A program made the translations under genes and the position numbers. Positions 1-64,000 of a DNA stretch of 64,000 nucleotides are shown in pieces; within the stretch, counting starts at the first letter, position 1; each line of letters begins with the position of its first letter. The notes beneath the pieces were generated by a model. That model saw only the letters and a list, made by a program, of their open reading frames with translations. It was not told where the DNA came from and did not search any database. Origin of the DNA: Desulfovibrionaceae bacterium (GTDB lineage Bacteria > Desulfobacterota > Desulfovibrionia > Desulfovibrionales > Desulfovibrionaceae); contig JAVHLG010000006.1 of assembly GCA_031082225.1 (NCBI GenBank), forward strand, positions 16,467 to 80,466, read 5' to 3'.

Positions 1-876
1 GAGCGACGCATAGACACGCAAATCTTCAACCAACTCAGAGTCCGGAAATTCCATGCCGCACGAAAATAAAGCCTCCCCCAAGTTCTTCCCGGTCCCTGTT
101 TCTTGTGCAACGAGGGCAACTCGCTCGCGCAGATAGGCTGTGATGTGGTCACTATTCATCATGCTGTCGAAAATGTGAGTCAGTTGCATGCCTGAGCGCA
201 TGAGGGTGGACAGCGTGTAGAGCCAGACACAACCAACGGTAAGTCTGTAAATGGACCAGGGAGGGATTTGTTCAACGGAGAGCCGCCAGCGGCCTGTCCA
301 TCGGGGCAACGTGATAAGGATGGCGGCCAGGCCAGCCAGAAGCAGAACGAACGTGGCAACGCCAAACGGGGACGTTACAAACGACGTGGCCATGTACATG
401 AGGGCCGCTGGGCCGTGCCAGGCCGTGGGATCGGAGAGCATGGCCAATTTGGGCATGACCAGGACCGACACGACAAGAAGAACCACCGCGACCATGGCCA
501 TCAGAAAGGCAGGGTAAATGAGGGCTCCGGCAACAGCCCGAAGAATCGTTTGGCGTGCTGCAAGCAGGCCTGCGGCAAGGTCAAGGCCCTCGGGAAGGCG
601 GCCTGCCCGTTGGCCGCTTGAGATGAGCATGATCTCCTCTGGCGTGGCAAATCCGGTCAGGCTAGCCCCCAGGTTGTGGCCCCTGCCCAGGTAGTCACTC
701 ACCTGCGCAAAAACGACGGCCGTTGGTGATCGTTGTGCGGCGGCCCGGGCTTGCATTTGCTTCAGGGATTGAGACAGGTTCAATCCGTGGCGGACCTGGG
801 CAGAGAGTTTTTTCCATGTCCTCAGCCGTACAGTGGCGGAAAAGCTTAAACGAGGAAGAATGGATGATGAGAGCAT
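1..876 (-). CDS. pilR: Type IVb pilus inner-membrane platform protein PilR (GspF/PilC family), 5' part; continues past the window edge
   Basis: This gene is absent from the ORF track because it has no stop in the window. My reverse-strand translation starts at the ATG at 876-874, which overlaps the pilQ stop (TAATG). It stays open for all 292 codons: MLSSSILPRLSFSATVRLRTWKKLSAQVRHGLNLSQSLKQMQ... It contains long hydrophobic segments (ALIYPAFLMAMVAVVLLVVSVLVMP, FGVATFVLLLAGLAAILITL). It sits after pilQ, as in R64/PAPI-1 pil clusters. Confidence 0.7.
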   Translation of the reverse strand, partial: MLSSSILPRLSFSATVRLRTWKKLSAQVRHGLNLSQSLKQMQARAAAQRSPTAVVFAQVSDYLGRGHNLGASLTGFATPEEIMLISSGQRAGRLPEGLDLAAGLLAARQTILRAVAGALIYPAFLMAMVAVVLLVVSVLVMPKLAMLSDPTAWHGPAALMYMATSFVTSPFGVATFVLLLAGLAAILITLPRWTGRWRLSVEQIPPWSIYRLTVGCVWLYTLSTLMRSGMQLTHIFDSMMNSDHITAYLRERVALVAQETGTGKNLGEALFSCGMEFPDSELVEDLRVYASL

Positions 877-2423
877 TAAAAACGCCCTCCTTGGACGAAA
901 ATCTGTGTAAAATTCAACGGAACGCCAAGCCGTTCTTCCGCGATGTATGGGTCGACAAGCCCTGCCTTAATCAATTCGACAGCATGCTTCACGTAGCTTT
1001 TCCCTTCTTTCTCCTTAACCCAATATTCATGTGCCCTGGATGTATTGCCAGCACTCAGGTAACTCAGCATCTCCTGGTCAGTGGCGATGAATTCAGCGGC
1101 AACAGTTTGGCCGATAAAGCCTCGTTTCATGCAATTTTCACAGCCATCACCACGAACGTAGACATTTTCAATGTCATCGTTTTTCATTTCACGATAAAGA
1201 CGCTCTTTGACATCTGTAGGAATTGCTTGTTCGCGTTTATCATCAGATAAATCAAAAAAGCGAACTTTGCATATCGGGCATAGTACCGGTATGAGTCTTT
1301 GATACTCAAGACCTGCAAGAACGTTATGATTACAAAGTTGATCTAGTGGATTTTGGAAATGGGTAGCTAGAATCGAAGACATTCTGGCAATAATTCCAAA
1401 AGCATTGTTGGCGTGAAGCGTAGCAAAAACGGCGTGGCCTGTAAGCGCCGCATCGATAGCGGCAACAGCCGCCTCCACATAGCGAATTTCTCCGATCATG
1501 ATCACGTCGGGGTCAGAGCGCATTGCCCCGGCAATAGCGTCTCTGTAGGCGTATGCTCGTTCGATCTTGTCATTGCTGGAAATGAGAACCTGGCGAACCC
1601 CTTTCAAAGGGTACTCCGGCGGGTCTTCGATGCTGAAATAGGCCTTGCCGGGGTTTCTTTCGACTTCAGCCTCCATGATGTGTTTGAGCAATGTGGATTT
1701 CCCGTGGCCGGTAGGTCCGGAAATGATTGTCAGACCGGTGCGCCGGGTTAAAAATTCTGCCGTCTTGCAATGCTCATCGGTAAATCCGAGGCTGGTCATG
1801 CGTTCTGAGAGTGAGCCAGCGGCCGAGGTCGAATCGTACAGAAGACGGAGAGCCATGGAGGTTCCAACGCCATTTTTAGCAAGGGCGCTTTCTATCGGTT
1901 CGCAATGAACGCGAACAGAATGCACTGCGGGAGGGAGATATTCACGCTTTGCGATCCGTCCGTCCTGACGCACGGACGGAGAGAAGCAAGCATCCGCAGA
2001 CTGGCAGAGTTTTTGATATAGGCACCCAATGACTTGTTGGCCGAATTCTCCTTCGAGCTGGGTATAATCAGAAAGCATTCCAAGGATGCGAAACTGGATC
2101 ATGGTGTAAGAACCATAATCAATTAAATGTATGTCAGTTGCCCCTGACGCGTGAGCTTTTGATAATAAATCGATCGCGTATTTCTCTATTTCATTGTCTT
2201 CAAGTTTACCCGTAGAAGATGTAAATTTTGATAATGTGGAATCGAAATATCTTGGATCATGAAACTCACAGGCCAGAATTCCACGACGGCGAAGGCCAGC
2301 AACAAAGGAAACCATTTCGAGATTTCCCTTAAGCTCCTTGCTCATATGTAATGTGCCGTCCAAAAGGACCGTTCGGGAGCGCATGGACTCCGGAAGGTTT
2401 TCCAAGATTGATATTTCCATCAC
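876..2423 (-). CDS. pilQ: Type IVb pilus assembly ATPase PilQ (GspE/PilB family)
   Basis: 515-aa ORF. It has the Walker A GPTGHGKST, an IGEIR Asp-box region and ATLHAN (His box). The tetracysteine CPIC...CENC is typical of the GspE family. Confidence 0.9.
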   Translation of the reverse strand: MMEISILENLPESMRSRTVLLDGTLHMSKELKGNLEMVSFVAGLRRRGILACEFHDPRYFDSTLSKFTSSTGKLEDNEIEKYAIDLLSKAHASGATDIHLIDYGSYTMIQFRILGMLSDYTQLEGEFGQQVIGCLYQKLCQSADACFSPSVRQDGRIAKREYLPPAVHSVRVHCEPIESALAKNGVGTSMALRLLYDSTSAAGSLSERMTSLGFTDEHCKTAEFLTRRTGLTIISGPTGHGKSTLLKHIMEAEVERNPGKAYFSIEDPPEYPLKGVRQVLISSNDKIERAYAYRDAIAGAMRSDPDVIMIGEIRYVEAAVAAIDAALTGHAVFATLHANNAFGIIARMSSILATHFQNPLDQLCNHNVLAGLEYQRLIPVLCPICKVRFFDLSDDKREQAIPTDVKERLYREMKNDDIENVYVRGDGCENCMKRGFIGQTVAAEFIATDQEMLSYLSAGNTSRAHEYWVKEKEGKSYVKHAVELIKAGLVDPYIAEERLGVPLNFTQIFVQGGRF

Positions 2424-2428
2424 CGCTC

Positions 2429-3061
2429 CTATTCAAACGGCAGAATGGTTGCTTTCCCATTCCCGCCACGTCGAATGAAAACGCCGCTACGGCTAACGGA
2501 GGCCACCACGCCTCCGTCAAATCGATCTCCTGGACGCAGTGTCACCAACTCTGATCCCTGGCGAACGATGGCTCTGGCGTGTCCATCAAGACCCTGAACA
2601 GACAAGACGACCGGTCCCGAAGGCGGCGGAGCTGCTGAGGATTTCGGGGGAGCTTCTGCTTCGGAAGGAAGCGATGAGGCGGAATGGGGCGCTGCCACCA
2701 CCACAGGGGCCTTTGGGTTCAGCTTTTCGGCCTCGGCGGCAATGGCGGACTTGAGGCGTATCTCCTCTAGTTCCGCTCGGAGGGCGGTAAGCCCCTCCAG
2801 GTTCCCAGCCACAGGCACTGGAACGGGTTCACGATGAGGGTTGGAGGTGGCCGGTGCCGATGCCTGTCGGCTTCCGGGCCCGGCTTCGCTGGATGATACC
2901 GAGGCAGGTACAGAAAGCGCCGAGCTCGGGGCCGGGGGCAAATGAGGAGATGGAGGAGACGACGTCAGGTGCTCCATGGCCATGGAGGTCATGTAGATAA
3001 GCGGCGGTAAAGCCAAACTGCCGCAGATGATCCAGAAAAGCTTTTTATTCCGGATTTGCAT
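2429..3061 (-). CDS. pilP: Type IVb pilus biogenesis protein PilP-like
   Basis: I trimmed the start to the ATG at 3061 (MQIRNKKLFWIICGSLALPPLIY). The protein has one N-terminal TM segment and a Pro/Ser-rich middle. The C-terminus VLSVQGLDGHARAIVRQGSELVTLRPGDRFDGGVVASV is PilP-like. Its position between pilO and pilQ supports the call. Confidence 0.6.
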   Translation of the reverse strand: MQIRNKKLFWIICGSLALPPLIYMTSMAMEHLTSSPPSPHLPPAPSSALSVPASVSSSEAGPGSRQASAPATSNPHREPVPVPVAGNLEGLTALRAELEEIRLKSAIAAEAEKLNPKAPVVVAAPHSASSLPSEAEAPPKSSAAPPPSGPVVLSVQGLDGHARAIVRQGSELVTLRPGDRFDGGVVASVSRSGVFIRRGGNGKATILPFE

Positions 3062-4304
3062 AGACAACCCCCTTAAGGCTCCATCGGCCTTCTTTGTCCT
3101 GGAAAATTTGTTCGAGAATGAGGCCCGGCAACCCAGTAAATGCCTCGGGAAATGATTGATCGAGAATGATAGCAGCGGGTACGTCACTGAGTTCCCATTG
3201 CCCGCGCTGCCATGGACTTATGATCTCGATCCCTTCTATCGATTTGCGCTCAGGGGAGTGCCAGGACAACTTCAGTCGGCCGCCGATGACCTGCGTTGAC
3301 TGATAGAGCCGCTGTGACGCAGTTTCTCGCATGAACAAAGCATCACCCTGAAGCTGATGGATCTGGGGGATTGCAATCTTAGTGACCGCCTTTTGGGGCG
3401 TTTCGAGGCTCGCGCTTGGAGGGAGGCGGATATAGTCGGCACCCGGCCTGTGCCCCCAGGAAGCGGAAATTTGGTTTGTTTTGGAATCGTAGGCGGCGCC
3501 CTCGATAACCCAGCCGCTGGCCACCGTCGGCAGCGAGAGCATGACCGGAATTATGGCCTGGAGAGTTGAGCGGACATCACTCGCTTCCCGCCAGGGCCGT
3601 GGAAAATGCACTTCAGGGTGAGCCTGGATTTCACGTCGCCGCTGTTCTTTGTTCAGCATGGCCGTGCGGGCAGCTTCCTTGGCCTGAGAGGCGGCGCGTT
3701 GATCGAAAAACAGTTTCAGACCGTAGCCACCCAGAAAGAGAATCCCGAGCGCCGCTGCGATGACGATTCGGTTGCGGCGTTGACTCGGAACCGGATGCAA
3801 AGGATGTAAGGAGCCACGGCGGCGACTCGGCAATGCGAAAGGGAGCGACGGAACGAACGGCGATAACCAGTTCAGGCTGTCAACGGGCGTCTCGCAGGTC
3901 ACCGTTTCCTCAAAATCGGCATCCATGAGCCCACGCAGGGATTTGATCCACGATTCGGCTTCAATCTGTGATGTGAACGCTTGATCACCCATTCCAAGGA
4001 TAAGCCCCTGGGCGGAAGCAAATACCCACCAATACGGACCAGTCTCATCCTCCAGGCAGAACAGACCAAGAAACGAGGGTGAGGGCACCTGGAGAGCGGC
4101 AGCGAGGGCGCGGCGTCCACGCCAGGGTCGAATGTCGCCGCCGGACGAGCCAAATCCGTACTGACGCTGACGGAACACAACCATATCAAACGACTCATCA
4201 TGGCGAGCCTCTTGACGAAGCTCTGAGGTCTTTAATTTGCGGTTGCTCAAAAACCACTGAATGCCAACCGCATATTTTCGATTATGCAATGTGATAGAGC
4301 GCAT
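3045..4304 (-). CDS. pilO: Type IVb pilus biogenesis protein PilO-like
   Basis: 419-aa ORF with one central TM segment (IVIAAALGILFLGGYGLKLFF). It sits between the secretin and pilP. The N-terminus MRSITLHNRKYAVGIQWF resembles ICE/R64 PilO. Confidence 0.6.
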   Translation of the reverse strand: MRSITLHNRKYAVGIQWFLSNRKLKTSELRQEARHDESFDMVVFRQRQYGFGSSGGDIRPWRGRRALAAALQVPSPSFLGLFCLEDETGPYWWVFASAQGLILGMGDQAFTSQIEAESWIKSLRGLMDADFEETVTCETPVDSLNWLSPFVPSLPFALPSRRRGSLHPLHPVPSQRRNRIVIAAALGILFLGGYGLKLFFDQRAASQAKEAARTAMLNKEQRRREIQAHPEVHFPRPWREASDVRSTLQAIIPVMLSLPTVASGWVIEGAAYDSKTNQISASWGHRPGADYIRLPPSASLETPQKAVTKIAIPQIHQLQGDALFMRETASQRLYQSTQVIGGRLKLSWHSPERKSIEGIEIISPWQRGQWELSDVPAAIILDQSFPEAFTGLPGLILEQIFQDKEGRWSLKGVVYANPE

Positions 4305-4305
4305 C

Positions 4306-5889
4306 TTAAACCTCAGCTGATTCGACTGCGATAGTGATGATAAGCAAGGTTCTGTCGGTATTGGTTTTCCTGAACGTGTTGAGAATGCCGACGCTTTTTT
4401 GAATGTCGCGCATTTCTTTTTCGAATCCTGTCAGAACTAGCGTTTGGCCCATTTTCATGGTTGTACGTTGTGAGAAAGCCCGTGTTGATACCTGTGGCAG
4501 TTGGACAGTGATATCACTGGTTGTGAATTCCTTCATTTCATCAAGGGCAGACAAGTTGATATTGTAATGAAGAACAACTCGACGCTGATCCAGGATGTGG
4601 GGGATAACAGTCATGCTAAATCCCGTCGTCACTTCGCCTGGAGTCACCTCCGTGGTCTGCCCGAATTCGCTTTGCGACATCCCCATGCCGGCTAGGTATG
4701 CGGTGCGTTCGATGGCCATGGCCGGGACCGGCTGGTTGCTCATGCAGATGCCTCCGGCAGAAGTAACCTGAGTGGCGTTACCCCACTGTCGGAGCGCTTT
4801 AAGAATTGCCGACGAATCCTTGAGGGTGCCGGATACGATACTTGCGGTCACACTGTTGAGGTCGCCAGACGCCACATTGCCTGTAAATTGAATGTTGCCG
4901 TCTGCAAACATCGACGACACCGAGACACCGATGTCGGAATTGTCATTGACGCTGAGGGACCAGACCTGGATTTTGAGCGCAATCTGGCGCGAAAGTCTTG
5001 TGTTGACGTCGTCAACATAGGTGGTGACTCTGCGGATGATGTCCGGAGCATCGCGGACGGTAATAGTGCCAGCGGCTGGGTTGCTGACAACCGTTCCTTG
5101 TGGAGAGAGCAAGGCTTTGATGGCTGACTCTGTGTCGCTCCAAATGTCAAATTCCCAGGACACGGTGTTTGATTGAGCGTTTTGCGACGATGTATCGGCG
5201 ATAGAGACAGTTTGAGCCGTGCTTCCGATCCCACGCGATCCTGATGAGTCCTTGCTTTTGTTTGTCAGTTGGTTTTCGTAAGTGACCTTCCCTGGAGCAC
5301 CAATGATCGAAAAGGTGCGCACCAACATTTTGGCGAACAGAATGCCTTCGTTCTGGTCATGGTCCCAACCGTATCCGGAGAGCATGGCCACGTGATCCAA
5401 AAGGCCGCGTACGGTCCCTTCGTATGAGATGCTGAGGCCACCGCTGGTGGCGCTCGACACGCCGGCAGAGGGCACCTGGAGCAGGGCCTCCAGATCCATA
5501 TTGATCCCATCCGCCGGCGGCGCGGCGTCGGGATGCGGTTGGGCCGGATGCTTCGGAGCTTTGCCCGGTGCAGTTACGACTGGGGCGCCAGAATCAGTCG
5601 CCACCTGGACAGGGATGCCGAGCAGCGAGCTGATTTCGCTGGCAATCGCAGGGAGCGACCCTTTTGTCCTCAGCGTAACGTGTTTGTTGAGGATCGGATG
5701 CGACATCGGCCCCATGGGGATGGACGTTGCCCCCAGATACGACTCTTCGACAACGTCAACAGTTCGTGGGCGTGACTGTGCCTGAAAAGAGTCGGCTTTT
5801 TCCTCTACGGCCTGCATCATTTTTATGGATTTAGGGTTCGGAGAACATGACATAAGAAGCAAAATAAGAATGATGAATATACGATGCAT
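4306..5889 (-). CDS. pilN: Secretin lipoprotein PilN (type IVb pilus secretin)
   Basis: I set the start at the ATG at 5889 (MHRIFIILILLLMSCSPNP, with a lipobox). The track start at 5907 is a TTG. The secretin-type C-terminal domain reads GQTLVLTGFEKEMRDIQKSVGILNTF...TLLIITI. Confidence 0.8.
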   Translation of the reverse strand: MHRIFIILILLLMSCSPNPKSIKMMQAVEEKADSFQAQSRPRTVDVVEESYLGATSIPMGPMSHPILNKHVTLRTKGSLPAIASEISSLLGIPVQVATDSGAPVVTAPGKAPKHPAQPHPDAAPPADGINMDLEALLQVPSAGVSSATSGGLSISYEGTVRGLLDHVAMLSGYGWDHDQNEGILFAKMLVRTFSIIGAPGKVTYENQLTNKSKDSSGSRGIGSTAQTVSIADTSSQNAQSNTVSWEFDIWSDTESAIKALLSPQGTVVSNPAAGTITVRDAPDIIRRVTTYVDDVNTRLSRQIALKIQVWSLSVNDNSDIGVSVSSMFADGNIQFTGNVASGDLNSVTASIVSGTLKDSSAILKALRQWGNATQVTSAGGICMSNQPVPAMAIERTAYLAGMGMSQSEFGQTTEVTPGEVTTGFSMTVIPHILDQRRVVLHYNINLSALDEMKEFTTSDITVQLPQVSTRAFSQRTTMKMGQTLVLTGFEKEMRDIQKSVGILNTFRKTNTDRTLLIITIAVESAEV

Positions 5890-5893
5890 TGTT

Positions 5894-7045
5894 TTAATCC
5901 TCGGCAACCTCTAAAACATGGTTTCCCTGGTACACTGTGACTCTCAGTGCATGTCCGTTGTTATGGAGGCCACGAAATAGCTGTTTTACAGCGTTCACGA
6001 AGTCGCAATGAAATTGCGATGCGGCAGACATTTCGTAGTCGTTTTTTGACTTCCATATGAGCTTGTACCGGGCACGGCTCGTCCATTCTTCAAGTTGGGT
6101 CAACAGACTGCCTGGCTCGATGCCCCATGTCTCGGCCGGATCGGCCGGGGGGGGCGTTTCTGGTGGGACGGGAACGGGCTCCGGAGCTGGTGTGGACGGC
6201 GACGGGGCCGAGGCCTGCGCCGCAGGTGACGGCGTCTGCTCGGGGAGAGAGGCCGGGGCTTCTTTGTGCAGGTATGGCGACTGGCTCTGCGTGCCCTGGG
6301 CCACCGGGGCAGGAGGAGTCACGGCAGGCGATGTGGCCGGTGCAGCCTCAAGCGACGATGCCAAAACGGGTGGAGTCACTTTCGCGGTGTCCACCGGCGG
6401 AAGCTGCTGAAGGACGGGGGTAACCGCAGGCATGAGCTCCGGAGCTGGTGCGGCCGGCGGCAGGGCTGGGGCTTGCCCTGTGGCAGGCTGCGTCGGTCCG
6501 GACGACGAGGCCGGAGCCTGGGGGGCGGCATCGGGCAGCGTGTAGGACTCAGGAGCCGCCGCAGGAGAGCTCTGTTGGGCATGAAAAGGCTCATCGAGAG
6601 GTGCTGGTGCCTGACGGGTCGATTTCGCTCCAAGGCGGCGCGTCGTACCAAATCCAACGCCGTCCGAGGTTCTCACCTGCAGGTAGCAGACCGAGGGCGT
6701 AGTCTCCTGCACGATGTCGAGAGTGTACGCCACCAGGATACCGGGAGACTCGGGAGTAGCCGGCGCAGACACGGCAAACCCTCGTCCTCTGAGGGCGGAT
6801 TCGAAGTCGGTCCCAAAATACGTGTCGGTCTGCACCAGGGCCAGGGTGGTACCCCCTGGAGGGAATTTCTGGGCAAGGGTGTCGGCGGCCTGGTCGGCCA
6901 AAGCCCGGCCATCGTCCGGATAGTCCTGGCTCATTCCGTCATAGGCAGACAGAGCCAGACCTCCGGAGCCCCGATGTTGATGGACGCAACCAGCACCCCC
7001 AAAAAGGAGGACTACACTCACAGTAATGAAGATGATACGTGCCAT
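5894..7045 (-). CDS. Fusion lipoprotein: TrbH-like N-domain, Pro/Ala-rich linker, PilL/TcpQ-like C-domain
   Basis: The lipobox is LLFGGAGC. The N-terminal ~140 aa (ALADQAADTLAQKFPPGGTTLALVQTDTYFGTDFESALRGRGFAV...LVAYTLD) follow the TrbH pattern. The linker of about 160 aa is P/A/S-rich. The C-terminal ~80 aa (WGIEPGSLLTQLEEWTSRARYKLIWKSKNDYEM...AVKQLF...VYQGNHVLEV) follow the TcpQ/PilL pattern. Confidence 0.65.
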   Translation of the reverse strand: MARIIFITVSVVLLFGGAGCVHQHRGSGGLALSAYDGMSQDYPDDGRALADQAADTLAQKFPPGGTTLALVQTDTYFGTDFESALRGRGFAVSAPATPESPGILVAYTLDIVQETTPSVCYLQVRTSDGVGFGTTRRLGAKSTRQAPAPLDEPFHAQQSSPAAAPESYTLPDAAPQAPASSSGPTQPATGQAPALPPAAPAPELMPAVTPVLQQLPPVDTAKVTPPVLASSLEAAPATSPAVTPPAPVAQGTQSQSPYLHKEAPASLPEQTPSPAAQASAPSPSTPAPEPVPVPPETPPPADPAETWGIEPGSLLTQLEEWTSRARYKLIWKSKNDYEMSAASQFHCDFVNAVKQLFRGLHNNGHALRVTVYQGNHVLEVAED

Positions 7046-7047
7046 GG

Positions 7048-8064
7048 CTACTGTTTCCGTATGGTGATGCGTTGTTGCTTGCTCCCGACGCCGGAAATCA
7101 AAATCGCCTCGGGGAAAACACCGTCAACGATCATGCTCGATTCTTTCATCCGAAAATTTGCCATGGTGTCCTCGCCACCGTTACGGACAAGGAGAACCGG
7201 CGCGTCGCCGGATTGGATTGAGGGCGGAAAATTGATGAACATCTGTTTTCCGTCATCATAGACCTGAAGCGGTTTCCAGGACGTTTTGCCCTTGATGTCG
7301 TAGGCGAAGTTGAGCGTGCTTGGGTCCGAGGCGGGTTCCAGGGACTTCATTTGCTGCTCTTTCTCTCTGGCGTCTTTGGCCACGGAAAGTTTTTCTCGAA
7401 GACTTGATCCGCCAAGCCCCGAGCCACCATCGGGGTAGAGGAATCCCACATAGGGGGTCAGACCGGTGCGTTGGCTAATGAGCTTGAGGTGGTAAACCCG
7501 ACGATCCGTGGTGATGACGGCGCTGGTCATGAGCCCCGCGTCCATGGGCTTAAGTAGAACATGAGTGGTGTCGCCGGATTTGGCGGTATCAGCGATCCAC
7601 CGGGCTGAATCGCCAATCACGACCTCGTTGATATTTTCCCCCGGCTGGAGTTCGATGTCGCAGATCAGATGCGGGACGCCGATGACGGTCGGGTACGACG
7701 CACCGTAGGTGTACATGATCTTGCCGTTGGCCTGGATCGGTGGCGCGCCTTGCGCCTCCCAGGAAGCGGCCAGATTGATCGCGTGGCGTTCCTTGGCCGT
7801 CAGGGGGACTGCGGTTCGGCTCAGATAATCCGCTGGTGGCAACGGGTCAGAGACCCTGCCCCCTTTGGACAGCAGGGAATCCAGATGGTCCAAATTGTCG
7901 GGACGCGCACTCTCGGCGGAGGGGAGCGGGGGCTGCCCAACCGTCTGTGTGGCCGGGGCCGTCTTGGCCTGGGTCTGGGCCAGGCCGGGACTAGGTGTTT
8001 GCTGCGCCTCCGCCGAAAACGGAAGCGAAAGTGCCAGGGCCAACGTGATTAATAACTTGTTCAT
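7048..8064 (-). CDS. trbG: P-type conjugative transfer protein TrbG (VirB9 family)
   Basis: I trimmed the start to the ATG at 8064 (MNKLLITLALALSLPFSAEA signal peptide). Conserved TrbG/VirB9 stretches are ITTDRRVYHLKL, YVGFLYP and QMFINFP. Confidence 0.85.
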   Translation of the reverse strand: MNKLLITLALALSLPFSAEAQQTPSPGLAQTQAKTAPATQTVGQPPLPSAESARPDNLDHLDSLLSKGGRVSDPLPPADYLSRTAVPLTAKERHAINLAASWEAQGAPPIQANGKIMYTYGASYPTVIGVPHLICDIELQPGENINEVVIGDSARWIADTAKSGDTTHVLLKPMDAGLMTSAVITTDRRVYHLKLISQRTGLTPYVGFLYPDGGSGLGGSSLREKLSVAKDAREKEQQMKSLEPASDPSTLNFAYDIKGKTSWKPLQVYDDGKQMFINFPPSIQSGDAPVLLVRNGGEDTMANFRMKESSMIVDGVFPEAILISGVGSKQQRITIRKQ

Positions 8065-8072
8065 CGTGAGTC

Positions 8073-8780
8073 CTATCGCTTGGGTTCCATGATGGTGGAC
8101 GAGGACATGGAAATGACGAAGACGCCTCCCGGATTGCGCAAGATTGCGGAATCCGTTGTGGGCGGCTCGATTTGGACAGCCAGTGTCGCTTGGAACGTCC
8201 CTTGGTTCATCAGGACGCCGGTGTGATTCCGAGTTGTTTCGACCCATTCCACGCGCCACGAATTGGCGCTCACCGGCGACGGCAGTGATTTGATGTCCAC
8301 CTGGACGAGCAAATTCTTGGCGCGCTCATAGGGGTTATTCGCCACAAACCATTCGCGGAGTTCCCCTTTGGCCGCGCCGGCCACGGAAAATTGCAGCCGC
8401 TCCAGCATCCGTTTTTGGAGGTCGAGGTCTGCTGTGACCGTTCTCCAGTTGACGACGAAGTTGGACAATTCCGCCTGGATGACGCGGGTAGGTGTGGCTG
8501 ATGGCACAGATGCTCGATCAACGGCTTTGATGTTGCCGAGGTTGTCTACGGCGACAACATAGGGAACAACCTTGTTTTGCGTTGCCTGGATCACGTTGCC
8601 GCCTACAGCGATAACCGTGACACTGAGGCATATAATTGCTACCCACATCCATCGTCTCTCACGCTGTATGTAACTCCCGTATCGCTCAAGCCATTCCTCG
8701 CGGCCTCGCACGTAAGAGGATTTTTCGGTATCAGGCCGTTGAGCTTCAAAAGCTGCCTTTGTTCGAGATTTCCAAAGCAT
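8073..8780 (-). CDS. trbF: Conjugal transfer protein TrbF (VirB8 family)
   Basis: 235 aa with a single TM segment (WMWVAIICLSVTVIAVGGNVI). The VPYVVAVDNLG motif and NTF2-like C-domain are typical of TrbF/VirB8. Confidence 0.85.
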   Translation of the reverse strand: MLWKSRTKAAFEAQRPDTEKSSYVRGREEWLERYGSYIQRERRWMWVAIICLSVTVIAVGGNVIQATQNKVVPYVVAVDNLGNIKAVDRASVPSATPTRVIQAELSNFVVNWRTVTADLDLQKRMLERLQFSVAGAAKGELREWFVANNPYERAKNLLVQVDIKSLPSPVSANSWRVEWVETTRNHTGVLMNQGTFQATLAVQIEPPTTDSAILRNPGGVFVISMSSSTIMEPKR

Positions 8781-8789
8781 GAGATTCTC

Positions 8790-9032
8790 CTATGAGGGTT
8801 GCTTGAAACCGGTGAGAGCTCCGGCGCGAAGCAGTCGCAGCTTTTGTATTTCCTTGCGCATCTCCGTGAGACTTGCGGACTCGCGCAATGATTTCAGTCT
8901 GCATTTCACAGCATCGACCTTGAAGAAGAGAAAATCCATCTCAGTTTGAAGATCTTCGAGCTGTTCAAGAAGACATTCAAAATCAAGATCACTTTTTTCC
9001 ATGTCCAAAACTTCACCTGGGTTTGTGCTCAT
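8790..9032 (-). CDS. Small acidic coiled-coil hypothetical protein
   Basis: 80-aa ORF between trbL and trbF, with heptad-like LEQLEDLQTEMD...LKSLRES...IQKLRLL. I recognise no family. Confidence 0.4.
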   Translation of the reverse strand: MSTNPGEVLDMEKSDLDFECLLEQLEDLQTEMDFLFFKVDAVKCRLKSLRESASLTEMRKEIQKLRLLRAGALTGFKQPS

Positions 9033-9232
9033 TGGAGTTCAAAATGGAACATCGTCCATCCCCTCCGTATCCGGCGGGGAGGCTGGATCAAACTCTTCAG
9101 CCGAAGGACCGGATTCCGCTTGTTTCTATTGGCCGCCTTTCGAGTAGCTGGATGTATGCGCGGGGGCCGCGTTATCATCGTCTTTTCGTTCTTTAGGCCT
9201 TTCGGTTTTGCAATATTTCGTTCTTTCGTTCT

Positions 9233-10447
9233 TTACGCCTTCCCTCCACCTCCGGATTCACCCGCACTTCCTCCACTGGAGTCTCCGGAACTACCTTTCG
9301 GCTGAGGCGGATTCATCTTCATCTCCTGCAGGCGTGATTTCAGGTGGACACCCATACTTTCAGTGTGCGAAAATTTTCCCTGCGGCTGCTGACGCGCAGC
9401 TTGGTGGCCATCCCACATGGCCCGGGCCGTTGAGGCGACCCGGCCCATGCCTGACTTCCCGGCGGCCCCTGCCACCTGGGAAGCGGTACCGAGGTTTCTG
9501 GCGGTCTGGATCGCCCCCATGGCCCCTCCCACGGCTCCACCCACGGCCCCGCCGACCATGCCGCCCGCCATGCTGGCCAAGCCGCTGCCACTGCTGCTCA
9601 CGTTGGAGCCGGAGATGATCCCGGATGCGATGCCGGGCACTTCCTTGGTCAGGAGCAGGAGGATCAGAACAGCCGCGACGTTGGCCACCAGATCAGCGAT
9701 GGAGAGACTGCCCGTTGACATGCTGCTGATGAACTGCACCCCGATCCCGGCGACGAGGGTCATGACCAGGAGTTTGAACCCGGTAGCAAAGACGTAGCGG
9801 ATGACGTTCACAGCATAGTCCTTGAAGAGCGTGCTCCCGCCCAATCCCATAAGAAGAACGGCCGCTGCAACGCCGATGTAGGCCTCACATTTCGCGAGAA
9901 TTATCATCCCAGTAATCAGGGCAAAGCAAATCAAAGCGATTGCGCATAGGACAATGATGATGAGACCTTTTATTGGCTCCCATCCGGAAAAGCTTTCAAA
10001 GGCAGATACAACCATATTTACACCTATCTCGACGGGGTCTTCAACATTGAACGACGGAGATACATCCCCTGCCAAGGCTGGGACCCCTTTTATTATTCCG
10101 TTTGTCCAGGATTCGTAATTTTCTATGCACCAAAGGAAAAAACCAATCATGAGCAGCATCATGATAAACTGCTTAATGATATTTGGGATGTCGTCTCGAT
10201 TGAGTGCGACATTTACCCCGAGCATGGCTACGCTCAGCATGGCGGACCATCCAAAGAGCTTCATGGCCACCTTCTTCAATGGTTCGATCCATTGTTGTGT
10301 GGCTTGTTCATATTTGCCGACAATCTGGCCGATAATTGTTGCTCCTCCAGTTTGAGCATAAGATTTTTCTTGCATGGCGCACACTATTGTTGCAATAATA
10401 ACTGAAACAACAACAAAGGAGATGGTAATGCGAGTGATGTCTTTCAT
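9233..10447 (-). CDS. trbL: P-type conjugative transfer protein TrbL (VirB6 family)
   Basis: I trimmed the start to the ATG at 10447 (MKDITRITISFVVVSVIIATIVCA). The protein has multiple TM segments and a Gly-rich tail (GGMVGGAVGGAVGGAMG) typical of TrbL. Confidence 0.85.
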   Translation of the reverse strand: MKDITRITISFVVVSVIIATIVCAMQEKSYAQTGGATIIGQIVGKYEQATQQWIEPLKKVAMKLFGWSAMLSVAMLGVNVALNRDDIPNIIKQFIMMLLMIGFFLWCIENYESWTNGIIKGVPALAGDVSPSFNVEDPVEIGVNMVVSAFESFSGWEPIKGLIIIVLCAIALICFALITGMIILAKCEAYIGVAAAVLLMGLGGSTLFKDYAVNVIRYVFATGFKLLVMTLVAGIGVQFISSMSTGSLSIADLVANVAAVLILLLLTKEVPGIASGIISGSNVSSSGSGLASMAGGMVGGAVGGAVGGAMGAIQTARNLGTASQVAGAAGKSGMGRVASTARAMWDGHQAARQQPQGKFSHTESMGVHLKSRLQEMKMNPPQPKGSSGDSSGGSAGESGGGGKA

Positions 10448-10664
10448 GCTTATTTCTCTGCTTGTCTTTATGATTTCTGCATGCAGCGATTCATCAAAGA
10501 TTGATGATCTGACTAAGGAAAACGCCGCTCTTGCAACAGAACTCAAAGAATGCCGTGAAGCTGCAAAAAAGACAGCTCTGCGGGAAGAAGATAATAAAAA
10601 AGAAGCAGAAGCGTTTAAACGCGTCAAAGAGGAGTTAAAAAACATGAATAAAACACCTTTTTAA
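10428..10664 (+). CDS. Small lipoprotein encoded antisense in the trbJ-trbL gap (trbK position)
   Basis: An AAGGAG Shine-Dalgarno lies 6 nt before the ATG at 10428. The N-terminus is MRVMSFMLISLLVFMISAC, with a lipobox ISAC. The mature part is about 60 aa, charged and helical. The last 27 aa are about 70% identical to the TrbJ C-terminus. Confidence 0.55.
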   Translation: MRVMSFMLISLLVFMISACSDSSKIDDLTKENAALATELKECREAAKKTALREEDNKKEAEAFKRVKEELKNMNKTPF

Positions 10665-11461
10665 AATTGTGTCTTGTTCATGTTGCTTAGTTCGTTTTTA
10701 ACTCGTTGAAATGCCTCTATCTCTTTTGCGTTTTCTTCATCTTTGATTTGTTGTCTCTTGCTGTCCTCTGCCATTTTTTGAACGTCAGCCTGGGCAGAAA
10801 CAGCAAGGAGCTGCCTGAGTTTTTGCATCTCATGGAGTTGCATGCCAGCGAGTTGGTTGCCCGCCTGAATGGCCTGCATCTGTCCCTCAGGCGTATCCAG
10901 AAGGTCGTTGAGTTGGGAATCCAGCTCAGCGGCCTTCTCTTCCAATTCTTGGATTTGCTGCCCCGACACCTGGATGGCCGCCTTTTGGGCGCGATCCCCA
11001 TCGTCCGACATCTTGGAGTACATCTCGCGGTATTGGCTCGCCGCGTTGGCCGACCGGGCAATGTCCATGATGCCCGTTCGGCCGGTGTAGACCTGATCAA
11101 AGATCTGGCTCAGTCCCTCCACATCGCCACGCAACGTGTCCAGACTGCGGGTGAGGGACATCAACCTGTTGAATTCACCTTGGAGTTTGCTTTTGATTTG
11201 TCCTGGCAGGCTGACCGTGTTTTTGATCATGTTCTCTAATTGATCGAACGTGTTTGTGACCATCTGTATCTGTTGCTGCGTTTGTTCGATGGCTTCGCTG
11301 ACCTGAGTATAAAGCTCTTGGAGCTGGGATAGATTCGTTATCCTGTCCAGGGCCTGAGTGACCCATTCAGAGCAGTTTGTGCAGTGAACCACCCACTGTG
11401 CATGTGCAGATGTGCTCATCAGGATCATTGCCAGCATGAAAATGACGCGAAGAGATTTCAT
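10661..11461 (-). CDS. trbJ: P-type conjugative transfer protein TrbJ (VirB5-like)
   Basis: I set the start at the ATG at 11461, which has a GGAG 6 nt upstream. The track start at 11473 is a TTG. The signal peptide is MKSLRVIFMLAMILMSTSAHA. The coiled-coil TrbJ pattern is WVVHCTNCSEWVTQALDRITNLSQLQELY. Confidence 0.85.
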   Translation of the reverse strand: MKSLRVIFMLAMILMSTSAHAQWVVHCTNCSEWVTQALDRITNLSQLQELYTQVSEAIEQTQQQIQMVTNTFDQLENMIKNTVSLPGQIKSKLQGEFNRLMSLTRSLDTLRGDVEGLSQIFDQVYTGRTGIMDIARSANAASQYREMYSKMSDDGDRAQKAAIQVSGQQIQELEEKAAELDSQLNDLLDTPEGQMQAIQAGNQLAGMQLHEMQKLRQLLAVSAQADVQKMAEDSKRQQIKDEENAKEIEAFQRVKNELSNMNKTQF

Positions 11462-11482
11462 GGTTTTCTCCAATACGCTTTG

Positions 11483-13891
11483 TTATGACGCACGTTCACG
11501 AAGCCATTCCATTTGCCATGTCTCTCCATGAGAGACTTCAAGCTCTTTTATCCTGGAGATGCTATCAGGATCACTTACACCAACGAACGCCAGAGTCTCT
11601 TTCTGTAACGCTAATTGTATAAGCCTGCGTCCGTTCGGAGTATCCATGTAATAATCACGCTTTGGTGTAGCTGAGGCAATGATTTCAATCTGTCGGTCAT
11701 TTAAACCGAATTTTTTGTACATATCTGCGCGAGTCTCTTGCCGTGCCGTCAGGTCGGCCAAATAAATTTTTGTCGGACACGATTCGACAATGACGTCCAT
11801 GATTCCTGAACTGGCAACGTCAGTAATGCTTTGGGTGGCCAGGATGACAGCGCAGTTCTTTTTGCGCATGACCTTCAATTGTTCTTTGATTTTGGCCTTG
11901 GCAACGGGATCGGCAAACATCACCCAGGCCTCATCGAATATGATGAAACCAGGTTGGCCATGCAGGGATCGCTCGATGTAGCGAAACAGGTAGAGCAGGA
12001 CAGGAATGATATTCTTTGGGCCAAAAGCCATAAGTTCTTCGATTTCAAAGACCATGAAACGTGATATTCCAAAGGAATCCTCGGAAGCGTCGAGCAGGCT
12101 GCCCATGGCTCCTTCAATGGTATAGTGCGTCAGCCCTTCCTTGATACGGTGATCCTGCACCGCGTCCTTGAAATGCGACAGGCTCCGGAACTCCTTCGAG
12201 TCGGCACGGAGCTGGACCATGGCGTTGTGGATGGCCGCACGGTTGCCGGGCGTGACCGTGGTCCCCTGGAGCTCAAGGAGCGTTGCGATCCATTCCTCGG
12301 CCCAGGACATGTCGGCGGGGTCGTCGATGTGGGCCAGGGGCGCGAAGGACAGGGCTTTGCCCGTGCCGATCTCGTAATGGGCGCCGCCGCACCCCTTGCA
12401 GGCGGCGTACATGCTCATGCCCTTGTCAAAGGCAAAAATCTGGGCGTTCGCGTATCTCCGGGTCTGAACGGCGATGAGCGCCAAAAGGGTGGACTTGCCG
12501 GAGCCGGTCGGGCCAAGAATCGCGGTGTGCCCCAGGTCGCGTACATGCAGGTTGAACCAAAACGGCGTGGAACCGTCTGTGGTGCAGACCATCAGCGGCG
12601 GTGAATGCTCTGGATAGAACGGGCACGGGCAGAATTGTTCGCCCGTCCACACGCTGGACAGGGGAAGCAGGTCTGCCAGGTTGAGGGTGTTGAGGATCGG
12701 CCGGCGCAGGTTCGCAAACCAGTTGCCAGGATGCGTCCCGAGCCAGGCTTCCACAGCATTGATGCGCTCAAAGCGGCAGCCGAAACCGAGACTGAGGATC
12801 AGGCGGCGCAGCTCACGTGCCCAGTCGCGTAGAAGTTCCCTGTTGTCGTGCTGGAGGACGATGCACGACGTCAGGAATCCCGCTCCCACGCGGCCGCCCT
12901 GGACGTCCACGAGCGCCTGTTCGGCGTCCTCGACCATCAGGGCCGCGTCACGGTTGGCACGGGCGTTGGGGTTGTTGAAAAACTTGTCGATGAATCGGAA
13001 TACCTTCTGCTGCCAGCCTTTCCGGAAGCTGTTGATTTCCTTGGTAGCTTCCAGTTGGTCCATGCAGATGAACCGGGTGGAATACCGATATTGAAGTTTG
13101 AGGCCGTCCAGGGCCGCCAGCATGGCGGGCCAAGATTCTTGCGGAAAACCGTCAATGCCCAGAACCGCAATGTGTTGTTCACCAACCCTGGGAGCGAGCC
13201 CCGCGATGAAATCGTCGGAGCCCAGGAGGGCATCCAGATACATCGGGATTTTGGGGACACGTACTGGCTGTTCCATCCCGGTGATGCAATGCTGAATATG
13301 AGAGAGCAAAGAACTGTACAAATGTTCTGTGCCGTCATCGTCAACGATGCTGTAATCGTTGAGACGGCGTAGTTTAAGGATTGATGATAGCGCGTCATCC
13401 AGTTCAGAGATGGTGTTTTGAAACGCGTTGATCGCCCGTTCCAGGGCGTTGGATTGCTGCATTCCGGTTTGCGCCAAAGATGAAACCCTGTCACTGCCGA
13501 ATGGAATTTTATAACTCAGGAGAATGACGGTTTTTGTCCGGAAACAGACATCATCACTGAAGAATTTCCGGCGCTCATCGTCGATAAGCTGCGAAACATG
13601 ATCCGGAAAGTGGCTGGCCTCGCGCGGAGGATAGGCGTGGTAGTTCGTCCGGACGGCATCCACCTGGATCATCCAGCCGGAGCCAAGAAGTCTCACGGCG
13701 CTGTTGAACTGCATGGAGACGTAGGCGAGTTCGTCTTCCGTGGAACTGGCCGTGTCCTGGCCCCGGGCTGTGAATCCAGCGATAAGCGTGCCGTCTTTGC
13801 AAAGGACCACGCCCGGCGCGCAAAGGACGGCATAGGGCAGTAAATCCGAAAAACCGCGCTTCTGCGTCCGGAAGTTTCGCAGGTTGAGCAT
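11483..13891 (-). CDS. trbE: Conjugal transfer ATPase TrbE (VirB4 family)
   Basis: 802 aa with the Walker A GPTGSGKSTLL and the Walker B IIFDEAW. Confidence 0.92.
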   Translation of the reverse strand: MLNLRNFRTQKRGFSDLLPYAVLCAPGVVLCKDGTLIAGFTARGQDTASSTEDELAYVSMQFNSAVRLLGSGWMIQVDAVRTNYHAYPPREASHFPDHVSQLIDDERRKFFSDDVCFRTKTVILLSYKIPFGSDRVSSLAQTGMQQSNALERAINAFQNTISELDDALSSILKLRRLNDYSIVDDDGTEHLYSSLLSHIQHCITGMEQPVRVPKIPMYLDALLGSDDFIAGLAPRVGEQHIAVLGIDGFPQESWPAMLAALDGLKLQYRYSTRFICMDQLEATKEINSFRKGWQQKVFRFIDKFFNNPNARANRDAALMVEDAEQALVDVQGGRVGAGFLTSCIVLQHDNRELLRDWARELRRLILSLGFGCRFERINAVEAWLGTHPGNWFANLRRPILNTLNLADLLPLSSVWTGEQFCPCPFYPEHSPPLMVCTTDGSTPFWFNLHVRDLGHTAILGPTGSGKSTLLALIAVQTRRYANAQIFAFDKGMSMYAACKGCGGAHYEIGTGKALSFAPLAHIDDPADMSWAEEWIATLLELQGTTVTPGNRAAIHNAMVQLRADSKEFRSLSHFKDAVQDHRIKEGLTHYTIEGAMGSLLDASEDSFGISRFMVFEIEELMAFGPKNIIPVLLYLFRYIERSLHGQPGFIIFDEAWVMFADPVAKAKIKEQLKVMRKKNCAVILATQSITDVASSGIMDVIVESCPTKIYLADLTARQETRADMYKKFGLNDRQIEIIASATPKRDYYMDTPNGRRLIQLALQKETLAFVGVSDPDSISRIKELEVSHGETWQMEWLRERAS

Positions 13892-14169
13892 CAGTTCTTT
13901 CTCCAGATGCCGGATTTCGCGGGATACATGATCTGGAGCCGCATGTGACGAAACCAGATCTTGCTCATGATCGGATCGGCCTTGGCCATTTTCCTGAGCA
14001 CAAACGTGGTCATGATGTAGAAGAGAACGGCGACGAGCCCGGAAATCAGGGTGAACCCTCCGACGCCGACCAGAAAGGAGAACAAGACGTTCAGCAGCAC
14101 AAGCTCGCGCTCCGCACCCATGACATGGTTGTGCCGGTGCAACGACTGGAAGATAGGATATGCTCGCAT
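13891..14169 (-). CDS. trbD: Conjugal transfer protein TrbD (VirB3 family)
   Basis: 92 aa with two TM segments, located between trbC and trbE. The pattern IFQSLHRHNHVMGAERELV resembles TrbD. Confidence 0.8.
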   Translation of the reverse strand: MRAYPIFQSLHRHNHVMGAERELVLLNVLFSFLVGVGGFTLISGLVAVLFYIMTTFVLRKMAKADPIMSKIWFRHMRLQIMYPAKSGIWRKN

Positions 14170-14179
14170 ACGTTAACTC

Positions 14180-14500
14180 CTAAAGGACCGCGCCCGAGAA
14201 CGAGAACAGACCTTCTACGATCGCAGACGCGAACGCGATGAAGCTGATCCCGAAGACGACGCCGAGGAGCAGCTTGAAGCCGCCCGACAAGTCGTCCTTG
14301 TTGAAGATGTAGACGACTCCGCACAGGGCCATGGCCGTGATCGAAATCCATTTTCCGGCAGGGCCGGTGATCGTGCCCACCACCTTTTCAAGAGGCGTGG
14401 CGAACTGCTCGATCCCACCCGAGGCGAACGCCTGGGGGCAGAAAATCAGAGTCAGGAACAGACAAAAGGGCACCTGTTTGGCAAAGCTCACCAGTCGCAT
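14180..14500 (-). CDS. trbC: Conjugative pilin TrbC (VirB2 family)
   Basis: 106 aa with a long signal peptide and two hydrophobic helices. It is in the canonical position after trbB. Confidence 0.8.
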   Translation of the reverse strand: MRLVSFAKQVPFCLFLTLIFCPQAFASGGIEQFATPLEKVVGTITGPAGKWISITAMALCGVVYIFNKDDLSGGFKLLLGVVFGISFIAFASAIVEGLFSFSGAVL

Positions 14501-15543
14501 TATGCAGCCTCCTCAAGCTTGTATTGTTTCCACCACTGCTCTTCTTTCACTTTCGCATTGTGATAGCGATAAATGAACTCCGTATCGTACTCTTGCTTCG
14601 ATTCGTCATACCCATGCACTTTCATTACTTCGGTTACACGCCTCCCTTCTTCAGTTTTTGCGATAAAAATGATGATATCCACAGCCTGGCCAATCAACGA
14701 TTGCATCGGAGACGAGACGCGTTCGGCAACGAGGTCGCGTAAACGTTGGAAAGTCTCGAACGCGCTGTTGGAGTGCAGCGTCCCCAGGCCCCCGTCATGG
14801 CCGGTATTCCACGATTTCAGCAGATCATGAGCGGAGCCGTCGCGGACTTCGCCGACAATGATGCGGTCGGGGCGCAGCCGGAGCGTGGTTTTGAGCAGTT
14901 TGCCGTGATTCGTGTGGTCGGTGGTTCGAAACTCCACCCGGTTGGCGCTGGTCACCATGAGTTCGCGTGTGTCCTCTATGGTAACGATCCGGTCGTGCGG
15001 ACAAAGCCGCGAGATGGTCTCGATGAGGCTGTTGGTGAGCGTGGTCTTTCCGGAGCCGGTCCCGCCGGCCACCAGGATGTTTTGACGCCGTTCTATGGCA
15101 GCCTCGAAGAAGTTCTTGAGCCCGGCCGGGAAGACTCGAGCGCTCACGTATTCGTCCAAAGTGAAAACCTTGGACGCCTTTTTGCGGATTGCGAAGGCAG
15201 GCCCGGCCACAATGGGCGCGTCCATGCCCTCGAAGCGGGAGCCGTCCAAGGGGAACTCCCCTTCGACCACGGGCTCTTCACGGGTGATGACGGTATTTAG
15301 GGCGGCGGCCACCAGGGAGATGATCCGGCGGCCCTTGTAGGTGTCGATCCGGCCGACGTTCTCCATGGGTCGACCGAACCGTTCGATCCAGAGATTCCCG
15401 TCCGGATTGAGCATGATCTCCAGAACCTCCGGGTCCTGGAGCGCGGCCAGGGCCGTCTCACCCAGGGAGGCCCGCAGGCTGACCAAGCGTTTCTCATGGA
15501 CCTGGCGTTCCGCGTCGGTGGCAAAGGCGGTGGTCTGGTTCAT
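14500..15543 (-). CDS. trbB: Conjugal transfer ATPase TrbB (VirB11 family)
   Basis: I trimmed the start to the ATG at 15543, which overlaps the stop of the upstream ORF (MNQTTAFATDAERQ...). The Walker A is GGTGSGKTT. The motifs IVGEVRD and GHDGGLGTLHSN are typical of VirB11/TrbB. Confidence 0.9.
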   Translation of the reverse strand: MNQTTAFATDAERQVHEKRLVSLRASLGETALAALQDPEVLEIMLNPDGNLWIERFGRPMENVGRIDTYKGRRIISLVAAALNTVITREEPVVEGEFPLDGSRFEGMDAPIVAGPAFAIRKKASKVFTLDEYVSARVFPAGLKNFFEAAIERRQNILVAGGTGSGKTTLTNSLIETISRLCPHDRIVTIEDTRELMVTSANRVEFRTTDHTNHGKLLKTTLRLRPDRIIVGEVRDGSAHDLLKSWNTGHDGGLGTLHSNSAFETFQRLRDLVAERVSSPMQSLIGQAVDIIIFIAKTEEGRRVTEVMKVHGYDESKQEYDTEFIYRYHNAKVKEEQWWKQYKLEEAA

Positions 15544-15980
15544 CAGTGCCCTACGTTGCTCAGGATGACGGCCAGGACGTTTGCCAGGGACATGGCCACT
15601 ACGATGATGGTGAGCCAGCGCATGTTGCTCTGGTATGTCCCGAGACTTTTGTTGCAGCTTTGAAATATAGCTTTGACCTCGGATACAGATGACTGCGAGA
15701 TACCTTTGGTGAGGGTGTCGGCAGCCTGTTTGGCTTGCTCCAAGTATTTCGATCCCTCGCCGTTCAGATACGCAGAGAATCCTTCGCGGTGCTTCGCCGC
15801 GAATGCATCGAACGCTCCCATGTAGGCGTTGAGAATCAAAACCAGGAGGCACAACGGATCATCCCTGTCGATGGAGACGCCAGCCGCGCGGTGCAGGATG
15901 GCTCTGACCTCGTCGATGCTCAGGCCAATTCCTGACTCTGGCACAGACATGGGGGATTCCGTGGTTTCCGAATTGTTCAC
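15543..15980 (-). CDS. Hypothetical protein with a C-terminal TM anchor (traM position)
   Basis: 145-aa ORF with tight overlaps to both neighbours. The C-terminal TM segment is WLTIIVVAMSLANVLAVIL. No motif is recognised, so only the position after the traL-like gene suggests a leader-operon protein. Confidence 0.5.
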   Translation of the reverse strand: MNNSETTESPMSVPESGIGLSIDEVRAILHRAAGVSIDRDDPLCLLVLILNAYMGAFDAFAAKHREGFSAYLNGEGSKYLEQAKQAADTLTKGISQSSVSEVKAIFQSCNKSLGTYQSNMRWLTIIVVAMSLANVLAVILSNVGH

Positions 15981-16825
15981 TGCATCGCTCCGATGGAAAT
16001 GACGTTGGCGTTTTGGAGCTCCTCTTTCACCTCGTTCCAGTAACGCTTCAGCCGATGCCGGGTCATGATCGAACGCGAGCTGCTGTTGATCGCGGCGTCG
16101 AACGTTTCACGCCGCGTGAGCATCGCGGCAAGGTCTTTTCCGAAGGTTGCCGCATCGTGGACCGGCAAGGTGACAACCGCATCAATGGCGAGGCCCAGGT
16201 TTTGGTAGATGCTGAAATCAAAGAATTCCTTGCCTTCGATCTGGATTCTGCCGTCTTTGGGGTTGAGCCAGACGACGAGAGGAATGTCGGAAACCAACTG
16301 GCGCAGGATGTGCTCTCCCTGGATTTCGAAATCGAAAGTGGGCACGTCTTCCGCAGGCTCGCCAAAGATTGGCGCGCTTTTAAAGTTGAAAATCAGGTCG
16401 GAGAGGCCGGTCAGGCTGTCGACCAGGCCACCGCCACCGGCAATCACCGAATGAAGCACGATTTCGTGTCCATGCTGCCGATAAACCCCCTCGGCTCCAA
16501 ATGCATCGACATCGAGGAGGTACTGGCAAAGTTGGGGATAGGCCGACGATCCGGTGTCGATCACCAGGTGGCCGTCTTCGGGCATGGCCTCCGCGATGTC
16601 GGCAATTCGGTCGAATTCCAACGGCTCGATCCTGTTTCCCTCCGCGACGATCGGGAGCACCACCACATCCAACTCACGGTAGGCACCGAACGTGTTGTTG
16701 GCGGCATCCACGTCAATGCCTCGCGCACTGACGCCGGATTCGATCAAATATTGGAGGAGAGTCACCGACGAAAATGATTTTCCAACACCACCCTTGGCAT
16801 TTATAATGTAATGTAGTGTCGCCAT
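15977..16825 (-). CDS. ParA/MinD-type P-loop ATPase (TraL-like)
   Basis: The N-terminus carries the deviant Walker A INAKGGVGKS, and a Walker B-like LVIDTGS is present. Confidence 0.75.
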   Translation of the reverse strand: MATLHYIINAKGGVGKSFSSVTLLQYLIESGVSARGIDVDAANNTFGAYRELDVVVLPIVAEGNRIEPLEFDRIADIAEAMPEDGHLVIDTGSSAYPQLCQYLLDVDAFGAEGVYRQHGHEIVLHSVIAGGGGLVDSLTGLSDLIFNFKSAPIFGEPAEDVPTFDFEIQGEHILRQLVSDIPLVVWLNPKDGRIQIEGKEFFDFSIYQNLGLAIDAVVTLPVHDAATFGKDLAAMLTRRETFDAAINSSSRSIMTRHRLKRYWNEVKEELQNANVISIGAMQ

Positions 16826-16828
16826 GTC

Positions 16829-17206
16829 TTACTCCTTTTTTTCAAGCCCTATGTGGTCGATGCCAGCTATTGTAACAAATGTTTCTTTTTCTTTGTGATG
16901 TCGTTCATGCGGACGTGGACGGTTGATAGGCGTTCGTTGTTTGTCCTGTTTGTTGTCATGTTGCAAAGAATTATTTGAGTAATGACTCTTTTTGCTGCCA
17001 AAAATTTTTCTCACGGCTTTACGGAATGTGTCATACCTCATCGTCGCCATATCTTTTGATCTGAGCAGGCGGTATATGGCTACCACGGGCCATCCCTCAT
17101 CAATCCATCGAGAGATGTCGTCCTTATGCGACAAAATAAGACGGGTTGCCTCGCCAGGGCGGCCGCAAAATTGGGCTAGTGCTATCCTGTCTTCATCAAG
17201 GCTCAT
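16829..17206 (-). CDS. Small basic DNA-binding-like protein (TraK-like position)
   Basis: 125 aa. The segment WPVVAIYRLLRSKDMATMRYDTFRKAVRKIFG resembles the conserved core of IncP-type TraK oriT-binding proteins. That resemblance is from memory and unverified. The tail is basic. Confidence 0.45.
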   Translation of the reverse strand: MSLDEDRIALAQFCGRPGEATRLILSHKDDISRWIDEGWPVVAIYRLLRSKDMATMRYDTFRKAVRKIFGSKKSHYSNNSLQHDNKQDKQRTPINRPRPHERHHKEKETFVTIAGIDHIGLEKKE

Positions 17207-17219
17207 GATGTAACCCTAC

Positions 17220-18185
17220 TTATGAAAAACAATGCAGCTCATTAAAAAATAAACCATTCAACCATTTTGAAAATCTCTCATGCATTCTTACCGCATTTCG
17301 AATTGTCTCTGCGGAAGGAAGTCTGTTCTTGATATACAAAATGTTCCATAGAGCCTTGACCATCGCGGATTCTGCGTCGGTCAACGTGCATTTCCAAAGA
17401 GCAAGGGCCTCTCGGAGCCTGTGTGCGGCCTCGGCTGGAAGCTGGAGGATAGGCGCGGGTGCCGGCTTCTCCTTTTGGAGTAAAACCGGTTTCGTTTGAG
17501 CCTCCGAGGCCCTGGCCGCTTCCAGCGGAAGCGGGTCCTCCCACCGGCGATCTTTGAGCCAGGTGTAGAGGTACGGCGCATAGCCTCGCTGCCATTTGGG
17601 GTTACGGTCACGGTGGACCTGGATCCTCTCCAGGAGGAACTCCAAAGCCGGAGCCGCTCCGGAGCGCGAGAGCCGATGCCAGTGACGCAGGGCGGGTTTT
17701 CGAGCTTCGGACCTCGGATAGGCTTCCCACAGGCGCTGAAATGCGGCTTCCGCCGCCTGCCGGTTGTATGAGGTGGATGGCTTGGCCATAGCTGGAGCTT
17801 TGGCCAGGGATTTTGTCGCTGGCGCTGCCGGGACCGGAGACGAGACCGGTATCCGGGTCTTGACCAGGTCCGGACTCGAACTCGAGTCCGGGGCGGCGGT
17901 CTGCGGATCGAGGATGTAGTAGATATTTCCGCGCCAGGGCCGTTTCCTGATGGCAATAAGGCCCAGCTCCTTCAGGCGGCGCAGATGATTTTGAACGCTC
18001 CGGACAGTCTGCTTGAGCGAGGCGGCAAGATAACGTTGCCCCGGCCAGCAATGATCCTTGTTCCCGGCGCTGTCGCGCAGGAACGCGTAGAGCACTTTTG
18101 CTCCCATGGTCAGATCAGTGCGTTTCATGATGACATCCGGCAAAATTTTTCCACGTTTTTCAAAATTCCCTGTAATAGTTCCCAT
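17220..18185 (-). CDS. Winged-HTH replication-initiator-like protein
   Basis: The N-terminal wHTH (LTMGAKVLYAFLRDSAG...QRYLAASLKQTVRSVQNHLRRLKELGLI) is of the DnaD/phage O type. The C-terminal AFQRLWEAYPRSEARK...YLYTWLKDRRWEDP is common in phage and plasmid replication proteins. An alternative start is the ATG at 18128. Confidence 0.6.
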   Translation of the reverse strand: MGTITGNFEKRGKILPDVIMKRTDLTMGAKVLYAFLRDSAGNKDHCWPGQRYLAASLKQTVRSVQNHLRRLKELGLIAIRKRPWRGNIYYILDPQTAAPDSSSSPDLVKTRIPVSSPVPAAPATKSLAKAPAMAKPSTSYNRQAAEAAFQRLWEAYPRSEARKPALRHWHRLSRSGAAPALEFLLERIQVHRDRNPKWQRGYAPYLYTWLKDRRWEDPLPLEAARASEAQTKPVLLQKEKPAPAPILQLPAEAAHRLREALALWKCTLTDAESAMVKALWNILYIKNRLPSAETIRNAVRMHERFSKWLNGLFFNELHCFS

Positions 18186-18237
18186 CTTTTCAGCCTTTTG
18201 AATCTGGCCAAAAAAAGGATAAAAAAGATGCTGACGC

Positions 18238-18266
18238 TTGACGCGCTACCCCTAAGCGGGTATGGT
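18238..18266 (+). promoter_or_regulatory. Sigma70-like promoter: TTGACG, 17-nt spacer, TATGGT
   Basis: The -35 element lies at 18238-18243 and the -10 element at 18261-18266, with an exactly 17-nt spacer. It points away from all flanking (minus-strand) genes. Confidence 0.4.
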
Positions 18267-18271
18267 TTAGT

Positions 18272-18348
18272 CCAGCCCTTTGAATCGGGGTGGCCCTGCC
18301 ATCCATCTCTTGAAACCCACGACTGCAATCGTGGGTTTCGCCTTTTCT
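18272..18348 (+). ncRNA. Candidate ~75-nt small or antisense RNA, from the promoter above to an intrinsic-terminator-like hairpin
   Basis: A perfect 11-bp stem (GAAACCCACGA, loop CTGCAA, TCGTGGGTTTC) spans 18312-18339 and is followed by GCCTTTTCT on the plus strand. The minus-strand reading has no T-tract. No ORF is present. Confidence 0.3.
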
Positions 18349-18495
18349 AGGCCGATCTTTGTTTCGTCTTCGGCATCTCCGTTGACTTGGTTGTCCGAGC
18401 GGCTGGCTCATCAGGACCGGGGCACCACCCCCGGCCGACCGCCCAGGAATCCGGGCGGTTTCGCCAACTCAGGACGGACTGCGTAGCGGACGGAA

Positions 18496-18963
18496 TCAGA
18501 TCCATGCGCATCCCCACGCCTCATCCCCCGCGCATGCGGAACACAGGCCGGGTTCCACCCACGAGCAGCCCCCTGGGCAAGCGTGGAAATCATCGCAGCC
18601 GCACACCCGGCATTTTTTGATGTTGCCAACGGTCGTGGACATCAACGCCTGGGCCTCTTCCGGCGTTGCGGGCTCAAAAACCGGCACGACGTGGCCATCA
18701 TCCGTAATGACCTCCAGCGTATGGATGCGCAGCATTCCGCCAAGGGTCCAATCGCACCCTGGGCCGCCACTGTTGAAACGGCCCTCACAGCAACAATAGG
18801 CCGTGTTCCCGGCATCTTTGCCCTCCATATACTGGACCAGGGATGCAGGGCTTTGGATGTGCCCGCAGTGAGGGCAGCGGAAGGCGAAATGTTCTGACGG
18901 CACATCCTGCGCTTCAAGCCGGGCCTTGAATTCGTCCATGCTGATCTGCACATGCTTCCTCAT
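18496..18963 (-). CDS. Cysteine-rich hypothetical protein (VVA0879-like core plus a CxxCxC tail)
   Basis: I trimmed the start to the ATG at 18963 (MRKHVQISMDEFKARL). The core reads FRCPHCGHIQS...CCCEGRF...GCDWTLGGMLRIHTLEVI. The extra C-terminal module is KKCRVCGCDDFHACPGGCSWVEPGLCSAC. Confidence 0.55.
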   Translation of the reverse strand: MRKHVQISMDEFKARLEAQDVPSEHFAFRCPHCGHIQSPASLVQYMEGKDAGNTAYCCCEGRFNSGGPGCDWTLGGMLRIHTLEVITDDGHVVPVFEPATPEEAQALMSTTVGNIKKCRVCGCDDFHACPGGCSWVEPGLCSACAGDEAWGCAWI

Positions 18964-19280
18964 GTTGCATCTCCGTTGAATTGACTGCCAGGGCGGCTCA
19001 GCCGTTCGTCCCCGGCGCACGAGTATTCGCGGCAGGTCTCCGGTCGATAGGCATAGATCGCGCATCGGCCGTTCTCGTCCAGATAGACACACGTTCCGTC
19101 CGGAAGCCGGTCCAGGTGGATGATGACCGTCCGGTCCGGATTTATCCGGTAGAGTCCGGACAGATGCTCGTCCACGGTCACAGGCACCTTGAATTTCCGG
19201 CAACAGGCCTGGGAGTATGGGCAGGAGATGCAGCACATGCTCGTGCCTGTGAGAAGTGCCGGGCGCGAGAGAGATGTCAT
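18960..19280 (-). CDS. YkgJ-family (UPF0153) zinc/iron Cys-cluster protein
   Basis: 106 aa with the motifs CCISCPYSQACCRKF and GRCAIYAYRPETCREYSC. It has an ATGA overlap with the downstream gene. Confidence 0.7.
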   Translation of the reverse strand: MTSLSRPALLTGTSMCCISCPYSQACCRKFKVPVTVDEHLSGLYRINPDRTVIIHLDRLPDGTCVYLDENGRCAIYAYRPETCREYSCAGDERLSRPGSQFNGDAT

Positions 19281-19876
19281 TCCTCACCTTCGACTTCCTG
19301 AGCATAGGGGGCCGCCGGCTGACGGTAGACCCCGGTCCGGCGGATCGTGGGGAGGACCTCGGACGTGACCCAGCGGCGAAAGGCCCGGGCCTCGTCTTTG
19401 CGGCTGCGGAAGATCAGCGAGTAGAGGCCGGACTCGGAAATGGTGAGCATTTCCTGGCGACCGCCAGAGGTATTCAGGAATTCTGAACCCCTTTCATCCT
19501 CATCCAATCCTCGTGTGGCCTCGGTCACATTCCCCAATTCCAGCACCCGGCAAACGTCCTTGGCCACGAACCAGGGGTTCCCCTGGGCATCGAGCTTGGC
19601 CCGGACCAGCTCGTCCCCGAATGCAAAAGGGATAATGCCTTCCTTCTGGACGGGCGCGGGGATCGGGCTTGGTTCCACCAAATCCGTCATCCGCCCGCTA
19701 CGGACGGAGCAGAGAAAATCCTCAAGCGACCAGGCGCTCGACAGATGCCCACCGGCCTTGAGCAGGCGAAAGGCCTCTTCCAGGTCGATACCGTGGAGTT
19801 GGACGACGATCCGTTTGAAGAGGCGAACATAGCTTTTGTCGGAAACAAGAAGCACGAATTCAGTGGGTTGTTTCAT
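19277..19876 (-). CDS. Bro-N domain protein with the Bro-N domain in the C-terminal half
   Basis: Residues from about 80 to 190 (IIPFAFGDELVRAKLDAQGNPWFVAKDVCRVLELGN...SESGLYSLIFRSRKDEARAFRRWVTSEVLPTIRRTG) match the Bro-N/antirepressor pattern. The N-terminal 80 aa are unassigned. Confidence 0.7.
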   Translation of the reverse strand: MKQPTEFVLLVSDKSYVRLFKRIVVQLHGIDLEEAFRLLKAGGHLSSAWSLEDFLCSVRSGRMTDLVEPSPIPAPVQKEGIIPFAFGDELVRAKLDAQGNPWFVAKDVCRVLELGNVTEATRGLDEDERGSEFLNTSGGRQEMLTISESGLYSLIFRSRKDEARAFRRWVTSEVLPTIRRTGVYRQPAAPYAQEVEGEE

Positions 19877-19885
19877 GAAGGAGCC

Positions 19886-20215
19886 CTCCGGCGTGCGACC
19901 GCCCCGCCGAATGCGGGGCGGTCAGCGTTAAGGGTTGGGAGGCAAGCGCTGGACGGGAAAGATGCGTTTCTGACGGAAGAGGAAGATGCAGGGAATAATT
20001 CACTCTCACGCCGTGCGACCGCCCCGCCAGATGCGGGGCGGTCAGCGTTGGAGGGTAGGGTGGCAAGCGAAAGGCGGGAAAAGGAGTTTCTGAAGGGAGA
20101 CGAGGGCGAAGGAGATATAACCCTCTGACGCCGGGCGACCGCTCCGCCAAATGCGGAGCGGTCAGCGTTGGAGGGTTGAGTGGATGGCGCGAAAGGGGTA
20201 AAAAAGGAGCAATCG
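19886..20215. repeat. Three tandem 120-bp repeats, each with a GC-rich 11-bp-stem hairpin
   Basis: The core GCGACCGCCCCGCC starts at 19895, 20015 and 20135, an exact 120-nt period. The hairpin is GACCGCCCCGC, a 5-nt loop, then GCGGGGCGGTC. The third copy carries paired C>T and G>A changes that keep the stem. Confidence 0.85.
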
Positions 20216-20281
20216 AAATGGCAGTCGTCGAGGAAAGCCACGCAGGCTGAACGGGAAAGAGAAGCTAGACGGGCAAACAGG

Positions 20282-20332
20282 GAAAGAAAATAGAAAAGCA
20301 CGGTAACTGCCTGCGAAAGCAGACAATTACCG
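20282..20332 (-). terminator. Intrinsic terminator downstream of tRNA-Glu
   Basis: A 14-position stem with 12 pairs and a GAAA loop spans 20301-20332. On the minus strand it is followed by TGCTTTTCTATTTTCTTTCC. Confidence 0.6.
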
Positions 20333-20345
20333 CGCTGATAGATTC

Positions 20346-20421
20346 TGGCGTCCCCAAGGGGGTTTGAACCCCTGTTCCCGGCGTGAGAGGCCGACGTCCT
20401 AGGCCACTAGACGATGGGGAC
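20346..20421 (-). tRNA. tRNA-Glu, anticodon CUC
   Basis: The reverse complement GTCCCCATCGTCTAGTGGCCTAGGACGTCGGCCTCTCACGCCGGGAACAGGGGTTCAAACCCCCTTGGGGACGCCA folds as a cloverleaf. The anticodon loop is CUCUCAC and the CCA end is encoded. Confidence 0.9.
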
Positions 20422-20426
20422 GCATA

Positions 20427-20502
20427 TGGTGGGCCGTGCTGGGATCGAACCAGCGACTCTCTGCTTAAAAGGCAGATACTCTACCGCCTGAGTTAACGGC
20501 CC
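20427..20502 (-). tRNA. tRNA-Lys, anticodon UUU
   Basis: The reverse complement GGGCCGTTAACTCAGGCGGTAGAGTATCTGCCTTTTAAGCAGAGAGTCGCTGGTTCGATCCCAGCACGGCCCACCA folds as a cloverleaf. The anticodon loop is CUUUUAA and the CCA end is encoded. Confidence 0.9.
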
Positions 20503-20516
20503 ACGCGGAAACAGGC

Positions 20517-20545
20517 TTCCTAATCCCATGCCCGCCCCCTGTCAA
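20517..20545 (-). promoter_or_regulatory. Possible promoter of the tRNA-Lys/tRNA-Glu pair
   Basis: On the minus strand there is a perfect TTGACA (20545-20540), a 17-nt spacer and a weak -10 TAGGAA (20522-20517). It lies about 15 nt upstream of the tRNA-Lys 5' end. Confidence 0.35.
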
Positions 20546-20844
20546 GGGCAATTCCCGCGCGGCCATCATCCCGAGCCCGGCCGAGGTGAATGCTTAATCA
20601 AATCCAGGCCCCGCGTCCATCGGAAAATGCGCCTCCGGGCTGCGCCGTCTCCAGGCCTCCGGCCCCACTGCCTGACCACGCCTCGCGGTGGCGAAGGCCG
20701 CAGGGCAGCCGGGAATTGGCCGCAACCGCCTCAAACCGCGGGTTCTTGTGGAACCAAGGGCTGGCGTTTTGGGAAAGGCCCTGCCCCACGGCCACCGCAG
20801 TTTCCCCTGGCGCGCCGGACGCCGCCGGTATATGAGCCCTGGGC

Positions 20845-21795
20845 ATGGATATGGCCGAACTGTGGCGCACGTTGGTGTGGCCCCTGACCCGTCTGCTGGT
20901 GTCGTTGTCCGTGGGCCTTTTGGTGGCCAACCTCATTGAGGCCCTCAACTGGACCCGCTTCATGGCCCGCTTCGCCGCCCCGCTCATCCGCCTGGGGCAC
21001 ATGAAGGACGTGGTGGGGGCCAGCTTCTCCATGGGCTTTTTCTCCGGCATGGCCGCCAACACCATGCTCGCCGAGGCCTACGCCGAAAAGCGCCTCACCC
21101 CGCGCGAACTGGTCCTGGCCAACCTCTTCAACAGCCTGCCCACCTACTTCCTGCATCTGCCCAACATGTTCTTCATCACCGCGCCCTTTCTGGGCTCGGC
21201 CGCCTTTCTCTACGTGGGTCTGACCCTTCTGGCCGCCATCCTGCGCACCCTGGGCATCCTATTCGTGGGCCATCTGCTCCTGCCGCCTTTGCCCGAGGGG
21301 TGCGTGGTCTGCCACCTGGGCGAGGACCGGGTGACGCTGGCAAGCGCCCTGAAAAAAAGCTGGTTCCGCTTCAAGCGCCGCATCAAAACCATCGCCCTGT
21401 TCACCATCCCCACCTATGTGGGCATTCACTTCTTAAGCACCCACGGCTTTTTCGGCTACCTGGAAGGGCTCGTTTCCGAACACCTGGGGGACCTGCCCTG
21501 GCTGTCGCCCCAGGCCATAAGCATCGTCATCTTCCACATGGCCGCCGAGTTCACGGCCGGACTGGCTGCGGCCGGGGCCCTGCTCGGCGCGGGCGACCTG
21601 GACGTCAAGCAGGTGGTCATGGCGCTTCTGGTGGGCAACGTGCTGTCCACGCCCATGCGCGCCTTCCGCCACCAGTTCCCCTATTATGCAGGCATCTTCA
21701 AACCGGCCATGGCCATGCGGCTCATCGCCTGGAACCAGGCCTTCCGGGCCGCCACCATCATCATCGTGGCCGTGGGCTACTTCTACCTGGGATAG
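20845..21795 (+). CDS. Nucleoside-recognition (FeoB gate-like) domain membrane protein
   Basis: 316-aa polytopic membrane protein. Segments such as GASFSMGFFSGMAANTMLAEAY and VGNVLSTPMRAFRHQFPYY resemble the nucleoside recognition domain family. Confidence 0.55.
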   Translation: MDMAELWRTLVWPLTRLLVSLSVGLLVANLIEALNWTRFMARFAAPLIRLGHMKDVVGASFSMGFFSGMAANTMLAEAYAEKRLTPRELVLANLFNSLPTYFLHLPNMFFITAPFLGSAAFLYVGLTLLAAILRTLGILFVGHLLLPPLPEGCVVCHLGEDRVTLASALKKSWFRFKRRIKTIALFTIPTYVGIHFLSTHGFFGYLEGLVSEHLGDLPWLSPQAISIVIFHMAAEFTAGLAAAGALLGAGDLDVKQVVMALLVGNVLSTPMRAFRHQFPYYAGIFKPAMAMRLIAWNQAFRAATIIIVAVGYFYLG

Positions 21796-21917
21796 GGCCG
21801 CCTGACGCCGCGCTTGCCTCGCGGCGCGACCCGGGGCACACTGGGTCCGTTTCGGACCTGCAACCGCCACGGCGACCGGGCCTCCCGCAACCGCCCGGCC
21901 CGACAACGAGGTTCGCC

Positions 21918-22988
21918 ATGATTCCCGGCTCCCCCTCCCCCGCCCCCCGGACCGTCAAGGTCCGGCTTGTCAGCGGCCCCCTGGACTATCTGCGCCTGGC
22001 CCTGCGCGTGCTGTTCTGGGGCCTTGTGCTTTTCGTGGCGTTTTCGGCCTTCGAGACCGACAGCTTCACGGACAAGGGACATGTGGCCTATCTCGACGCC
22101 GCTTTCGAAGAGGTGGCCTGGGAGGACATCGGCGCGGACGACACCGTGGTGGGACTGGTGGAGCTTTCCGGGACCATCGCCAGCTTTGCCGATTCCGATG
22201 TGCTTGCCAGCCAGGGCGGGACGGTGACCCCGGAGGTGGTGCGCGACGCCTTGTCGGTCATGCGCGCGGAAGGCGGGCTGTCCGGACTGGTGATCCGCTT
22301 CGAGACCCCGGGCGGCGAGGTGGCGGCCTCGGACGAGATCCGCAACATCCTGGCCACGTTCAAGGCCCGGGAAGAGATCCCCCTGTATTTCTATTCGAGC
22401 TTCGTCCTGGCGTCCGGCGGCTATTATGCGGCCTGCGCCGCAGACAAGGTGTTCGCGGCCAAAAACGCCGAGGTGGGCAGCATCGGGGTGATCATTGAGA
22501 TGCTCAATTTCCGCAAGCTGGCCACGGACACCCTGGGCGTGAACATGAAGGTCTACAAAAGCGGCGAATTCAAGGACATGGGCAATCCCTTCCGCGATCC
22601 CACCCCGGCCGAGGAGACCCTCCTGGCCCGGGACGTGCGGGAGAGCATGGACGAATTCGTGGCCGAGGTGGCCAAAAGCAGGGACATCCCCGTCGCCCGG
22701 GTGCGTGAGAAGCTGGGCACGGGCGAGGTCTGGAGCGGCAGACGGGCCAAGGAACTGGGGCTGGTGGACGAGGTGCTGTATCCCGAGGAACTGGCCGCCC
22801 GGCTCAAGACCGAGACCGGGGCCAAGGGCCAGGTGTTCTACGCCGCCTACCGGCCGCCCACGGGGCTGTGGCATACCCTGCAGACCGGGGTCCATGCCGC
22901 CCTGGCCGCCGTCGTGCCCAGGCTGCCCCTTCCGGTCTCCCGCCAGGGGTTCCACTCGCCCCGGCTGTACTACCTGCTTCCCCGGTAG
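21918..22988 (+). CDS. sppA: Signal peptide peptidase SppA (S49 family)
   Basis: I trimmed the start to the ATG at 21918 (MIPGSPSP...). The protein has an N-terminal TM segment. S49 motifs are PGGEVAASDEI, ASGGYYAACAADKVFA and GSIGV. Confidence 0.75.
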   Translation: MIPGSPSPAPRTVKVRLVSGPLDYLRLALRVLFWGLVLFVAFSAFETDSFTDKGHVAYLDAAFEEVAWEDIGADDTVVGLVELSGTIASFADSDVLASQGGTVTPEVVRDALSVMRAEGGLSGLVIRFETPGGEVAASDEIRNILATFKAREEIPLYFYSSFVLASGGYYAACAADKVFAAKNAEVGSIGVIIEMLNFRKLATDTLGVNMKVYKSGEFKDMGNPFRDPTPAEETLLARDVRESMDEFVAEVAKSRDIPVARVREKLGTGEVWSGRRAKELGLVDEVLYPEELAARLKTETGAKGQVFYAAYRPPTGLWHTLQTGVHAALAAVVPRLPLPVSRQGFHSPRLYYLLPR

Positions 22989-23480
22989 GGGGTCGGCCCG
23001 TACGGCCTGACGCTGGCCCTCAAGGCCCTCCCGGGCCACATCAGCCCCCTGCGTCAACGTGCGCAATCAGAATGCAGGCATGATGTGAGGCGTCATATCT
23101 TCCTACGACGCGAACACGTCTTCGCTTAATGCATACTATCGCACGAGTTATAACAGATGCACCATTCTGTGGACTTTTTTTTATTTCCCCCTGCCGACGA
23201 AATTTTTATTGCCATCTGTTCCAATCCAAAATACGATATTTTCAAAGAGCATTTCACTTCATCTCCGGCCGCTGTCCTCCGGCCAGTCACCACGGCGCTG
23301 CTGAGTGTGCTGCTTCAGCAGTGAGGCGGAACGCCCGGTACGGTCGGCCCGTGGCGAGGGGCTCCTCCTGGGCCTGCCCTGGAGGCGTTCCAAATGGACA
23401 TGACCGGGACGCACAAGATGCCCGGCGCGTCACGGCAAATTTCTTCATGAACGAAATCACCACGCCGACAGGAGCGCCCC

Positions 23481-25703
23481 ATGTCAACGCCGCCATGCCG
23501 TGTCTTCCCACGCCTCGCCCTGCTGTGCCTGGCGTCCGTCCTGGCCCTGGCCCTGCTCGCACCCTTCCCTGCTGCGGCCAGAAACCCCGACGTCTCAAGC
23601 TGGATGGTCAACCTGTCGTCCGGCAGTGCGATGGAAGACAACGCCAACACCCATCGCTCGCCGGAAATTGCCGTGGTCGGCGACACCGTTCACGCCGTAT
23701 GGGTGACCGAAAGCTCCGATATCTGGCAAATCTGGTACCGCCGTTCCCTGGACGGAGGCTCCACCTGGCAGGAGCGGGTCAAGATCGCCGAGGGCGGCCC
23801 AAACGACATCGACATCGACGAGACGCACAAACGTCTCGCGGTCAGCGGCACGACCGTGCATATCGCTTTCACCGGAACGAACTGGTCTTCGCCCTGGGCA
23901 GGCACATTGTCCTACAGTCGCTCCACGAACAACGGGGCCAGCTTCGAAGCCACCCAAATCCTCTCCCAGACCACCGGCTGCACACTGACAAACAGTTACA
24001 TCGTAAGCGAGGGAATAAACGTCTCCATCGCCCTGCGACTGCGGTCCGGAAGCGGCTACAAACGCGATTCCGGAGAGCTCTTCACGTCCGCAAACGACGG
24101 CGCCTCGTTCACCCACACGCAGATTTTCGAATACGCACACAACGACCCCCCCTATGCCGGGGCGACCGTGTACGACATCCTGCGTTCCGGATCGAACGTC
24201 TACGTCATGTACAACACCTACAACGGCAGGGGATGTAGCTATGAAGGCGAATCCAGGATGTTTCTGGCCTCGTCGACAAATTCCGGAGCCTCGTTTGGCC
24301 AGTCGCTGCTGTCCATTCCCCAGTCCGACGGCTGCTACAAGGCCTCCAGCGGACAGGCATCGCACTATGTGTCCAAAATAGCGGCCGTGGATTCCACCGT
24401 TGCGGCCACATGGACGGGCACCAACACGGACGGCATCCGGACGGTCTTTTATCGCAGGTCCACAAACAACGGGGCCGACTTCCAGTCGCCCATCGAACTG
24501 TACGTCCAGTCGGGCGGCACGGAGATCTCGCCCGGGCAGGAGACCATCAAGGCCAAGGGCTCCATGACCTACGCCATGTGGACGACCACCGGGGCATTGA
24601 TTCCCTTCCGGGCCTCCCTCGACGGCGGCGTCTCCTTCCAGCCCGCCGTGGAGGCCTCCCCGAACGGCTGGTGGCCCCTCATCGACATCGACCCCACCGT
24701 GCCTGACGGCTCGCAGGCCCACCTGTTCTGGCAGGGCAACCTGCGTACGGCCACCAATGGCGGCGCCGCCCTGGGCGGCAAGGCCTATCTCTTCCCGTTT
24801 TTCCGCTTCTCGGCGCTGCGTCGGGAACAGGTGGCCAGCGGCGCGGACGGTTCCCTGCATTACGTCATGGGCGGACTGTTCCACTCCCAGTCCCTGTGCG
24901 GCGGCAACTGCCGGGAGGACATCTTCTATCGCCGCCACTCCTTCACGCCCCCCGCCCCCTCCCAGTCCACAAACCTGCGCGTCATTTCGGATAGAAGCGT
25001 CCCCTTCGAGGAGCGCTTCGACAACATGCACGTTCCCACCACGGCCGACGTGGCCCCGGCCGGGGCCTTCACCCTCGAACTGTGGGTCAAGCCCGCCCAG
25101 GGCGGCGCGGACACCGGTTACACCAACGTCTACCGCCCCGTGGCCTTCAAGCCCTATGGGAACGGCTACTCCTACGCCCTGGGCACCATCATCGCCCACC
25201 AGGGCGGCAGCCCCGCCTCGGACAGGATCATCACCGCCGAGATCACCACGGCGAATGGAACCTACCGCATAAACGACCAATATGCCGACACGGGATACGT
25301 GCCCTATGGCCAGTGGGCGCATCTGGCCATGACCTACAATCCGGCGGCTGGCGCAAACAACTTCAGGCTCTACCTCAACGGCGTCCTCATCGACTCGACT
25401 TCGGCCAGCGGCGCCGTCCTCTCCGACGGCAACCCCTTCGAGGCCGGTCACTACGGAAACTGGGATCTGGACGACCTGCGGATATGGAACAGGGCCTTGA
25501 CCCAGGCCGAGATCGTCGCGAGCAAAAACACGCGGCAAACCGCCGCCTCCGGCCTCGTGGCCAACTACACCTTCAACAACACCGCCAAGGACATCACCAA
25601 CCGGGGCAACAACGGCATCCTCATGTTCAAGGAGCAATACGTTCCGGACTCGCGCCCGACGGTCAGCACCGCCGGGCAGACCGTGCTGCTGCTTGGCGAC
25701 TGA
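23481..25703 (+). CDS. Secreted Asp-box (BNR) repeat protein with a C-terminal LamG/concanavalin-like domain
   Basis: It has a signal peptide (LALLCLASVLALALLAPFPAAA). Asp-boxes are SLDGGSTW, SANDGASF, STNSGASF, STNNGADF and SLDGGVSF. The C-terminal FTLELWVKP...FRLYLNGVLID...DDLRIWNRALTQAEI is LamG-like. Confidence 0.7.
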   Translation: MSTPPCRVFPRLALLCLASVLALALLAPFPAAARNPDVSSWMVNLSSGSAMEDNANTHRSPEIAVVGDTVHAVWVTESSDIWQIWYRRSLDGGSTWQERVKIAEGGPNDIDIDETHKRLAVSGTTVHIAFTGTNWSSPWAGTLSYSRSTNNGASFEATQILSQTTGCTLTNSYIVSEGINVSIALRLRSGSGYKRDSGELFTSANDGASFTHTQIFEYAHNDPPYAGATVYDILRSGSNVYVMYNTYNGRGCSYEGESRMFLASSTNSGASFGQSLLSIPQSDGCYKASSGQASHYVSKIAAVDSTVAATWTGTNTDGIRTVFYRRSTNNGADFQSPIELYVQSGGTEISPGQETIKAKGSMTYAMWTTTGALIPFRASLDGGVSFQPAVEASPNGWWPLIDIDPTVPDGSQAHLFWQGNLRTATNGGAALGGKAYLFPFFRFSALRREQVASGADGSLHYVMGGLFHSQSLCGGNCREDIFYRRHSFTPPAPSQSTNLRVISDRSVPFEERFDNMHVPTTADVAPAGAFTLELWVKPAQGGADTGYTNVYRPVAFKPYGNGYSYALGTIIAHQGGSPASDRIITAEITTANGTYRINDQYADTGYVPYGQWAHLAMTYNPAAGANNFRLYLNGVLIDSTSASGAVLSDGNPFEAGHYGNWDLDDLRIWNRALTQAEIVASKNTRQTAASGLVANYTFNNTAKDITNRGNNGILMFKEQYVPDSRPTVSTAGQTVLLLGD

Positions 25704-25936
25704 TCCGGCCAACGCCTTCCATCCGGCCAGGCTGCGGCGTATCGCGACGCCGTGGCCTGGCCGGTGCGGTTCCAGGGTTTATAATCCCACGGGCGTCCCT
25801 GCACCGGCCCGGAAACGGCACGCGTCTTGCCAGAACGCACACTGCACATCATATGCATGTCGCTGTTGCGACAGGGGACGCGCCATGTACTGGCGAAATA
25901 TCTCCGTCACACATGCCATGCCTGCGGGACAATGCC

Positions 25937-25996
25937 TCCGATCACTTCCGATCGCTTCCGATCGCTTCCGGCCGCCTCCGATCGTCTCCGGCCGCA
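25937..25996. repeat. Six tandem 10-bp repeats (consensus TCCGATCGCT)
   Basis: The units are tccgatcact, tccgatcgct, tccgatcgct, tccggccgcc, tccgatcgtc and tccggccgca. The array is intergenic, about 130-180 nt upstream of the STAS gene. Confidence 0.8.
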
Positions 25997-26167
25997 CGCC
26001 CGCGTTCCCCCACGCTCCGGCACGAGGCGACAGCCTCTCCAGGCAGGCGGGACATACCTGAACCCTTCGACGGCCTTAGGCATCTCTGTACTTTCTCCGA
26101 CCAACTGCGTATGCATGGCGTGACGATGGAGAGCACATCGACCCCCAGAGCGTTCCCCTGCCCCTTG

Positions 26168-26509
26168 ATGGAGACCCTTATGGACAACCCGCTGCGACGG
26201 GAATTGCCGCAGGGCATCGTGGTCCTCACCGCCGGAACCCGTCTGGATTCGACCAACGCGGCCGATTTCAAGAAACGCTTTCAGGCCGAGGCGGGCCGCG
26301 TCGTCCTGGACATGTCGGCCCTCGAATTCATCGACAGCATGGGCCTGGGGGCCCTGGTCATCGCCCTGAAGACCATCCTGGCCAAGGGCGGCGACATCCG
26401 GCTGGCCTCGCTTCCCCCCGAGGTCAGAAGCCTTGTCGAGCTCACGCGCCTGGACAAGATCTTCGACATCCATGAAACCGTGGACACGGCCGTTGCCAGC
26501 TACGCCTGA
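26168..26509 (+). CDS. STAS-domain anti-sigma-factor antagonist (SpoIIAA/RsbV-like)
   Basis: The sequence LDMSALEFIDSMGLGALVIALK contains the conserved phosphorylatable Ser context. The start is uncertain: candidate ATGs are at 26126, 26168 and 26180. Confidence 0.75.
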   Translation: METLMDNPLRRELPQGIVVLTAGTRLDSTNAADFKKRFQAEAGRVVLDMSALEFIDSMGLGALVIALKTILAKGGDIRLASLPPEVRSLVELTRLDKIFDIHETVDTAVASYA

Positions 26510-26529
26510 CCTGCGGCGGGCCGCCGCCC

Positions 26530-27339
26530 ATGGGGACGTTTTCACATCAAGGGGCCACGTTCCAATCCGGCTGGCAGCGTGAGGAAGAAAAACGGGACAT
26601 GGGACACGACCGAGAGGAACGCCAACGCCGGATGGACGATCTCCTGCGCCTTTACGGTTCCGGGACGGGCCGGTTCTCCCGGCATTCCCCCCGCCTGCGC
26701 GCCCTGCGCAAAAAACTCATGTGGAACGCCGTCATCTGGTTCTCCCGGGCCATCAAGCGCGGCCTGGACATCGCTGGGGCCCTGGTCGGCCTGACGCTTT
26801 TCTCTCCGGTAATGGCCCTGGCCGCCCTTTTGATCCTCATGGAGGACGGTCGCCCGGTCATCTTCAGCCAGATCCGCGTCGGCAAACATGGTCGGACCTT
26901 CCGGATGTACAAGTTCCGGTCCATGGTCAAAAACGCCGAGGAGCTGCAAGAAGGCCTTGAAGCGGACAACGAAGCCGGGGATGTCCTGTTCAAGATCCGG
27001 CGCGATCCGCGCCTGACCCGGGTGGGAGCGGTGCTGCGCCGCTCCAGCATGGACGAACTGCCCCAGTTCGTAAACGTGCTGCTCGGGGACATGTCCCTGG
27101 TGGGGCCGCGGCCGCCGACCCCCGCGGAGGTGGCCAGATACGACTACGACGACCGCGTCCGCCTGCGTGTCGCCCCGGGCATCACCTGCCTGTGGCAGAT
27201 CAGCGGCCGCAGTCGGCTCACGTTCAAGGAACAGGTGGCCTTGGACCGGCAGTACGTGGAGAGCCAGTCCTTTTGGCAGGACGTGCTGATCCTCCTGCGC
27301 ACCATACCCGCAGTGCTCAGCGGCAAGGGGGCCTATTGA
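26530..27339 (+). CDS. Small (monotopic-type) phosphoglycosyl transferase of the bacterial sugar transferase family
   Basis: Motifs present are IKRGLDIAGALVGL, YKFRSM, the MDELPQFVNVLLGDMSLVGPRP signature and APGITCLWQISGR. Confidence 0.85.
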   Translation: MGTFSHQGATFQSGWQREEEKRDMGHDREERQRRMDDLLRLYGSGTGRFSRHSPRLRALRKKLMWNAVIWFSRAIKRGLDIAGALVGLTLFSPVMALAALLILMEDGRPVIFSQIRVGKHGRTFRMYKFRSMVKNAEELQEGLEADNEAGDVLFKIRRDPRLTRVGAVLRRSSMDELPQFVNVLLGDMSLVGPRPPTPAEVARYDYDDRVRLRVAPGITCLWQISGRSRLTFKEQVALDRQYVESQSFWQDVLILLRTIPAVLSGKGAY

Positions 27340-27444
27340 GACGCCGTGGCCACGACCGGTCCGGGAATCCGGACACCGCCGCCGCCCCCGCGACGCGCCC
27401 CGGCCCCCGACGACCCCGCCGCAGCCTCTGATCCGGACCATGCC

Positions 27445-28881
27445 ATGGACGCCGTCATCTTCACCGATACCCATGCCGACTTCCCCAGGGAGCTTCTGGC
27501 CCGCCGTCCTCCCGCCCTCATGCCCCTGGCCGGGGGCCCGGTCGCGGAACTCATGCTGGAAGGCCTGGCCCGGTCCGGGGCCCGCCGGGTGGTTTTCGTC
27601 GCCTCCGACACGCCATACCTCCTGGAGCGGCGGTTCGGGCACGGCGAACGCTTCGGCCTGGACATCCGCTACATCCTGCGCCGGGCCGTGGCCGGGATGC
27701 GGGAGGGGCTCGTCAAGGCCACCCCCCTCCTGGATCGGACCTTCCTGGTCTACGACCGGCTCCTGGTCACGGACATCGACCCCGGACCGGTCCTCGCCGC
27801 CCACCGGGAGGCGGGGGCCATGCTGACCGTGTGCGCGCCCCGGCCGGATCCTGCCGACCCTCCCGGTCCCGCCTTCCACGTCCTTGACCGCGACGCGGCC
27901 AAAGACATCCCGGCCGACTTCCAGGATCTTTCCGGATGGGCGGCGACCCTGCCCCGACACGCCGTGCACACCCTTCATCCGGCCGGGGTCTCGGTCGCCG
28001 TGGACGGCCTGCCCACCTATCACCGGGCCGTCCTGGCCTCCCTGGCCGGATTGCCGCCCTTTTCCCCAAGCCCCGGCGGCGTCGCCCTGGGGCGGCAGTG
28101 CGAGGTGCACCCCACGGCCCGGCTGGTTCCTCCGGTCAGCCTCGGCGATTTCACCTCCATCGGCCGGGAATGCGTCATCGGCCCCATGGCCCTGCTCGGG
28201 GAACGGTGCGTGGTGGACGCCCGGTCGGAGATCCTGCGCTCGGTGGTCTTTTCTGACGGCTATGTCGGCCGGGAGGTGACCCTGGACGGTCGCGTCGTGG
28301 ACCGGAACCTTTTGGTCTCGCCGGAAAACGGAACCGTGGTCCGCGTCCCGGACGCCTTCCTGCTTGGCGACGCCGCCGACCCGGGGCTGGCCCAGGCGGT
28401 CTCGCGTCTGCTCCAGCGGCTTCTGGCCCTGGCGGCCCTGATCCCGTCCTGTCTCGTCCTGCTGCCGGTCCTTCTCGTGCCGGGCTGGCGGCGACGCCTG
28501 ATCCGCCGGGAAGCTGCCGGGGAATACGTGCAACGCGACCTCAGGGGCGGCAAGGAACTCCGGCGGTTCCATATGCATGAACTGCGCGTGGTCAACCGAT
28601 TTCTGCGCCGCCTCCCGGCCTTGTGGGACGTGGCCGCCGGTCGGCTCAACCTGGTGGGCGTTGAGCCCTTGTCCCCCGAAGAGGCCGAATCCTGGCGCGG
28701 CTCCTGGGCCGACGACCGGTTCAAGCGGCCGCCGGGTCTGGTCACCCCCTGGCGGGCCATGACCTCCCGGGAACCGGAGAGCGACGAAAAACGCGTCATG
28801 GAGAACTACTATGTTCAGACTTGGTCACTGGGCGAGGACATGCGCATCCTCGTAAAAAACCTGTTTGTGCGGCGAGGCTGA
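27445..28881 (+). CDS. Fusion protein: NTP-transferase-like domain, left-handed beta-helix, TM segment, and a degenerate sugar-transferase-like domain
   Basis: I set the start at the ATG at 27445 (MDAVIFTD). LMPLAGGPVAELMLEGLARSGARRVVFV is nucleotidyltransferase-like. Hexapeptide-like repeats occupy about aa 250-320. The C-terminal RFLRRLPALWDVAAGRLNLVGVEP and PPGLVTPW align with the PGT signatures, but DE(L/M)PQ is replaced by RRLPA. Confidence 0.65.
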   Translation: MDAVIFTDTHADFPRELLARRPPALMPLAGGPVAELMLEGLARSGARRVVFVASDTPYLLERRFGHGERFGLDIRYILRRAVAGMREGLVKATPLLDRTFLVYDRLLVTDIDPGPVLAAHREAGAMLTVCAPRPDPADPPGPAFHVLDRDAAKDIPADFQDLSGWAATLPRHAVHTLHPAGVSVAVDGLPTYHRAVLASLAGLPPFSPSPGGVALGRQCEVHPTARLVPPVSLGDFTSIGRECVIGPMALLGERCVVDARSEILRSVVFSDGYVGREVTLDGRVVDRNLLVSPENGTVVRVPDAFLLGDAADPGLAQAVSRLLQRLLALAALIPSCLVLLPVLLVPGWRRRLIRREAAGEYVQRDLRGGKELRRFHMHELRVVNRFLRRLPALWDVAAGRLNLVGVEPLSPEEAESWRGSWADDRFKRPPGLVTPWRAMTSREPESDEKRVMENYYVQTWSLGEDMRILVKNLFVRRG

Positions 28882-28949
28882 CGGCGGCCGACGTCTTGTG
28901 CGGACCCTGGCGCGCATGGCTGTTTGTTTTCCGGGCCGTTGCTGGTAGC

Positions 28950-30200
28950 ATGCGGCGAAAACACGGCAACCCTCCACCGGAGGCATGGATGGATTTTCGC
29001 CACCTGTACCTGGATATCCTCGACGGCCTGGGGGCCTCCCTGCTGCTGACCGACCCGGACTCCCTGCGCATCGTCTGGTCCAACGCCACGGCCGAAAACC
29101 TGCTCCGCGCCCCGGCCGGGGGGCTGGCAGGCCGGGACCGGGCCGCCATCCGCCTGGCGCGCGAGGAGACCCCGGACACGCCCCTGCCCTGGCCGCCCTC
29201 CGAGGACCGCATCCGGGACATCCCGGTTCTTCTGGCCCGGGACGACGCCACCCTGGTTCCCGTGTCCTGGCACCTCATGCCCTTGCGGCACGACGGAAAA
29301 GCCTTCATCGGCGAGGTTTTCTTCGACATCGCCGCCCGCCGCGTCCGGCAACTCCGACAAGGCATGGCCAAACGGCTGGAGGCCATCGGCGGACTGGCCG
29401 CGGGCATCGCCCACGAGATCAACACCCCCGTGCAGTACATCGGCGACAGCATGACCTTTCTCGCGGAGGCCGGAGAGGACATGGACCGCCTGTTCGACCT
29501 GTACCGGGAACTGGAGCGGACCGCCCCGGACACCCCCGGTCTGCGGGACGTCCGGGACCGCATCCGGCGCACCGCTGCGGAGATCGACGCGGCCTTCCTG
29601 CTGGAGGAGATCCCCCGGGCCCGGGCCCGGATCACGGAAGGCGTGACCCGGATCACGGACATCGTGCTGGCCATGAAGCGCTTCGCCCATCCCGGCGGGG
29701 AGGAAAAACGCCTCGTGGATCTCAACAGGGCCCTTGAGGACACCATCACCGTGACCCGCAACGAATGGAAATACGCGGCCAGGCTGGAAACCGACCTGGA
29801 CCGGGGGCTGCCCCTGGTTCCGGCCCACGCCGGGGACTTGAGCCAGGTCTTTCTCAACCTCGTGGTCAACGCCGCCCAGGCCGTGGCCGAGGCCGTGGGC
29901 GACTCCGGGGAAAAGGGGTCGATCCGGGTGAAAACCAGGCTTTCCGGAGACCGGGCGGTGGTGTGCGTATCGGACACGGGCCCAGGCGTGCCCCAGGCCC
30001 TGCAGGAGACCATCTTCGATCCCTTTTTCACCACCAAGGAGGTGGGAAAGGGCACGGGGCAGGGTCTGGCCCTGGTCCACGACATCGTGGTCAACAAGCA
30101 CGGCGGAACTGTCCGCCTGGAATCCAGCCCGGGACAAGGGGCGACCTTCACCGTCGAGCTGCCCCTCGCCGCCCGGGAAACCCACCCGGAAGCCACATGA
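28950..30200 (+). CDS. PAS-type sensor histidine kinase (cytoplasmic)
   Basis: The H-box is GLAAGIAHEINTPVQYI, the N-box is VFLNLVVNAAQA and the G-boxes are DTGPGV and GTGQGLALV. The start could be the ATG at 28950 or at 28989. Confidence 0.85.
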   Translation: MRRKHGNPPPEAWMDFRHLYLDILDGLGASLLLTDPDSLRIVWSNATAENLLRAPAGGLAGRDRAAIRLAREETPDTPLPWPPSEDRIRDIPVLLARDDATLVPVSWHLMPLRHDGKAFIGEVFFDIAARRVRQLRQGMAKRLEAIGGLAAGIAHEINTPVQYIGDSMTFLAEAGEDMDRLFDLYRELERTAPDTPGLRDVRDRIRRTAAEIDAAFLLEEIPRARARITEGVTRITDIVLAMKRFAHPGGEEKRLVDLNRALEDTITVTRNEWKYAARLETDLDRGLPLVPAHAGDLSQVFLNLVVNAAQAVAEAVGDSGEKGSIRVKTRLSGDRAVVCVSDTGPGVPQALQETIFDPFFTTKEVGKGTGQGLALVHDIVVNKHGGTVRLESSPGQGATFTVELPLAARETHPEAT

Positions 30201-31450
30201 ACAGCATCCTCTACGCGGACAGCGAGCCCCTTGCCGTGCGGGCCCTGGGCGCGGCCCTGCACCGCCACCGGGACCGGTTCCGCATCGTGGCCGCCGACAG
30301 CGGCGCGGCGGCCCTGGGCCTCATGGAACAGGAACCCTTCGACATCATCATGGCCGACATCCGCCTTGCGGACATGCGCGGGGAACAACTGCTCCAGGCC
30401 GCGCGCGAGCGCCAGCCCCAGGCCGTGCGCATCATCCTGACCGGCTCTCCGGACCAGGAGCAGGCCATGCGCACGGTCAAGGTGGCCCACCAGTTTTTGA
30501 CCAAGCCCTGCCCTCCGGAGACCATCAGCGCCGCCATCCTGCGCTGCCTGCGCCTGCGCAAGGTCTTCCTCAACGAACACACGGCCCGGGTCATCGCCGC
30601 CGTGGACGTCCTGCCCGCCCTGCCCGACATCTACCTGCGCCTGACCCACGAACTGGCCAAGGAATATCCCTCCATCAACGCCGTGGCCGGGCTGGTGGGC
30701 AGCGACGTGAGCATGACCGCAAGCCTGCTCAAGCTGGTCAATTCCACGTTTTTCGGCCTCTATGAGCGCATATCCAGCCCCAAACGGGCCATCGCCCTGC
30801 TTGGCATGGACATCGTCAAGGGCGTGGTCCTGGGCATGAAGCTCTTCCAGAGCTTCAACATGATCCGCTTCAAGGACTTCTCCCTGTCCCAGTTGCAGGA
30901 GCACAGCACCCGCTGCTGTTTTTTCGCCAGAAGCATCGCCGAGATGGAGGGCCTTGGCCCTGGGGACCGGGACACGGCCTTTCTGGCGGGACTGCTCCAC
31001 GACATCGGCAAGCTCCTTCTGGCCAGCAGTTTCACGGATAAGTACCTGGAGGTTCTGCAAACATCCCAGCGGGAGAACATCCCCCTGACCAACGCAGAAC
31101 TGGACGTCCTGGGATATACCCACGCCGAGATCGGGGCCTACCTGCTGGGCCTGTGGGGATTTTCCGACGACCTTGTGGAGGCCGTCTACGCCCACCACGA
31201 CATGTCCCGGTCCTCCGAGGGCCTGACCCCCGGGGTCATCGTGCACGCCGCCAACAGCCTCGACCACGAACTGTTCATCTTCCACGGCGACTACGCCCTG
31301 CATCCGCCGGACATGTTCTGGCTTGACCGCAACGACCTTTTGGCGCGCTACAAGGCCTGGCGTCTGGCCTGCATGGAGGTCGCCGACCGCGATCCGGCCA
31401 ACCTGCGCCGGGGCATGGCCCTGGCCGCAACCATTGAGGAACGGGCATGA
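30197..31450 (+). CDS. Response regulator with an HDOD output domain
   Basis: The start has an ATGA overlap with the kinase stop. The receiver Asp is in FDIIMADIRLADMRG. The HDOD region is LPALPDIYLRL...LLKLVNSTFFGL...GLLHDIGKL. Confidence 0.85.
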   Translation: MNSILYADSEPLAVRALGAALHRHRDRFRIVAADSGAAALGLMEQEPFDIIMADIRLADMRGEQLLQAARERQPQAVRIILTGSPDQEQAMRTVKVAHQFLTKPCPPETISAAILRCLRLRKVFLNEHTARVIAAVDVLPALPDIYLRLTHELAKEYPSINAVAGLVGSDVSMTASLLKLVNSTFFGLYERISSPKRAIALLGMDIVKGVVLGMKLFQSFNMIRFKDFSLSQLQEHSTRCCFFARSIAEMEGLGPGDRDTAFLAGLLHDIGKLLLASSFTDKYLEVLQTSQRENIPLTNAELDVLGYTHAEIGAYLLGLWGFSDDLVEAVYAHHDMSRSSEGLTPGVIVHAANSLDHELFIFHGDYALHPPDMFWLDRNDLLARYKAWRLACMEVADRDPANLRRGMALAATIEERA

Positions 31451-32616
31451 GGCCGCGCATCCTGTTCGTGGACGACGACCCCAACATCCTGGACTCCTTC
31501 CGGGCCAGCCTGCGTCGGCACTTCAACCTGGACACGGCCGAAGGCCCGCTGCGGGGGCTGGAGATGGTCCGCTCCTGCGGCCCCTACGAGGTGGTGGTCT
31601 CGGATCTGCGCATGCCGGACATGGACGGGGTGCGCTTTTTGAGCGAGGTGGCCACGATCCTGCCCGATGCGGCCCGCATCATGCTCACGGGCCACGCCGA
31701 CCTTGAGGCCTCCATGAACGCGGTCAACGAGGGCCGCATCTTCCGCTTTCTGACCAAGCCCGCCGCCACCGCCGCCCTGATCAAGAGCCTGGACGCAGGC
31801 GTGGCCCAGTACCGCCTGGTGACCGCCGTCAAGGAGAAGCAGCGGCAGCTCGAACGCGATCTGGAGGCAGCCGCCTACGTACAGCGCCGCTTCCTGCCCC
31901 AGACGCCGCCGGACGTCCCCGGCCTGTCCGTGGCCTGGAGGTTCATGCCCTGCGCCGAGCTCGGCGGAGACATGTTCCACGTTTTCGTCCTGTCGCCGGG
32001 AAGCCTCGGATTGTACATGCTCGACGTCAGCGGCCACGGCGCGCCCTCGGCCCTGGTGGCCGTTTCCCTGTCCCAACTGCTCATGCCCCAGTCGGGCTAT
32101 CTGGTGCGCCAAGGGGCGATCATCCCCCCGGGGGAGGTGCTTGCGGCCCTGGATCGGGATTTCCCCATGGAGCGCTTCGAAAAGCACTTCACCATCTTCT
32201 ACGGGGTGCTCGATCTGGCTTCGGGGCGGCTGCGCTACAGCGGGGCCGGGCACAATCCGCCCCTGGTCCTACGGGCCGACGGCGGCCTGGAGCGTCTGAG
32301 CCGGGGCGGCCCCATGATCGGCCTGGGCTTTCCCGCCGCCTTCGACGAGGGAACGGTCACCCTCAACACCGCCGACAAGCTCCTGGTATACACCGACGGG
32401 CTGATCCAGTATCAGGCGGCGGACGGCGGCATGTTCTCCCAGGGACGGCTGGAGGCCTGCGCCCTGGACCGTCGGGAACTGCCTCCCGAACGGCTGGTCG
32501 AGGCGCTTGTCGCGGCCATGCTCGAATTCGGCGGCCATGCTTTGCCCATGGACGACGTCAGCCTCCTGTGCCTGGAGATGGCCCGGCCCGGGGGCACGGA
32601 AACGCGCCGATCCTGA
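31447..32616 (+). CDS. Response regulator with a PP2C/SpoIIE-type Ser phosphatase domain (RsbU-like)
   Basis: The start overlaps the upstream stop. The receiver Asp is in YEVVVSDLRMPDMDG. The phosphatase motifs are GGDMFHVF, MLDVSGHG, SGAGHNPP and VYTDGL. Confidence 0.85.
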   Translation: MRPRILFVDDDPNILDSFRASLRRHFNLDTAEGPLRGLEMVRSCGPYEVVVSDLRMPDMDGVRFLSEVATILPDAARIMLTGHADLEASMNAVNEGRIFRFLTKPAATAALIKSLDAGVAQYRLVTAVKEKQRQLERDLEAAAYVQRRFLPQTPPDVPGLSVAWRFMPCAELGGDMFHVFVLSPGSLGLYMLDVSGHGAPSALVAVSLSQLLMPQSGYLVRQGAIIPPGEVLAALDRDFPMERFEKHFTIFYGVLDLASGRLRYSGAGHNPPLVLRADGGLERLSRGGPMIGLGFPAAFDEGTVTLNTADKLLVYTDGLIQYQAADGGMFSQGRLEACALDRRELPPERLVEALVAAMLEFGGHALPMDDVSLLCLEMARPGGTETRRS

Positions 32617-32730
32617 CGGGACAGGGGCAGACGCCTTTTTCTTTTCTTTTCTTTCCTGTATAAAGTGTCGTTCCCGGCGGTGGGTGCGCCAGATTCCGCC
32701 CCGCCTCACTTGTGCCCGGCAAGGTGCCCC

Positions 32731-33546
32731 ATGGCGAAAAAAAACGGCCTGAAAACCACGGAACGGCTGCTCGGCATCATCAAAAACGGCGGCAACGGGC
32801 AGGATCAACGCCTGTTCCGCATCGTGCAAAACAAGGACATGGCCTCCGACTCCACGGTCCTTGGACGCAACAACCGCCATTTCTGCGAGATCTCCTTTTC
32901 CGAGCAGGCCATGCCCAGGGTCCGGGCCCAACTCGACGCCATCTGGAGCAACATCCTCCTCAGCCAGGGCGCCCCTCCCCACAGCGTCCTTCTGACCTCC
33001 GCGTCGAAAGGCGAGGGCGTCACGTATGTTTCCGAGCGCCTAAGCCTGTATCTGGCCACGGCCTACAACCACAACGTCCTCTACGTGAACGTGGCCAACC
33101 AGATTTTGGCCCCCAACGCCCCGCCGTGCCCGTCTGCCGAGGAGGTCGTGGCCTGCCTGACCTCAGGCCGGGGAATCGACGATCTGGTGGCGGCCTCGTC
33201 AACGCCCGGCCTGTGGGTGCTCAATCTCGGCATCACCGAGGGCCAGCACGCCCTGCCCTGGCTGTTGCCGGAAAAAGACGTGCTGGGAAGCCTCCTGCGC
33301 CAGACCCGGGAACGTTTCGACGTGGTGGTGTTCGACGCCCAGTCCGTATTAAGCGCCCCCTGGACGGCCACCATGGCCAAGCCCCTGGATGTGAATCTTC
33401 TCGTATGCCGCTTTGCCGTCACCCGGCGCGAGGTCTTAAACACCCTTTTGGACGCCTTCCGGGCCGCCGGCGTCGCCCCCCAGGGGGTCATCCTCAACGC
33501 CCGGCGTTACAGCGTGCCGCAATTTTTCTATAAACTGCTGAAATAG
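32731..33546 (+). CDS. BY-kinase-like (CpsD/Wzc C-domain-like) P-loop protein with a degenerate Walker A
   Basis: I set the start at the ATG at 32731 (MAKKNGLK). VLLTSASKGEGVTYVSERLS aligns with the TSxxxGEGK[ST] Walker A, but the Lys is replaced by Val. FDVVVFDAQS is a Walker A'-like motif. No C-terminal Tyr cluster is present. Confidence 0.6.
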   Translation: MAKKNGLKTTERLLGIIKNGGNGQDQRLFRIVQNKDMASDSTVLGRNNRHFCEISFSEQAMPRVRAQLDAIWSNILLSQGAPPHSVLLTSASKGEGVTYVSERLSLYLATAYNHNVLYVNVANQILAPNAPPCPSAEEVVACLTSGRGIDDLVAASSTPGLWVLNLGITEGQHALPWLLPEKDVLGSLLRQTRERFDVVVFDAQSVLSAPWTATMAKPLDVNLLVCRFAVTRREVLNTLLDAFRAAGVAPQGVILNARRYSVPQFFYKLLK

Positions 33547-33562
33547 CCCCCCAGGATCGTGG

Positions 33563-34750
33563 ATGATGGCCGCACGCGTCGTTTTGCATGTGATCGACGC
33601 CCTCAACGTCGGCGGCGCCCAGGAACTGGTGCTGCTCCTGGCCCGGCACGCACCGCCCGGACAACGGACCGTGGTCTGCGTGCTGCAGCCCGATCTGGCC
33701 ATGCGGGAACGCCTTGCAGCGGCCGGGGCCGAGGTGACGGCCCTGAACCGGGCCCGGCCGTCCATCCTGTCCCCCCTGCGCTTTCTGGCCTATTTCCTTT
33801 GCGGGGTGCGCGACGTGGCGCGCCTGTGCCGACGACTGGGGGCGGGCGCGGTGCACTGCCACCTGGGGGACGCCGAGATCATCGGCATCCTGGCCGGGAG
33901 GCTGGCCGGGGTCCGCACGACCCTGGTCACCGTCCACAACCCCATCCTGTTCCAGAAGCGCCGCACGGGCGACCCCCGCAACTTCCTGCACCGGGCCTCC
34001 CTCACCATTCTGTACCGCCTGGCCTGGCGGGTGGTGGCCGTATCCCGGCAGACCGAAAGGGTGCTGCAGCGGGAGTTGGGACTTACGCCGCCGCGGCTGG
34101 TCTGCATCCGAAACGGCGTGGACGTGGCCCGCCTCGAGGCCGCCGTCCGCTCCGAGGCGCTGCGCCGGGACTGCGGCGCGGGGCCGGACGATTTTCTGAT
34201 CATCAATATCGGCCGCCTGGAAGACCAGAAACGCCAGGACGTGCTCCTCGCTGCCATGGCCATCCTGTCCCGGGAATGCCCCCGGGCCCGCCTGTGCATC
34301 GCCGGGACCGGCAGCCTGGAACATGCCCTGGCCCGCCAGGCAAAGGAGCTTGGCGTCGCCGACCGGGTTCGCCTGCTTGGGGAGCGAAGCGACATTCCCG
34401 AACTGCTTGGCGCGGCGGACATGGTGGCCGTGGCCTCGGTCTGGGAGGGCACCTCCCTGTCGCTCATGGAATCCATGGCCGCAGCCAGACCCATCGTGGC
34501 CACGGACATCCCGGGGAACCGGGAGCTGCTCGACCCGGGGCAGGCCCTGCTGGTCCCGGCGGGCGACGTCCGGGCCATGGCCCGGGCCATGGCCGAACTG
34601 GCCGCCGATCCGGCCATGGGCCGGACCCTGGGACAGGCCGCCCGGGAAAAGGCCCGGCGGGTTTTCGACATCCGCATCGTGGCCGCGGCCTACCAGGCCC
34701 TGTGGGACAAAGACGCCAGGGGCGATCCTCCCGCCTGCGCCGCCGGTTGA
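33563..34750 (+). CDS. Glycosyltransferase family 4
   Basis: The N-terminus is VLHVIDALNVGGAQELV and the E-x7-E region is EGTSLSLMESMAAARPIVATDIPGNRELL. Confidence 0.85.
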   Translation: MMAARVVLHVIDALNVGGAQELVLLLARHAPPGQRTVVCVLQPDLAMRERLAAAGAEVTALNRARPSILSPLRFLAYFLCGVRDVARLCRRLGAGAVHCHLGDAEIIGILAGRLAGVRTTLVTVHNPILFQKRRTGDPRNFLHRASLTILYRLAWRVVAVSRQTERVLQRELGLTPPRLVCIRNGVDVARLEAAVRSEALRRDCGAGPDDFLIINIGRLEDQKRQDVLLAAMAILSRECPRARLCIAGTGSLEHALARQAKELGVADRVRLLGERSDIPELLGAADMVAVASVWEGTSLSLMESMAAARPIVATDIPGNRELLDPGQALLVPAGDVRAMARAMAELAADPAMGRTLGQAAREKARRVFDIRIVAAAYQALWDKDARGDPPACAAG

Positions 34751-34813
34751 CGCGGCGTCCGGGCGCGACGCCAAAACCGGGGCACGGCGCGCCCCCCAGC
34801 CCAGGAAAGGCAC

Positions 34814-35989
34814 GTGAGCCATCGCGAAAAAACCAACCGCCGCATCGCCGTGACCGGAACCCGGGGCATCCCCGCCACCTGGGGGGGCGTCGAGCGCCAG
34901 TGCGAGGAGTTGTATTCCCGCCTGGCGGCCATGGGCTTCGACATCCTCCTCTACGCCCGCCGGGACTACGTGGGCGGCGAGGTGGCCAGCCACCGGGGGG
35001 TCGCCGTCAAGACCCTGCCCGCGCCGCGCTCCACCCACCTGGAGGCCCTGGTCCACACCTTTTTGTCCGTGCTGCACATGGCCTTCGTCTCCCGGCCGCG
35101 CATCGTGCACGTCTATTCCCAGGGGCCGTGCCTGCTTCTGCCCCTGGTCCGGCTGCTTCTGCCCCGGGCCACGATCTTTTTTACCTGCGGCGGCCTGGAC
35201 TGGCAGCGGCGCAAATGGTCCCGGGCGGCCGCCCTGGCCCTGCGCCTGGGCGAATGGTTCTCGGCGAGGCTGACGGACGTGCGGATCATGGTTTCAAACG
35301 ACCTGGCCCGGTCCTACCGGGAGCGCTTCCACTGCGCCTGCGAGGTCATCCACAACGGGGTCAGCCTCCCGGGCAAGGCCGACGCCACCCCCCTGGCGGC
35401 CATGGGCTTGGCCCCGGGCGGCTACGCCCTGTCCGTGGGGCGGCTGACCCCGGAAAAACGGGTGGAGGACATGGTGGCCGCCGCGTGTCGCACCACCACC
35501 CCGGTCCGGCTGGCCGTGACCGGGGACGACGCCTCGGGGTCGGGATATCTGGAGCGTCTGCGCCTTTTGGCCGCCGGACGGCCGGAGGTGGCGTTCACCG
35601 GCTACCGGTTCGACGCGGACCTGGCCGCCCTGTTCACCGGGGCCATGGCCTTCGTCACCGCATCGGAACTGGAGGGCCTGCCCCTGACGCTGCTTGAGGC
35701 CATGTCCTACGGCATCCCGTGCCTGGCCAGCGACATCCCGCCCCACCGGGAGGTTCTGGGCGACGACCATCCCTGGTTCTTCCCCGTCGGGGATGTTACG
35801 ATGCTGGCCGCCCTTCTGGATACGGCCGCCGCCTCGCCGGGCCTTCGGGCAAAACTCGGCGAACGGGGCCGCAGACGGGTGGCCGGACAGTTCAGTTGGG
35901 ACAAGGCCGCCGCCGCCGTGGCCGCCCTCTATGACCGGGCCCTGGACCGGACGGTCCCGGGCCGGAACCGCCCCAAGGAGCGCCCATGA
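34814..35989 (+). CDS. Glycosyltransferase family 4
   Basis: The start is a GTG with AGGAAAGG upstream. Motifs are IAVTGTRGIPATWGGVERQCEEL and SELEGLPLTLLEAMSYGIPCLASDIPPHREVL. Confidence 0.85.
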   Translation: MSHREKTNRRIAVTGTRGIPATWGGVERQCEELYSRLAAMGFDILLYARRDYVGGEVASHRGVAVKTLPAPRSTHLEALVHTFLSVLHMAFVSRPRIVHVYSQGPCLLLPLVRLLLPRATIFFTCGGLDWQRRKWSRAAALALRLGEWFSARLTDVRIMVSNDLARSYRERFHCACEVIHNGVSLPGKADATPLAAMGLAPGGYALSVGRLTPEKRVEDMVAAACRTTTPVRLAVTGDDASGSGYLERLRLLAAGRPEVAFTGYRFDADLAALFTGAMAFVTASELEGLPLTLLEAMSYGIPCLASDIPPHREVLGDDHPWFFPVGDVTMLAALLDTAAASPGLRAKLGERGRRRVAGQFSWDKAAAAVAALYDRALDRTVPGRNRPKERP

Positions 35990-36102
35990 GTTCCAACAGA
36001 CGCCTCGTGCAGACCTACGTGATCCTGGCCGCCGTAACCGTGATCCTTTTCAATCTGCTCCTTTTGATCAACTTTCCGGACTTTTTCAGGGGGCTGCTCT
36101 AG
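35986..36102 (+). CDS. Possible 38-aa hydrophobic micro-protein
   Basis: This ORF falls below the track's size cut-off. Its ATG overlaps the upstream GT stop (ATGA) and its stop lies 2 nt before the next gene. The sequence is MSSNRRLVQTYVILAAVTVILFNLLLLINFPDFFRGLL, with one TM helix. Confidence 0.35.
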   Translation: MSSNRRLVQTYVILAAVTVILFNLLLLINFPDFFRGLL

Positions 36103-36104
36103 CC

Positions 36105-37538
36105 ATGGCGCATTCCATTCTTGATGAACGCCGCACGCTCGTGGAACGACTGGCGACCGTAGCGGAAATTCTGGGCGTCGTGGGGGCGTATGTCCTGGCC
36201 CTGACCCTCTGTCTGCCGCAACATGCCGTGTTGCGCGGGGAGTCCGGCCTGTTCGTCTCCCAGTCCGTGCTGCTGGTCAATCTCCTGGAGCTTCTGGTCC
36301 TGATCGGGGCGCGGCTCAGCCTCAAACGGGACCGCGGGCAGACCGACTGCATCCAGCGCCCCGGGACGCTTCAGAAACTCTGGGCCGCGCGCCGGGAGAC
36401 CCTGCTGTCCGATACGGCCCTGACCGTGCTGTTCTGGCTCGTCTTCCAGGCGCAATCCAGGCCCGTCCTGTTCATCGCCCTGTTCCTGATCCTGGCCCCC
36501 CTGCTGCGTCTCGTCTTCCGTTTTCTGCTCTCCCTGTTGCTGCGCTCGGGCCTGTTGCGGCGCAACACGATCCATCTGCTCATCGTGGGGGCCAATGAAC
36601 GCGGCGCGGAACTGTATCAGGAAAGCCTGGACTATCCGTTCCTCGGCATCTCCGTCGTGGGGGTTGTGGACGATGCCGACCATACCAAGGGGGCGGTCCC
36701 CCTGATCGGAGGCTTAAGCGATCTGGTGCCCATCCTGCGCAAGGAGATCGTGGACGTGGTGGTCATCTGCCTGCCCATCCGGAGCCACTACGACGCCATC
36801 CTGACGGCCATGCAGGACGGCACGAACCAGGGCATCCCGTGCGAATGCCCGGGCTCGTTTTTTCCTCCCAACGCCTGCAAGATGGGCGAGGACGCCGAAG
36901 GACAGCCCATCATCGCCTCCTGTCCGGCGGCGAATTCCTACGACCTGGCCAAACGGGCCTTCGACGTGGCGGCCACCCTGGCGCTCCTGGTCGTCTTTTC
37001 CCCGGTCATGCTCCTGGCCGCCATCCGCATCAAGCTGGAGGACGGGGGGCCGCTTTTCTACGTCCAGCCCAGAATCGGGCTCAACAAGCGCATCTTCAGC
37101 CTCTACAAGTTCCGATCCATGGTCCCGGACGCGGAAAAACGCCAGCCCGCCCTGGAGGGGGCCAACGAGATGGACGGGCCGGTGTTCAAGATCGCCGACG
37201 ACCCCCGGGTGACCAGGGTGGGCCGCTGGCTGCGCAAGTACAACATCGACGAGATGCCGCAACTGATCAACGTGCTGCGCGGCGAGATGAGCGTGGTCGG
37301 CCCGAGGCCCATGTCCCTTCGCGACTACGACCGGCTCAGCGAGGACTGGATACGCCGCCGGTTCACGGTCAAACCCGGCCTGACCTGCTACTGGCAGACC
37401 ATGCCCCATCGCAACGCCATGCGGTTTTCCGAATGGATGACCCTGGACATGCGCTACATTGAAAACTGCAGCCTTTGGGAGGACGTCGCCATATGCCTGC
37501 GGACCATTCCGGCCTTGCTGCGCGGCTCGGGCGTCTGA
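36105..37538 (+). CDS. Polyprenyl glycosylphosphotransferase, large WbaP/EpsB-type
   Basis: I trimmed the start to the ATG at 36105 (MAHSILDERR). It has N-terminal TM helices and a central Rossmann-like region (LLIVGANERG). The C-terminal signature includes YKFRSM, IDEMPQLINVLRGEMSVVGPRP and KPGLTCYWQ. Confidence 0.85.
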   Translation: MAHSILDERRTLVERLATVAEILGVVGAYVLALTLCLPQHAVLRGESGLFVSQSVLLVNLLELLVLIGARLSLKRDRGQTDCIQRPGTLQKLWAARRETLLSDTALTVLFWLVFQAQSRPVLFIALFLILAPLLRLVFRFLLSLLLRSGLLRRNTIHLLIVGANERGAELYQESLDYPFLGISVVGVVDDADHTKGAVPLIGGLSDLVPILRKEIVDVVVICLPIRSHYDAILTAMQDGTNQGIPCECPGSFFPPNACKMGEDAEGQPIIASCPAANSYDLAKRAFDVAATLALLVVFSPVMLLAAIRIKLEDGGPLFYVQPRIGLNKRIFSLYKFRSMVPDAEKRQPALEGANEMDGPVFKIADDPRVTRVGRWLRKYNIDEMPQLINVLRGEMSVVGPRPMSLRDYDRLSEDWIRRRFTVKPGLTCYWQTMPHRNAMRFSEWMTLDMRYIENCSLWEDVAICLRTIPALLRGSGV

Positions 37539-38152
37539 CGGCGGCGACCCTGGCCGCCCTCGTGGTCTGGCTTCCGGCCAGGGCGTGCCTGGGACAGTCC
37601 GTCCTGGAAGACGTCAACGAAAATTCCAAATATTTCCTGCTGACCCTCTCCGGGCTGGCGGGCAAAACGTCCTTTCAAAACGTCCGGGCCATGCTCGTCC
37701 TGGCCGCGTCCCCGCCGGGTTCGATCCACGACTATCTGGTCACCATCAACGGCTGGCCGGAGAGCAACGGGGAAAACACCTTTGTCTGGAACTCCGAGGA
37801 TTCGTACATGGACTCCCTGGCCGGCCGGGTGACCTGCCGCATCGCCAACACCTTTTCCCGATCCCCGAACATCTTCTTTTTCCATCTGAGCCCGGCCCTT
37901 TTCAAACAGGAGGGGATGCTCACCCAGCGCGAGAGCGAACGCATCCGCCAGACGCTTACGGAGGCCCTGCCCACCAAGGTGCAGGCCGTGGCCGGGGAGA
38001 TGACCCTGGACGTCACCGGGCAGCAGGTCACCGGGAAGGTCTGGATGAATGGCTATGATGCCGTGGAAAAGGCCAACATCCGCTATCAGGCGACGTTTCA
38101 CGGGGTGCTGTCCGAAGAGCTCACCGCCACGCTGCGGGGCGGAAAGAAATGA
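37493..38152 (+). CDS. Secreted hypothetical protein
   Basis: The signal-like N-terminus is LTAATLAALVVWLPARACLGQS. No family is recognised. The start is uncertain, and the ORF overlaps the 3' end of the PGT gene. Confidence 0.5.
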   Translation: MPADHSGLAARLGRLTAATLAALVVWLPARACLGQSVLEDVNENSKYFLLTLSGLAGKTSFQNVRAMLVLAASPPGSIHDYLVTINGWPESNGENTFVWNSEDSYMDSLAGRVTCRIANTFSRSPNIFFFHLSPALFKQEGMLTQRESERIRQTLTEALPTKVQAVAGEMTLDVTGQQVTGKVWMNGYDAVEKANIRYQATFHGVLSEELTATLRGGKK

Positions 38153-40203
38153 TGCGCCTGGCGCTTTTCATCGGCCTGTTTGTGGCCCAGTCCCTCCTGG
38201 CCTGGGCCACAAGCCCGGCCCTGGTCCCATCCGGATACGGCGGCGGCGGGCGGTTCACGGCCCTGGCCGTGGACCCGGGCGACCCGCATCTGGTCGTTGC
38301 GGGCTCGGACGTGGCCGGGCTGTTCGTGAGCCGCGACGGCGGGGACTCCTTTGTCCCGCGCGGGGCGGGCCTCCTGGGCCTGGCCGTGGCCGGGCTGGCC
38401 TTCGACCCCGGGCGGCCGGGAACCCTGGCCGTGATGACCGACGAGGGGCTGTATCTGAGCCGCGACGGCGGGGACACCCTTGTCCGCCTGGGGGATATGG
38501 CCTACGGCGACCGCTTTTTCGGTTCCCATCTGCTGGTCCCCCTGGGCGACGACCTTCTGGTCGCCACCCGGTCCCGGGGCGTCTTCCGGGTGGCCTGGCG
38601 GCAGGCCGCGCCCGCCGTGACCCCCCTGCCCGGCCTTGAGGGACGAAAGATCAACAGTCTGGCCCGGCTCGGAAACGATCTTTTCGCGGCCACCCCGGCC
38701 GGGGCCTTTGTGCTGCGCGACGGCCGGTTCGTGGCCGCGAACGCCGGACTCGGGTCCGGAAAAAATCTCACGGACATGGCCGCCACGTCTGCCTCGGGGC
38801 TGTTCGCCGTGGAGGAAAAAACCGGCTTGTGGCGCTACCATGCCGAAAAAAACGCCTGGGAGCGGCCCGGCCCCCTGCCCGACCTGCCCCCCGGGGCCAA
38901 GTCCCCGGCCCGGTTCAAGACCCTGGCCCTGGACCCGGCCTTCCCGGGGCGGGTCTTTCTGGCCACCCACCCGGACTACTGGCCCTATCTGTTGTTCGTC
39001 TCCGAGGACGGAGGCCGACGCTTTTCCCCGGTCACGGCGTTCGCCCTGGCCCCGGACGGCCCGCCCAACTATCCCACGGGCCTGGAATCGGTGGAGGCCC
39101 TGGCCGTGGCCCCGGACGGGAAAACCGTCTTTGCGGCCGACTGGTGGAACCTGTGGAGAAGCCGGGACGGCGGCGACCGCTTCGAGCAACGGCACACGGG
39201 GCTGCAAAACACGGTGGTCAACGCCCTGGCCCCCGTCCCCGGCCAGCCGGAGGCCATCCTGGCGGCCACGGCCGACAACGGGCTCATGGCCTCGCCGGAC
39301 GCCGGGGCGACCTGGGCCAGGGACATGGCCGGGGTGGCCGACGGCCACGTCAAGGACATCCGCATAAGCCCCTTTGACCCGGCCAAGCGCTATCTTTTGG
39401 CCGAGCCCTGGAAGCCCGGCCACGCCCCCGGCAGCGTCACCCTGCACCTGTACCGCAGCCTGGACGGCGGGGCATCCTGGCAGGCCCTGCCGGTCACGGT
39501 TGCGGCCCGGCCCCTGCCCGGGGCCTTCGCCAGCGGCCGCCCCACCCTTTTGGTCATCGATCCGGCCAACGACGACGCGGTCATGCTCGGCACGGGCGGG
39601 CACGGCCTGTTCCGGGTGGACGTCCCGGCCCTGGCCCGGGGCGAGGGGCCAGCCGCCGTGACGGACATCGGGCGCGGCCTGCCCCGGCCCGTCTTTTTCG
39701 GCCCCCAGAGCCTTGTGGCCTTTGCGGAGAAACCGGGCCTTTTGGTGGCGGCCACCGTGTCCGGGGGGATATGGCGCAGCCTGGACGGCGGCCGCTCCTG
39801 GGCGACGGCCACGGCCCCGGGGCTTTTCGTGTTCTGCCTGGCCGCCGATCCCGCCCGGCCCGGGCATCTTGTGGCCGGACTGCCGGAAAAACGCCTGCTG
39901 GAGAGCCGGGACTACGGGGCCACCTGGAAGGAGCGCACCCTGCCCGGGGAGCGGCCGCCGCACATCGCCGTCCAGGCCATGGCCTTCGACCCGGCCCGGC
40001 CGGGGCTTATGGCCGTGGGCACCTCGGCCTACGACAACAAGGCGGCGGATGGGCTGTACGTCAGCCGCGACAGCGGCGCGACCTTCTCCCGGGTCGCAAC
40101 GGATACGGCCCAGGTAGGCGTCACGGCCATCTCCCCCGGCCCGGGCGGCCTGTGGGTCGGCTTCAACGGCCTGGGGCTGTGGCGTCTGCCGGACGGGCGG
40201 TAA
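38149..40203 (+). CDS. Secreted Asp-box (BNR) repeat beta-propeller protein, probably a double propeller
   Basis: It has a signal peptide (MMRLALFIGLFVAQSLLAWA). Nine Asp-box-like motifs are present: SRDGGDSF, SRDGGDTL, SEDGGRRF, SRDGGDRF, SPDAGATW, SLDGGASW, SLDGGRSW, SRDYGATW and SRDSGATF. Confidence 0.75.
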   Translation: MMRLALFIGLFVAQSLLAWATSPALVPSGYGGGGRFTALAVDPGDPHLVVAGSDVAGLFVSRDGGDSFVPRGAGLLGLAVAGLAFDPGRPGTLAVMTDEGLYLSRDGGDTLVRLGDMAYGDRFFGSHLLVPLGDDLLVATRSRGVFRVAWRQAAPAVTPLPGLEGRKINSLARLGNDLFAATPAGAFVLRDGRFVAANAGLGSGKNLTDMAATSASGLFAVEEKTGLWRYHAEKNAWERPGPLPDLPPGAKSPARFKTLALDPAFPGRVFLATHPDYWPYLLFVSEDGGRRFSPVTAFALAPDGPPNYPTGLESVEALAVAPDGKTVFAADWWNLWRSRDGGDRFEQRHTGLQNTVVNALAPVPGQPEAILAATADNGLMASPDAGATWARDMAGVADGHVKDIRISPFDPAKRYLLAEPWKPGHAPGSVTLHLYRSLDGGASWQALPVTVAARPLPGAFASGRPTLLVIDPANDDAVMLGTGGHGLFRVDVPALARGEGPAAVTDIGRGLPRPVFFGPQSLVAFAEKPGLLVAATVSGGIWRSLDGGRSWATATAPGLFVFCLAADPARPGHLVAGLPEKRLLESRDYGATWKERTLPGERPPHIAVQAMAFDPARPGLMAVGTSAYDNKAADGLYVSRDSGATFSRVATDTAQVGVTAISPGPGGLWVGFNGLGLWRLPDGR

Positions 40204-40215
40204 GGAGGGACACGC

Positions 40216-42423
40216 ATGACACACAGACCCGTGCTCGGCGTGCTCGTCTCCACCCTGGCCGTCGGCGGGGCCGAGCAACTCCTTTTGGAGCTGTTGCGCC
40301 GCCTGGACCAGGGCCGCTTCGAGCCGCGCCTGTACTGTCTGCGGGAACCCGGCCCCATCGGACAGGAGATCGCGGCCCTGGGCGTCCCGGTCAGGTCCGG
40401 CCTGGGGGGCGGACCTCTGCGTACCATATGCCGCCTGCGCCGGGTCTTTCGCCAGGACCGCCTGGACGCCCTTTTGCTCATCAACCACCGCAACTGCCTG
40501 TTTTACGGCCTGCCCGCCGCCCGGCTGGCCGGGGTGCGGGCCGTCGTCAACTGGCAAAACGAGACCTTCAAGCGACACAGCCACCACGAACTCTACATGC
40601 TCGCCCGCCGGGGCGTGGTCTGGGGCCTGGACGCCCTGACGGCGGCCTCCAGGGGCCATGCCGGATACCTCGTGACGGTGGAGGGCGTGCCGGTGCGCAA
40701 GGTGCTGGCCATCCAAAACGGCGTGGATGCGGCGGCCTTTCGCTCGGAATTGTCGCCACAAGAGGCCCGGCGGCGTCTTGGCCTCCCCGGGGACGCGCCC
40801 ACCGTCGGGATCATCGCCGCCCTGCGCCCGGACAAGGCCCACGAGGTGTTTTTGCAGGCCGCTGCCCAGGTGACGGCCGTGGCCGCTGCCCGAATGACAG
40901 CCGTGGCCGCCGCCGTCCGCTTCCTGGTCGTCGGCGACGGGCCACAGCGCGCCTTCCTGGAGGACTTGGCCGACCGGCTGGGCCTTGGCGGCCAGGTGCG
41001 GTTTCTGGGATTTCGACGCGACGTGCCCGACATCCTGGCCGCCCTGGATCTGGCTGTTTTGTCCTCCGACCCCCAGCAGGAGACCCTGTCCGTGGCCGCC
41101 CTGGAGGCCATGGCCGCCGGGGTGCCCATGGTCGCCACAAGGGTGGGCTTTATGGACGAGATTGTCCGCGACGGGGTGACCGGCCGTCTGGTTCCGCCCC
41201 GCGATCCCGAGGCCCTGGCCGGGGCCATGCTGGACCTTCTTGGCGACGACGCGGCGCGGCGGGAGATGGGACGCCGGGCCAGGGCCCTGGTGGGCCAGGG
41301 CCACACGCTTTCGGGCATGGCCCGGGGCTTCGAGAATCTTTTCACCGAGATTTTGGCCGGACGGCCGCCACGGCAAAACCTGTGCCCCCTGTCCCAGCGG
41401 CGGGTGAGCCTTGGGCTGTACTGGGCCGAGACGGGACAGTGGCGGCTTCTGCACCTGCTGCGTCGGGATCTGGCCGCCGTGGAATATGTCCGTCTGGGCG
41501 ACCGCACCCGACGCGTCCTGGCCCGGCTGGGCCGCCTGTCGGCCTGGGCCTCGGCCGCGTGTCTGGCCGTGAAGCAGGTCGCGCGCGCCTGGCGAAGCGA
41601 CGCGGTCCTGTCCTGGGCCCTGCCCCTTGGGGTCTGCACCGGGCTTCTTTTGCGGTTTGTGCCGCCCCGGTTGCGGCCGGTCCATGTGCTCCGGGACTTC
41701 CACCTGAACCTCTCCCGCACGGACGCGGCCTACCGCCTGCGGCTGGCCGTGTTGCGCCTGGCCCTGCCCGGCATCGACGCCCTGTGGTGCACCTCCGAGG
41801 CGGAGCGCACGCTCTACGCCGACATGCTCGGGCTGCCCGAGACGGCCGTGTCCTTTTATCCGGACGAGCCGCCCAGCCAGTACCTGGAACTGCCGGACGT
41901 TCCGTGCCAGGGGTATGTCTTTGCCTACGGCAACAGCGACCGGGATTTCGAGAGCCTTGTGGCCGTGGCCGATGCAATTGGCCGGGAGGTGGTGATCCTG
42001 AGCCAGTCCTTCGCCTTCCCCGAGCCCCTGCCCGCCAATGTGCGGGCCATGCGCTCCAGGGTGTCCGAGGCGGAGATGGTGGGGCTTTTGCAGGCCGCGG
42101 CCGTGGTGGTGGTGCCCACCAGGGACCGCCGTCTGGCCGCAGGGCAAAACGGGCTGTTGGAGTCCATGGCCCTGGGGCGGCCGGTGGTGGCGGCGGCCAA
42201 TGTGGCGGTTTTGGAATACGCCGGGCACGGGGAGGAGGCGCTTTTCTACGAGCCCGGGGATCGGGAAGGCCTGCTGCAGGCGGTGCGGGCCGTGCTGGAC
42301 GATCCGGACGAAGCCCGGGAGATGGGACGGCGGGCCCGGGAGCGGTGTCGCCGGATGCTGGCCGAGCAACCGTTCCGGTTTCTGGCCCTGTTATCCAAAG
42401 CGATCCGGCTGGCGGGGAAGTGA
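40216..42423 (+). CDS. Two-domain glycosyltransferase: an N-terminal GT4 unit plus a second GT-B-like C-terminal unit
   Basis: The N-terminal half has VLVSTLAVGGAEQLL and ETLSVAALEAMAAGVPMVATRVG. The C-terminal half has GQNGLLESMALGRPVVAAANVAVLEY. Confidence 0.8.
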   Translation: MTHRPVLGVLVSTLAVGGAEQLLLELLRRLDQGRFEPRLYCLREPGPIGQEIAALGVPVRSGLGGGPLRTICRLRRVFRQDRLDALLLINHRNCLFYGLPAARLAGVRAVVNWQNETFKRHSHHELYMLARRGVVWGLDALTAASRGHAGYLVTVEGVPVRKVLAIQNGVDAAAFRSELSPQEARRRLGLPGDAPTVGIIAALRPDKAHEVFLQAAAQVTAVAAARMTAVAAAVRFLVVGDGPQRAFLEDLADRLGLGGQVRFLGFRRDVPDILAALDLAVLSSDPQQETLSVAALEAMAAGVPMVATRVGFMDEIVRDGVTGRLVPPRDPEALAGAMLDLLGDDAARREMGRRARALVGQGHTLSGMARGFENLFTEILAGRPPRQNLCPLSQRRVSLGLYWAETGQWRLLHLLRRDLAAVEYVRLGDRTRRVLARLGRLSAWASAACLAVKQVARAWRSDAVLSWALPLGVCTGLLLRFVPPRLRPVHVLRDFHLNLSRTDAAYRLRLAVLRLALPGIDALWCTSEAERTLYADMLGLPETAVSFYPDEPPSQYLELPDVPCQGYVFAYGNSDRDFESLVAVADAIGREVVILSQSFAFPEPLPANVRAMRSRVSEAEMVGLLQAAAVVVVPTRDRRLAAGQNGLLESMALGRPVVAAANVAVLEYAGHGEEALFYEPGDREGLLQAVRAVLDDPDEAREMGRRARERCRRMLAEQPFRFLALLSKAIRLAGK

Positions 42424-42431
42424 TCTAGCAG
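42091..42431 (+). repeat. Direct repeat, left copy (3' end of the glycosyltransferase gene)
   Basis: This 341-bp stretch is repeated at 44374-44714, an offset of 2283 nt. I see only three A/G differences in the coding part, all at synonymous third positions (GAA/GAG, CAA/CAG, AAA/AAG). Confidence 0.9.
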
Positions 42432-42678
42432 GACAGATCACTGTACAAATAGTAACAGTTTCCTGACTCCTTGCTGGACTCGTTTGCAGTTGTATACTCT
42501 TGCAATAATTCCTAACAAGAATTATTTTTCAGGATGTATCCCATGTCTGCAATGAAATAGAAGTATTTTCAAATGGTTGATATTAGTATTCGTACCAGAC
42601 GGTGTCATTTAGACTAACGTATGTCCGGGTCGGCACATATGGTGCTCAAGACGAATCATAAAAAAACGGCCACTTAAT

Positions 42679-43692
42679 ATGGGTAAAAGACAATTTTTTC
42701 TTTTCGTGTTGGCGGTGTTTTCTTTATTCTGTTCGCAACAGGCTCTATCAGCGCCAATCGCCTACAACGCTGATTATTCCGTTGTGAAGCCGTTGCTCTC
42801 CACTCCCCAGGCTGCCGCAGAATACATGACAGCCTACTTTCAATATGAGTCACACTGGGGTTACACGCCGATGTCTCCTTCCGCTTTCAATTCGAGCAAG
42901 CGAGGAGATTGCAAGGATTATGCGACATTTTTTGGCGACATTCTTCTTTATCATTCGTACGCAGTGAAAAAGTATGCTTTCAGATATGATACTGTAAATG
43001 GCTGGAGTCATATCGTTATCATTTTTACAGACACAGATGGAAAGCAATATGTAGCGAGTAACAAAGGCAGCACACAGCGAATATATGGACCTGTCAACAG
43101 TCTCGAAGAAGCGGGAAATCTGCTCCTGGCCGACGGCGTACTGCCGGATGGATCGGTCGCGGACCAATGGCTCAAGTACCCCGCCGATTTCACAGGCCAA
43201 TTGCAGGACTCCAAAGGATTTGTCTATAACGCCGACTACCAAACTGCCACGGCCCAATTTCAGTATTTTCAACACCCGGCCATTTACATGACGGCATTTT
43301 TTTCCCTTGGCCCCCATCCTGGGGAATATGCCTTTCCACCGGAAGAACTCAACCTGCTGAAGTCCGGAGAAGCGAAAGATTTTGCAGTGTTCAGCGCCAA
43401 AAATACAAACTCGGATATCTATTCTTTCAGATGTAACGCCGCGACAAACGCCGGACATGTCATTTCCGTGACTACATACGAGGATAAATACTATTTTCAA
43501 AGCAACCAGTATTTCTTTGGGCCGGTTGACTCCTTTGACGATATGGTGCCCCTCCTCAAGGAGAACAGGCATATCCCTGTAGATTGCGTCGCGGACAGGT
43601 GGCAATCCTATCCATCCACGTATACGGGGCCGTTCCCTGTTGCCAATTCAGTACGATTTAATCCCGTCTCATTGCTCCTCCTGGACAACTAG
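42679..43692 (+). CDS. Secreted protein with two tandem transglutaminase-like cysteine-peptidase (BTLCP/LapG-like) domains
   Basis: It has a signal peptide (FLFVLAVFSLFCSQQALSA). Domain 1 reads RGDCKDYATFF...GWSHIVIIF...ASN. Domain 2 aligns as SGEAKDFAVFS...NAGHVISVT...QSN. The surrounding DNA is AT-rich. Confidence 0.55.
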   Translation: MGKRQFFLFVLAVFSLFCSQQALSAPIAYNADYSVVKPLLSTPQAAAEYMTAYFQYESHWGYTPMSPSAFNSSKRGDCKDYATFFGDILLYHSYAVKKYAFRYDTVNGWSHIVIIFTDTDGKQYVASNKGSTQRIYGPVNSLEEAGNLLLADGVLPDGSVADQWLKYPADFTGQLQDSKGFVYNADYQTATAQFQYFQHPAIYMTAFFSLGPHPGEYAFPPEELNLLKSGEAKDFAVFSAKNTNSDIYSFRCNAATNAGHVISVTTYEDKYYFQSNQYFFGPVDSFDDMVPLLKENRHIPVDCVADRWQSYPSTYTGPFPVANSVRFNPVSLLLLDN

Positions 43693-44189
43693 TGTAATGC
43701 TCCACAAACAAGCATGCACTTCATTTGGCAGAAAGCAGTGTTTTTAAGCCATTGCTTGGTGGCCACGACCGCAATATAATGCCTATCTATTTTTGGAACG
43801 CGACACTAGTGTCGTATCCTTGAAATACGCATGTGCGGATTTCTAAAATAAAAGTCTGAAACTATTGTTTATTTCAAAAACTGGCATTTTTCAAGTGGCG
43901 TGACACTAGCGCGTGAGCCCCCCTATACCTGAGAGGCCGTAGCAACCGGAAAGAGGATGCGTAGGTTCTCCACTCATTGCCAAGCAAAAAGACGAACCAT
44001 GCGCTTTTTTGGTTGCATTTTCCTGTTGTTCATATTGGTTCCTGGTGCCCGGTTGGATTTCCCACTAGCCTCGTCTTCGGACAAAATTCGGGATAAACGG
44101 CCCCTAAAGGAGAAGCCCCGATGAAAGTGACGGCGTGTCCGGATCGGACATGCCGGGGACGCTGGCGTTTTCGGGCCGCATCCGCCGCC

Positions 44190-44373
44190 GTGTCTACTCC
44201 CTGGCCCGGCTCCAGGGCAGGACCATGCCCAGGCACCAGCGTATCTCCGTATCCCGTGAAAGGGACAGGCTCCCCAGAAAAAAACCGCCCCGAAGGACAG
44301 GGCCGCCGCCGGAAAGGCCCACACCACGGGAAGCCCCAGACCGGCCAGTCCCGCCTTGGCGGCCAAGGGCAGT
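44190..44373 (-). pseudogene. Remnant of a flippase (murJ-like) 3' end
   Basis: It aligns with 46650-46835, the real flippase 3' end, at roughly four-fifths identity by eye, with indels and a frameshift. The peptide ...LSRDTEIRWCLGMVLPWSRAR compares with ...LSRDTEIRWCLGMVLPWGRAR. Confidence 0.75.
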
Positions 44374-44706
44374 CAGGCCGCGGCCGTGGTGGTGGTGCCC
44401 ACCAGGGACCGCCGTCTGGCCGCAGGGCAAAACGGGCTGTTGGAGTCCATGGCCCTGGGGCGGCCGGTGGTGGCGGCGGCCAATGTGGCGGTTTTGGAAT
44501 ACGCCGGGCACGGGGAGGAGGCGCTTTTCTACGAGCCCGGGGATCGGGAAGGCCTGCTGCAGGCGGTGCGGGCCGTGCTGGACGATCCGGACGAGGCCCG
44601 GGAGATGGGACGGCGGGCCCGGGAGCGGTGTCGCCGGATGCTGGCCGAGCAGCCGTTCCGGTTTCTGGCCCTGTTATCCAAGGCGATCCGGCTGGCGGGG
44701 AAGTGA
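44374..44706 (+). pseudogene. Duplicated 3' fragment of the glycosyltransferase gene (right copy of the direct repeat)
   Basis: It encodes the last ~110 aa of the 40216-42423 product. It has no own N-terminal domain, and its upstream end is joined directly to the flippase remnant. Confidence 0.8.
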
Positions 44707-44720
44707 TCGAGCAGTTCAGT

Positions 44721-45209
44721 CTATCTGTTCCATGGAAACAAAGCTGGATTTATTAATTTTTTCTCAATATTCTTGTGATTTCGTATCTGATGAAACCACA
44801 AAGCGACAACATCTCCTTTTAAAATATGGTCATGAATCAGATTGTTGATCCTGCAGTTCGTTTGCTGTCCACCGATATAGCAATTTCTTGGCGATATATT
44901 ACCGTATCCAGTGTTGTATCTTTTAGATAGGTTGACGCATTCACCGATATAGCGATTGTCACCGTTCAAAGTTATAATATATACTCCGCATGTATTTGTT
45001 ATTCCGCTGAGTTTAAATTTGCAAAATGGACCATATCCATATTCATGAAATGCTAGATTTTTCTTGTTGCCATACCTTGGCTGAGGGAAATTATAAAAAT
45101 TTGTAACATTGATATTGCATACATATGAAAATATATATGAAGCCCCGTTTGTATCAAATAGAGTGATCGCTTGGAGATTACGTCCGCACATTTTGGAGTC
45201 TCGCCTCAT
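44721..45209 (-). CDS. GIY-YIG nuclease family protein
   Basis: 162 aa. The sequence GVYIITLNGDNRYIGECVNLSKRYN...N...NNLI follows the GIY...YIG...R...N pattern. The DNA here is strongly AT-rich relative to the flanks. Confidence 0.6.
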   Translation of the reverse strand: MRRDSKMCGRNLQAITLFDTNGASYIFSYVCNINVTNFYNFPQPRYGNKKNLAFHEYGYGPFCKFKLSGITNTCGVYIITLNGDNRYIGECVNLSKRYNTGYGNISPRNCYIGGQQTNCRINNLIHDHILKGDVVALWFHQIRNHKNIEKKLINPALFPWNR

Positions 45210-45262
45210 GCATTGCGTGTCGTGAGAACCCTGGACAGTTTGCTACACTAGCTTTCGCAAGA

Positions 45263-46381
45263 TTATCCGAGCCGCGACAGCTTCTCCCCAACCAGGGAGG
45301 CCGCATACCGGGTCAGACGCCCGAAGTTGCGCACCGGGCGGCGCAGCACGCTGAATTTGTAGTTGATGCTCATCTGGCAGGAGCAGCGGTTGCAGGCCGG
45401 GGGGAATTGTCCGTCCCGGATGGCCTCGCGCACCGGCCGCATCTTCTCCACCAACGCGGACAGGGGCTCCTCCTGCACGTTCCCGGCCGGGGGCAACAGG
45501 GCGCAGGGCAAAACCGACCCGTCGGCGTCCACAAAGAGCTTGGCGGCGATCTCCAGGCAGGAGAAATCCTTCAGGCAGCGCCGCATCCACAGGGACGATT
45601 CGTCCAGACAGTGTTCGAAATACTGGCGCATCCACGGCGCGACATGGGGGATGTTGGTGCGTACCCCGAACTTGCGGGCCAGCCGCGCCAGTTCCCGGAA
45701 ATGCTCCGGCAGATGCGCCACCTGTTCCGGGGTCGGCAGCATGTCGCTTTTGTCGTCGGCCTCCACGTCGTGGTAATTGTTCCAGACATGCAGCGGCTGG
45801 AAATTGATGTAGTCCACGGCGTGTTCTTTGGCGAAGGCGATGACCCCGGGAAGCTCCGCATAGTTCTGGCGGCAGACGGTGGTGTTGATGTTCACCTTCA
45901 GGCCGATGCTTTTCAGGATGCGGATGCCGCCGGTGGTCCGTTTCAAAAACCCCTTGCCGCCACGCAGGAAGTCGTGGGTTTCCGGGCGGCCTGATTCCAG
46001 GGAAATGTCGATCCACTGGGCGTTTTTGAGCAGATCGAGCTGGGCCGGGAGGAAGTTTTCCACCAACAGGCCGTTGGAGACCACGGAAAACCGCAGGCCC
46101 AGGGACAGGATCTTCTCGATGAGCTCCCACACGTCGCGCCGGAAAAACGGCTCCCCCCCGGAGAGGTAGATGTGCGGAACGCCCGCCTGCCGGGCCTCCT
46201 CGAACAGGGAAAAAAGCCGGGCCTGATCGAGTTCCCGCGCCGCGTCAAGCTTGTAGGCCTCGCAGTAGCGGCACCGGGAATTGCACCGGCTGGTGATGTT
46301 CACGAACAAGCAGCCGTAGCCCAGTTCGCCCCGGTTGTACCGCCTGACCTCATCGATCATGCCCAACAGTCTGCGTAGCAT
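45263..46381 (-). CDS. Radical SAM / SPASM-domain protein
   Basis: I trimmed the start to the ATG at 46381 (MLRRLLGMIDEV). The CxxxCxxC cluster is in NITSRCNSRCRYCEAY. The SPASM-like C-terminus is DGSVLPCALLPPAGNV...PPACNRCSCQ. Confidence 0.8.
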   Translation of the reverse strand: MLRRLLGMIDEVRRYNRGELGYGCLFVNITSRCNSRCRYCEAYKLDAARELDQARLFSLFEEARQAGVPHIYLSGGEPFFRRDVWELIEKILSLGLRFSVVSNGLLVENFLPAQLDLLKNAQWIDISLESGRPETHDFLRGGKGFLKRTTGGIRILKSIGLKVNINTTVCRQNYAELPGVIAFAKEHAVDYINFQPLHVWNNYHDVEADDKSDMLPTPEQVAHLPEHFRELARLARKFGVRTNIPHVAPWMRQYFEHCLDESSLWMRRCLKDFSCLEIAAKLFVDADGSVLPCALLPPAGNVQEEPLSALVEKMRPVREAIRDGQFPPACNRCSCQMSINYKFSVLRRPVRNFGRLTRYAASLVGEKLSRLG

Positions 46382-46649
46382 TGAGCGCGCCTTGCGGGTG
46401 TGCCGCTTCGTTGTGGTGAACCGTCCGGACCCGGACGCGACAGGAGGATGCGGCTTTTCCGGGCCCGGGACAGGCCGGACGCCCTGGCCGCCTGGGCCGG
46501 AAATCCCGCGTCCATCCCATGAACAGGGATGCGCCCACGGCGTTTTCCTCACTCTGCGGCAGCCCTTGGTTTGCGGGCGTGAAACTAGCACGGGCCGCAG
46601 GGCGAGACAATGCCCGCCGGATTAAGACGCGCCGCACCGTCCTGCGGCG

Positions 46650-48197
46650 TTACGGCCTGGCCCGACCCCAGGGCAGGACCATACCCAGGCACCAGCGTAT
46701 CTCCGTGTCCCGGGAAAGGACCAGGCTCCCGAGAAAGCCCCCCCCGAAGACCAGGGCCGCGGCCGGAAAGGCCCACAGCCCGGCAAGGCCCAGCCAGGCC
46801 AATCCGAGCTTGGCGGCCAAGGCCAGCCCCACCGCCGCAAGGGTGGCCCCGGCCACCTGGAGAAAGGGCCAGGCGCGCGGCGGTTCGTTAAAGACGCCCA
46901 GGGCGCGCTGGATGATGGCCAGGAAGATCAGGCAGGTCAGGGCCATGGTCACGGTGGTGGACATGGCCACGGCCTCGGGGCCGCCGATGGTCCGGATGAA
47001 CCAGAGGTTGAAGATGGCGTTGAGGAGCATGGTGACCACGCCCACGACCAGAAGCGTCACGTTTTTGCGCAGCGCGGTGAAAAACACCCCGTTGAGCACG
47101 GCGTATGCGGCGAAAAGCATCCCCGTCGCGTACCAGGACAGGGTCAGGGCCGTGGAGGCCACGGCCTGGTCCCCGAAGGCCCCGCGCCGCAGCAGCAAGG
47201 CGACGATCTCCGTGGAAAAAAGCAGGACAAAGGCCGTCATCCCGGCCGAGACCATGCACGAAAAGAGCACCCCGCGCCAGAACACCCGGCGCATGCCCAG
47301 GACGTCGTGCCCCTCGGCCTGTTCGCTCACGTAGGGGAAAATAGCCCGGGCCGCCGCCATCACGAACAGTTGCAGGGGCAGGTCGTTGATGCGGTAGGCG
47401 TAGCGCAGGGCGGACACCGACCCGGACGGCAGTTCCGTGCTCATGACCTGATCGACCAGGATGTTGGAATTGACCACCAGGCCGCCGACCACCAGGGGCC
47501 AGGCCAGGAGAACGAATTCGCGCAAGGCGGGCCTAACCGGCGGGCGCGGCGGCCCCAGGGGAAAACGCGACCCGCGCAGGGCCACGGCCATGACCACCGC
47601 CTTGGCCGCCGTGCCCGCCAGAAATCCCACGGCCAGGGCGTGCACGCCCATGTCCCCGAACGCCGCCAGGGTTCCGATGATGGCCAGGTTGATGCAAAGC
47701 TGGGCCCCGTACAGGGCCAGGAAAGATTTCTCCGCCTGCAGCACCCCGGCCATGACCGCCGCGCCGCCCTCCAGAAAGATGAGCCAGACCAAAAGACGAA
47801 TCAGGGAATCGCCCAGGGCCTTTTCCCCCTCGGGAAACCCGTAGCCGATCACGGCCATGATGGGTGCGGACCACACGGCGCAGACCACGGTCAGGGCCAG
47901 GAAAAAAAGGAGGGCGAGAAGGCCCAGGTTGGCCAGGTTGCGGCGCAGTTCCTCCGGCCCCCGCCCCCGCCAGGTCATGTACAGGGGAACCAGGGCCGAG
48001 ATCACGGCCTGCCCCAGGAGCATGGCCAGAATGGCCGGGAAGGCGTAGGCCACGTTGAACACGTCCAGTTCCCGGGAGATGCCGAAGCGGTAGGCGAACA
48101 GCATCTCCTTGCCCAACGCCAGGATCTTGTCCACAAGCGTCAGGCCCACGATGACGAGCGTGGAGCGGCGGATGCCGTCCATGACCTCCTGGCTCAT
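46650..48197 (-). CDS. MOP-superfamily flippase (MurJ/MviN-like)
   Basis: I trimmed the start to the ATG at 48197 (MSQEVMDGIRRSTLVIV). The sequence GKEMLFAYRFGISRELDVFNVAYAFPAIL is MurJ-like. The protein has about 14 TM helices. Confidence 0.8.
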   Translation of the reverse strand: MSQEVMDGIRRSTLVIVGLTLVDKILALGKEMLFAYRFGISRELDVFNVAYAFPAILAMLLGQAVISALVPLYMTWRGRGPEELRRNLANLGLLALLFFLALTVVCAVWSAPIMAVIGYGFPEGEKALGDSLIRLLVWLIFLEGGAAVMAGVLQAEKSFLALYGAQLCINLAIIGTLAAFGDMGVHALAVGFLAGTAAKAVVMAVALRGSRFPLGPPRPPVRPALREFVLLAWPLVVGGLVVNSNILVDQVMSTELPSGSVSALRYAYRINDLPLQLFVMAAARAIFPYVSEQAEGHDVLGMRRVFWRGVLFSCMVSAGMTAFVLLFSTEIVALLLRRGAFGDQAVASTALTLSWYATGMLFAAYAVLNGVFFTALRKNVTLLVVGVVTMLLNAIFNLWFIRTIGGPEAVAMSTTVTMALTCLIFLAIIQRALGVFNEPPRAWPFLQVAGATLAAVGLALAAKLGLAWLGLAGLWAFPAAALVFGGGFLGSLVLSRDTEIRWCLGMVLPWGRARP

Positions 48198-48309
48198 GGG
48201 CGTCTGCCCCGGGCCATGGGGGCGCCAGACGCCCCTTTGGGCGGCGGCCCTCCCGGGGCAATGCGGTCGGCGGCGGCGGATGCCCGCCGGGCCCAGGCGT
48301 CCGGACGCA

Positions 48310-49671
48310 TCAGACGGCCCCGTCCAGGATGTCGGGATGCTCCAGCAGGCGGCAGGCCAGTCCGGCGAAGGTGAAGGTGGCCACGTTGATGAACGGGCAC
48401 AGGGAGGCCTCGACAAAGACGTTGTTCACCAGGGCCGCCGTGATGCCAAGGGTGAGCAGGATGACCATGTTGGCCCAGGCGTTTCGGTCCACCCGGGGAT
48501 CCCTGGTCAGGGCGTACAGCCTGCGAAAGATGAGGACGAGCAGGGCCAGATAGACGGACATCCCGACGAGGCCCAGTTCCACGGCCATGCCGATGAGGTG
48601 GTTGTGCTGGTTGTCCTGGAAGGTTTCGGGCGAATCGGACACGGAGAAATGGGCCAGCCCCACCCCGAAGACCGGATGCTCACGGATCAGGCGCAACGAT
48701 TTGGCGATAAGCTGAAAACGGATCTCCACCTCCTCCACCTGGGCGATGCCGCCGAGCTCCCGGCTGGAGGAGAACAGCCGCTCGGAGTTGGCCGCGATGC
48801 CGAACAGGCACACCGCCAGGACCAGGGGGGCCAGCTTCCACCTGGGCCATCCGGTGCGCACAAAAAACAGCACCGTCCCAAGCGCCAGCAGGAAGACGAG
48901 ATAGGCCGAGCGGGTGGAGGTGAAAAACACCCCCGGGAAAAAAAGCGGCACAAGGCCCAGGATCAGAAAACGGCCTCCCGGCCCGACCAGGGGCAACAGC
49001 ATCATGCCGGCCGTAAAGCAGATGGTCATGGCCAGCCCGTTGAAGGCCGCATTGAGCAGCGGTCCCCGGGAACGGTCAAGGTGCAGGGGAAATCTTTCGT
49101 CCGTGATGTAGGCGGGATGGACCAGGGAGTTGAGGTCGTAGCGTTCCAGAATGGAAATGAGGCACAGATAGACGCCCAGGGCAAAAAGCACAGCCAACAG
49201 TATCTTGAGGCTTCGGATATCCCCGAAAAAATACTTCGCAAAAAAAAATGCCATAAACGGGACGAAGTATCCGGAAAAAAACACATACCACGGTTTCGGG
49301 GCATAGGCGTACATGGCCGCAAAGCCGTTCAAGGACATGGAGACGACGCAGATCACAAGGAAGATGAACATCACAAGCTCAAGGGTATGATCCCCTGCAA
49401 GCTGAACCCTCTTGGTGAAGAGCTGGTACGCGGCGGAAACGCTGAGCAGAACAAAGAGGAACCGCTCCACGGAGAGGTCGAAGAGTCCAAAAATCTTGTA
49501 CGAGGCGAAATAGGTGTTCCACACCACCACCGAGACGATCCATACGCTGAATAGGATCGGGAAAACCGTATAGTGCGCCGAGGATTTCCGCCTCGCCCAG
49601 GACAGGCGCAGGATGAAAAGCCCTGCCACGACCGCCATGGCCAGGACGGCCAGGGACAGGATCAGTTCCAT
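48310..49671 (-). CDS. O-antigen ligase / Wzy-like polymerase family membrane protein
   Basis: 453 aa and polytopic. A TSTRSAYLVFLL loop region and the NQHNHLIGMAVELGLVG motif are typical of the O-antigen ligase family. Confidence 0.7.
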   Translation of the reverse strand: MELILSLAVLAMAVVAGLFILRLSWARRKSSAHYTVFPILFSVWIVSVVVWNTYFASYKIFGLFDLSVERFLFVLLSVSAAYQLFTKRVQLAGDHTLELVMFIFLVICVVSMSLNGFAAMYAYAPKPWYVFFSGYFVPFMAFFFAKYFFGDIRSLKILLAVLFALGVYLCLISILERYDLNSLVHPAYITDERFPLHLDRSRGPLLNAAFNGLAMTICFTAGMMLLPLVGPGGRFLILGLVPLFFPGVFFTSTRSAYLVFLLALGTVLFFVRTGWPRWKLAPLVLAVCLFGIAANSERLFSSSRELGGIAQVEEVEIRFQLIAKSLRLIREHPVFGVGLAHFSVSDSPETFQDNQHNHLIGMAVELGLVGMSVYLALLVLIFRRLYALTRDPRVDRNAWANMVILLTLGITAALVNNVFVEASLCPFINVATFTFAGLACRLLEHPDILDGAV

Positions 49672-50076
49672 GGCCTGACGCCGAATTTTCGTGATCCGCG
49701 CATCCGAACCTCCACGGCCGCCTGCCTGAAAAATTCGCCATCTTCACACGAAGCGCCGTTGTTTTTGCCCTGCGCACGGCACTGCTGCGTCCAGAACGCA
49801 TCCGCCGACAGTTTCGACAACCAAAACGCTTCAGCCTGTCATCCCATCCGGAACCCGCAGACCGGTTTCGCGGGCGTCAAACCAGCATGGCGTCCCATGA
49901 GCACCATGCCCGTTTACAAAATAGAAACAACCTCGTTGCACAGCACCCGATTCAACATCCAGGGCCTCCGGCTGCGCGGACGCGGGGCGCGTGTCGCACC
50001 CCGCGCCGAGGCCCCTCTCCCGAGGCGTTCATGCGGCCACGGCTCGCATGATCCAGGGGGCGTGTCGCGCATCGGG

Positions 50077-51495
50077 CTAAGGCCCCGTTTGGGAAATGGA
50101 CCCGAGCAGCGGCACGTCGCACCAGCGTTCGATATCCTCCGGGGTCTTGAGGGTGTGGTCGAAGTAGTCCAGGGTGAAGGCCGCCGCCAGTCCCGCCGCG
50201 ATGCCGAGGAAAAGGCCCAGAACGATCAGGCCGATCCGGTTGGGCTTGTACGGGGTCATGGGTTCCACGGCCGGATCGACCAGGGTCACGAGCAGGTCCG
50301 GCCGGGACAGGGCGTTGGCCTGCCTGGCCTGTTCCAGCTTGGCGCTGGCCTCGGCGTAGGCTGCTTTCGCCAGTTCGTAATCGTTGTTGAGAAAGGCGTA
50401 GGTGGAGCGCTGTTGGGCCGTTGCGCGCAGGGACTCCTCCAACTCGGCGATGGCCGCATCCAGTTCCACGATCATGCTGGTGATGCTTTGGGCCTGAATC
50501 CGCTTGCCTTCGATATAACGCCCGGTCTCGTTGCGCAAAAGCCCGACGTTGGCCTCCAGTTCCTGCTTGAGACGCCGCAGGGGTTCGTACTGGGGCGTGA
50601 ACTGGGTCTCCATCTCCTGGATCTGCATGCGCAACTGGGCCACCTTGTACCGGTAGGCGGTGATGGCCTTGCCGCTGCCCTCCATGTCCGGCAGGATGGC
50701 CGGTCCCTGGTCGTCGGCCATGCTGGACTCCAGGTCGGTGATGGTCCTTTCCAGTCCCACATACTCCTCCCGCAGGGCCTGGCGTTTGGACTGGACCGCG
50801 TTGAGCCGGGTCTTGGCCCCGGCTTCGGCGTTGGCCTTGTTGCCTTCGAGATTGAGGATGTCCACAAGCGCCAGGGCGTTTTCGCCCTCGTAGGTCTTGA
50901 GCAGGTCCGCCTTCCCGCGCATGATCGCGTAGAGGCTTTCCACCTGCTCCTTGAAGAAGTCGTAGGAATATTCCGTGCGCTGCTTGGCGATCTCCTCGAA
51001 GACCTCCAGATAGGCCTGGGAAACCTCCTTGACCATGTTGTAGGCCATGCGCGGGTCGCTGTCGTCGTAGCTCAGGATGAAGTCGCTGGTGGCCTCGAAG
51101 GTCTCGCCCTTGGGGGGGCCCACCTCGATGTCCTTGCCCAGCTTGGCGACGATTTTCTGATACTGGGCCTCGGTCTTGCCGGGATACAGGACGGTCGCCG
51201 CGCGCATAAGCACCCGGTTGGAGAGGATGATCTCCTTTTGTCCCGAGAGCACGCGCACGTATTGGTTCTTGGAGTCGGTGTACACGTCCTTTTGCAAGGG
51301 ATCGATCTGCTGGCTCATGGTCACGGAGAACTTGGCCCGGCACAGATACTGGGCAGGCAGAAGCACGGCCAGGGCCAGGGAGAGCAGAAAGATTCCCCCT
51401 GCGATCTTGAGGATCAGCCGTTTGTGGTAAAAAACGATGAAGACGACTTCACGCAGGATGTTGCCTGATTCGCGGCTGGCGTACTTGTCGGTCAT
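50077..51495 (-). CDS. Polysaccharide co-polymerase (Wzz/GumC-type chain-length determinant) without a kinase domain
   Basis: It has an N-terminal TM segment (ILKIAGGIFLLSLALAVLLP), a long coiled-coil periplasmic region and a C-terminal TM segment (IGLIVLGLFLGIAAGLAAAF). Confidence 0.8.
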   Translation of the reverse strand: MTDKYASRESGNILREVVFIVFYHKRLILKIAGGIFLLSLALAVLLPAQYLCRAKFSVTMSQQIDPLQKDVYTDSKNQYVRVLSGQKEIILSNRVLMRAATVLYPGKTEAQYQKIVAKLGKDIEVGPPKGETFEATSDFILSYDDSDPRMAYNMVKEVSQAYLEVFEEIAKQRTEYSYDFFKEQVESLYAIMRGKADLLKTYEGENALALVDILNLEGNKANAEAGAKTRLNAVQSKRQALREEYVGLERTITDLESSMADDQGPAILPDMEGSGKAITAYRYKVAQLRMQIQEMETQFTPQYEPLRRLKQELEANVGLLRNETGRYIEGKRIQAQSITSMIVELDAAIAELEESLRATAQQRSTYAFLNNDYELAKAAYAEASAKLEQARQANALSRPDLLVTLVDPAVEPMTPYKPNRIGLIVLGLFLGIAAGLAAAFTLDYFDHTLKTPEDIERWCDVPLLGSISQTGP

Positions 51496-51512
51496 GGCGG
51501 CGGCCTTTCCTG

Positions 51513-52715
51513 CTAGTTGGTATTGACCCTGAGCGACGGGGTGATGTCGTAGTTGACATTGAACGAACTGGTGAATGGCACCACGGCGTACAGGCCCTTG
51601 GTGAAGATCTTGGCGATCAGATCGTTGACGTTGTCCAGCGTCCCCTTGGGCACATAGACGATGTCTGCGGGCTGCACGTACAGGTCGTCATACATTTTCC
51701 CGGTGTCCAGCAGGCGTTGCAGGTCCACCCGGTAGGCCATGGGCTTGAGCAGGCCGTTGTTGCGAAAGACCAGGACGTCGCGCAGATTGGCGCTGTCCTT
51801 GAAGCCCCCGGCCTGGCCCAGGGCCTGGGCCAGATTGAGGCGTCCCTGGAGTTCGTAGACCCCGGGGGTGTTCACCTCGCCGTAGACGTAGAGCTTGTTG
51901 TTGTGGATCTCCAAAAGGATCAGGGTGACCTGGAGGTCGTCCACGTATTTGGCGTAGCGCTCGTTGATGGCCTTCTCCAACTGGGCCACGGTCAGGCCCG
52001 AGGCGTCGACGTTGCCGATGATGGGGAAGCCCACCCGGCCGTCGGGGGCAATGGGCGCGATCTTGCTCTGGCCCCGGGGGGCGGTGGTGATGGCCTTTTT
52101 GAGCTCGTCGATGCGCACGTTGAACTCCTCCAGGCTCACGGTCAGGGAGGGCTTCTTGATGAAGGCCGCATAGCGCCTGTCCAGATCCGTCGTGACCTCG
52201 CTCATGCTCATGCCGACCACCTTGACCTCGCCGACCAGGGGCAGGGAAATCTTGCCGTCGGCCCGGATCAGGGTGCTGACGTTGAACTGGGGATGGTAGG
52301 GAAAGGCGATGCTGATGCGGTCCTGGATGTCCAGGCGGTAGTCCTTCACGGTGATGTCGTGGCGGATGTGGTAGACCACCTCCAGCACGTCCCCGGGGCC
52401 CATGCGGTAGGTGGGGATATCCGGCACGGCCTCGCCGTCCAGCACCTTGAACGCGGGGTTGTCCCCCACGCTGGCCGGGGTCAGTTCCAGTTGCCTTTGC
52501 TGGTCCAAAACCTCCTGCACCCCGGCCTGGTCCGTGACGGTGACCACCGGATCGGGCGAGTCCGTGTGCGACCTGGCGCACCCCCAGGCAAAGAGGAGAC
52601 TGGCGGCGAGGGCCAGAACCAACGTCCCCGTGGCCATACGGCCGTCAGGGCGTGCGGCGAGGCCTTTGTGTTGCATCATTGAGGTGGCCATACGAATGTC
52701 TCCTGGGGTCGGCAC
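51513..52715 (-). CDS. Polysaccharide export outer-membrane protein (Wza-like)
   Basis: It has a lipobox-like LLFAWGCA. The polysaccharide export motif is YRMGPGDVLEV, and SLBB-like repeats are present (GEVKVVGMS, GNVDASGLTVAQLE, GEVNTPGVY). The start is uncertain, with several in-frame ATGs. Confidence 0.8.
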   Translation of the reverse strand: MPTPGDIRMATSMMQHKGLAARPDGRMATGTLVLALAASLLFAWGCARSHTDSPDPVVTVTDQAGVQEVLDQQRQLELTPASVGDNPAFKVLDGEAVPDIPTYRMGPGDVLEVVYHIRHDITVKDYRLDIQDRISIAFPYHPQFNVSTLIRADGKISLPLVGEVKVVGMSMSEVTTDLDRRYAAFIKKPSLTVSLEEFNVRIDELKKAITTAPRGQSKIAPIAPDGRVGFPIIGNVDASGLTVAQLEKAINERYAKYVDDLQVTLILLEIHNNKLYVYGEVNTPGVYELQGRLNLAQALGQAGGFKDSANLRDVLVFRNNGLLKPMAYRVDLQRLLDTGKMYDDLYVQPADIVYVPKGTLDNVNDLIAKIFTKGLYAVVPFTSSFNVNYDITPSLRVNTN

Positions 52716-53052
52716 TCACGCGAACATGGCCGAAATGTGTTTTGCTTGGCCCGGGCAGGCCGGTGCGGGGAGGGCCGCAGAACCTGCCCCTGGCGGCGAC
52801 GACGCCGCATCCCGATCCTGCCCCCTGCGCCTTCCGACGCTTCCGTATCACTCTGCTGACAGCATCCTGTTTCACTCGGTTAAACAGTGAAAATCCCCGT
52901 TGCCGTGCCCGGACCGCCATTGCTTTGGCGAAGGATGCAGTTTTGCGCTTCAACCCTCTGTTCTCGTTGCAGTCTTCGCCCGCGCCCCGTTTCGAATCGC
53001 GGACGCTGCAGCACGGGGCCGCGAGCCTGGCCGGGAACTCCATACCGCTATT

Positions 53053-53068
53053 GTCAAAAAACGTGCCA
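53053..53068 (-). promoter_or_regulatory. Sigma54-like -24/-12 element
   Basis: The minus strand reads TGGCAC GTTTT TTGAC, compared with the consensus TGGCAC-N5-TTGCW. It lies about 340 nt upstream of the wza-like start. The -12 element is imperfect. Confidence 0.3.
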
Positions 53069-53121
53069 TAAGACAGGCTGTGCAGGATGCGCCAGCCCGG
53101 ACGGCAAAAGGACGGCAAATG

Positions 53122-53277
53122 CAGGGGCCTCGCCAGGGGACAGGGCGCGAAGCAGGTCCGGTCAGTTCGCAAGCGGGAGCAAAACGTCTTTTGGGGTCTC
53201 AGGGGCGTCGCCAGGGGACGGCGAGGGAAACAGCTCCGGCCGGTTCGCGGACGGGAGCGAAACGTCTTTGGGGGATC
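53122..53277. repeat. Two tandem 78-bp repeats immediately 3' of the GT4 gene
   Basis: The copies span 53122-53199 and 53200-53277. Both begin CAGGGGC(C/G)TCGCCAGGGGAC and end GGGAGC(A/G)AAACGTCTTTxGGGG. The second copy overlaps the GT4 stop codon. Confidence 0.75.
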
Positions 53278-54538
53278 AGCAGGGGCGAAGCGAGCGGAAC
53301 AGGTCCAGCAGCCGGGCCAGATGGTCGTCCAGGGCGCCCAGGCGCAGGGCCCGTTCCCTGGCGGCCAGCCCCATGGCCGCCAGGCCCGGCCGGTCGGCCA
53401 GCAGACGGCCCAGCCTGTCCGCCAGGTCGGCCGCCGAGTCAGGGGCGAACAGCGCGCCCGTGACCCCGTCCTCCACCAGTTCGGGGATGCCGCCGATGCG
53501 TGCGGCCAGGACCGGGACGCCATGCATGGCGCTTTCCAGCACGGACAGGGGGGCGTTGTCATACCAGCGGCTGGGGGTGACGCTGACAAGGGCCCGGGAA
53601 ATCAGTCCGGACAGCTCCGCCCCCTGCACGAACCCGGCGAAGCGGACGCGCCCCTCGAACCCAGGCCGGACCAGACGCCGCAACGTATCCTCATAGCCGC
53701 CCACGCCCCGCCCGGCCAGGACCAGATCCACGTCCGGGGCCAGGGTCTGGTAGGCCTCAAGGAGCGCATCCAGCCCCTTTTCCGGACTGAGGCGTCCGAA
53801 ATAGAGGATGTAGTGCCCCTTTTCGCCCGAGGGCGCAGGAACGTCGCTCGCAACCCCCTGGCGGACGACGTGGATTTTGTGCTCCGGGAAGCCGCCCTGG
53901 ATCAGTTTTGCGCGCATGAAGTCGCAGGGGGCCACAAAGGCGTCCACCCGGTGGTAGACGCCAAGCAGCCGGTGGACATACATGGCCGCGCCGCGCACCA
54001 GGGAGGCGGGCAGGCTGCCCTTGACGCAACGCCGGACCATGCCGTTCCAATAGGCCCCGTGCAGGCAGCGCTCACAGGGCCGGTTTTTATATAATAATTG
54101 GTAGTTCAGGCACAGCAGGTGGTAGTCCCCCAGGCGCATGGCCACGGGGATGCCGCGCTCCTTGAAGGCGGCGATGACGCTTGGGGACATGTAATTGTAG
54201 ATGTTGAGGACGTAGCCGATGTCCACCTCGCCCAGGGCGTCCAGCAGGCGGTGCAGATACCGTTTGGCCTCAAAGGACCACACGGCCCGGCCCACCAGCC
54301 GGGGCAGCCTGGCCACGGCCCCAAGGCCCCGGGACAGGGTGTTGAAGTGGGTCTGGCCGGGATCGCCCGGCGGGGGCAGGAAATACGGGGCATAGGGCGA
54401 GGGGCGGCTTCCGGCGTAGGCCACGGAAAACGGCACGGCCTGGCACCCGAAGTGCGGCAGGCGCTCCAGGATGCGGAACAGATACTGTTCCGTGCCGCCG
54501 TTGACGAAAAAATACTTGTTGCAGCACACGATCCTCAT
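53276..54538 (-). CDS. Glycosyltransferase family 4
   Basis: I trimmed the start to the ATG at 54538, which has an ATGA overlap with the asnB stop (MRIVCCNKYFFVNGGTEQY). The C-terminal region reads SRWYDNAPLSVLESAMHGVPVLAARIGGIPELV. Confidence 0.85.
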   Translation of the reverse strand: MRIVCCNKYFFVNGGTEQYLFRILERLPHFGCQAVPFSVAYAGSRPSPYAPYFLPPPGDPGQTHFNTLSRGLGAVARLPRLVGRAVWSFEAKRYLHRLLDALGEVDIGYVLNIYNYMSPSVIAAFKERGIPVAMRLGDYHLLCLNYQLLYKNRPCERCLHGAYWNGMVRRCVKGSLPASLVRGAAMYVHRLLGVYHRVDAFVAPCDFMRAKLIQGGFPEHKIHVVRQGVASDVPAPSGEKGHYILYFGRLSPEKGLDALLEAYQTLAPDVDLVLAGRGVGGYEDTLRRLVRPGFEGRVRFAGFVQGAELSGLISRALVSVTPSRWYDNAPLSVLESAMHGVPVLAARIGGIPELVEDGVTGALFAPDSAADLADRLGRLLADRPGLAAMGLAARERALRLGALDDHLARLLDLFRSLRPC

Positions 54539-56541
54539 GCCGACCAATCCCCGGTCCACGTCGTTTCCCGGGGCCTGGGGCCGACCGGGGACGGGGTTTC
54601 GTCCGATCCGCCCCGGACAAGCCAGCGGGCGGCCCACATCTGAAAATTGAACAACAGCCAGATCTGCTGGGTGTAGAGCCCCTCCCCGGCGAAAAAGCGG
54701 TCCCGGAGAAGGCCCGCCTCGTCCGGGTCCAGGACGCCGACCCGGACGAGGCTCTCCCGGCCAAGGGCCTCCCGGACCAGGGGGGCGTGGGGGCCGCGCA
54801 GCCAGGCGGCCAGGGGGATGTCGAAGCCCTGCTTGGGCTGCTCGGCCAGGCCCCCCGGGACGCGGCGGCGCAGCAGGTCGCGCAGGAGGCGCTTGTCCTG
54901 CCCGTCCTTGACGAGAAACTCCATGGGCAGGCTGAAGGCCAGTTCCGCGATGCGGTGATCCAACAGCGGGTCGCGGCATTCCAGGGAGGCGGCCATGGAG
55001 GCCCGGTCCACCTTGAACAGGATGTCCTCGGGCAGCCAGGAGGCGAAGTCCCGGCGCATGAGCCAGTCGGCGAGCCCGGCGGCGTCCGTAGGCTCCGGGA
55101 CGTGAAACGGCGGAAAGGGGTCGGTCTCGGGAGGCGGCATGCCCAGCAGGCGGCTTGCGGCCTGTTCCGGAAGGCCCCGGGCGGCATAAAGATCGACCAG
55201 CCCCCGGGGATCGCGGATATCCAGGAGGTCGAGGAAACGCCCAAGCCTGGCGGCCCGGTCCGGGGACAGGGCCGTGCGGTCGGCCCCCAGCAGGCGGGCG
55301 TCGGCCAGACGCTCCCAGGGCAGGGCGCGCAACCCCCTGGCCACGGCCCGGCGCACCAGCATGGGAACGGGCCGCAGGGCGTAAAAAAGCCCCGGATAGC
55401 GCCGGTAGCCGGTATAGCCGCAGAACTGCTCATCCCCGCCGTCTGCCGACAGGGCCACCTTGACGTGCTCCCGGGCGAACCGGGACAGGATGGCCGTGGG
55501 GATGCCCGAGGCGTCCCCAAAGGGTTCGTCAAAGACCTCGCAGAAGTCGAGCAGGGCCTGCCGGGCCGTCTCCGGGGTCACGCGCAGCACCTTGTGGGCC
55601 ACCCCCAGGCTTTTGGCCAGGGCCTCGGCCTTGGCCGTCTCGTCGTGGCGGGGTTCGGCGAAGCCGATGGTGAAGTGGGTGACGTCCGCGCCCACGTCCT
55701 TTCGCAGCACGGCCGAGACCAGGGAGGAGTCCACCCCGCCTGAGAGGAACATGCCCACGGGCACGTCGGACACCAGACGCAGGGCAAAGGCGTCGCGGCA
55801 CAGGGCCCCCAGTTCCTCCCGGGCCTGGGCGTAGGTTCCTTGGTAGGAGCCCCGGGCGGCGGCGCTGATGTCGAAGTACCGGGTCTCCCGGTATGATCCG
55901 TCGGCCCGGATCGTGGCCAGGGTGCCGGGAGGGAGCTTTTTGACGCTGCGAAACACCGTGTCCGGGCCCTCGAAATAGCCGGTACGGAAATGGCGGAACA
56001 GGGCCCGGCGGTCGATGTCCGGGGCGAAGTCCGGACGGGCCAGGAAGGCGCGCATCTCCGAACCGAACAGGCAGGCCCCGGGGGTGCGGCTGACGTACAG
56101 GGGCTTGACCCCCACCCGGTCCCGGCAAAGAGAGAGGGTTTTTTCCCGGAAATCCCACCAGGCCAGGGCGAACATGCCCAGGAAACGGGACACGGCCTGC
56201 GCAGGCCCGAAGACGGCGGCGGCGTTGACCGCCACCTCCGTGTCCGAGCCGCCCCGGAAGACCACCCCCCGGGCCTCCAGGTCGCGGCGGATGTCCTGGT
56301 GGTTGTAGATCTCGCCGTTGAAGACGATGGCGAAGCGGCCGTCGGCGCTGACCATGGGCTGGCGGCCCAGGGGGGAAAGATCGATGATGGACAGGCGGCG
56401 ATGCCCCAGGCCCAGGGGGCCGTCGAGTAGGATTCCGGCGTCGTCCGGGCCGCGATGGCGCAGGGAGTCGCGCATGGCCAGGAGGTCGCCCTCCCGGACC
56501 TCACGCCCGTCCAGGCGCAGTTCTCCGCAGATGCCGCACAT
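54535..56541 (-). CDS. asnB: Asparagine synthase (glutamine-hydrolysing), polysaccharide-locus type
   Basis: The N-terminal nucleophile is MCGI. Other motifs are HRGPDD, FNGEIYN and the PP-loop LSGGVDSS. Confidence 0.9.
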   Translation of the reverse strand: MCGICGELRLDGREVREGDLLAMRDSLRHRGPDDAGILLDGPLGLGHRRLSIIDLSPLGRQPMVSADGRFAIVFNGEIYNHQDIRRDLEARGVVFRGGSDTEVAVNAAAVFGPAQAVSRFLGMFALAWWDFREKTLSLCRDRVGVKPLYVSRTPGACLFGSEMRAFLARPDFAPDIDRRALFRHFRTGYFEGPDTVFRSVKKLPPGTLATIRADGSYRETRYFDISAAARGSYQGTYAQAREELGALCRDAFALRLVSDVPVGMFLSGGVDSSLVSAVLRKDVGADVTHFTIGFAEPRHDETAKAEALAKSLGVAHKVLRVTPETARQALLDFCEVFDEPFGDASGIPTAILSRFAREHVKVALSADGGDEQFCGYTGYRRYPGLFYALRPVPMLVRRAVARGLRALPWERLADARLLGADRTALSPDRAARLGRFLDLLDIRDPRGLVDLYAARGLPEQAASRLLGMPPPETDPFPPFHVPEPTDAAGLADWLMRRDFASWLPEDILFKVDRASMAASLECRDPLLDHRIAELAFSLPMEFLVKDGQDKRLLRDLLRRRVPGGLAEQPKQGFDIPLAAWLRGPHAPLVREALGRESLVRVGVLDPDEAGLLRDRFFAGEGLYTQQIWLLFNFQMWAARWLVRGGSDETPSPVGPRPRETTWTGDWSA

Positions 56542-56897
56542 GACGCCTCCGGGGCAGGCCTGTACTGCGGCCTGGTTGCTTTGTACCTGCCTGTACCATC
56601 ATCCTCGGGGCAATGAAATCCCCGCCCGGTCCCTGCCGGTGACGCCCTGCCCCGCCGCTTCTCGTGGTACGTCCGGTCCTTCCCGTCATGGTGCAGCAGC
56701 CAGCAACACCCTGAATTTATGATTTTTATTCAAAAAATACATGTATTTTTCGTGAGCGCCACACGAGCCGCGCCGGGCCTGCGGCCGTATCGAACTGCCG
56801 GAGGGGAAAGGAGAAAGGCTGCCGCGAAAAGTTCCATTGACTTCTGCATCAAACAAAATATGTTTCTCCCCATTCACATGAAAACATGGAGATCAAC

Positions 56898-57215
56898 ATG
56901 CCCCGCGCCACCAAATTCGATGCCGTAAAACTGCGCAGCCTCATTCAGGAAGGAAAAACGGCGCAGCAGATCATGGATGCCTTCGGAGTGAAAAAACCGA
57001 TTCTCAAAGGCTACCTGACCAAGCTGATGAGCCTTGACGAAAAATTTTACAAGATCCCCGGGCTGGAAGGACGCACCGTTTCCGGGAATCTCAGGTTCAC
57101 CAAGCTCGGCCTGCGTCTGAGCCCCACCATGCTGGCGAACTACGGCTTTTCCATTGACGACGAGTTTCGGTGCTCCTGCCAGGAAGACGGCAAGATCCTC
57201 CTGGAAAAAATCTAG
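56898..57215 (+). CDS. Small hypothetical protein
   Basis: I prefer the ATG at 56898, which has a GGAG 6 nt upstream. The track start is at 56886. The 105-aa product has an HTH-like N-terminal part (GKTAQQIMDAFGVKKPILKGYL). No family is recognised. Confidence 0.45.
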   Translation: MPRATKFDAVKLRSLIQEGKTAQQIMDAFGVKKPILKGYLTKLMSLDEKFYKIPGLEGRTVSGNLRFTKLGLRLSPTMLANYGFSIDDEFRCSCQEDGKILLEKI

Positions 57216-57333
57216 CCGTCCCCCTCGGAAACCCCGCGGCGGCTGCGCCCATGCCCAGGGCCTGCCCATGGCGCGCCCCCGGGCGCGTCCGGCATTTCCT
57301 GTCCGCCCCGAACTGCCACCACGCCCCACTCTC

Positions 57334-57386
57334 CGGGCACGTCTTGCGTCCTCCCCGGCGACAGCCCAGGACGAGGGACGTGCCCG
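57334..57386. other. Large GC-rich hairpin between convergent genes
   Basis: The outer stem is CGGGCACGTC / GACGTGCCCG (10 bp) and the inner stem is CGTCCT / AGGACG (6 bp), with a 15-nt loop. There is no T-tract on either strand. Confidence 0.4.
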
Positions 57387-57630
57387 GTTGCATCCAGGGA
57401 GGCGCCGCCTTCCGCAGAGGGACCGGCGCTCCATGACGGTTGTGGCCGCCAAAAACCGGCGGAAAAACATGGTGTTCGCCAGGACGCAATACATCCTTCG
57501 GTGTGGCGCTTCACATTCGTGTTCTGCGCCACAAACAGGCTTGTCCTTCGATTGGCCAAAAGCCGTGTTTTGAGCCAGTGCCTGGTCGCCAGGACCGCAC
57601 TCTATGCCTCGCAATTTGCAAAACGCGACA

Positions 57631-59016
57631 CTAGCGGCTGTCCATCCTGGCCAGAACGGCCGACGTGACATCCTCGACCCCGAGACGTTTCACCTGGGCG
57701 TACCCACCCGTGTTGGCCATGCTCAAAAAGGCCTCGACGGTCTTGCTGTTGACGTAGGAAAGCGCCTCAAGACGCAGCCTGCCGGTTTTCGCGAATTCCG
57801 CCAGGGCCGACACGCTGAGGACCACGTCAAAGTCGTTCTCCATGGCATAGGCGTCCGTCTCGGCCATGATGGCCTCCACGAGGGGCTTGACCTCGGCCAG
57901 GATGCGCGCGTCCCTGTCCGGGCTGTTTCGCTGGCCTGCCAGTCGTTCCCTGGCCTTTTTCCCGGCCCGGGACTCTCTGGCCACGGCTTCGGTGTCGATG
58001 GAGCCGATCTTAAACGACGACGGCGCGGCGGGTGTCCGCACTGGCGCGGCGACCTGCGGCCGCTGTCCCCCGGCGTCCCCCATGCCGTCCCTTTCCGTGC
58101 CGACCGGCGTTCTGTGCTCGGTAAGCGTTCTATTCGTCACGGCGTCATCAGGGAGAGAAAGCATCTCCTTTCTGATTTCCTTGATGAGACGCATCCTTGC
58201 CGACTGGTCGAGATTCGGCGTGACCAACGAGACGAACTTGAAGGTCTCCTGGTCGTCATAGCCGGCCATGATCGAATAATAGGCCACGAACACCGCGCGG
58301 GCGTACAACTCGGCTTTTTCCTTTGCCGGCGGCTTGGCCGTGGCCTCGTCGAGCTGCGCCACCAGACGTTTCTTGTATTCAAGGGCAAGCTCTCCGGGCT
58401 TGGCGGCAACCCATTGTCCATTCTTGAAAAAGATGAGGATATCGGGTCGCGGGGTGCACGCCGCGCACCATCCGGAAAAATGCGGATCGACCTTCTCCAT
58501 GCCGAGCGTGCTGGCCGACATCCCCTGCGGTATCGGTCTGCCGGTCTCCATGTCTTTCTTGTCGATCCCCCCGCCGCTCATAAAATTGAAACTGGCCACG
58601 GAGAGACCCGTGTCCGATTTCGTCACAAAATAATCCACGGTGCAGCATGTGCCGCCCCCGGTGAAGAGCGGCATCCACAACGTCGTCATGCCCTTTTGCG
58701 GATAATCGGAGACGACGAGCGCCTCTTTGAGGCTGTCAGCCTCGCCGAACATCGGGATTCCGACCTCCTGAGAGATGATCTCTTTTTTATTGTAATACCC
58801 CTTCACAAACTCCTTCGTCTCTTTTATCTCGACACCGTAAAACACTATTTTCTTTTTTGAATACGAAATATCCTGATTTTTCCCTTTTGCATACTGAGAG
58901 ATAGGAACAATTGATGCGGCATCTGCCGATCTGTGCAACCATACCGATGACAGAAGCAAGACGAAAATGACCATGCCTATCGTTTTCACAAAACGTCTCT
59001 TCGCTGTATTTCTCAT
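57631..59016 (-). CDS. Secreted hypothetical protein
   Basis: I trimmed the start to the ATG at 59016 (MRNTAKRRFVKTIGMVIFVLLLSSVWLHRSADA signal). No family is recognised with confidence. Confidence 0.5.
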   Translation of the reverse strand: MRNTAKRRFVKTIGMVIFVLLLSSVWLHRSADAASIVPISQYAKGKNQDISYSKKKIVFYGVEIKETKEFVKGYYNKKEIISQEVGIPMFGEADSLKEALVVSDYPQKGMTTLWMPLFTGGGTCCTVDYFVTKSDTGLSVASFNFMSGGGIDKKDMETGRPIPQGMSASTLGMEKVDPHFSGWCAACTPRPDILIFFKNGQWVAAKPGELALEYKKRLVAQLDEATAKPPAKEKAELYARAVFVAYYSIMAGYDDQETFKFVSLVTPNLDQSARMRLIKEIRKEMLSLPDDAVTNRTLTEHRTPVGTERDGMGDAGGQRPQVAAPVRTPAAPSSFKIGSIDTEAVARESRAGKKARERLAGQRNSPDRDARILAEVKPLVEAIMAETDAYAMENDFDVVLSVSALAEFAKTGRLRLEALSYVNSKTVEAFLSMANTGGYAQVKRLGVEDVTSAVLARMDSR

Positions 59017-59710
59017 GACATCCTCATTGTTGTGTCCCGCCAGGCATTCCACATCAGATCCACAGCATCCACGAAAACAGGTTCCGTATCGACTCCACCC
59101 ATGCGCTTTTCGTCTCAAAAAATTTCCATCCCCGCAAGAGCGGAAACAGGCCCCGCATCGCTACAAAACCGCCCATGCCTTGCCATCCATGGCCCGTATC
59201 GCCTCGACCGTGTCAAGAAAACGCGTCTCAACCGCTGCCATGATCCCTTCTTTCATATCCCGCGATACGCATATTCCATGAAGGCCTCCTCGCGGGCCGA
59301 TGCATGAGGACAAACAACATCCATGCCCCAGGCCGATTGCGCAGCCATGCCCCCTTAGGCGACATGCCGACCATCGCCTGCCGCGCCCCGTGGCGGACAC
59401 ATCGGACCGCCGGAGACGCAACCGGGTCGCCGCGCCCCCGGGCATGCGGCATACGATGAATAACGGACGTTGTATACAGCCCAAGGCGGAGACGGTGGCT
59501 TTTGCGCAGGAGGGTGCGGCATGCGATGAAGAATTGAACGATGGAGATCGCGAACGCAGACCATGCGCCGCGAGCACCGCCTGGGTTCCGCGCCGACTGG
59601 TCCCAAGGCCGCACAAAGCCGCACGCCTGGCCTGTCGCGGCCCGGGGGGCCGGGCGCGGACGAGCGACCCGCCGGATTTCCCTAAAAAAAGAGCCTTCGC
59701 GAAACTATCG

Positions 59711-61051
59711 CTACAGCAGGCATTGCAGCCCGCCCATGCACCACAGGCAGTGACCGCAGGGCACTGTGCCGCCCAGGCAGTCGGCCTCGAAGGGGGAGAC
59801 GTCGCCGATGATGTCGTCGCAGGGAACCAGGGCGCAGTTGGCGCAATACGGAGAGGCGTATTCCAGGACATCGCGGCGGAACTCCGCATAGGCCGGAGAC
59901 GCCCACACGGCGTCAAGCGGTTCGGATCCCAGATTCCCGAAGGTCACGGGGCGGATATGCTTTTGCACCCCGTCCATGTGGCAGGCATAGCGATGCCAGA
60001 GGAACTGGCACGGACTGACGTCGCCCCGGGCGGTCACACAGGCCGCCCCATCCTCGATGAAATGGCAGCGTCGGGCGTCCTCGGCCTGAAGCGGCGGCAG
60101 GCGCAGTTCCAGGCCGCCTTCCCGGGCGACCGCCCGGGCCTCGGCAAAAAGGTTCGCAAGCCGACCCCCATCCCGCCGGTTGCGCCGGTCCCAGTCGAGC
60201 AGGTTGCGCAGATGCAGCCAGACGCCCTGGCCGTGGGCATCCTCGTGCATGCGCCGGACAAGCTCCGTGAGGCGCTTTTGGCCGTCCGTCCGGTGATACG
60301 TGGTCAGAAACGACAGGCTGTCGTGGATATCCAGCCCCTCCTGCGCCGCCCTGGCCTTCCATTTTTGAAAAACCGCCGTGGCCTTCACCGTGTTCGGATT
60401 GAACAGGGACTGGCCCTGCATGGCCGCATCATAGGCCAGCACATGGGAGACGATGGCGAAGACCGCGCCCCGCTCTCCGGCCCAGCGGACCACGGCGGGC
60501 AACTGAGGCGCGGTGTCGGCCATGAGCACGAATTCCACCCCGAGCCGCAAGGGCCGGGGCGACCGGGCAAAGGCCCGGTGCAGCATGTCGCAGGTCCGGG
60601 CCAGACGATCCGTCTCCCCCTGGCCGTGCAGCACCCCGCCCGGGGCCGCGTGGTCCAGGGTGTCCACGGACAGGCAGATGGTGTCCACCCCGGCGGCCGA
60701 CAGGCGACGGGCCAGTTCCGGCGTCAGCAGCAGGCCGTTGGTCTGAAAGCCCAGCATGGACGTATCCGGCATCCTGGCCCGGGCAAAGGCCGCCATGCCC
60801 GGCAGGTCGGGATGCAGAAGCGGTTCGCCGATGCCGCTTAAGACCAGGGCCTCGCATGTGGGCAGGGCCGGGGCGATGTTCCTGAAGACGTCCAGGGGCA
60901 GATCCCCCTCGGGGATGGCGCATCCCGCCGCGCTTTTGACGCACATGGCGCAGCGCAGGTTGCAGCGGGTGGTGACCTCCACCTGGATCTTGGCCGGAAA
61001 CGGGCGCAGGACGGCCCGGCCGACAACGCTCTCCCCCATCTGTCCGGTCAT
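59711..61051 (-). CDS. Radical SAM / SPASM-domain protein
   Basis: The start ATG at 61051 overlaps the acr3 stop (ATGA). The radical SAM cluster is in [14 protein letters not shown]. The Cys-rich C-terminus is [20 protein letters not shown]...[10 protein letters not shown]...[13 protein letters not shown]. Confidence 0.8.
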
Positions 61052-62154
61052 CGGGCCCCCGGCGCAGGTTTGCAGCGTACGTGGCACACCCCGCCCGGGG
61101 TCTGCACGACATGGGGGAAAAAGCGCCGCTTGAAATACAGGGCCACATTGACCAGGGCGATCAGCACCGGAACCTCCACCAGGGGCCCGATGACCGCGGC
61201 GAAGGCCTCGCCGGAGTTGATGCCGAAGACCGCGATGGCCACGGCGATGGCCAGCTCGAAGTTGTTGGAGGCCGCGGTGAAGCTCAGGGTCGTGGCCTGC
61301 TCGTAGGTGGCCCCGGCCCTATGCGACATGAAAAAGGACGCCAGGAACATGACCAGGAAATAGATGGTCAGCGGAATGGCGATGCGGATGACGTCAAAAG
61401 GCAGTTGCACCACCTTCTCGCCCTTGAGGGAGAACATGACCAGGATGGTGAACAGGAGAAACACCAGGGTCAGAGGGCTGATCTTCGGGATGAACACCCG
61501 CTCGTACCAGTCCTTTCCCTTGACCTTAAGCCCCACGAACCGGGTCAGCATGCCCGCCAGGAAGGGGATGCCCAGATAGATGAACACGCTTTCCGCGATC
61601 TGGCCCATGGAGATGTCCACCACCACGCCCGACAGCCCGAACCACCCCGGCAGGACGGTGATGAACAGGTAGGCGTAGGCCGAGAAAAAAAGCACCTGGA
61701 AGATGGAATTGAAGGCCACCAGCCCGGCGCAGTATTCGCAGTCGCCCTTGGCCAGGTCGTTCCAGACGATGACCATGGCGATGCACCGGGCCAGGCCGAT
61801 GAGGATAAGCCCCACCATGTATTCATGGTATCCGGACAAAAAGGCCACGGCCAGCCCGAACATGAGCACCGGCCCGACGATCCAGTTCTGGACAAGGGAC
61901 AGGGCCAGCACCTTGACGTTGCGGAAGACCTGGCCCAGTTCCTCGTATTTCACCTTGGCCAGGGGCGGATACATCATGAGGATGAGCCCGATGGCGATGG
62001 GAATGTTGGTCGTGCCCACCTGAAAGGCGTCGATGACGTCTTTTATGCCGGGAAAAAAGTAGCCGCCGCCCACGCCCAGGCCCATGGCCAGAAAGATCCA
62101 CACCGTCAGATACCTGTCCAGAAAGGACAGCCTTTTTATTACGGAATCAGACAT
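61048..62154 (-). CDS. acr3: ACR3-family arsenite efflux transporter
   Basis: I trimmed the start to the ATG at 62154. [28 protein letters not shown]...[19 protein letters not shown] is the canonical ACR3 N-terminus. Confidence 0.9.
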
Positions 62155-62183
62155 GATCCGTCTCCTTGCCCCATGGTCTTTGG

Positions 62184-62531
62184 TTAGTCGCACGCCGCGT
62201 CGGTCTTGGCCTTGAGATGCCCGCACAACCGGGCCTGGTCCTCCCGGGCCGTGGCCAGGCCGGGCAGGGTCTCCCGCAACGCCGCCAGCACCCGGGCCTG
62301 GACAGGGTCAGCCGGTTCGGCCAGACGGTAATACACCCACTTGCCCTTGCGCGTGCCGGATATCCAGCCGGACTTGTCCAGATAGGCCAGATGCCGCGAC
62401 ACCAACGATTGCGGCAAATCCAGGGCCGCCATCACGTCGCAGACGCACAACTCGCCGTCCTCCAAAAGCCTCAGGATGCGCAGCCGGGTCGGGTCGGACA
62501 GGGCCTTGAGGCGTTTCGCGATGTCAATCAT
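62184..62531 (-). CDS. arsR: ArsR-family arsenic-responsive repressor
   Basis: [26 protein letters not shown] carries the ELCVCD As(III)-binding motif. A wHTH follows ([14 protein letters not shown]). Confidence 0.9.
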
Positions 62532-62541
62532 GGCTTGATTG

Positions 62542-62559
62542 TATTCGCATATGCGAATA
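62542..62559. promoter_or_regulatory. Perfect 18-bp palindrome TATTCGCATATGCGAATA, a probable ArsR operator
   Basis: It lies 11 nt upstream of the arsR start codon. ArsR/SmtB repressors bind inverted repeats that overlap their own promoters. Confidence 0.5.
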
Positions 62560-62957
62560 TGTCAACCAGAATCTGCCCGCCTGTCGGGCTCGACAGGCGC
62601 ATCAGGCCGGGCGCCATGGCGGCAATGAGCCTGTCCAGCGACTGGCCGGACGCAAGATGCATATCATCCCTTTGAACGCACCACGTCGCGATCCGGGGGC
62701 CTGAGACATTTTTCCCCTCAGGCATGAAATGGATGGAGGAAGACATGGTTCCCTAAAAACTGTTCGCGGGGCAGGCTCCAATACGCGCCCCAGCAGCACG
62801 GCGAACGCTGCGCCGCACCGTTCCCCCATCTCATTTGGGCATTGACAAAACGACACGGATTTTCAAAAAAGGCCAATCGATTTTTTTCGCGATTCCAAAG
62901 ACATTGCATATCGCAAAACTCGACTTTTTTCGCAGCCCCACACCCCAGGGAGGACGC

Positions 62958-64000
62958 ATGCGCGCCTGGAAATCGTGTTGTCTGTTGCTGGTGGTCGCCC
63001 TTGTGGCCGGGTGCGCCAAAAACAAGGAGCTGGCCCATGAGATGGCGGCGCAAAACCTCTACCAGGAGGCCGCCTATGCCAACATGGACCAGCCCGGGCC
63101 CAGCGTGGTGGTGCTGCCCGGCAGGATAACCTCTTCCAGCTACGAGTTCCTGGCCCTGGTCAACCCCGACAGCCTGCGCGAATTCGGCGAGCTTGAGCTT
63201 GCCAAGGCCAATTTCACGGTTCGCGAAAAGGCCTCCCTGGCCGACATCTACCAGGAAATCGCCCTGGCTGCGAACCTCGGGGACGGTTCCGCAGCCCGGC
63301 GTTTCGCCCGGCTCGGCGTCACGCCGCCCCAGTGGTTCGTGGTGTTCGACGTGGTGGACGTCAAGACCCAGACCACGGATTTCTCCTTCACCGACAAAAA
63401 CGCCGCCGCCGTGGCCGGGGCCCTGATGGGCGGCCTGTTTCTCGGCTCGGCCGGGGCCCAGATGGGCGCAGGTCTTGTCGGCTCCGTCAACGCCGCCAAG
63501 GAGCAGCGCCGCTGGGACATCACCCTGCAGTACCGCATCCTGGACGGCGACAGCGGACAACAGATCGCCCAGGGCTCGTTCACGGAACAGGCCGTGATCA
63601 CGAGCGAACTCAATGGATTTTTGGGCATCGACGCCGGCCAGACAGGCGGAATCACCTTAAGCACCGCAGCCCGGCGGCTGATCCAAAACGCCGTTATGGA
63701 CATCGACGCCTCGCACAAGCTGCCCGCCGTGGCCGCCGCCAAGGCCACCGCCGAGACAGCCGCCGAGACGGCCGACCGGCCCAAGCCGGGCAAGGCGGCG
63801 AAGGCGGGCAGGCAGCAGGAGACGGACCTTCTGGCCGACCTGCCGCAGGCCGGGGAATCCGAACCGGAGATGGTCTGCGCCGAAAAAAGGCTGGACGCCT
63901 TCGTGTGCCAGATGCCCGTCCAGTGGTCCACGTCCTCCCCGCCGAGCGCCCTGGAGGTGGCCCTGGCCAAGAAACCGCAGCTTGGCAAGCTCATGGAGCA
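62958..64000 (+). CDS. Lipoprotein, CsgG/HfaB-like N-terminal region; continues past the right edge
   Basis: This ORF is absent from the track because it has no stop in the window. The ATG at 62958 follows GGGAGGA. The N-terminus MRAWKSCCLLLVVALVAGCAK has a lipobox. VVVLPGRI...ELELAKANFTVREKASLADIYQEIALA resembles the CsgG family. The frame stays open to base 64000. Confidence 0.5.
   Translation, partial: MRAWKSCCLLLVVALVAGCAKNKELAHEMAAQNLYQEAAYANMDQPGPSVVVLPGRITSSSYEFLALVNPDSLREFGELELAKANFTVREKASLADIYQEIALAANLGDGSAARRFARLGVTPPQWFVVFDVVDVKTQTTDFSFTDKNAAAVAGALMGGLFLGSAGAQMGAGLVGSVNAAKEQRRWDITLQYRILDGDSGQQIAQGSFTEQAVITSELNGFLGIDAGQTGGITLSTAARRLIQNAVMDIDASHKLPAVAAAKATAETAAETADRPKPGKAAKAGRQQETDLLADLPQAGESEPEMVCAEKRLDAFVCQMPVQWSTSSPPSALEVALAKKPQLGKLME

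What the first reader, a model, noticed from the sequence alone, without database searches (positions are those of the whole stretch)
42091..46835. Two alternative cargo cassettes held in tandem between convergent glycosyltransferase and flippase genes: the footprint of a Campbell-type insertion
**Structure seen.**
1. GT 3' end (341 bp).
2. Cassette A (42432-44189): AT-rich, carrying the secreted LapG-like gene.
3. Flippase 3' remnant (44190-44373).
4. A second copy of the GT 3' end (44374-44714), joined directly to the remnant.
5. Cassette B (44715-46649): GIY-YIG and radical SAM genes.
6. The intact flippase.

**Divergence of the two repeat pairs.**
- The two GT copies differ only at three synonymous third positions.
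- The flippase remnant is only about 80% identical to the resident gene and is frameshifted.

**Interpretation.** This is the product expected if a 2283-bp segment (GT-3' end, cassette A, flippase-3' end) from a related strain circularised and integrated by a single crossover in the GT homology. The inter-gene spot therefore behaves as a swap site for accessory cassettes. Both alleles are frozen side by side here, and the arrangement should be unstable.
Basis: seen in the sequence. Interest (0 to 1): 0.65.

Follow-up and report, generated by a model that had tools for sequence, protein, structure and literature searches.

The report
Two polysaccharide-locus alleles joined in tandem
In the exopolysaccharide gene cluster of a sulfate-reducer, two gene arrangements that related bacteria carry one at a time sit side by side, joined by a duplicated gene end and a broken flippase fragment, which looks like a half-finished allele swap and is a tidy but not revolutionary example of how such loci diversify.

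Summary
A 341-nt direct repeat (42091-42431 and 44374-44714) has 4 mismatches, and it is the only long near-perfect repeat in the 64-kb window. A 173-nt 3' fragment of a MurJ-family flippase (44200-44372) is 84% identical to the resident gene and has a 2-nt indel.

- A-type loci (L010-L013) carry GT, cassette A and flippase, with no radical SAM gene.
- B-type loci carry GT, radical SAM and flippase (L001, L015-17, L025, L027, and Solidesulfovibrio L036).
- L018/L019 carry the B type with the AT-rich GIY-YIG gene at the same nucleotide as in the window.
- Only the window carries A and B+GIY in tandem.

The flippase fragment is closer to the A-type flippase (90.5%) than to the resident one (84%). 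The fragment-to-GT join lies at a GC palindrome with only 6 nt of exact homology, so it is an illegitimate join and not a k-mer overlap.

Two corrections are needed. The radical SAM gene is the ancestral resident, not cargo. GIY-YIG is a separate insertion.

The product fits a Campbell-type cointegrate, but other routes give the same structure. No reads or same-species genomes were available, so reality and instability remain untested. This is a new member of a known kind, of moderate interest.

The parts
40216..42423 (+). Intact two-domain GT4-type glycosyltransferase (735 aa). Its last 333 nt belong to repeat copy 1.
   Evidence: Pfam Glycos_transf_1/Glyco_trans_1_4 at 1e-46 in two stretches. 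The best NCBIfam hit is the PEP-CTERM/XrtA-system GT, below its cutoff. It is full length compared with the 727-733 aa relatives.
42091..42431 (+). Direct repeat copy 1: the GT 3' end, the stop codon and an 8-nt 'tail' (TCTAGCAG). It carries 3 derived synonymous G>A changes.
   Evidence: At 42312, 42369 and 42399, 12-13 of 13 relatives have G, as copy 2 does.
42432..44193 (+). Cassette A (39-54% GC): upstream region, ORF and a patchwork spacer.
   Evidence: Composition. Collinear with A-type loci L010-L013 at 93% over 42404-43695.
42679..43692 (+). Cassette A gene: a secreted protein of 337 aa with two tandem transglutaminase-like (LapG/CPR-C4-like) cysteine-protease domains. The second domain has Ala in place of the catalytic Cys.
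   Evidence: Homologs P0001 (95%) to P0017. C78 and H111 are invariant, and A232 is invariant at the Cys-equivalent position. The model has pLDDT 92, and Foldseek finds CPR-C4 at 9e-6 and LapG at 3e-3.
43696..43804 (.). Block S1: 109 nt absent from A-type relatives and flanked by an 8-nt direct repeat (ACTAGTGT). Its right end creates a 14-nt perfect palindrome, CGACACTAGTGTCG.
   Evidence: Alignment with L010 and L012.
43891..44161 (.). Block S3: 271 nt absent from L010, flanked by a 10-nt direct repeat (CTGGCRTTTT). Its start (43901-43958) copies the end of a cassette-A ORF plus the 3' flank of the L014-type allele.
   Evidence: Local alignment score 61 against a shuffle maximum of 30.
44200..44373 (-). 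3' remnant (last ~57 codons) of an A-type MurJ-family flippase. It is frameshifted by 2 extra A in a homopolymer run and so is a pseudogene fragment.
   Evidence: 84% identity to the resident gene. 90.5% to the L010 flippase, with 47/47 identical at 44162-44208.
44363..44392 (.). Novel junction between the flippase remnant and an internal point of GT (44373|44374). It lies at the perfect palindrome GGCCGCGGCC. Exact shared homology is 6 nt (GGCCGC), within 14/19 imperfect matches.
   Evidence: Three-way alignment of the junction with the A-type flippase and the parental GT.
44374..44714 (+). Direct repeat copy 2: a promoterless GT 3' fragment plus the tail (TCGAGCAG). It carries the ancestral state at the three coding sites that differ.
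44715..45268 (-). An AT-rich (~35% GC) 554-nt insertion carrying a 162-aa GIY-YIG nuclease gene (44721-45209). It replaces the 25-30-nt GT/radical-SAM spacer and the last codon and stop of the radical SAM gene.
   Evidence: Absent from L001, L015-17, L025 and L027. Present at the same nucleotide in L018/L019. Motif. Fold hits are T4 EndoII, UvrC-N and Hpy188I.
45263..46381 (-). Radical SAM/SPASM gene (372 aa), the ancestral resident of this position.
   Evidence: Pfam Radical_SAM 2.6e-25 and SPASM 5e-6. Found in the same position in 7 lineages, including Solidesulfovibrio aerotolerans.
46650..48197 (-). Intact resident MurJ-family (MOP) flippase, 515 aa.
   Evidence: Pfam MurJ 3.6e-52. TIGR01695 scores 213 bits, below its 235-bit cutoff. 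Same length as the L010 and L017 orthologs.

Best explanation
The window holds a natural cointegrate (a local merodiploid) of two alleles of one hotspot in a Desulfolutivibrio-like exopolysaccharide locus.

**The parts.**
- The resident allele was GT, an 8-nt tail, the GIY-YIG gene, the radical SAM gene and the flippase.
- A 2283-nt segment of an A-type allele was added to it: the GT 3' end, the tail, the cassette-A protease gene and the last ~57 codons of the A-type flippase.

**How it formed (inferred).** The product needs two joins.
1. One homologous exchange inside the GT 3' end.
2. One illegitimate join between the A-type flippase 3' end and an internal GT site, at the palindrome GGCCGCGGCC.

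The simplest route is circularisation of the A-type segment through that illegitimate join, followed by a single (Campbell-type) crossover in the GT homology.

**Consequences (read from the sequence).** GT, cassette A, GIY-YIG, radical SAM and the resident flippase all stay intact. Only the flippase remnant and GT copy 2 are dead fragments. The event therefore added cassette A without losing anything.

**Expected resolution (inferred).**
- Recombination between the 341-nt GT repeats would restore the B+GIY allele.
- Recombination between the two flippase 3' ends (173 nt, 84% identical) would give an A-type allele.

On this reading the structure is the halfway stage of a two-step allelic exchange.

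**Shown versus inferred.** Shown: the structure, the separate existence of both alleles, and the origin of the parts. Inferred: the circular intermediate, the order of events and the instability.
For: **Structure**
- The repeat and remnant are real, and the repeat is unique in the window.
- The 2283-nt unit is collinear with A-type loci from inside the GT gene to inside the flippase gene.

**Alleles exist separately**
- A-type loci L010-L013 have GT, cassette A and a full-length flippase, with no radical SAM gene.
- B+GIY loci L018/L019 have GT, the same tail, GIY-YIG and radical SAM, at 84.6% identity over 1016 nt.
- B0 loci have neither insert.

**Origin of the added segment**
- The remnant is 90.5% identical to the A-type flippase against 84% to the resident one. 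Positions 44162-44208 match L010 at 47/47.
- The cassette A ORF has half the synonymous-type divergence from L010 that GT has (8.5% against 16.7%). This implies more recent sharing of the cassette.

**Junction**
- Only 6 nt of exact microhomology lie at the junction, at a GC palindrome. This is typical of illegitimate joins, where 3-10 bp microhomology is usual (PMC3240628). It is too short for a k-mer assembly join.

**Precedent**
- In E. coli conjugation experiments, duplications of 109-950 bp of the homologous segment flanking the insert came from single crossovers of circular molecules. True HFIR gave deletions (PMC3240628).

**Independent parallel**
- In L026 a different 2.4-kb AT-rich cassette (a ROK kinase gene and a membrane-protein ORF) sits at the same spot. 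It is flanked by a duplicated GT end plus spacer of about 40 nt. The GT-attached copy is of the cassette type (GCG) and the displaced copy is of the B0 type (GCC).
Against: - No independent assembly carries the junction. The 29-mer was absent from genome contigs and metagenome contigs. No sequence closer than 95% to the window was found, and no reads were available.
- The source contig is only 90.7 kb, so it is a draft or a MAG.
- Both GT copies are of the window's own type (99% to each other, about 91% to L010). A simple donor from the L010 lineage is therefore excluded. The model needs an unobserved same-species A-type strain or later gene conversion.
- All 4 differences lie in the last 120 of 341 nt, and 221 nt are identical. 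A Campbell event between 1%-diverged parents would be expected to spread differences along the whole repeat.
- Circularisation needs an end-joining or illegitimate step for which there is no direct evidence here.
Confidence: 0.6

Rival explanations
1. Duplication first. An A-type ancestor underwent a spontaneous microhomology-mediated tandem duplication of the segment GT 3' end, cassette A and flippase 3' end. Ordinary homologous allelic replacement from a B+GIY donor then swapped the second copy's cassette A and flippase for GIY-YIG, radical SAM and flippase B.
For: - The junction has the microhomology/palindrome look of spontaneous tandem-duplication joins.
- It explains why both GT copies, and the tail shared with A-type alleles, are of one type.
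- Tandem duplications are common, and transformation stimulates them (PMC3784515).
Against: - It needs two rare events in the same 2 kb.
- The closest relative, L015/L016 (95%), and all outgroups of the B part are B-type. This suggests the window's background is B, not A.
- No genome with a duplicated cassette A was found.
Confidence: 0.12
2. A one-step event using a linear A-type donor, with no circle. Either replication switched templates (MMBIR/FoSTeS-like), or the donor fragment bridged two sister chromatids. Synthesis or pairing left the resident at the GT end or tail, copied cassette A and the flippase 3' end, and re-entered the resident 341 nt upstream at GGCCGCGGCC.
For: - Both GT copies would be resident-derived, which matches their 99% identity.
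- 27 nt are identical between the L010 GT end plus tail and that of the window, which could serve as the exit point.
- The re-entry point is a palindrome.
- The 3 derived G>A changes on one strand, close to the foreign DNA, fit error-prone synthesis or damage to single-stranded DNA.
- Smaller insertions flanked by short duplications recur nearby: S1 with 8 nt, S3 with 10 nt and L026 with about 40 nt.
- Bridging of sister chromatids by donor DNA is documented (PMC3784515).
Against: - The documented bridging uses homology at both ends, not a 6-nt join.
- Four substitutions are too few to establish a mutational signature.
- The product is identical to the Campbell product, so the sequence cannot separate the two.
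Confidence: 0.15
3. Assembly artefact. Two co-existing strains, one A-type and one B+GIY, were stitched into one contig.
For: - The source is a 90.7-kb contig, so probably a draft or a MAG.
- A-type and B-type contigs do co-occur in single sequencing runs and break at the same GT position (L013 and L015 in SRR29667956).
- The first 221 nt of the repeat are identical, which is hard for short reads to resolve.
- The frameshift is a homopolymer-length difference.
Against: - The remnant-to-GT junction exists in neither parental arrangement, and the two sequences share only 6 exact nt there. A graph assembler could not create it.
- The remnant stops after 173 nt instead of continuing into a flippase gene.
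- The copies differ at 4 sites.
- The cassette A spacer has its own private insertions.
Confidence: 0.07
4. A dedicated cassette-exchange system. The GT stop region acts as an attachment or homing site, and the GIY-YIG nuclease (or an unlinked recombinase) cuts there and drives capture of the cassette.
For: - Three different AT-rich inserts (cassette A, GIY-YIG and the ROK cassette) sit at the GT stop/spacer.
- Cassette A and GIY-YIG begin at exactly the same nucleotide, after the shared 8-nt tail.
- GIY-YIG shows a presence/absence pattern at one site that disagrees with flank relatedness. It is absent from L015 (95% to the window) and present in L018 (84%).
Against: - No integrase or transposase lies in or next to any cassette.
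- The duplications start at different GT positions (341 nt and about 40 nt), so there is no fixed core site.
- The GIY-YIG protein has no recognisable homing-type DNA-binding domain and no PADLOC or Pfam match.
- Its homologs sit in unrelated contexts.
- GIY-YIG divergence from L018 is about the same as that of its flanks.
Confidence: 0.05

Closest known systems
Single-crossover (Campbell-type) cointegrates or insertion-duplications, as made by suicide-vector allelic exchange and seen in E. coli conjugation (PMC3240628)
   Same: The insert is flanked by a direct duplication of the homology arm. The insert plus one repeat is a circular permutation of a contiguous donor segment. Two homology arms (GT 3' end and flippase 3' end) allow resolution to either allele.
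   Different: There is no vector, replicon or selectable marker. The circle would have to close through an illegitimate 6-nt join. The second arm is only 84% identical and is frameshifted. The intermediate was seen in a natural genome, not made in the laboratory.
Homology-facilitated illegitimate recombination (HFIR) in natural transformation
   Same: There is one homologous anchor (GT) and one illegitimate join with 3-10 bp of GC-rich microhomology. About 2 kb of foreign DNA is captured next to the anchor.
   Different: HFIR normally deletes recipient DNA of similar size. Here 341 nt of the recipient is duplicated and nothing is lost.
Variable central regions of O-antigen, capsule and EPS gene clusters
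   Same: Conserved flanking genes, low-GC accessory genes, alternative alleles in close relatives, a divergent flippase and polymerase linked to the allele, and gene remnants as recombination scars.
   Different: Such loci usually carry one allele at a time. Here two alleles are stacked in tandem with a defined hybrid junction and no IS element.
Transformation-induced merodiploids or tandem duplications (S. pneumoniae, PMC3784515)
   Same: An unstable tandem duplication created during DNA exchange, with a novel junction, that allows two versions of a region to coexist.
   Different: Those duplications are 100-900 kb and lie between IS repeats with homology at both ends. This one is 2.3 kb, has a microhomology junction and holds two different alleles.

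Membership tests
Campbell-type cointegrate (insertion-duplication) | A direct duplication of the homologous segment flanks the inserted DNA. | tested here: met
   The repeat is 341 nt with 4 mismatches and flanks 1942 nt.
Campbell-type cointegrate (insertion-duplication) | The inserted unit is a circular permutation of a contiguous segment that exists in a donor-type genome. | tested here: met
   The order GT 3' end, cassette A, flippase 3' end is contiguous in L010 and L011.
Campbell-type cointegrate (insertion-duplication) | The recipient allele exists without the insert. | tested here: met
   L018/L019 carry GT, tail, GIY-YIG and radical SAM without cassette A. These contigs are short and come from a lineage 84% identical to the window.
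Campbell-type cointegrate (insertion-duplication) | A circular intermediate exists, and the cointegrate loses the insert by loop-out. | not testable with these tools
   No reads, cultures or same-species genomes were available.
Homology-facilitated illegitimate recombination | There is a short (3-10 bp) microhomology at the illegitimate junction. | tested here: met
   GGCCGC lies inside the palindrome GGCCGCGGCC.
Homology-facilitated illegitimate recombination | Recipient DNA is deleted at the illegitimate end. | tested here: not met
   The recipient sequence is duplicated and nothing is missing compared with L018 or the B0 loci.
Site-specific integrative element (att sites plus integrase) | A recombinase gene lies within or beside the insert. 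| tested here: not met
   The insert holds only the protease gene and a flippase fragment. Pfam finds no integrase or transposase in 38-51 kb.
Site-specific integrative element (att sites plus integrase) | A fixed core attachment sequence is shared by independent insertions. | tested here: inconclusive
   Cassette A and GIY-YIG share the same left boundary after an 8-nt tail. However, the duplications begin 333 nt (window) and 13 nt (L026) upstream of the GT stop.
Free-standing GIY-YIG homing endonuclease | The protein has the GIY-YIG catalytic motif and fold. | tested here: met
   G75-V-Y77, Y87, R97, E149 and N161 are conserved across 34 homologs. The top 14 PDB folds are GIY-YIG nucleases, the best at E = 1.4e-3.
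Free-standing GIY-YIG homing endonuclease | The nuclease cleaves the empty allele and copies itself in. | not testable with these tools
   Only a presence/absence pattern at one site was seen. Homologs occur in unrelated, defence-like neighbourhoods.
Variable region of a polysaccharide gene cluster | Conserved flanking biosynthesis and export genes enclose alternative low-GC gene content in relatives. | tested here: met
   Four allele types (B0, B+GIY, A and the ROK cassette) lie between a conserved GT and the MurJ/Wzy/Wzz genes.
Assembly chimera of two strains | The join occurs at a sequence shared by the two sources, of k-mer length or longer. | tested here: not met
   The longest exact match at the junction is 6 nt. 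Read-level support was not testable.

The most novel reading that the evidence does not exclude
The interval between the GT stop and the flippase stop may be a recurrent additive capture site. Foreign AT-rich cassettes would be taken up by the same kind of event each time: a homologous anchor in the upstream gene plus a back-join that duplicates that gene's 3' end. The duplications are 341 nt here, about 40 nt around the ROK cassette in L026, and 8-10 nt around blocks S1 and S3. The trigger might be the GC-palindromic terminator region or the resident GIY-YIG nuclease. The resulting cointegrates would then resolve to either allele. This would be a natural, vector-free two-step allelic-exchange route for diversifying polysaccharide loci without passing through a loss-of-function state.
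Probability: 0.2. Interest if true: 0.6.

Novelty: new member of a known kind. Interest (0 to 1): 0.4.

Why it matters
Polysaccharide loci are the textbook case of allele switching by recombination, but the intermediates are almost never seen. If this structure is real, it is a captured intermediate. It shows that a cassette can be added to such a locus without losing the resident genes. It also shows that the scars left behind (a duplicated gene end and a flippase stub) record which allele came in and where the joins were. A second, independent cassette at the same spot in L026 also has a duplicated GT end, which hints that the route recurs. Practically, the structure predicts a locus that can switch by loop-out, which is testable by PCR. 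It also warns annotators that the 116-codon 'GT' ORF and the flippase stub are fragments.

Tried and rejected
**Searches that found nothing**
- Exact-protein look-ups of cassette A, GIY-YIG, radical SAM (P0138) and the 116-aa junction ORF found no other contig.
- The junction 29-mer was absent from genome contigs and metagenome contigs. I could therefore not obtain independent confirmation of the tandem.
- Rfam on 42300-46800 gave one sub-threshold hit only (DUF3577 RNA, E = 0.15).
- PADLOC gave nothing for cassette A or GIY-YIG. Its viperin-like hits to the radical SAM protein reflect the generic radical SAM core.
- PDB sequence searches of cassette A and GIY-YIG gave only chance hits.
- NCBIfam gave nothing for cassette A or GIY-YIG.

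**Ideas considered and dropped**
- That the 8-nt tail after copy 2 proves an A-type origin of the resident allele. L018/L019 show that the tail belongs to the B+GIY allele too.
- That GIY-YIG is flanked by a duplicated GT end as cassette A is. Only a chance-level 'CTGG' match was seen at its right boundary.
- That the L010 lineage was the direct donor. GT copy 1 shares the window-specific states and is only about 91% identical to L010.
- The promoter/terminator scan gave only consensus-level hits, and I did not use it.

Full report
**1. Observation**

- The repeat finder and an ungapped comparison at offset 2283 show that 42091-42431 equals 44374-44714 (341 nt).
- There are four mismatches. 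Positions 42312, 42369 and 42399 are A in copy 1 and G in copy 2, and all are synonymous third positions.
- The fourth mismatch, 42426 (T/G), lies just after the TGA stop at 42421-42423.
- The repeat extends 8 nt beyond the stop codon. I call this the 'tail' (TGATC[T/G]AGCAG).
- Over the whole 64-kb window this is the only long near-perfect repeat.
- A gapped alignment places the flippase remnant at 44200-44372 against 46656-46826. It has 146/173 identities (84%) and a 2-nt indel in an A-run that shifts the frame.

Gene identities:

| Coordinates | Strand | Product | Evidence |
|---|---|---|---|
| 40216-42423 | + | two-domain GT4-type glycosyltransferase | Pfam, 1e-46 |
| 46650-48197 | - | MurJ-family flippase | Pfam, 3.6e-52 |
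| 48310-49671 | - | Wzy_C polymerase/ligase-like protein | Pfam |
| 50077-51495 | - | Wzz/GNVR protein | Pfam, below its curated cut-offs |
| 45263-46381 | - | radical SAM/SPASM enzyme | Pfam |

Cassette A and the GIY-YIG segment are 35-54% GC in a roughly 70% GC background.

**2. The cargo genes**

Cassette A protein (337 aa):
- It has a signal-peptide-like N-terminus and two tandem domains of about 150 aa.
- An alignment-based AlphaFold model (pLDDT 92) matches transglutaminase-like cysteine proteases. The best hit is CPR-C4 (E = 9e-6), followed by LapG (E = 3e-3).
- The first domain keeps the invariant Cys78 and His111. The second has an invariant Ala at the Cys position.
- 'LapG-like' is therefore fair at the level of fold.

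The 162-aa ORF:
- It has no Pfam, NCBIfam or PADLOC match.
- It belongs to a family of more than 600 small proteins with invariant GVY...Y(I/V)GEC...R...E...WN.
- Its model (pLDDT 80) finds only GIY-YIG nucleases at the top: T4 EndoII, UvrC-N and Hpy188I. The E-values are marginal.
- Homologs sit in unrelated neighbourhoods, some of them defence-like.

**3. What relatives carry at this junction**

This was the decisive step. Each allele type named here is defined by what lies between the GT stop and the flippase stop.

| Allele type | Arrangement | Loci |
|---|---|---|
| B0 | GT, 25-30-nt spacer, radical SAM, flippase | L001 (Desulfolutivibrio MAG), L015/L016 (the closest relative, about 95% nt), L017, L025, L027 |
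| B0, longer spacer (about 90 nt) | same gene order | L036 (the isolate Solidesulfovibrio aerotolerans DSM 16695) |
| B+GIY | GT, tail, GIY-YIG, radical SAM | L018, L019 |
| A | GT, tail, cassette A, full-length flippase (515 aa), no radical SAM | L010, L011, and the short L012, L013 |
| C | GT, 2.4-kb AT-rich insert (a ROK kinase gene and a membrane-protein ORF), radical SAM | L026 |

- Because B0 reaches a different genus, the radical SAM gene is the ancestral occupant and not a cassette.
- L018 and L019 come from two JGI metagenomes. They are 84.6% identical to the window over 1016 nt and have the same boundaries to the nucleotide.
- The cassette A protein of the A-type loci is 95% identical to the window's.
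- The insert in L026 is flanked by an imperfect direct repeat of about 40 nt, made of the last 13 nt of GT, its stop codon and the spacer.
- No relative has the tandem.

The spot is therefore a genuine hotspot with at least four allele types. The window combines A and B+GIY.

**4. Origin of the parts**

- The 2283-nt unit is collinear with an A-type locus from inside the GT gene to inside the flippase gene.
- The remnant is 90.5% identical to the L010 flippase against 84% to the resident gene. The 47 nt at 44162-44208 are identical to L010.
- The cassette A ORF differs from L010 at 8.5% of codons that encode the same amino acid. The figure is 16.7% for GT and 13.5% for the flippase. The cassette has therefore been shared more recently than its flanks.
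- In contrast, both GT copies are of the window's own type. They are 99% identical to each other, about 91% to L010 and 95-96% to L015.
- At the three coding sites where the copies differ, 12-13 of 13 relatives have the copy-2 state. Copy 1, the end of the functional gene, carries three derived G>A changes.
- All four differences lie in the last 120 nt, next to cassette A.

**5. The junction**

- The remnant joins GT at 44373|44374.
- On the GT side the join lies at the perfect palindrome GGCCGCGGCC.
- The A-type flippase reads GGCCGCCGCC there. This gives 6 nt of exact homology and 14/19 imperfect matches.
- This is the look of an illegitimate, microhomology-mediated join.
- It also argues against a strain-mixing assembly artefact. 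The junction exists in neither parental arrangement, and 6 nt cannot create an edge in an assembly graph.
- Even so, the source is only a 90.7-kb contig. The junction 29-mer occurs nowhere else in the two collections I could scan. No reads were available. The physical reality of the structure therefore rests on inference.

**6. Mechanism**

The product requires one homologous exchange in the GT 3' end and one illegitimate join.
- In an E. coli conjugation study, true HFIR gave an insertion plus a deletion. Duplications of 109-950 bp of the homology arm came from single crossovers of circular molecules (PMC3240628).
- A useful extension follows from the fact that the unit carries two arms, the GT 3' end and the flippase 3' end. 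The structure is formally the cointegrate stage of a two-step allelic exchange.
  - Recombination between the GT repeats would restore B+GIY.
  - Recombination between the flippase ends would yield an A-type locus. The product would be intact only if the crossover falls in the 76 nt on the stop-codon side of the frameshift.
- Other routes give the same product and cannot be excluded from sequence.
  - Tandem duplication in an A-type ancestor followed by allelic replacement (0.12).
  - Template switching or interchromatid bridging by a linear donor (0.15). Transformation-induced merodiploids provide a precedent (PMC3784515).
  - Assembly artefact (0.07).
  - A dedicated site-specific or homing system (0.05).
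- The template-switching route best explains three features: the two GT copies are nearly identical, the few differences cluster next to the foreign DNA, and smaller insertions flanked by short duplications occur nearby.

**7. Comparison with known systems, and novelty**

- This is a polysaccharide-locus variable region behaving as such regions are known to behave.
- The tandem is a Campbell-type, merodiploid-like recombination product.
- It fails the HFIR criterion of recipient deletion.
- It fails the integrative-element criterion of a linked recombinase.
- I class it as a new member of a known kind. It is a clean natural example with both parental alleles identified, and not a new mechanism.
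- The most novel reading still open is a recurrent 'additive capture' route at this spot. The parallel in L026 and the stacked 3' flanks inside the cassette A spacer hint at it. I rate this at about 0.2.

**8. Verdict**

  - The radical SAM gene is resident.
  - GIY-YIG is a separate insertion.
  - The donor must have been a same-species A-type strain, or the repeats were homogenised later.
- Interest is 0.4.

Noticed in passing
L026:7308-9784: A third allele at the same spot. A 2.4-kb AT-rich insert (31-50% GC) carries a ROK-family kinase gene (Pfam 5e-52) and a 329-aa membrane-protein ORF. It is flanked by an imperfect direct repeat of about 40 nt made of the GT end, its stop codon and the spacer (7308-7348 and 9749-9784). 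The copy attached to GT has GCG, as cassette-bearing alleles do. The displaced copy has GCC, as B0 alleles do.
   Followed up: partly
window 43693-44199: The spacer between cassette A and the flippase remnant is a patchwork. The L010-type spacer is interrupted by S1 (43696-43804, flanked by the 8-nt repeat ACTAGTGT) and S3 (43891-44161, flanked by the 10-nt repeat CTGGCRTTTT). The motif GAC(A)ACTAG, which is the end of the cassette-A ORF, occurs three times, each followed by a different downstream flank. The third flank matches the L014-type allele (score 61 against a shuffle maximum of 30). A 14-nt perfect palindrome, CGACACTAGTGTCG, lies at about 43800-43813.
   Followed up: partly
window 876-17206: A cluster of type IV secretion and conjugation genes lies about 25 kb upstream of the locus, at lower GC (GC3 0.45-0.8) than the rest of the window. 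It includes VirB4/TrbE-like, TrbL/VirB6, CagX/VirB9, two VirB11/T2SSE-type ATPases, a secretin and ParA. A BRO-N domain gene lies at 19277-19876. This is probably an integrated conjugative element.
   Followed up: partly
window 42312, 42369, 42399, 42426: All differences between the two GT copies lie in the last 120 of 341 nt, next to cassette A. The three coding ones are derived G>A changes on the same strand in the functional copy, while the dead copy keeps the ancestral state. With only 4 sites this is suggestive of a recombination-associated tract or mutation cluster, no more.
   Followed up: partly
L013 and L015 (both Logan SRR29667956); also L010, L012, L016 from the same run series: A-type and B0-type contigs from two lineages, about 92% identical in the GT 3' end, co-occur in the same sequencing runs. 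Both break at the same GT position (window 42156/44439), which is a stretch identical between the strains. Both alleles therefore coexist in one community, so donors and recipients meet.
   Followed up: partly
window 44721-45209 and homologs P0018-P0137: The GIY-YIG protein belongs to a large family (more than 600 hits) with no Pfam, NCBIfam or PADLOC match for the window's member. Members are about 150 aa and share a strongly conserved Cys-containing block, GYGNISPRNC..GGQ.TNCR. Some are fused to PF24706 or winged-helix domains. Some lie in defence-island-like contexts (NERD, Abi_2, DUF3800, AAA_15/21 in L020) or beside a DUF4160/DUF2442 pair (L021).
   Followed up: partly
window 53122-53274 and 19956-20195: Two tandem repeats unrelated to the finding. 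The first has two 75-78-nt units (81% identical) in the intergenic region between the polysaccharide-export gene and the next GT. The second has two 120-nt units (73% identical) near 20 kb.
   Followed up: no
window 49000-49650 (5' part of the Wzy_C gene) and 52500-53000: Identity to all relatives drops to 59-75% here, against about 85-92% in neighbouring genes, and GC falls to about 50-56% at 49.0-49.5 kb. These are further allele-specific or recombinant segments of the locus.
   Followed up: no
L002:9987-10853: In the more distant uncultured Desulfovibrio contig, GT is followed by a PEP-CTERM-type secreted protein and then an RND efflux gene, not by the radical SAM and flippase block. The EPS cluster ends differently there. 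The window GT's best NCBIfam hit is a PEP-CTERM/XrtA-system GT, below its cutoff.
   Followed up: no
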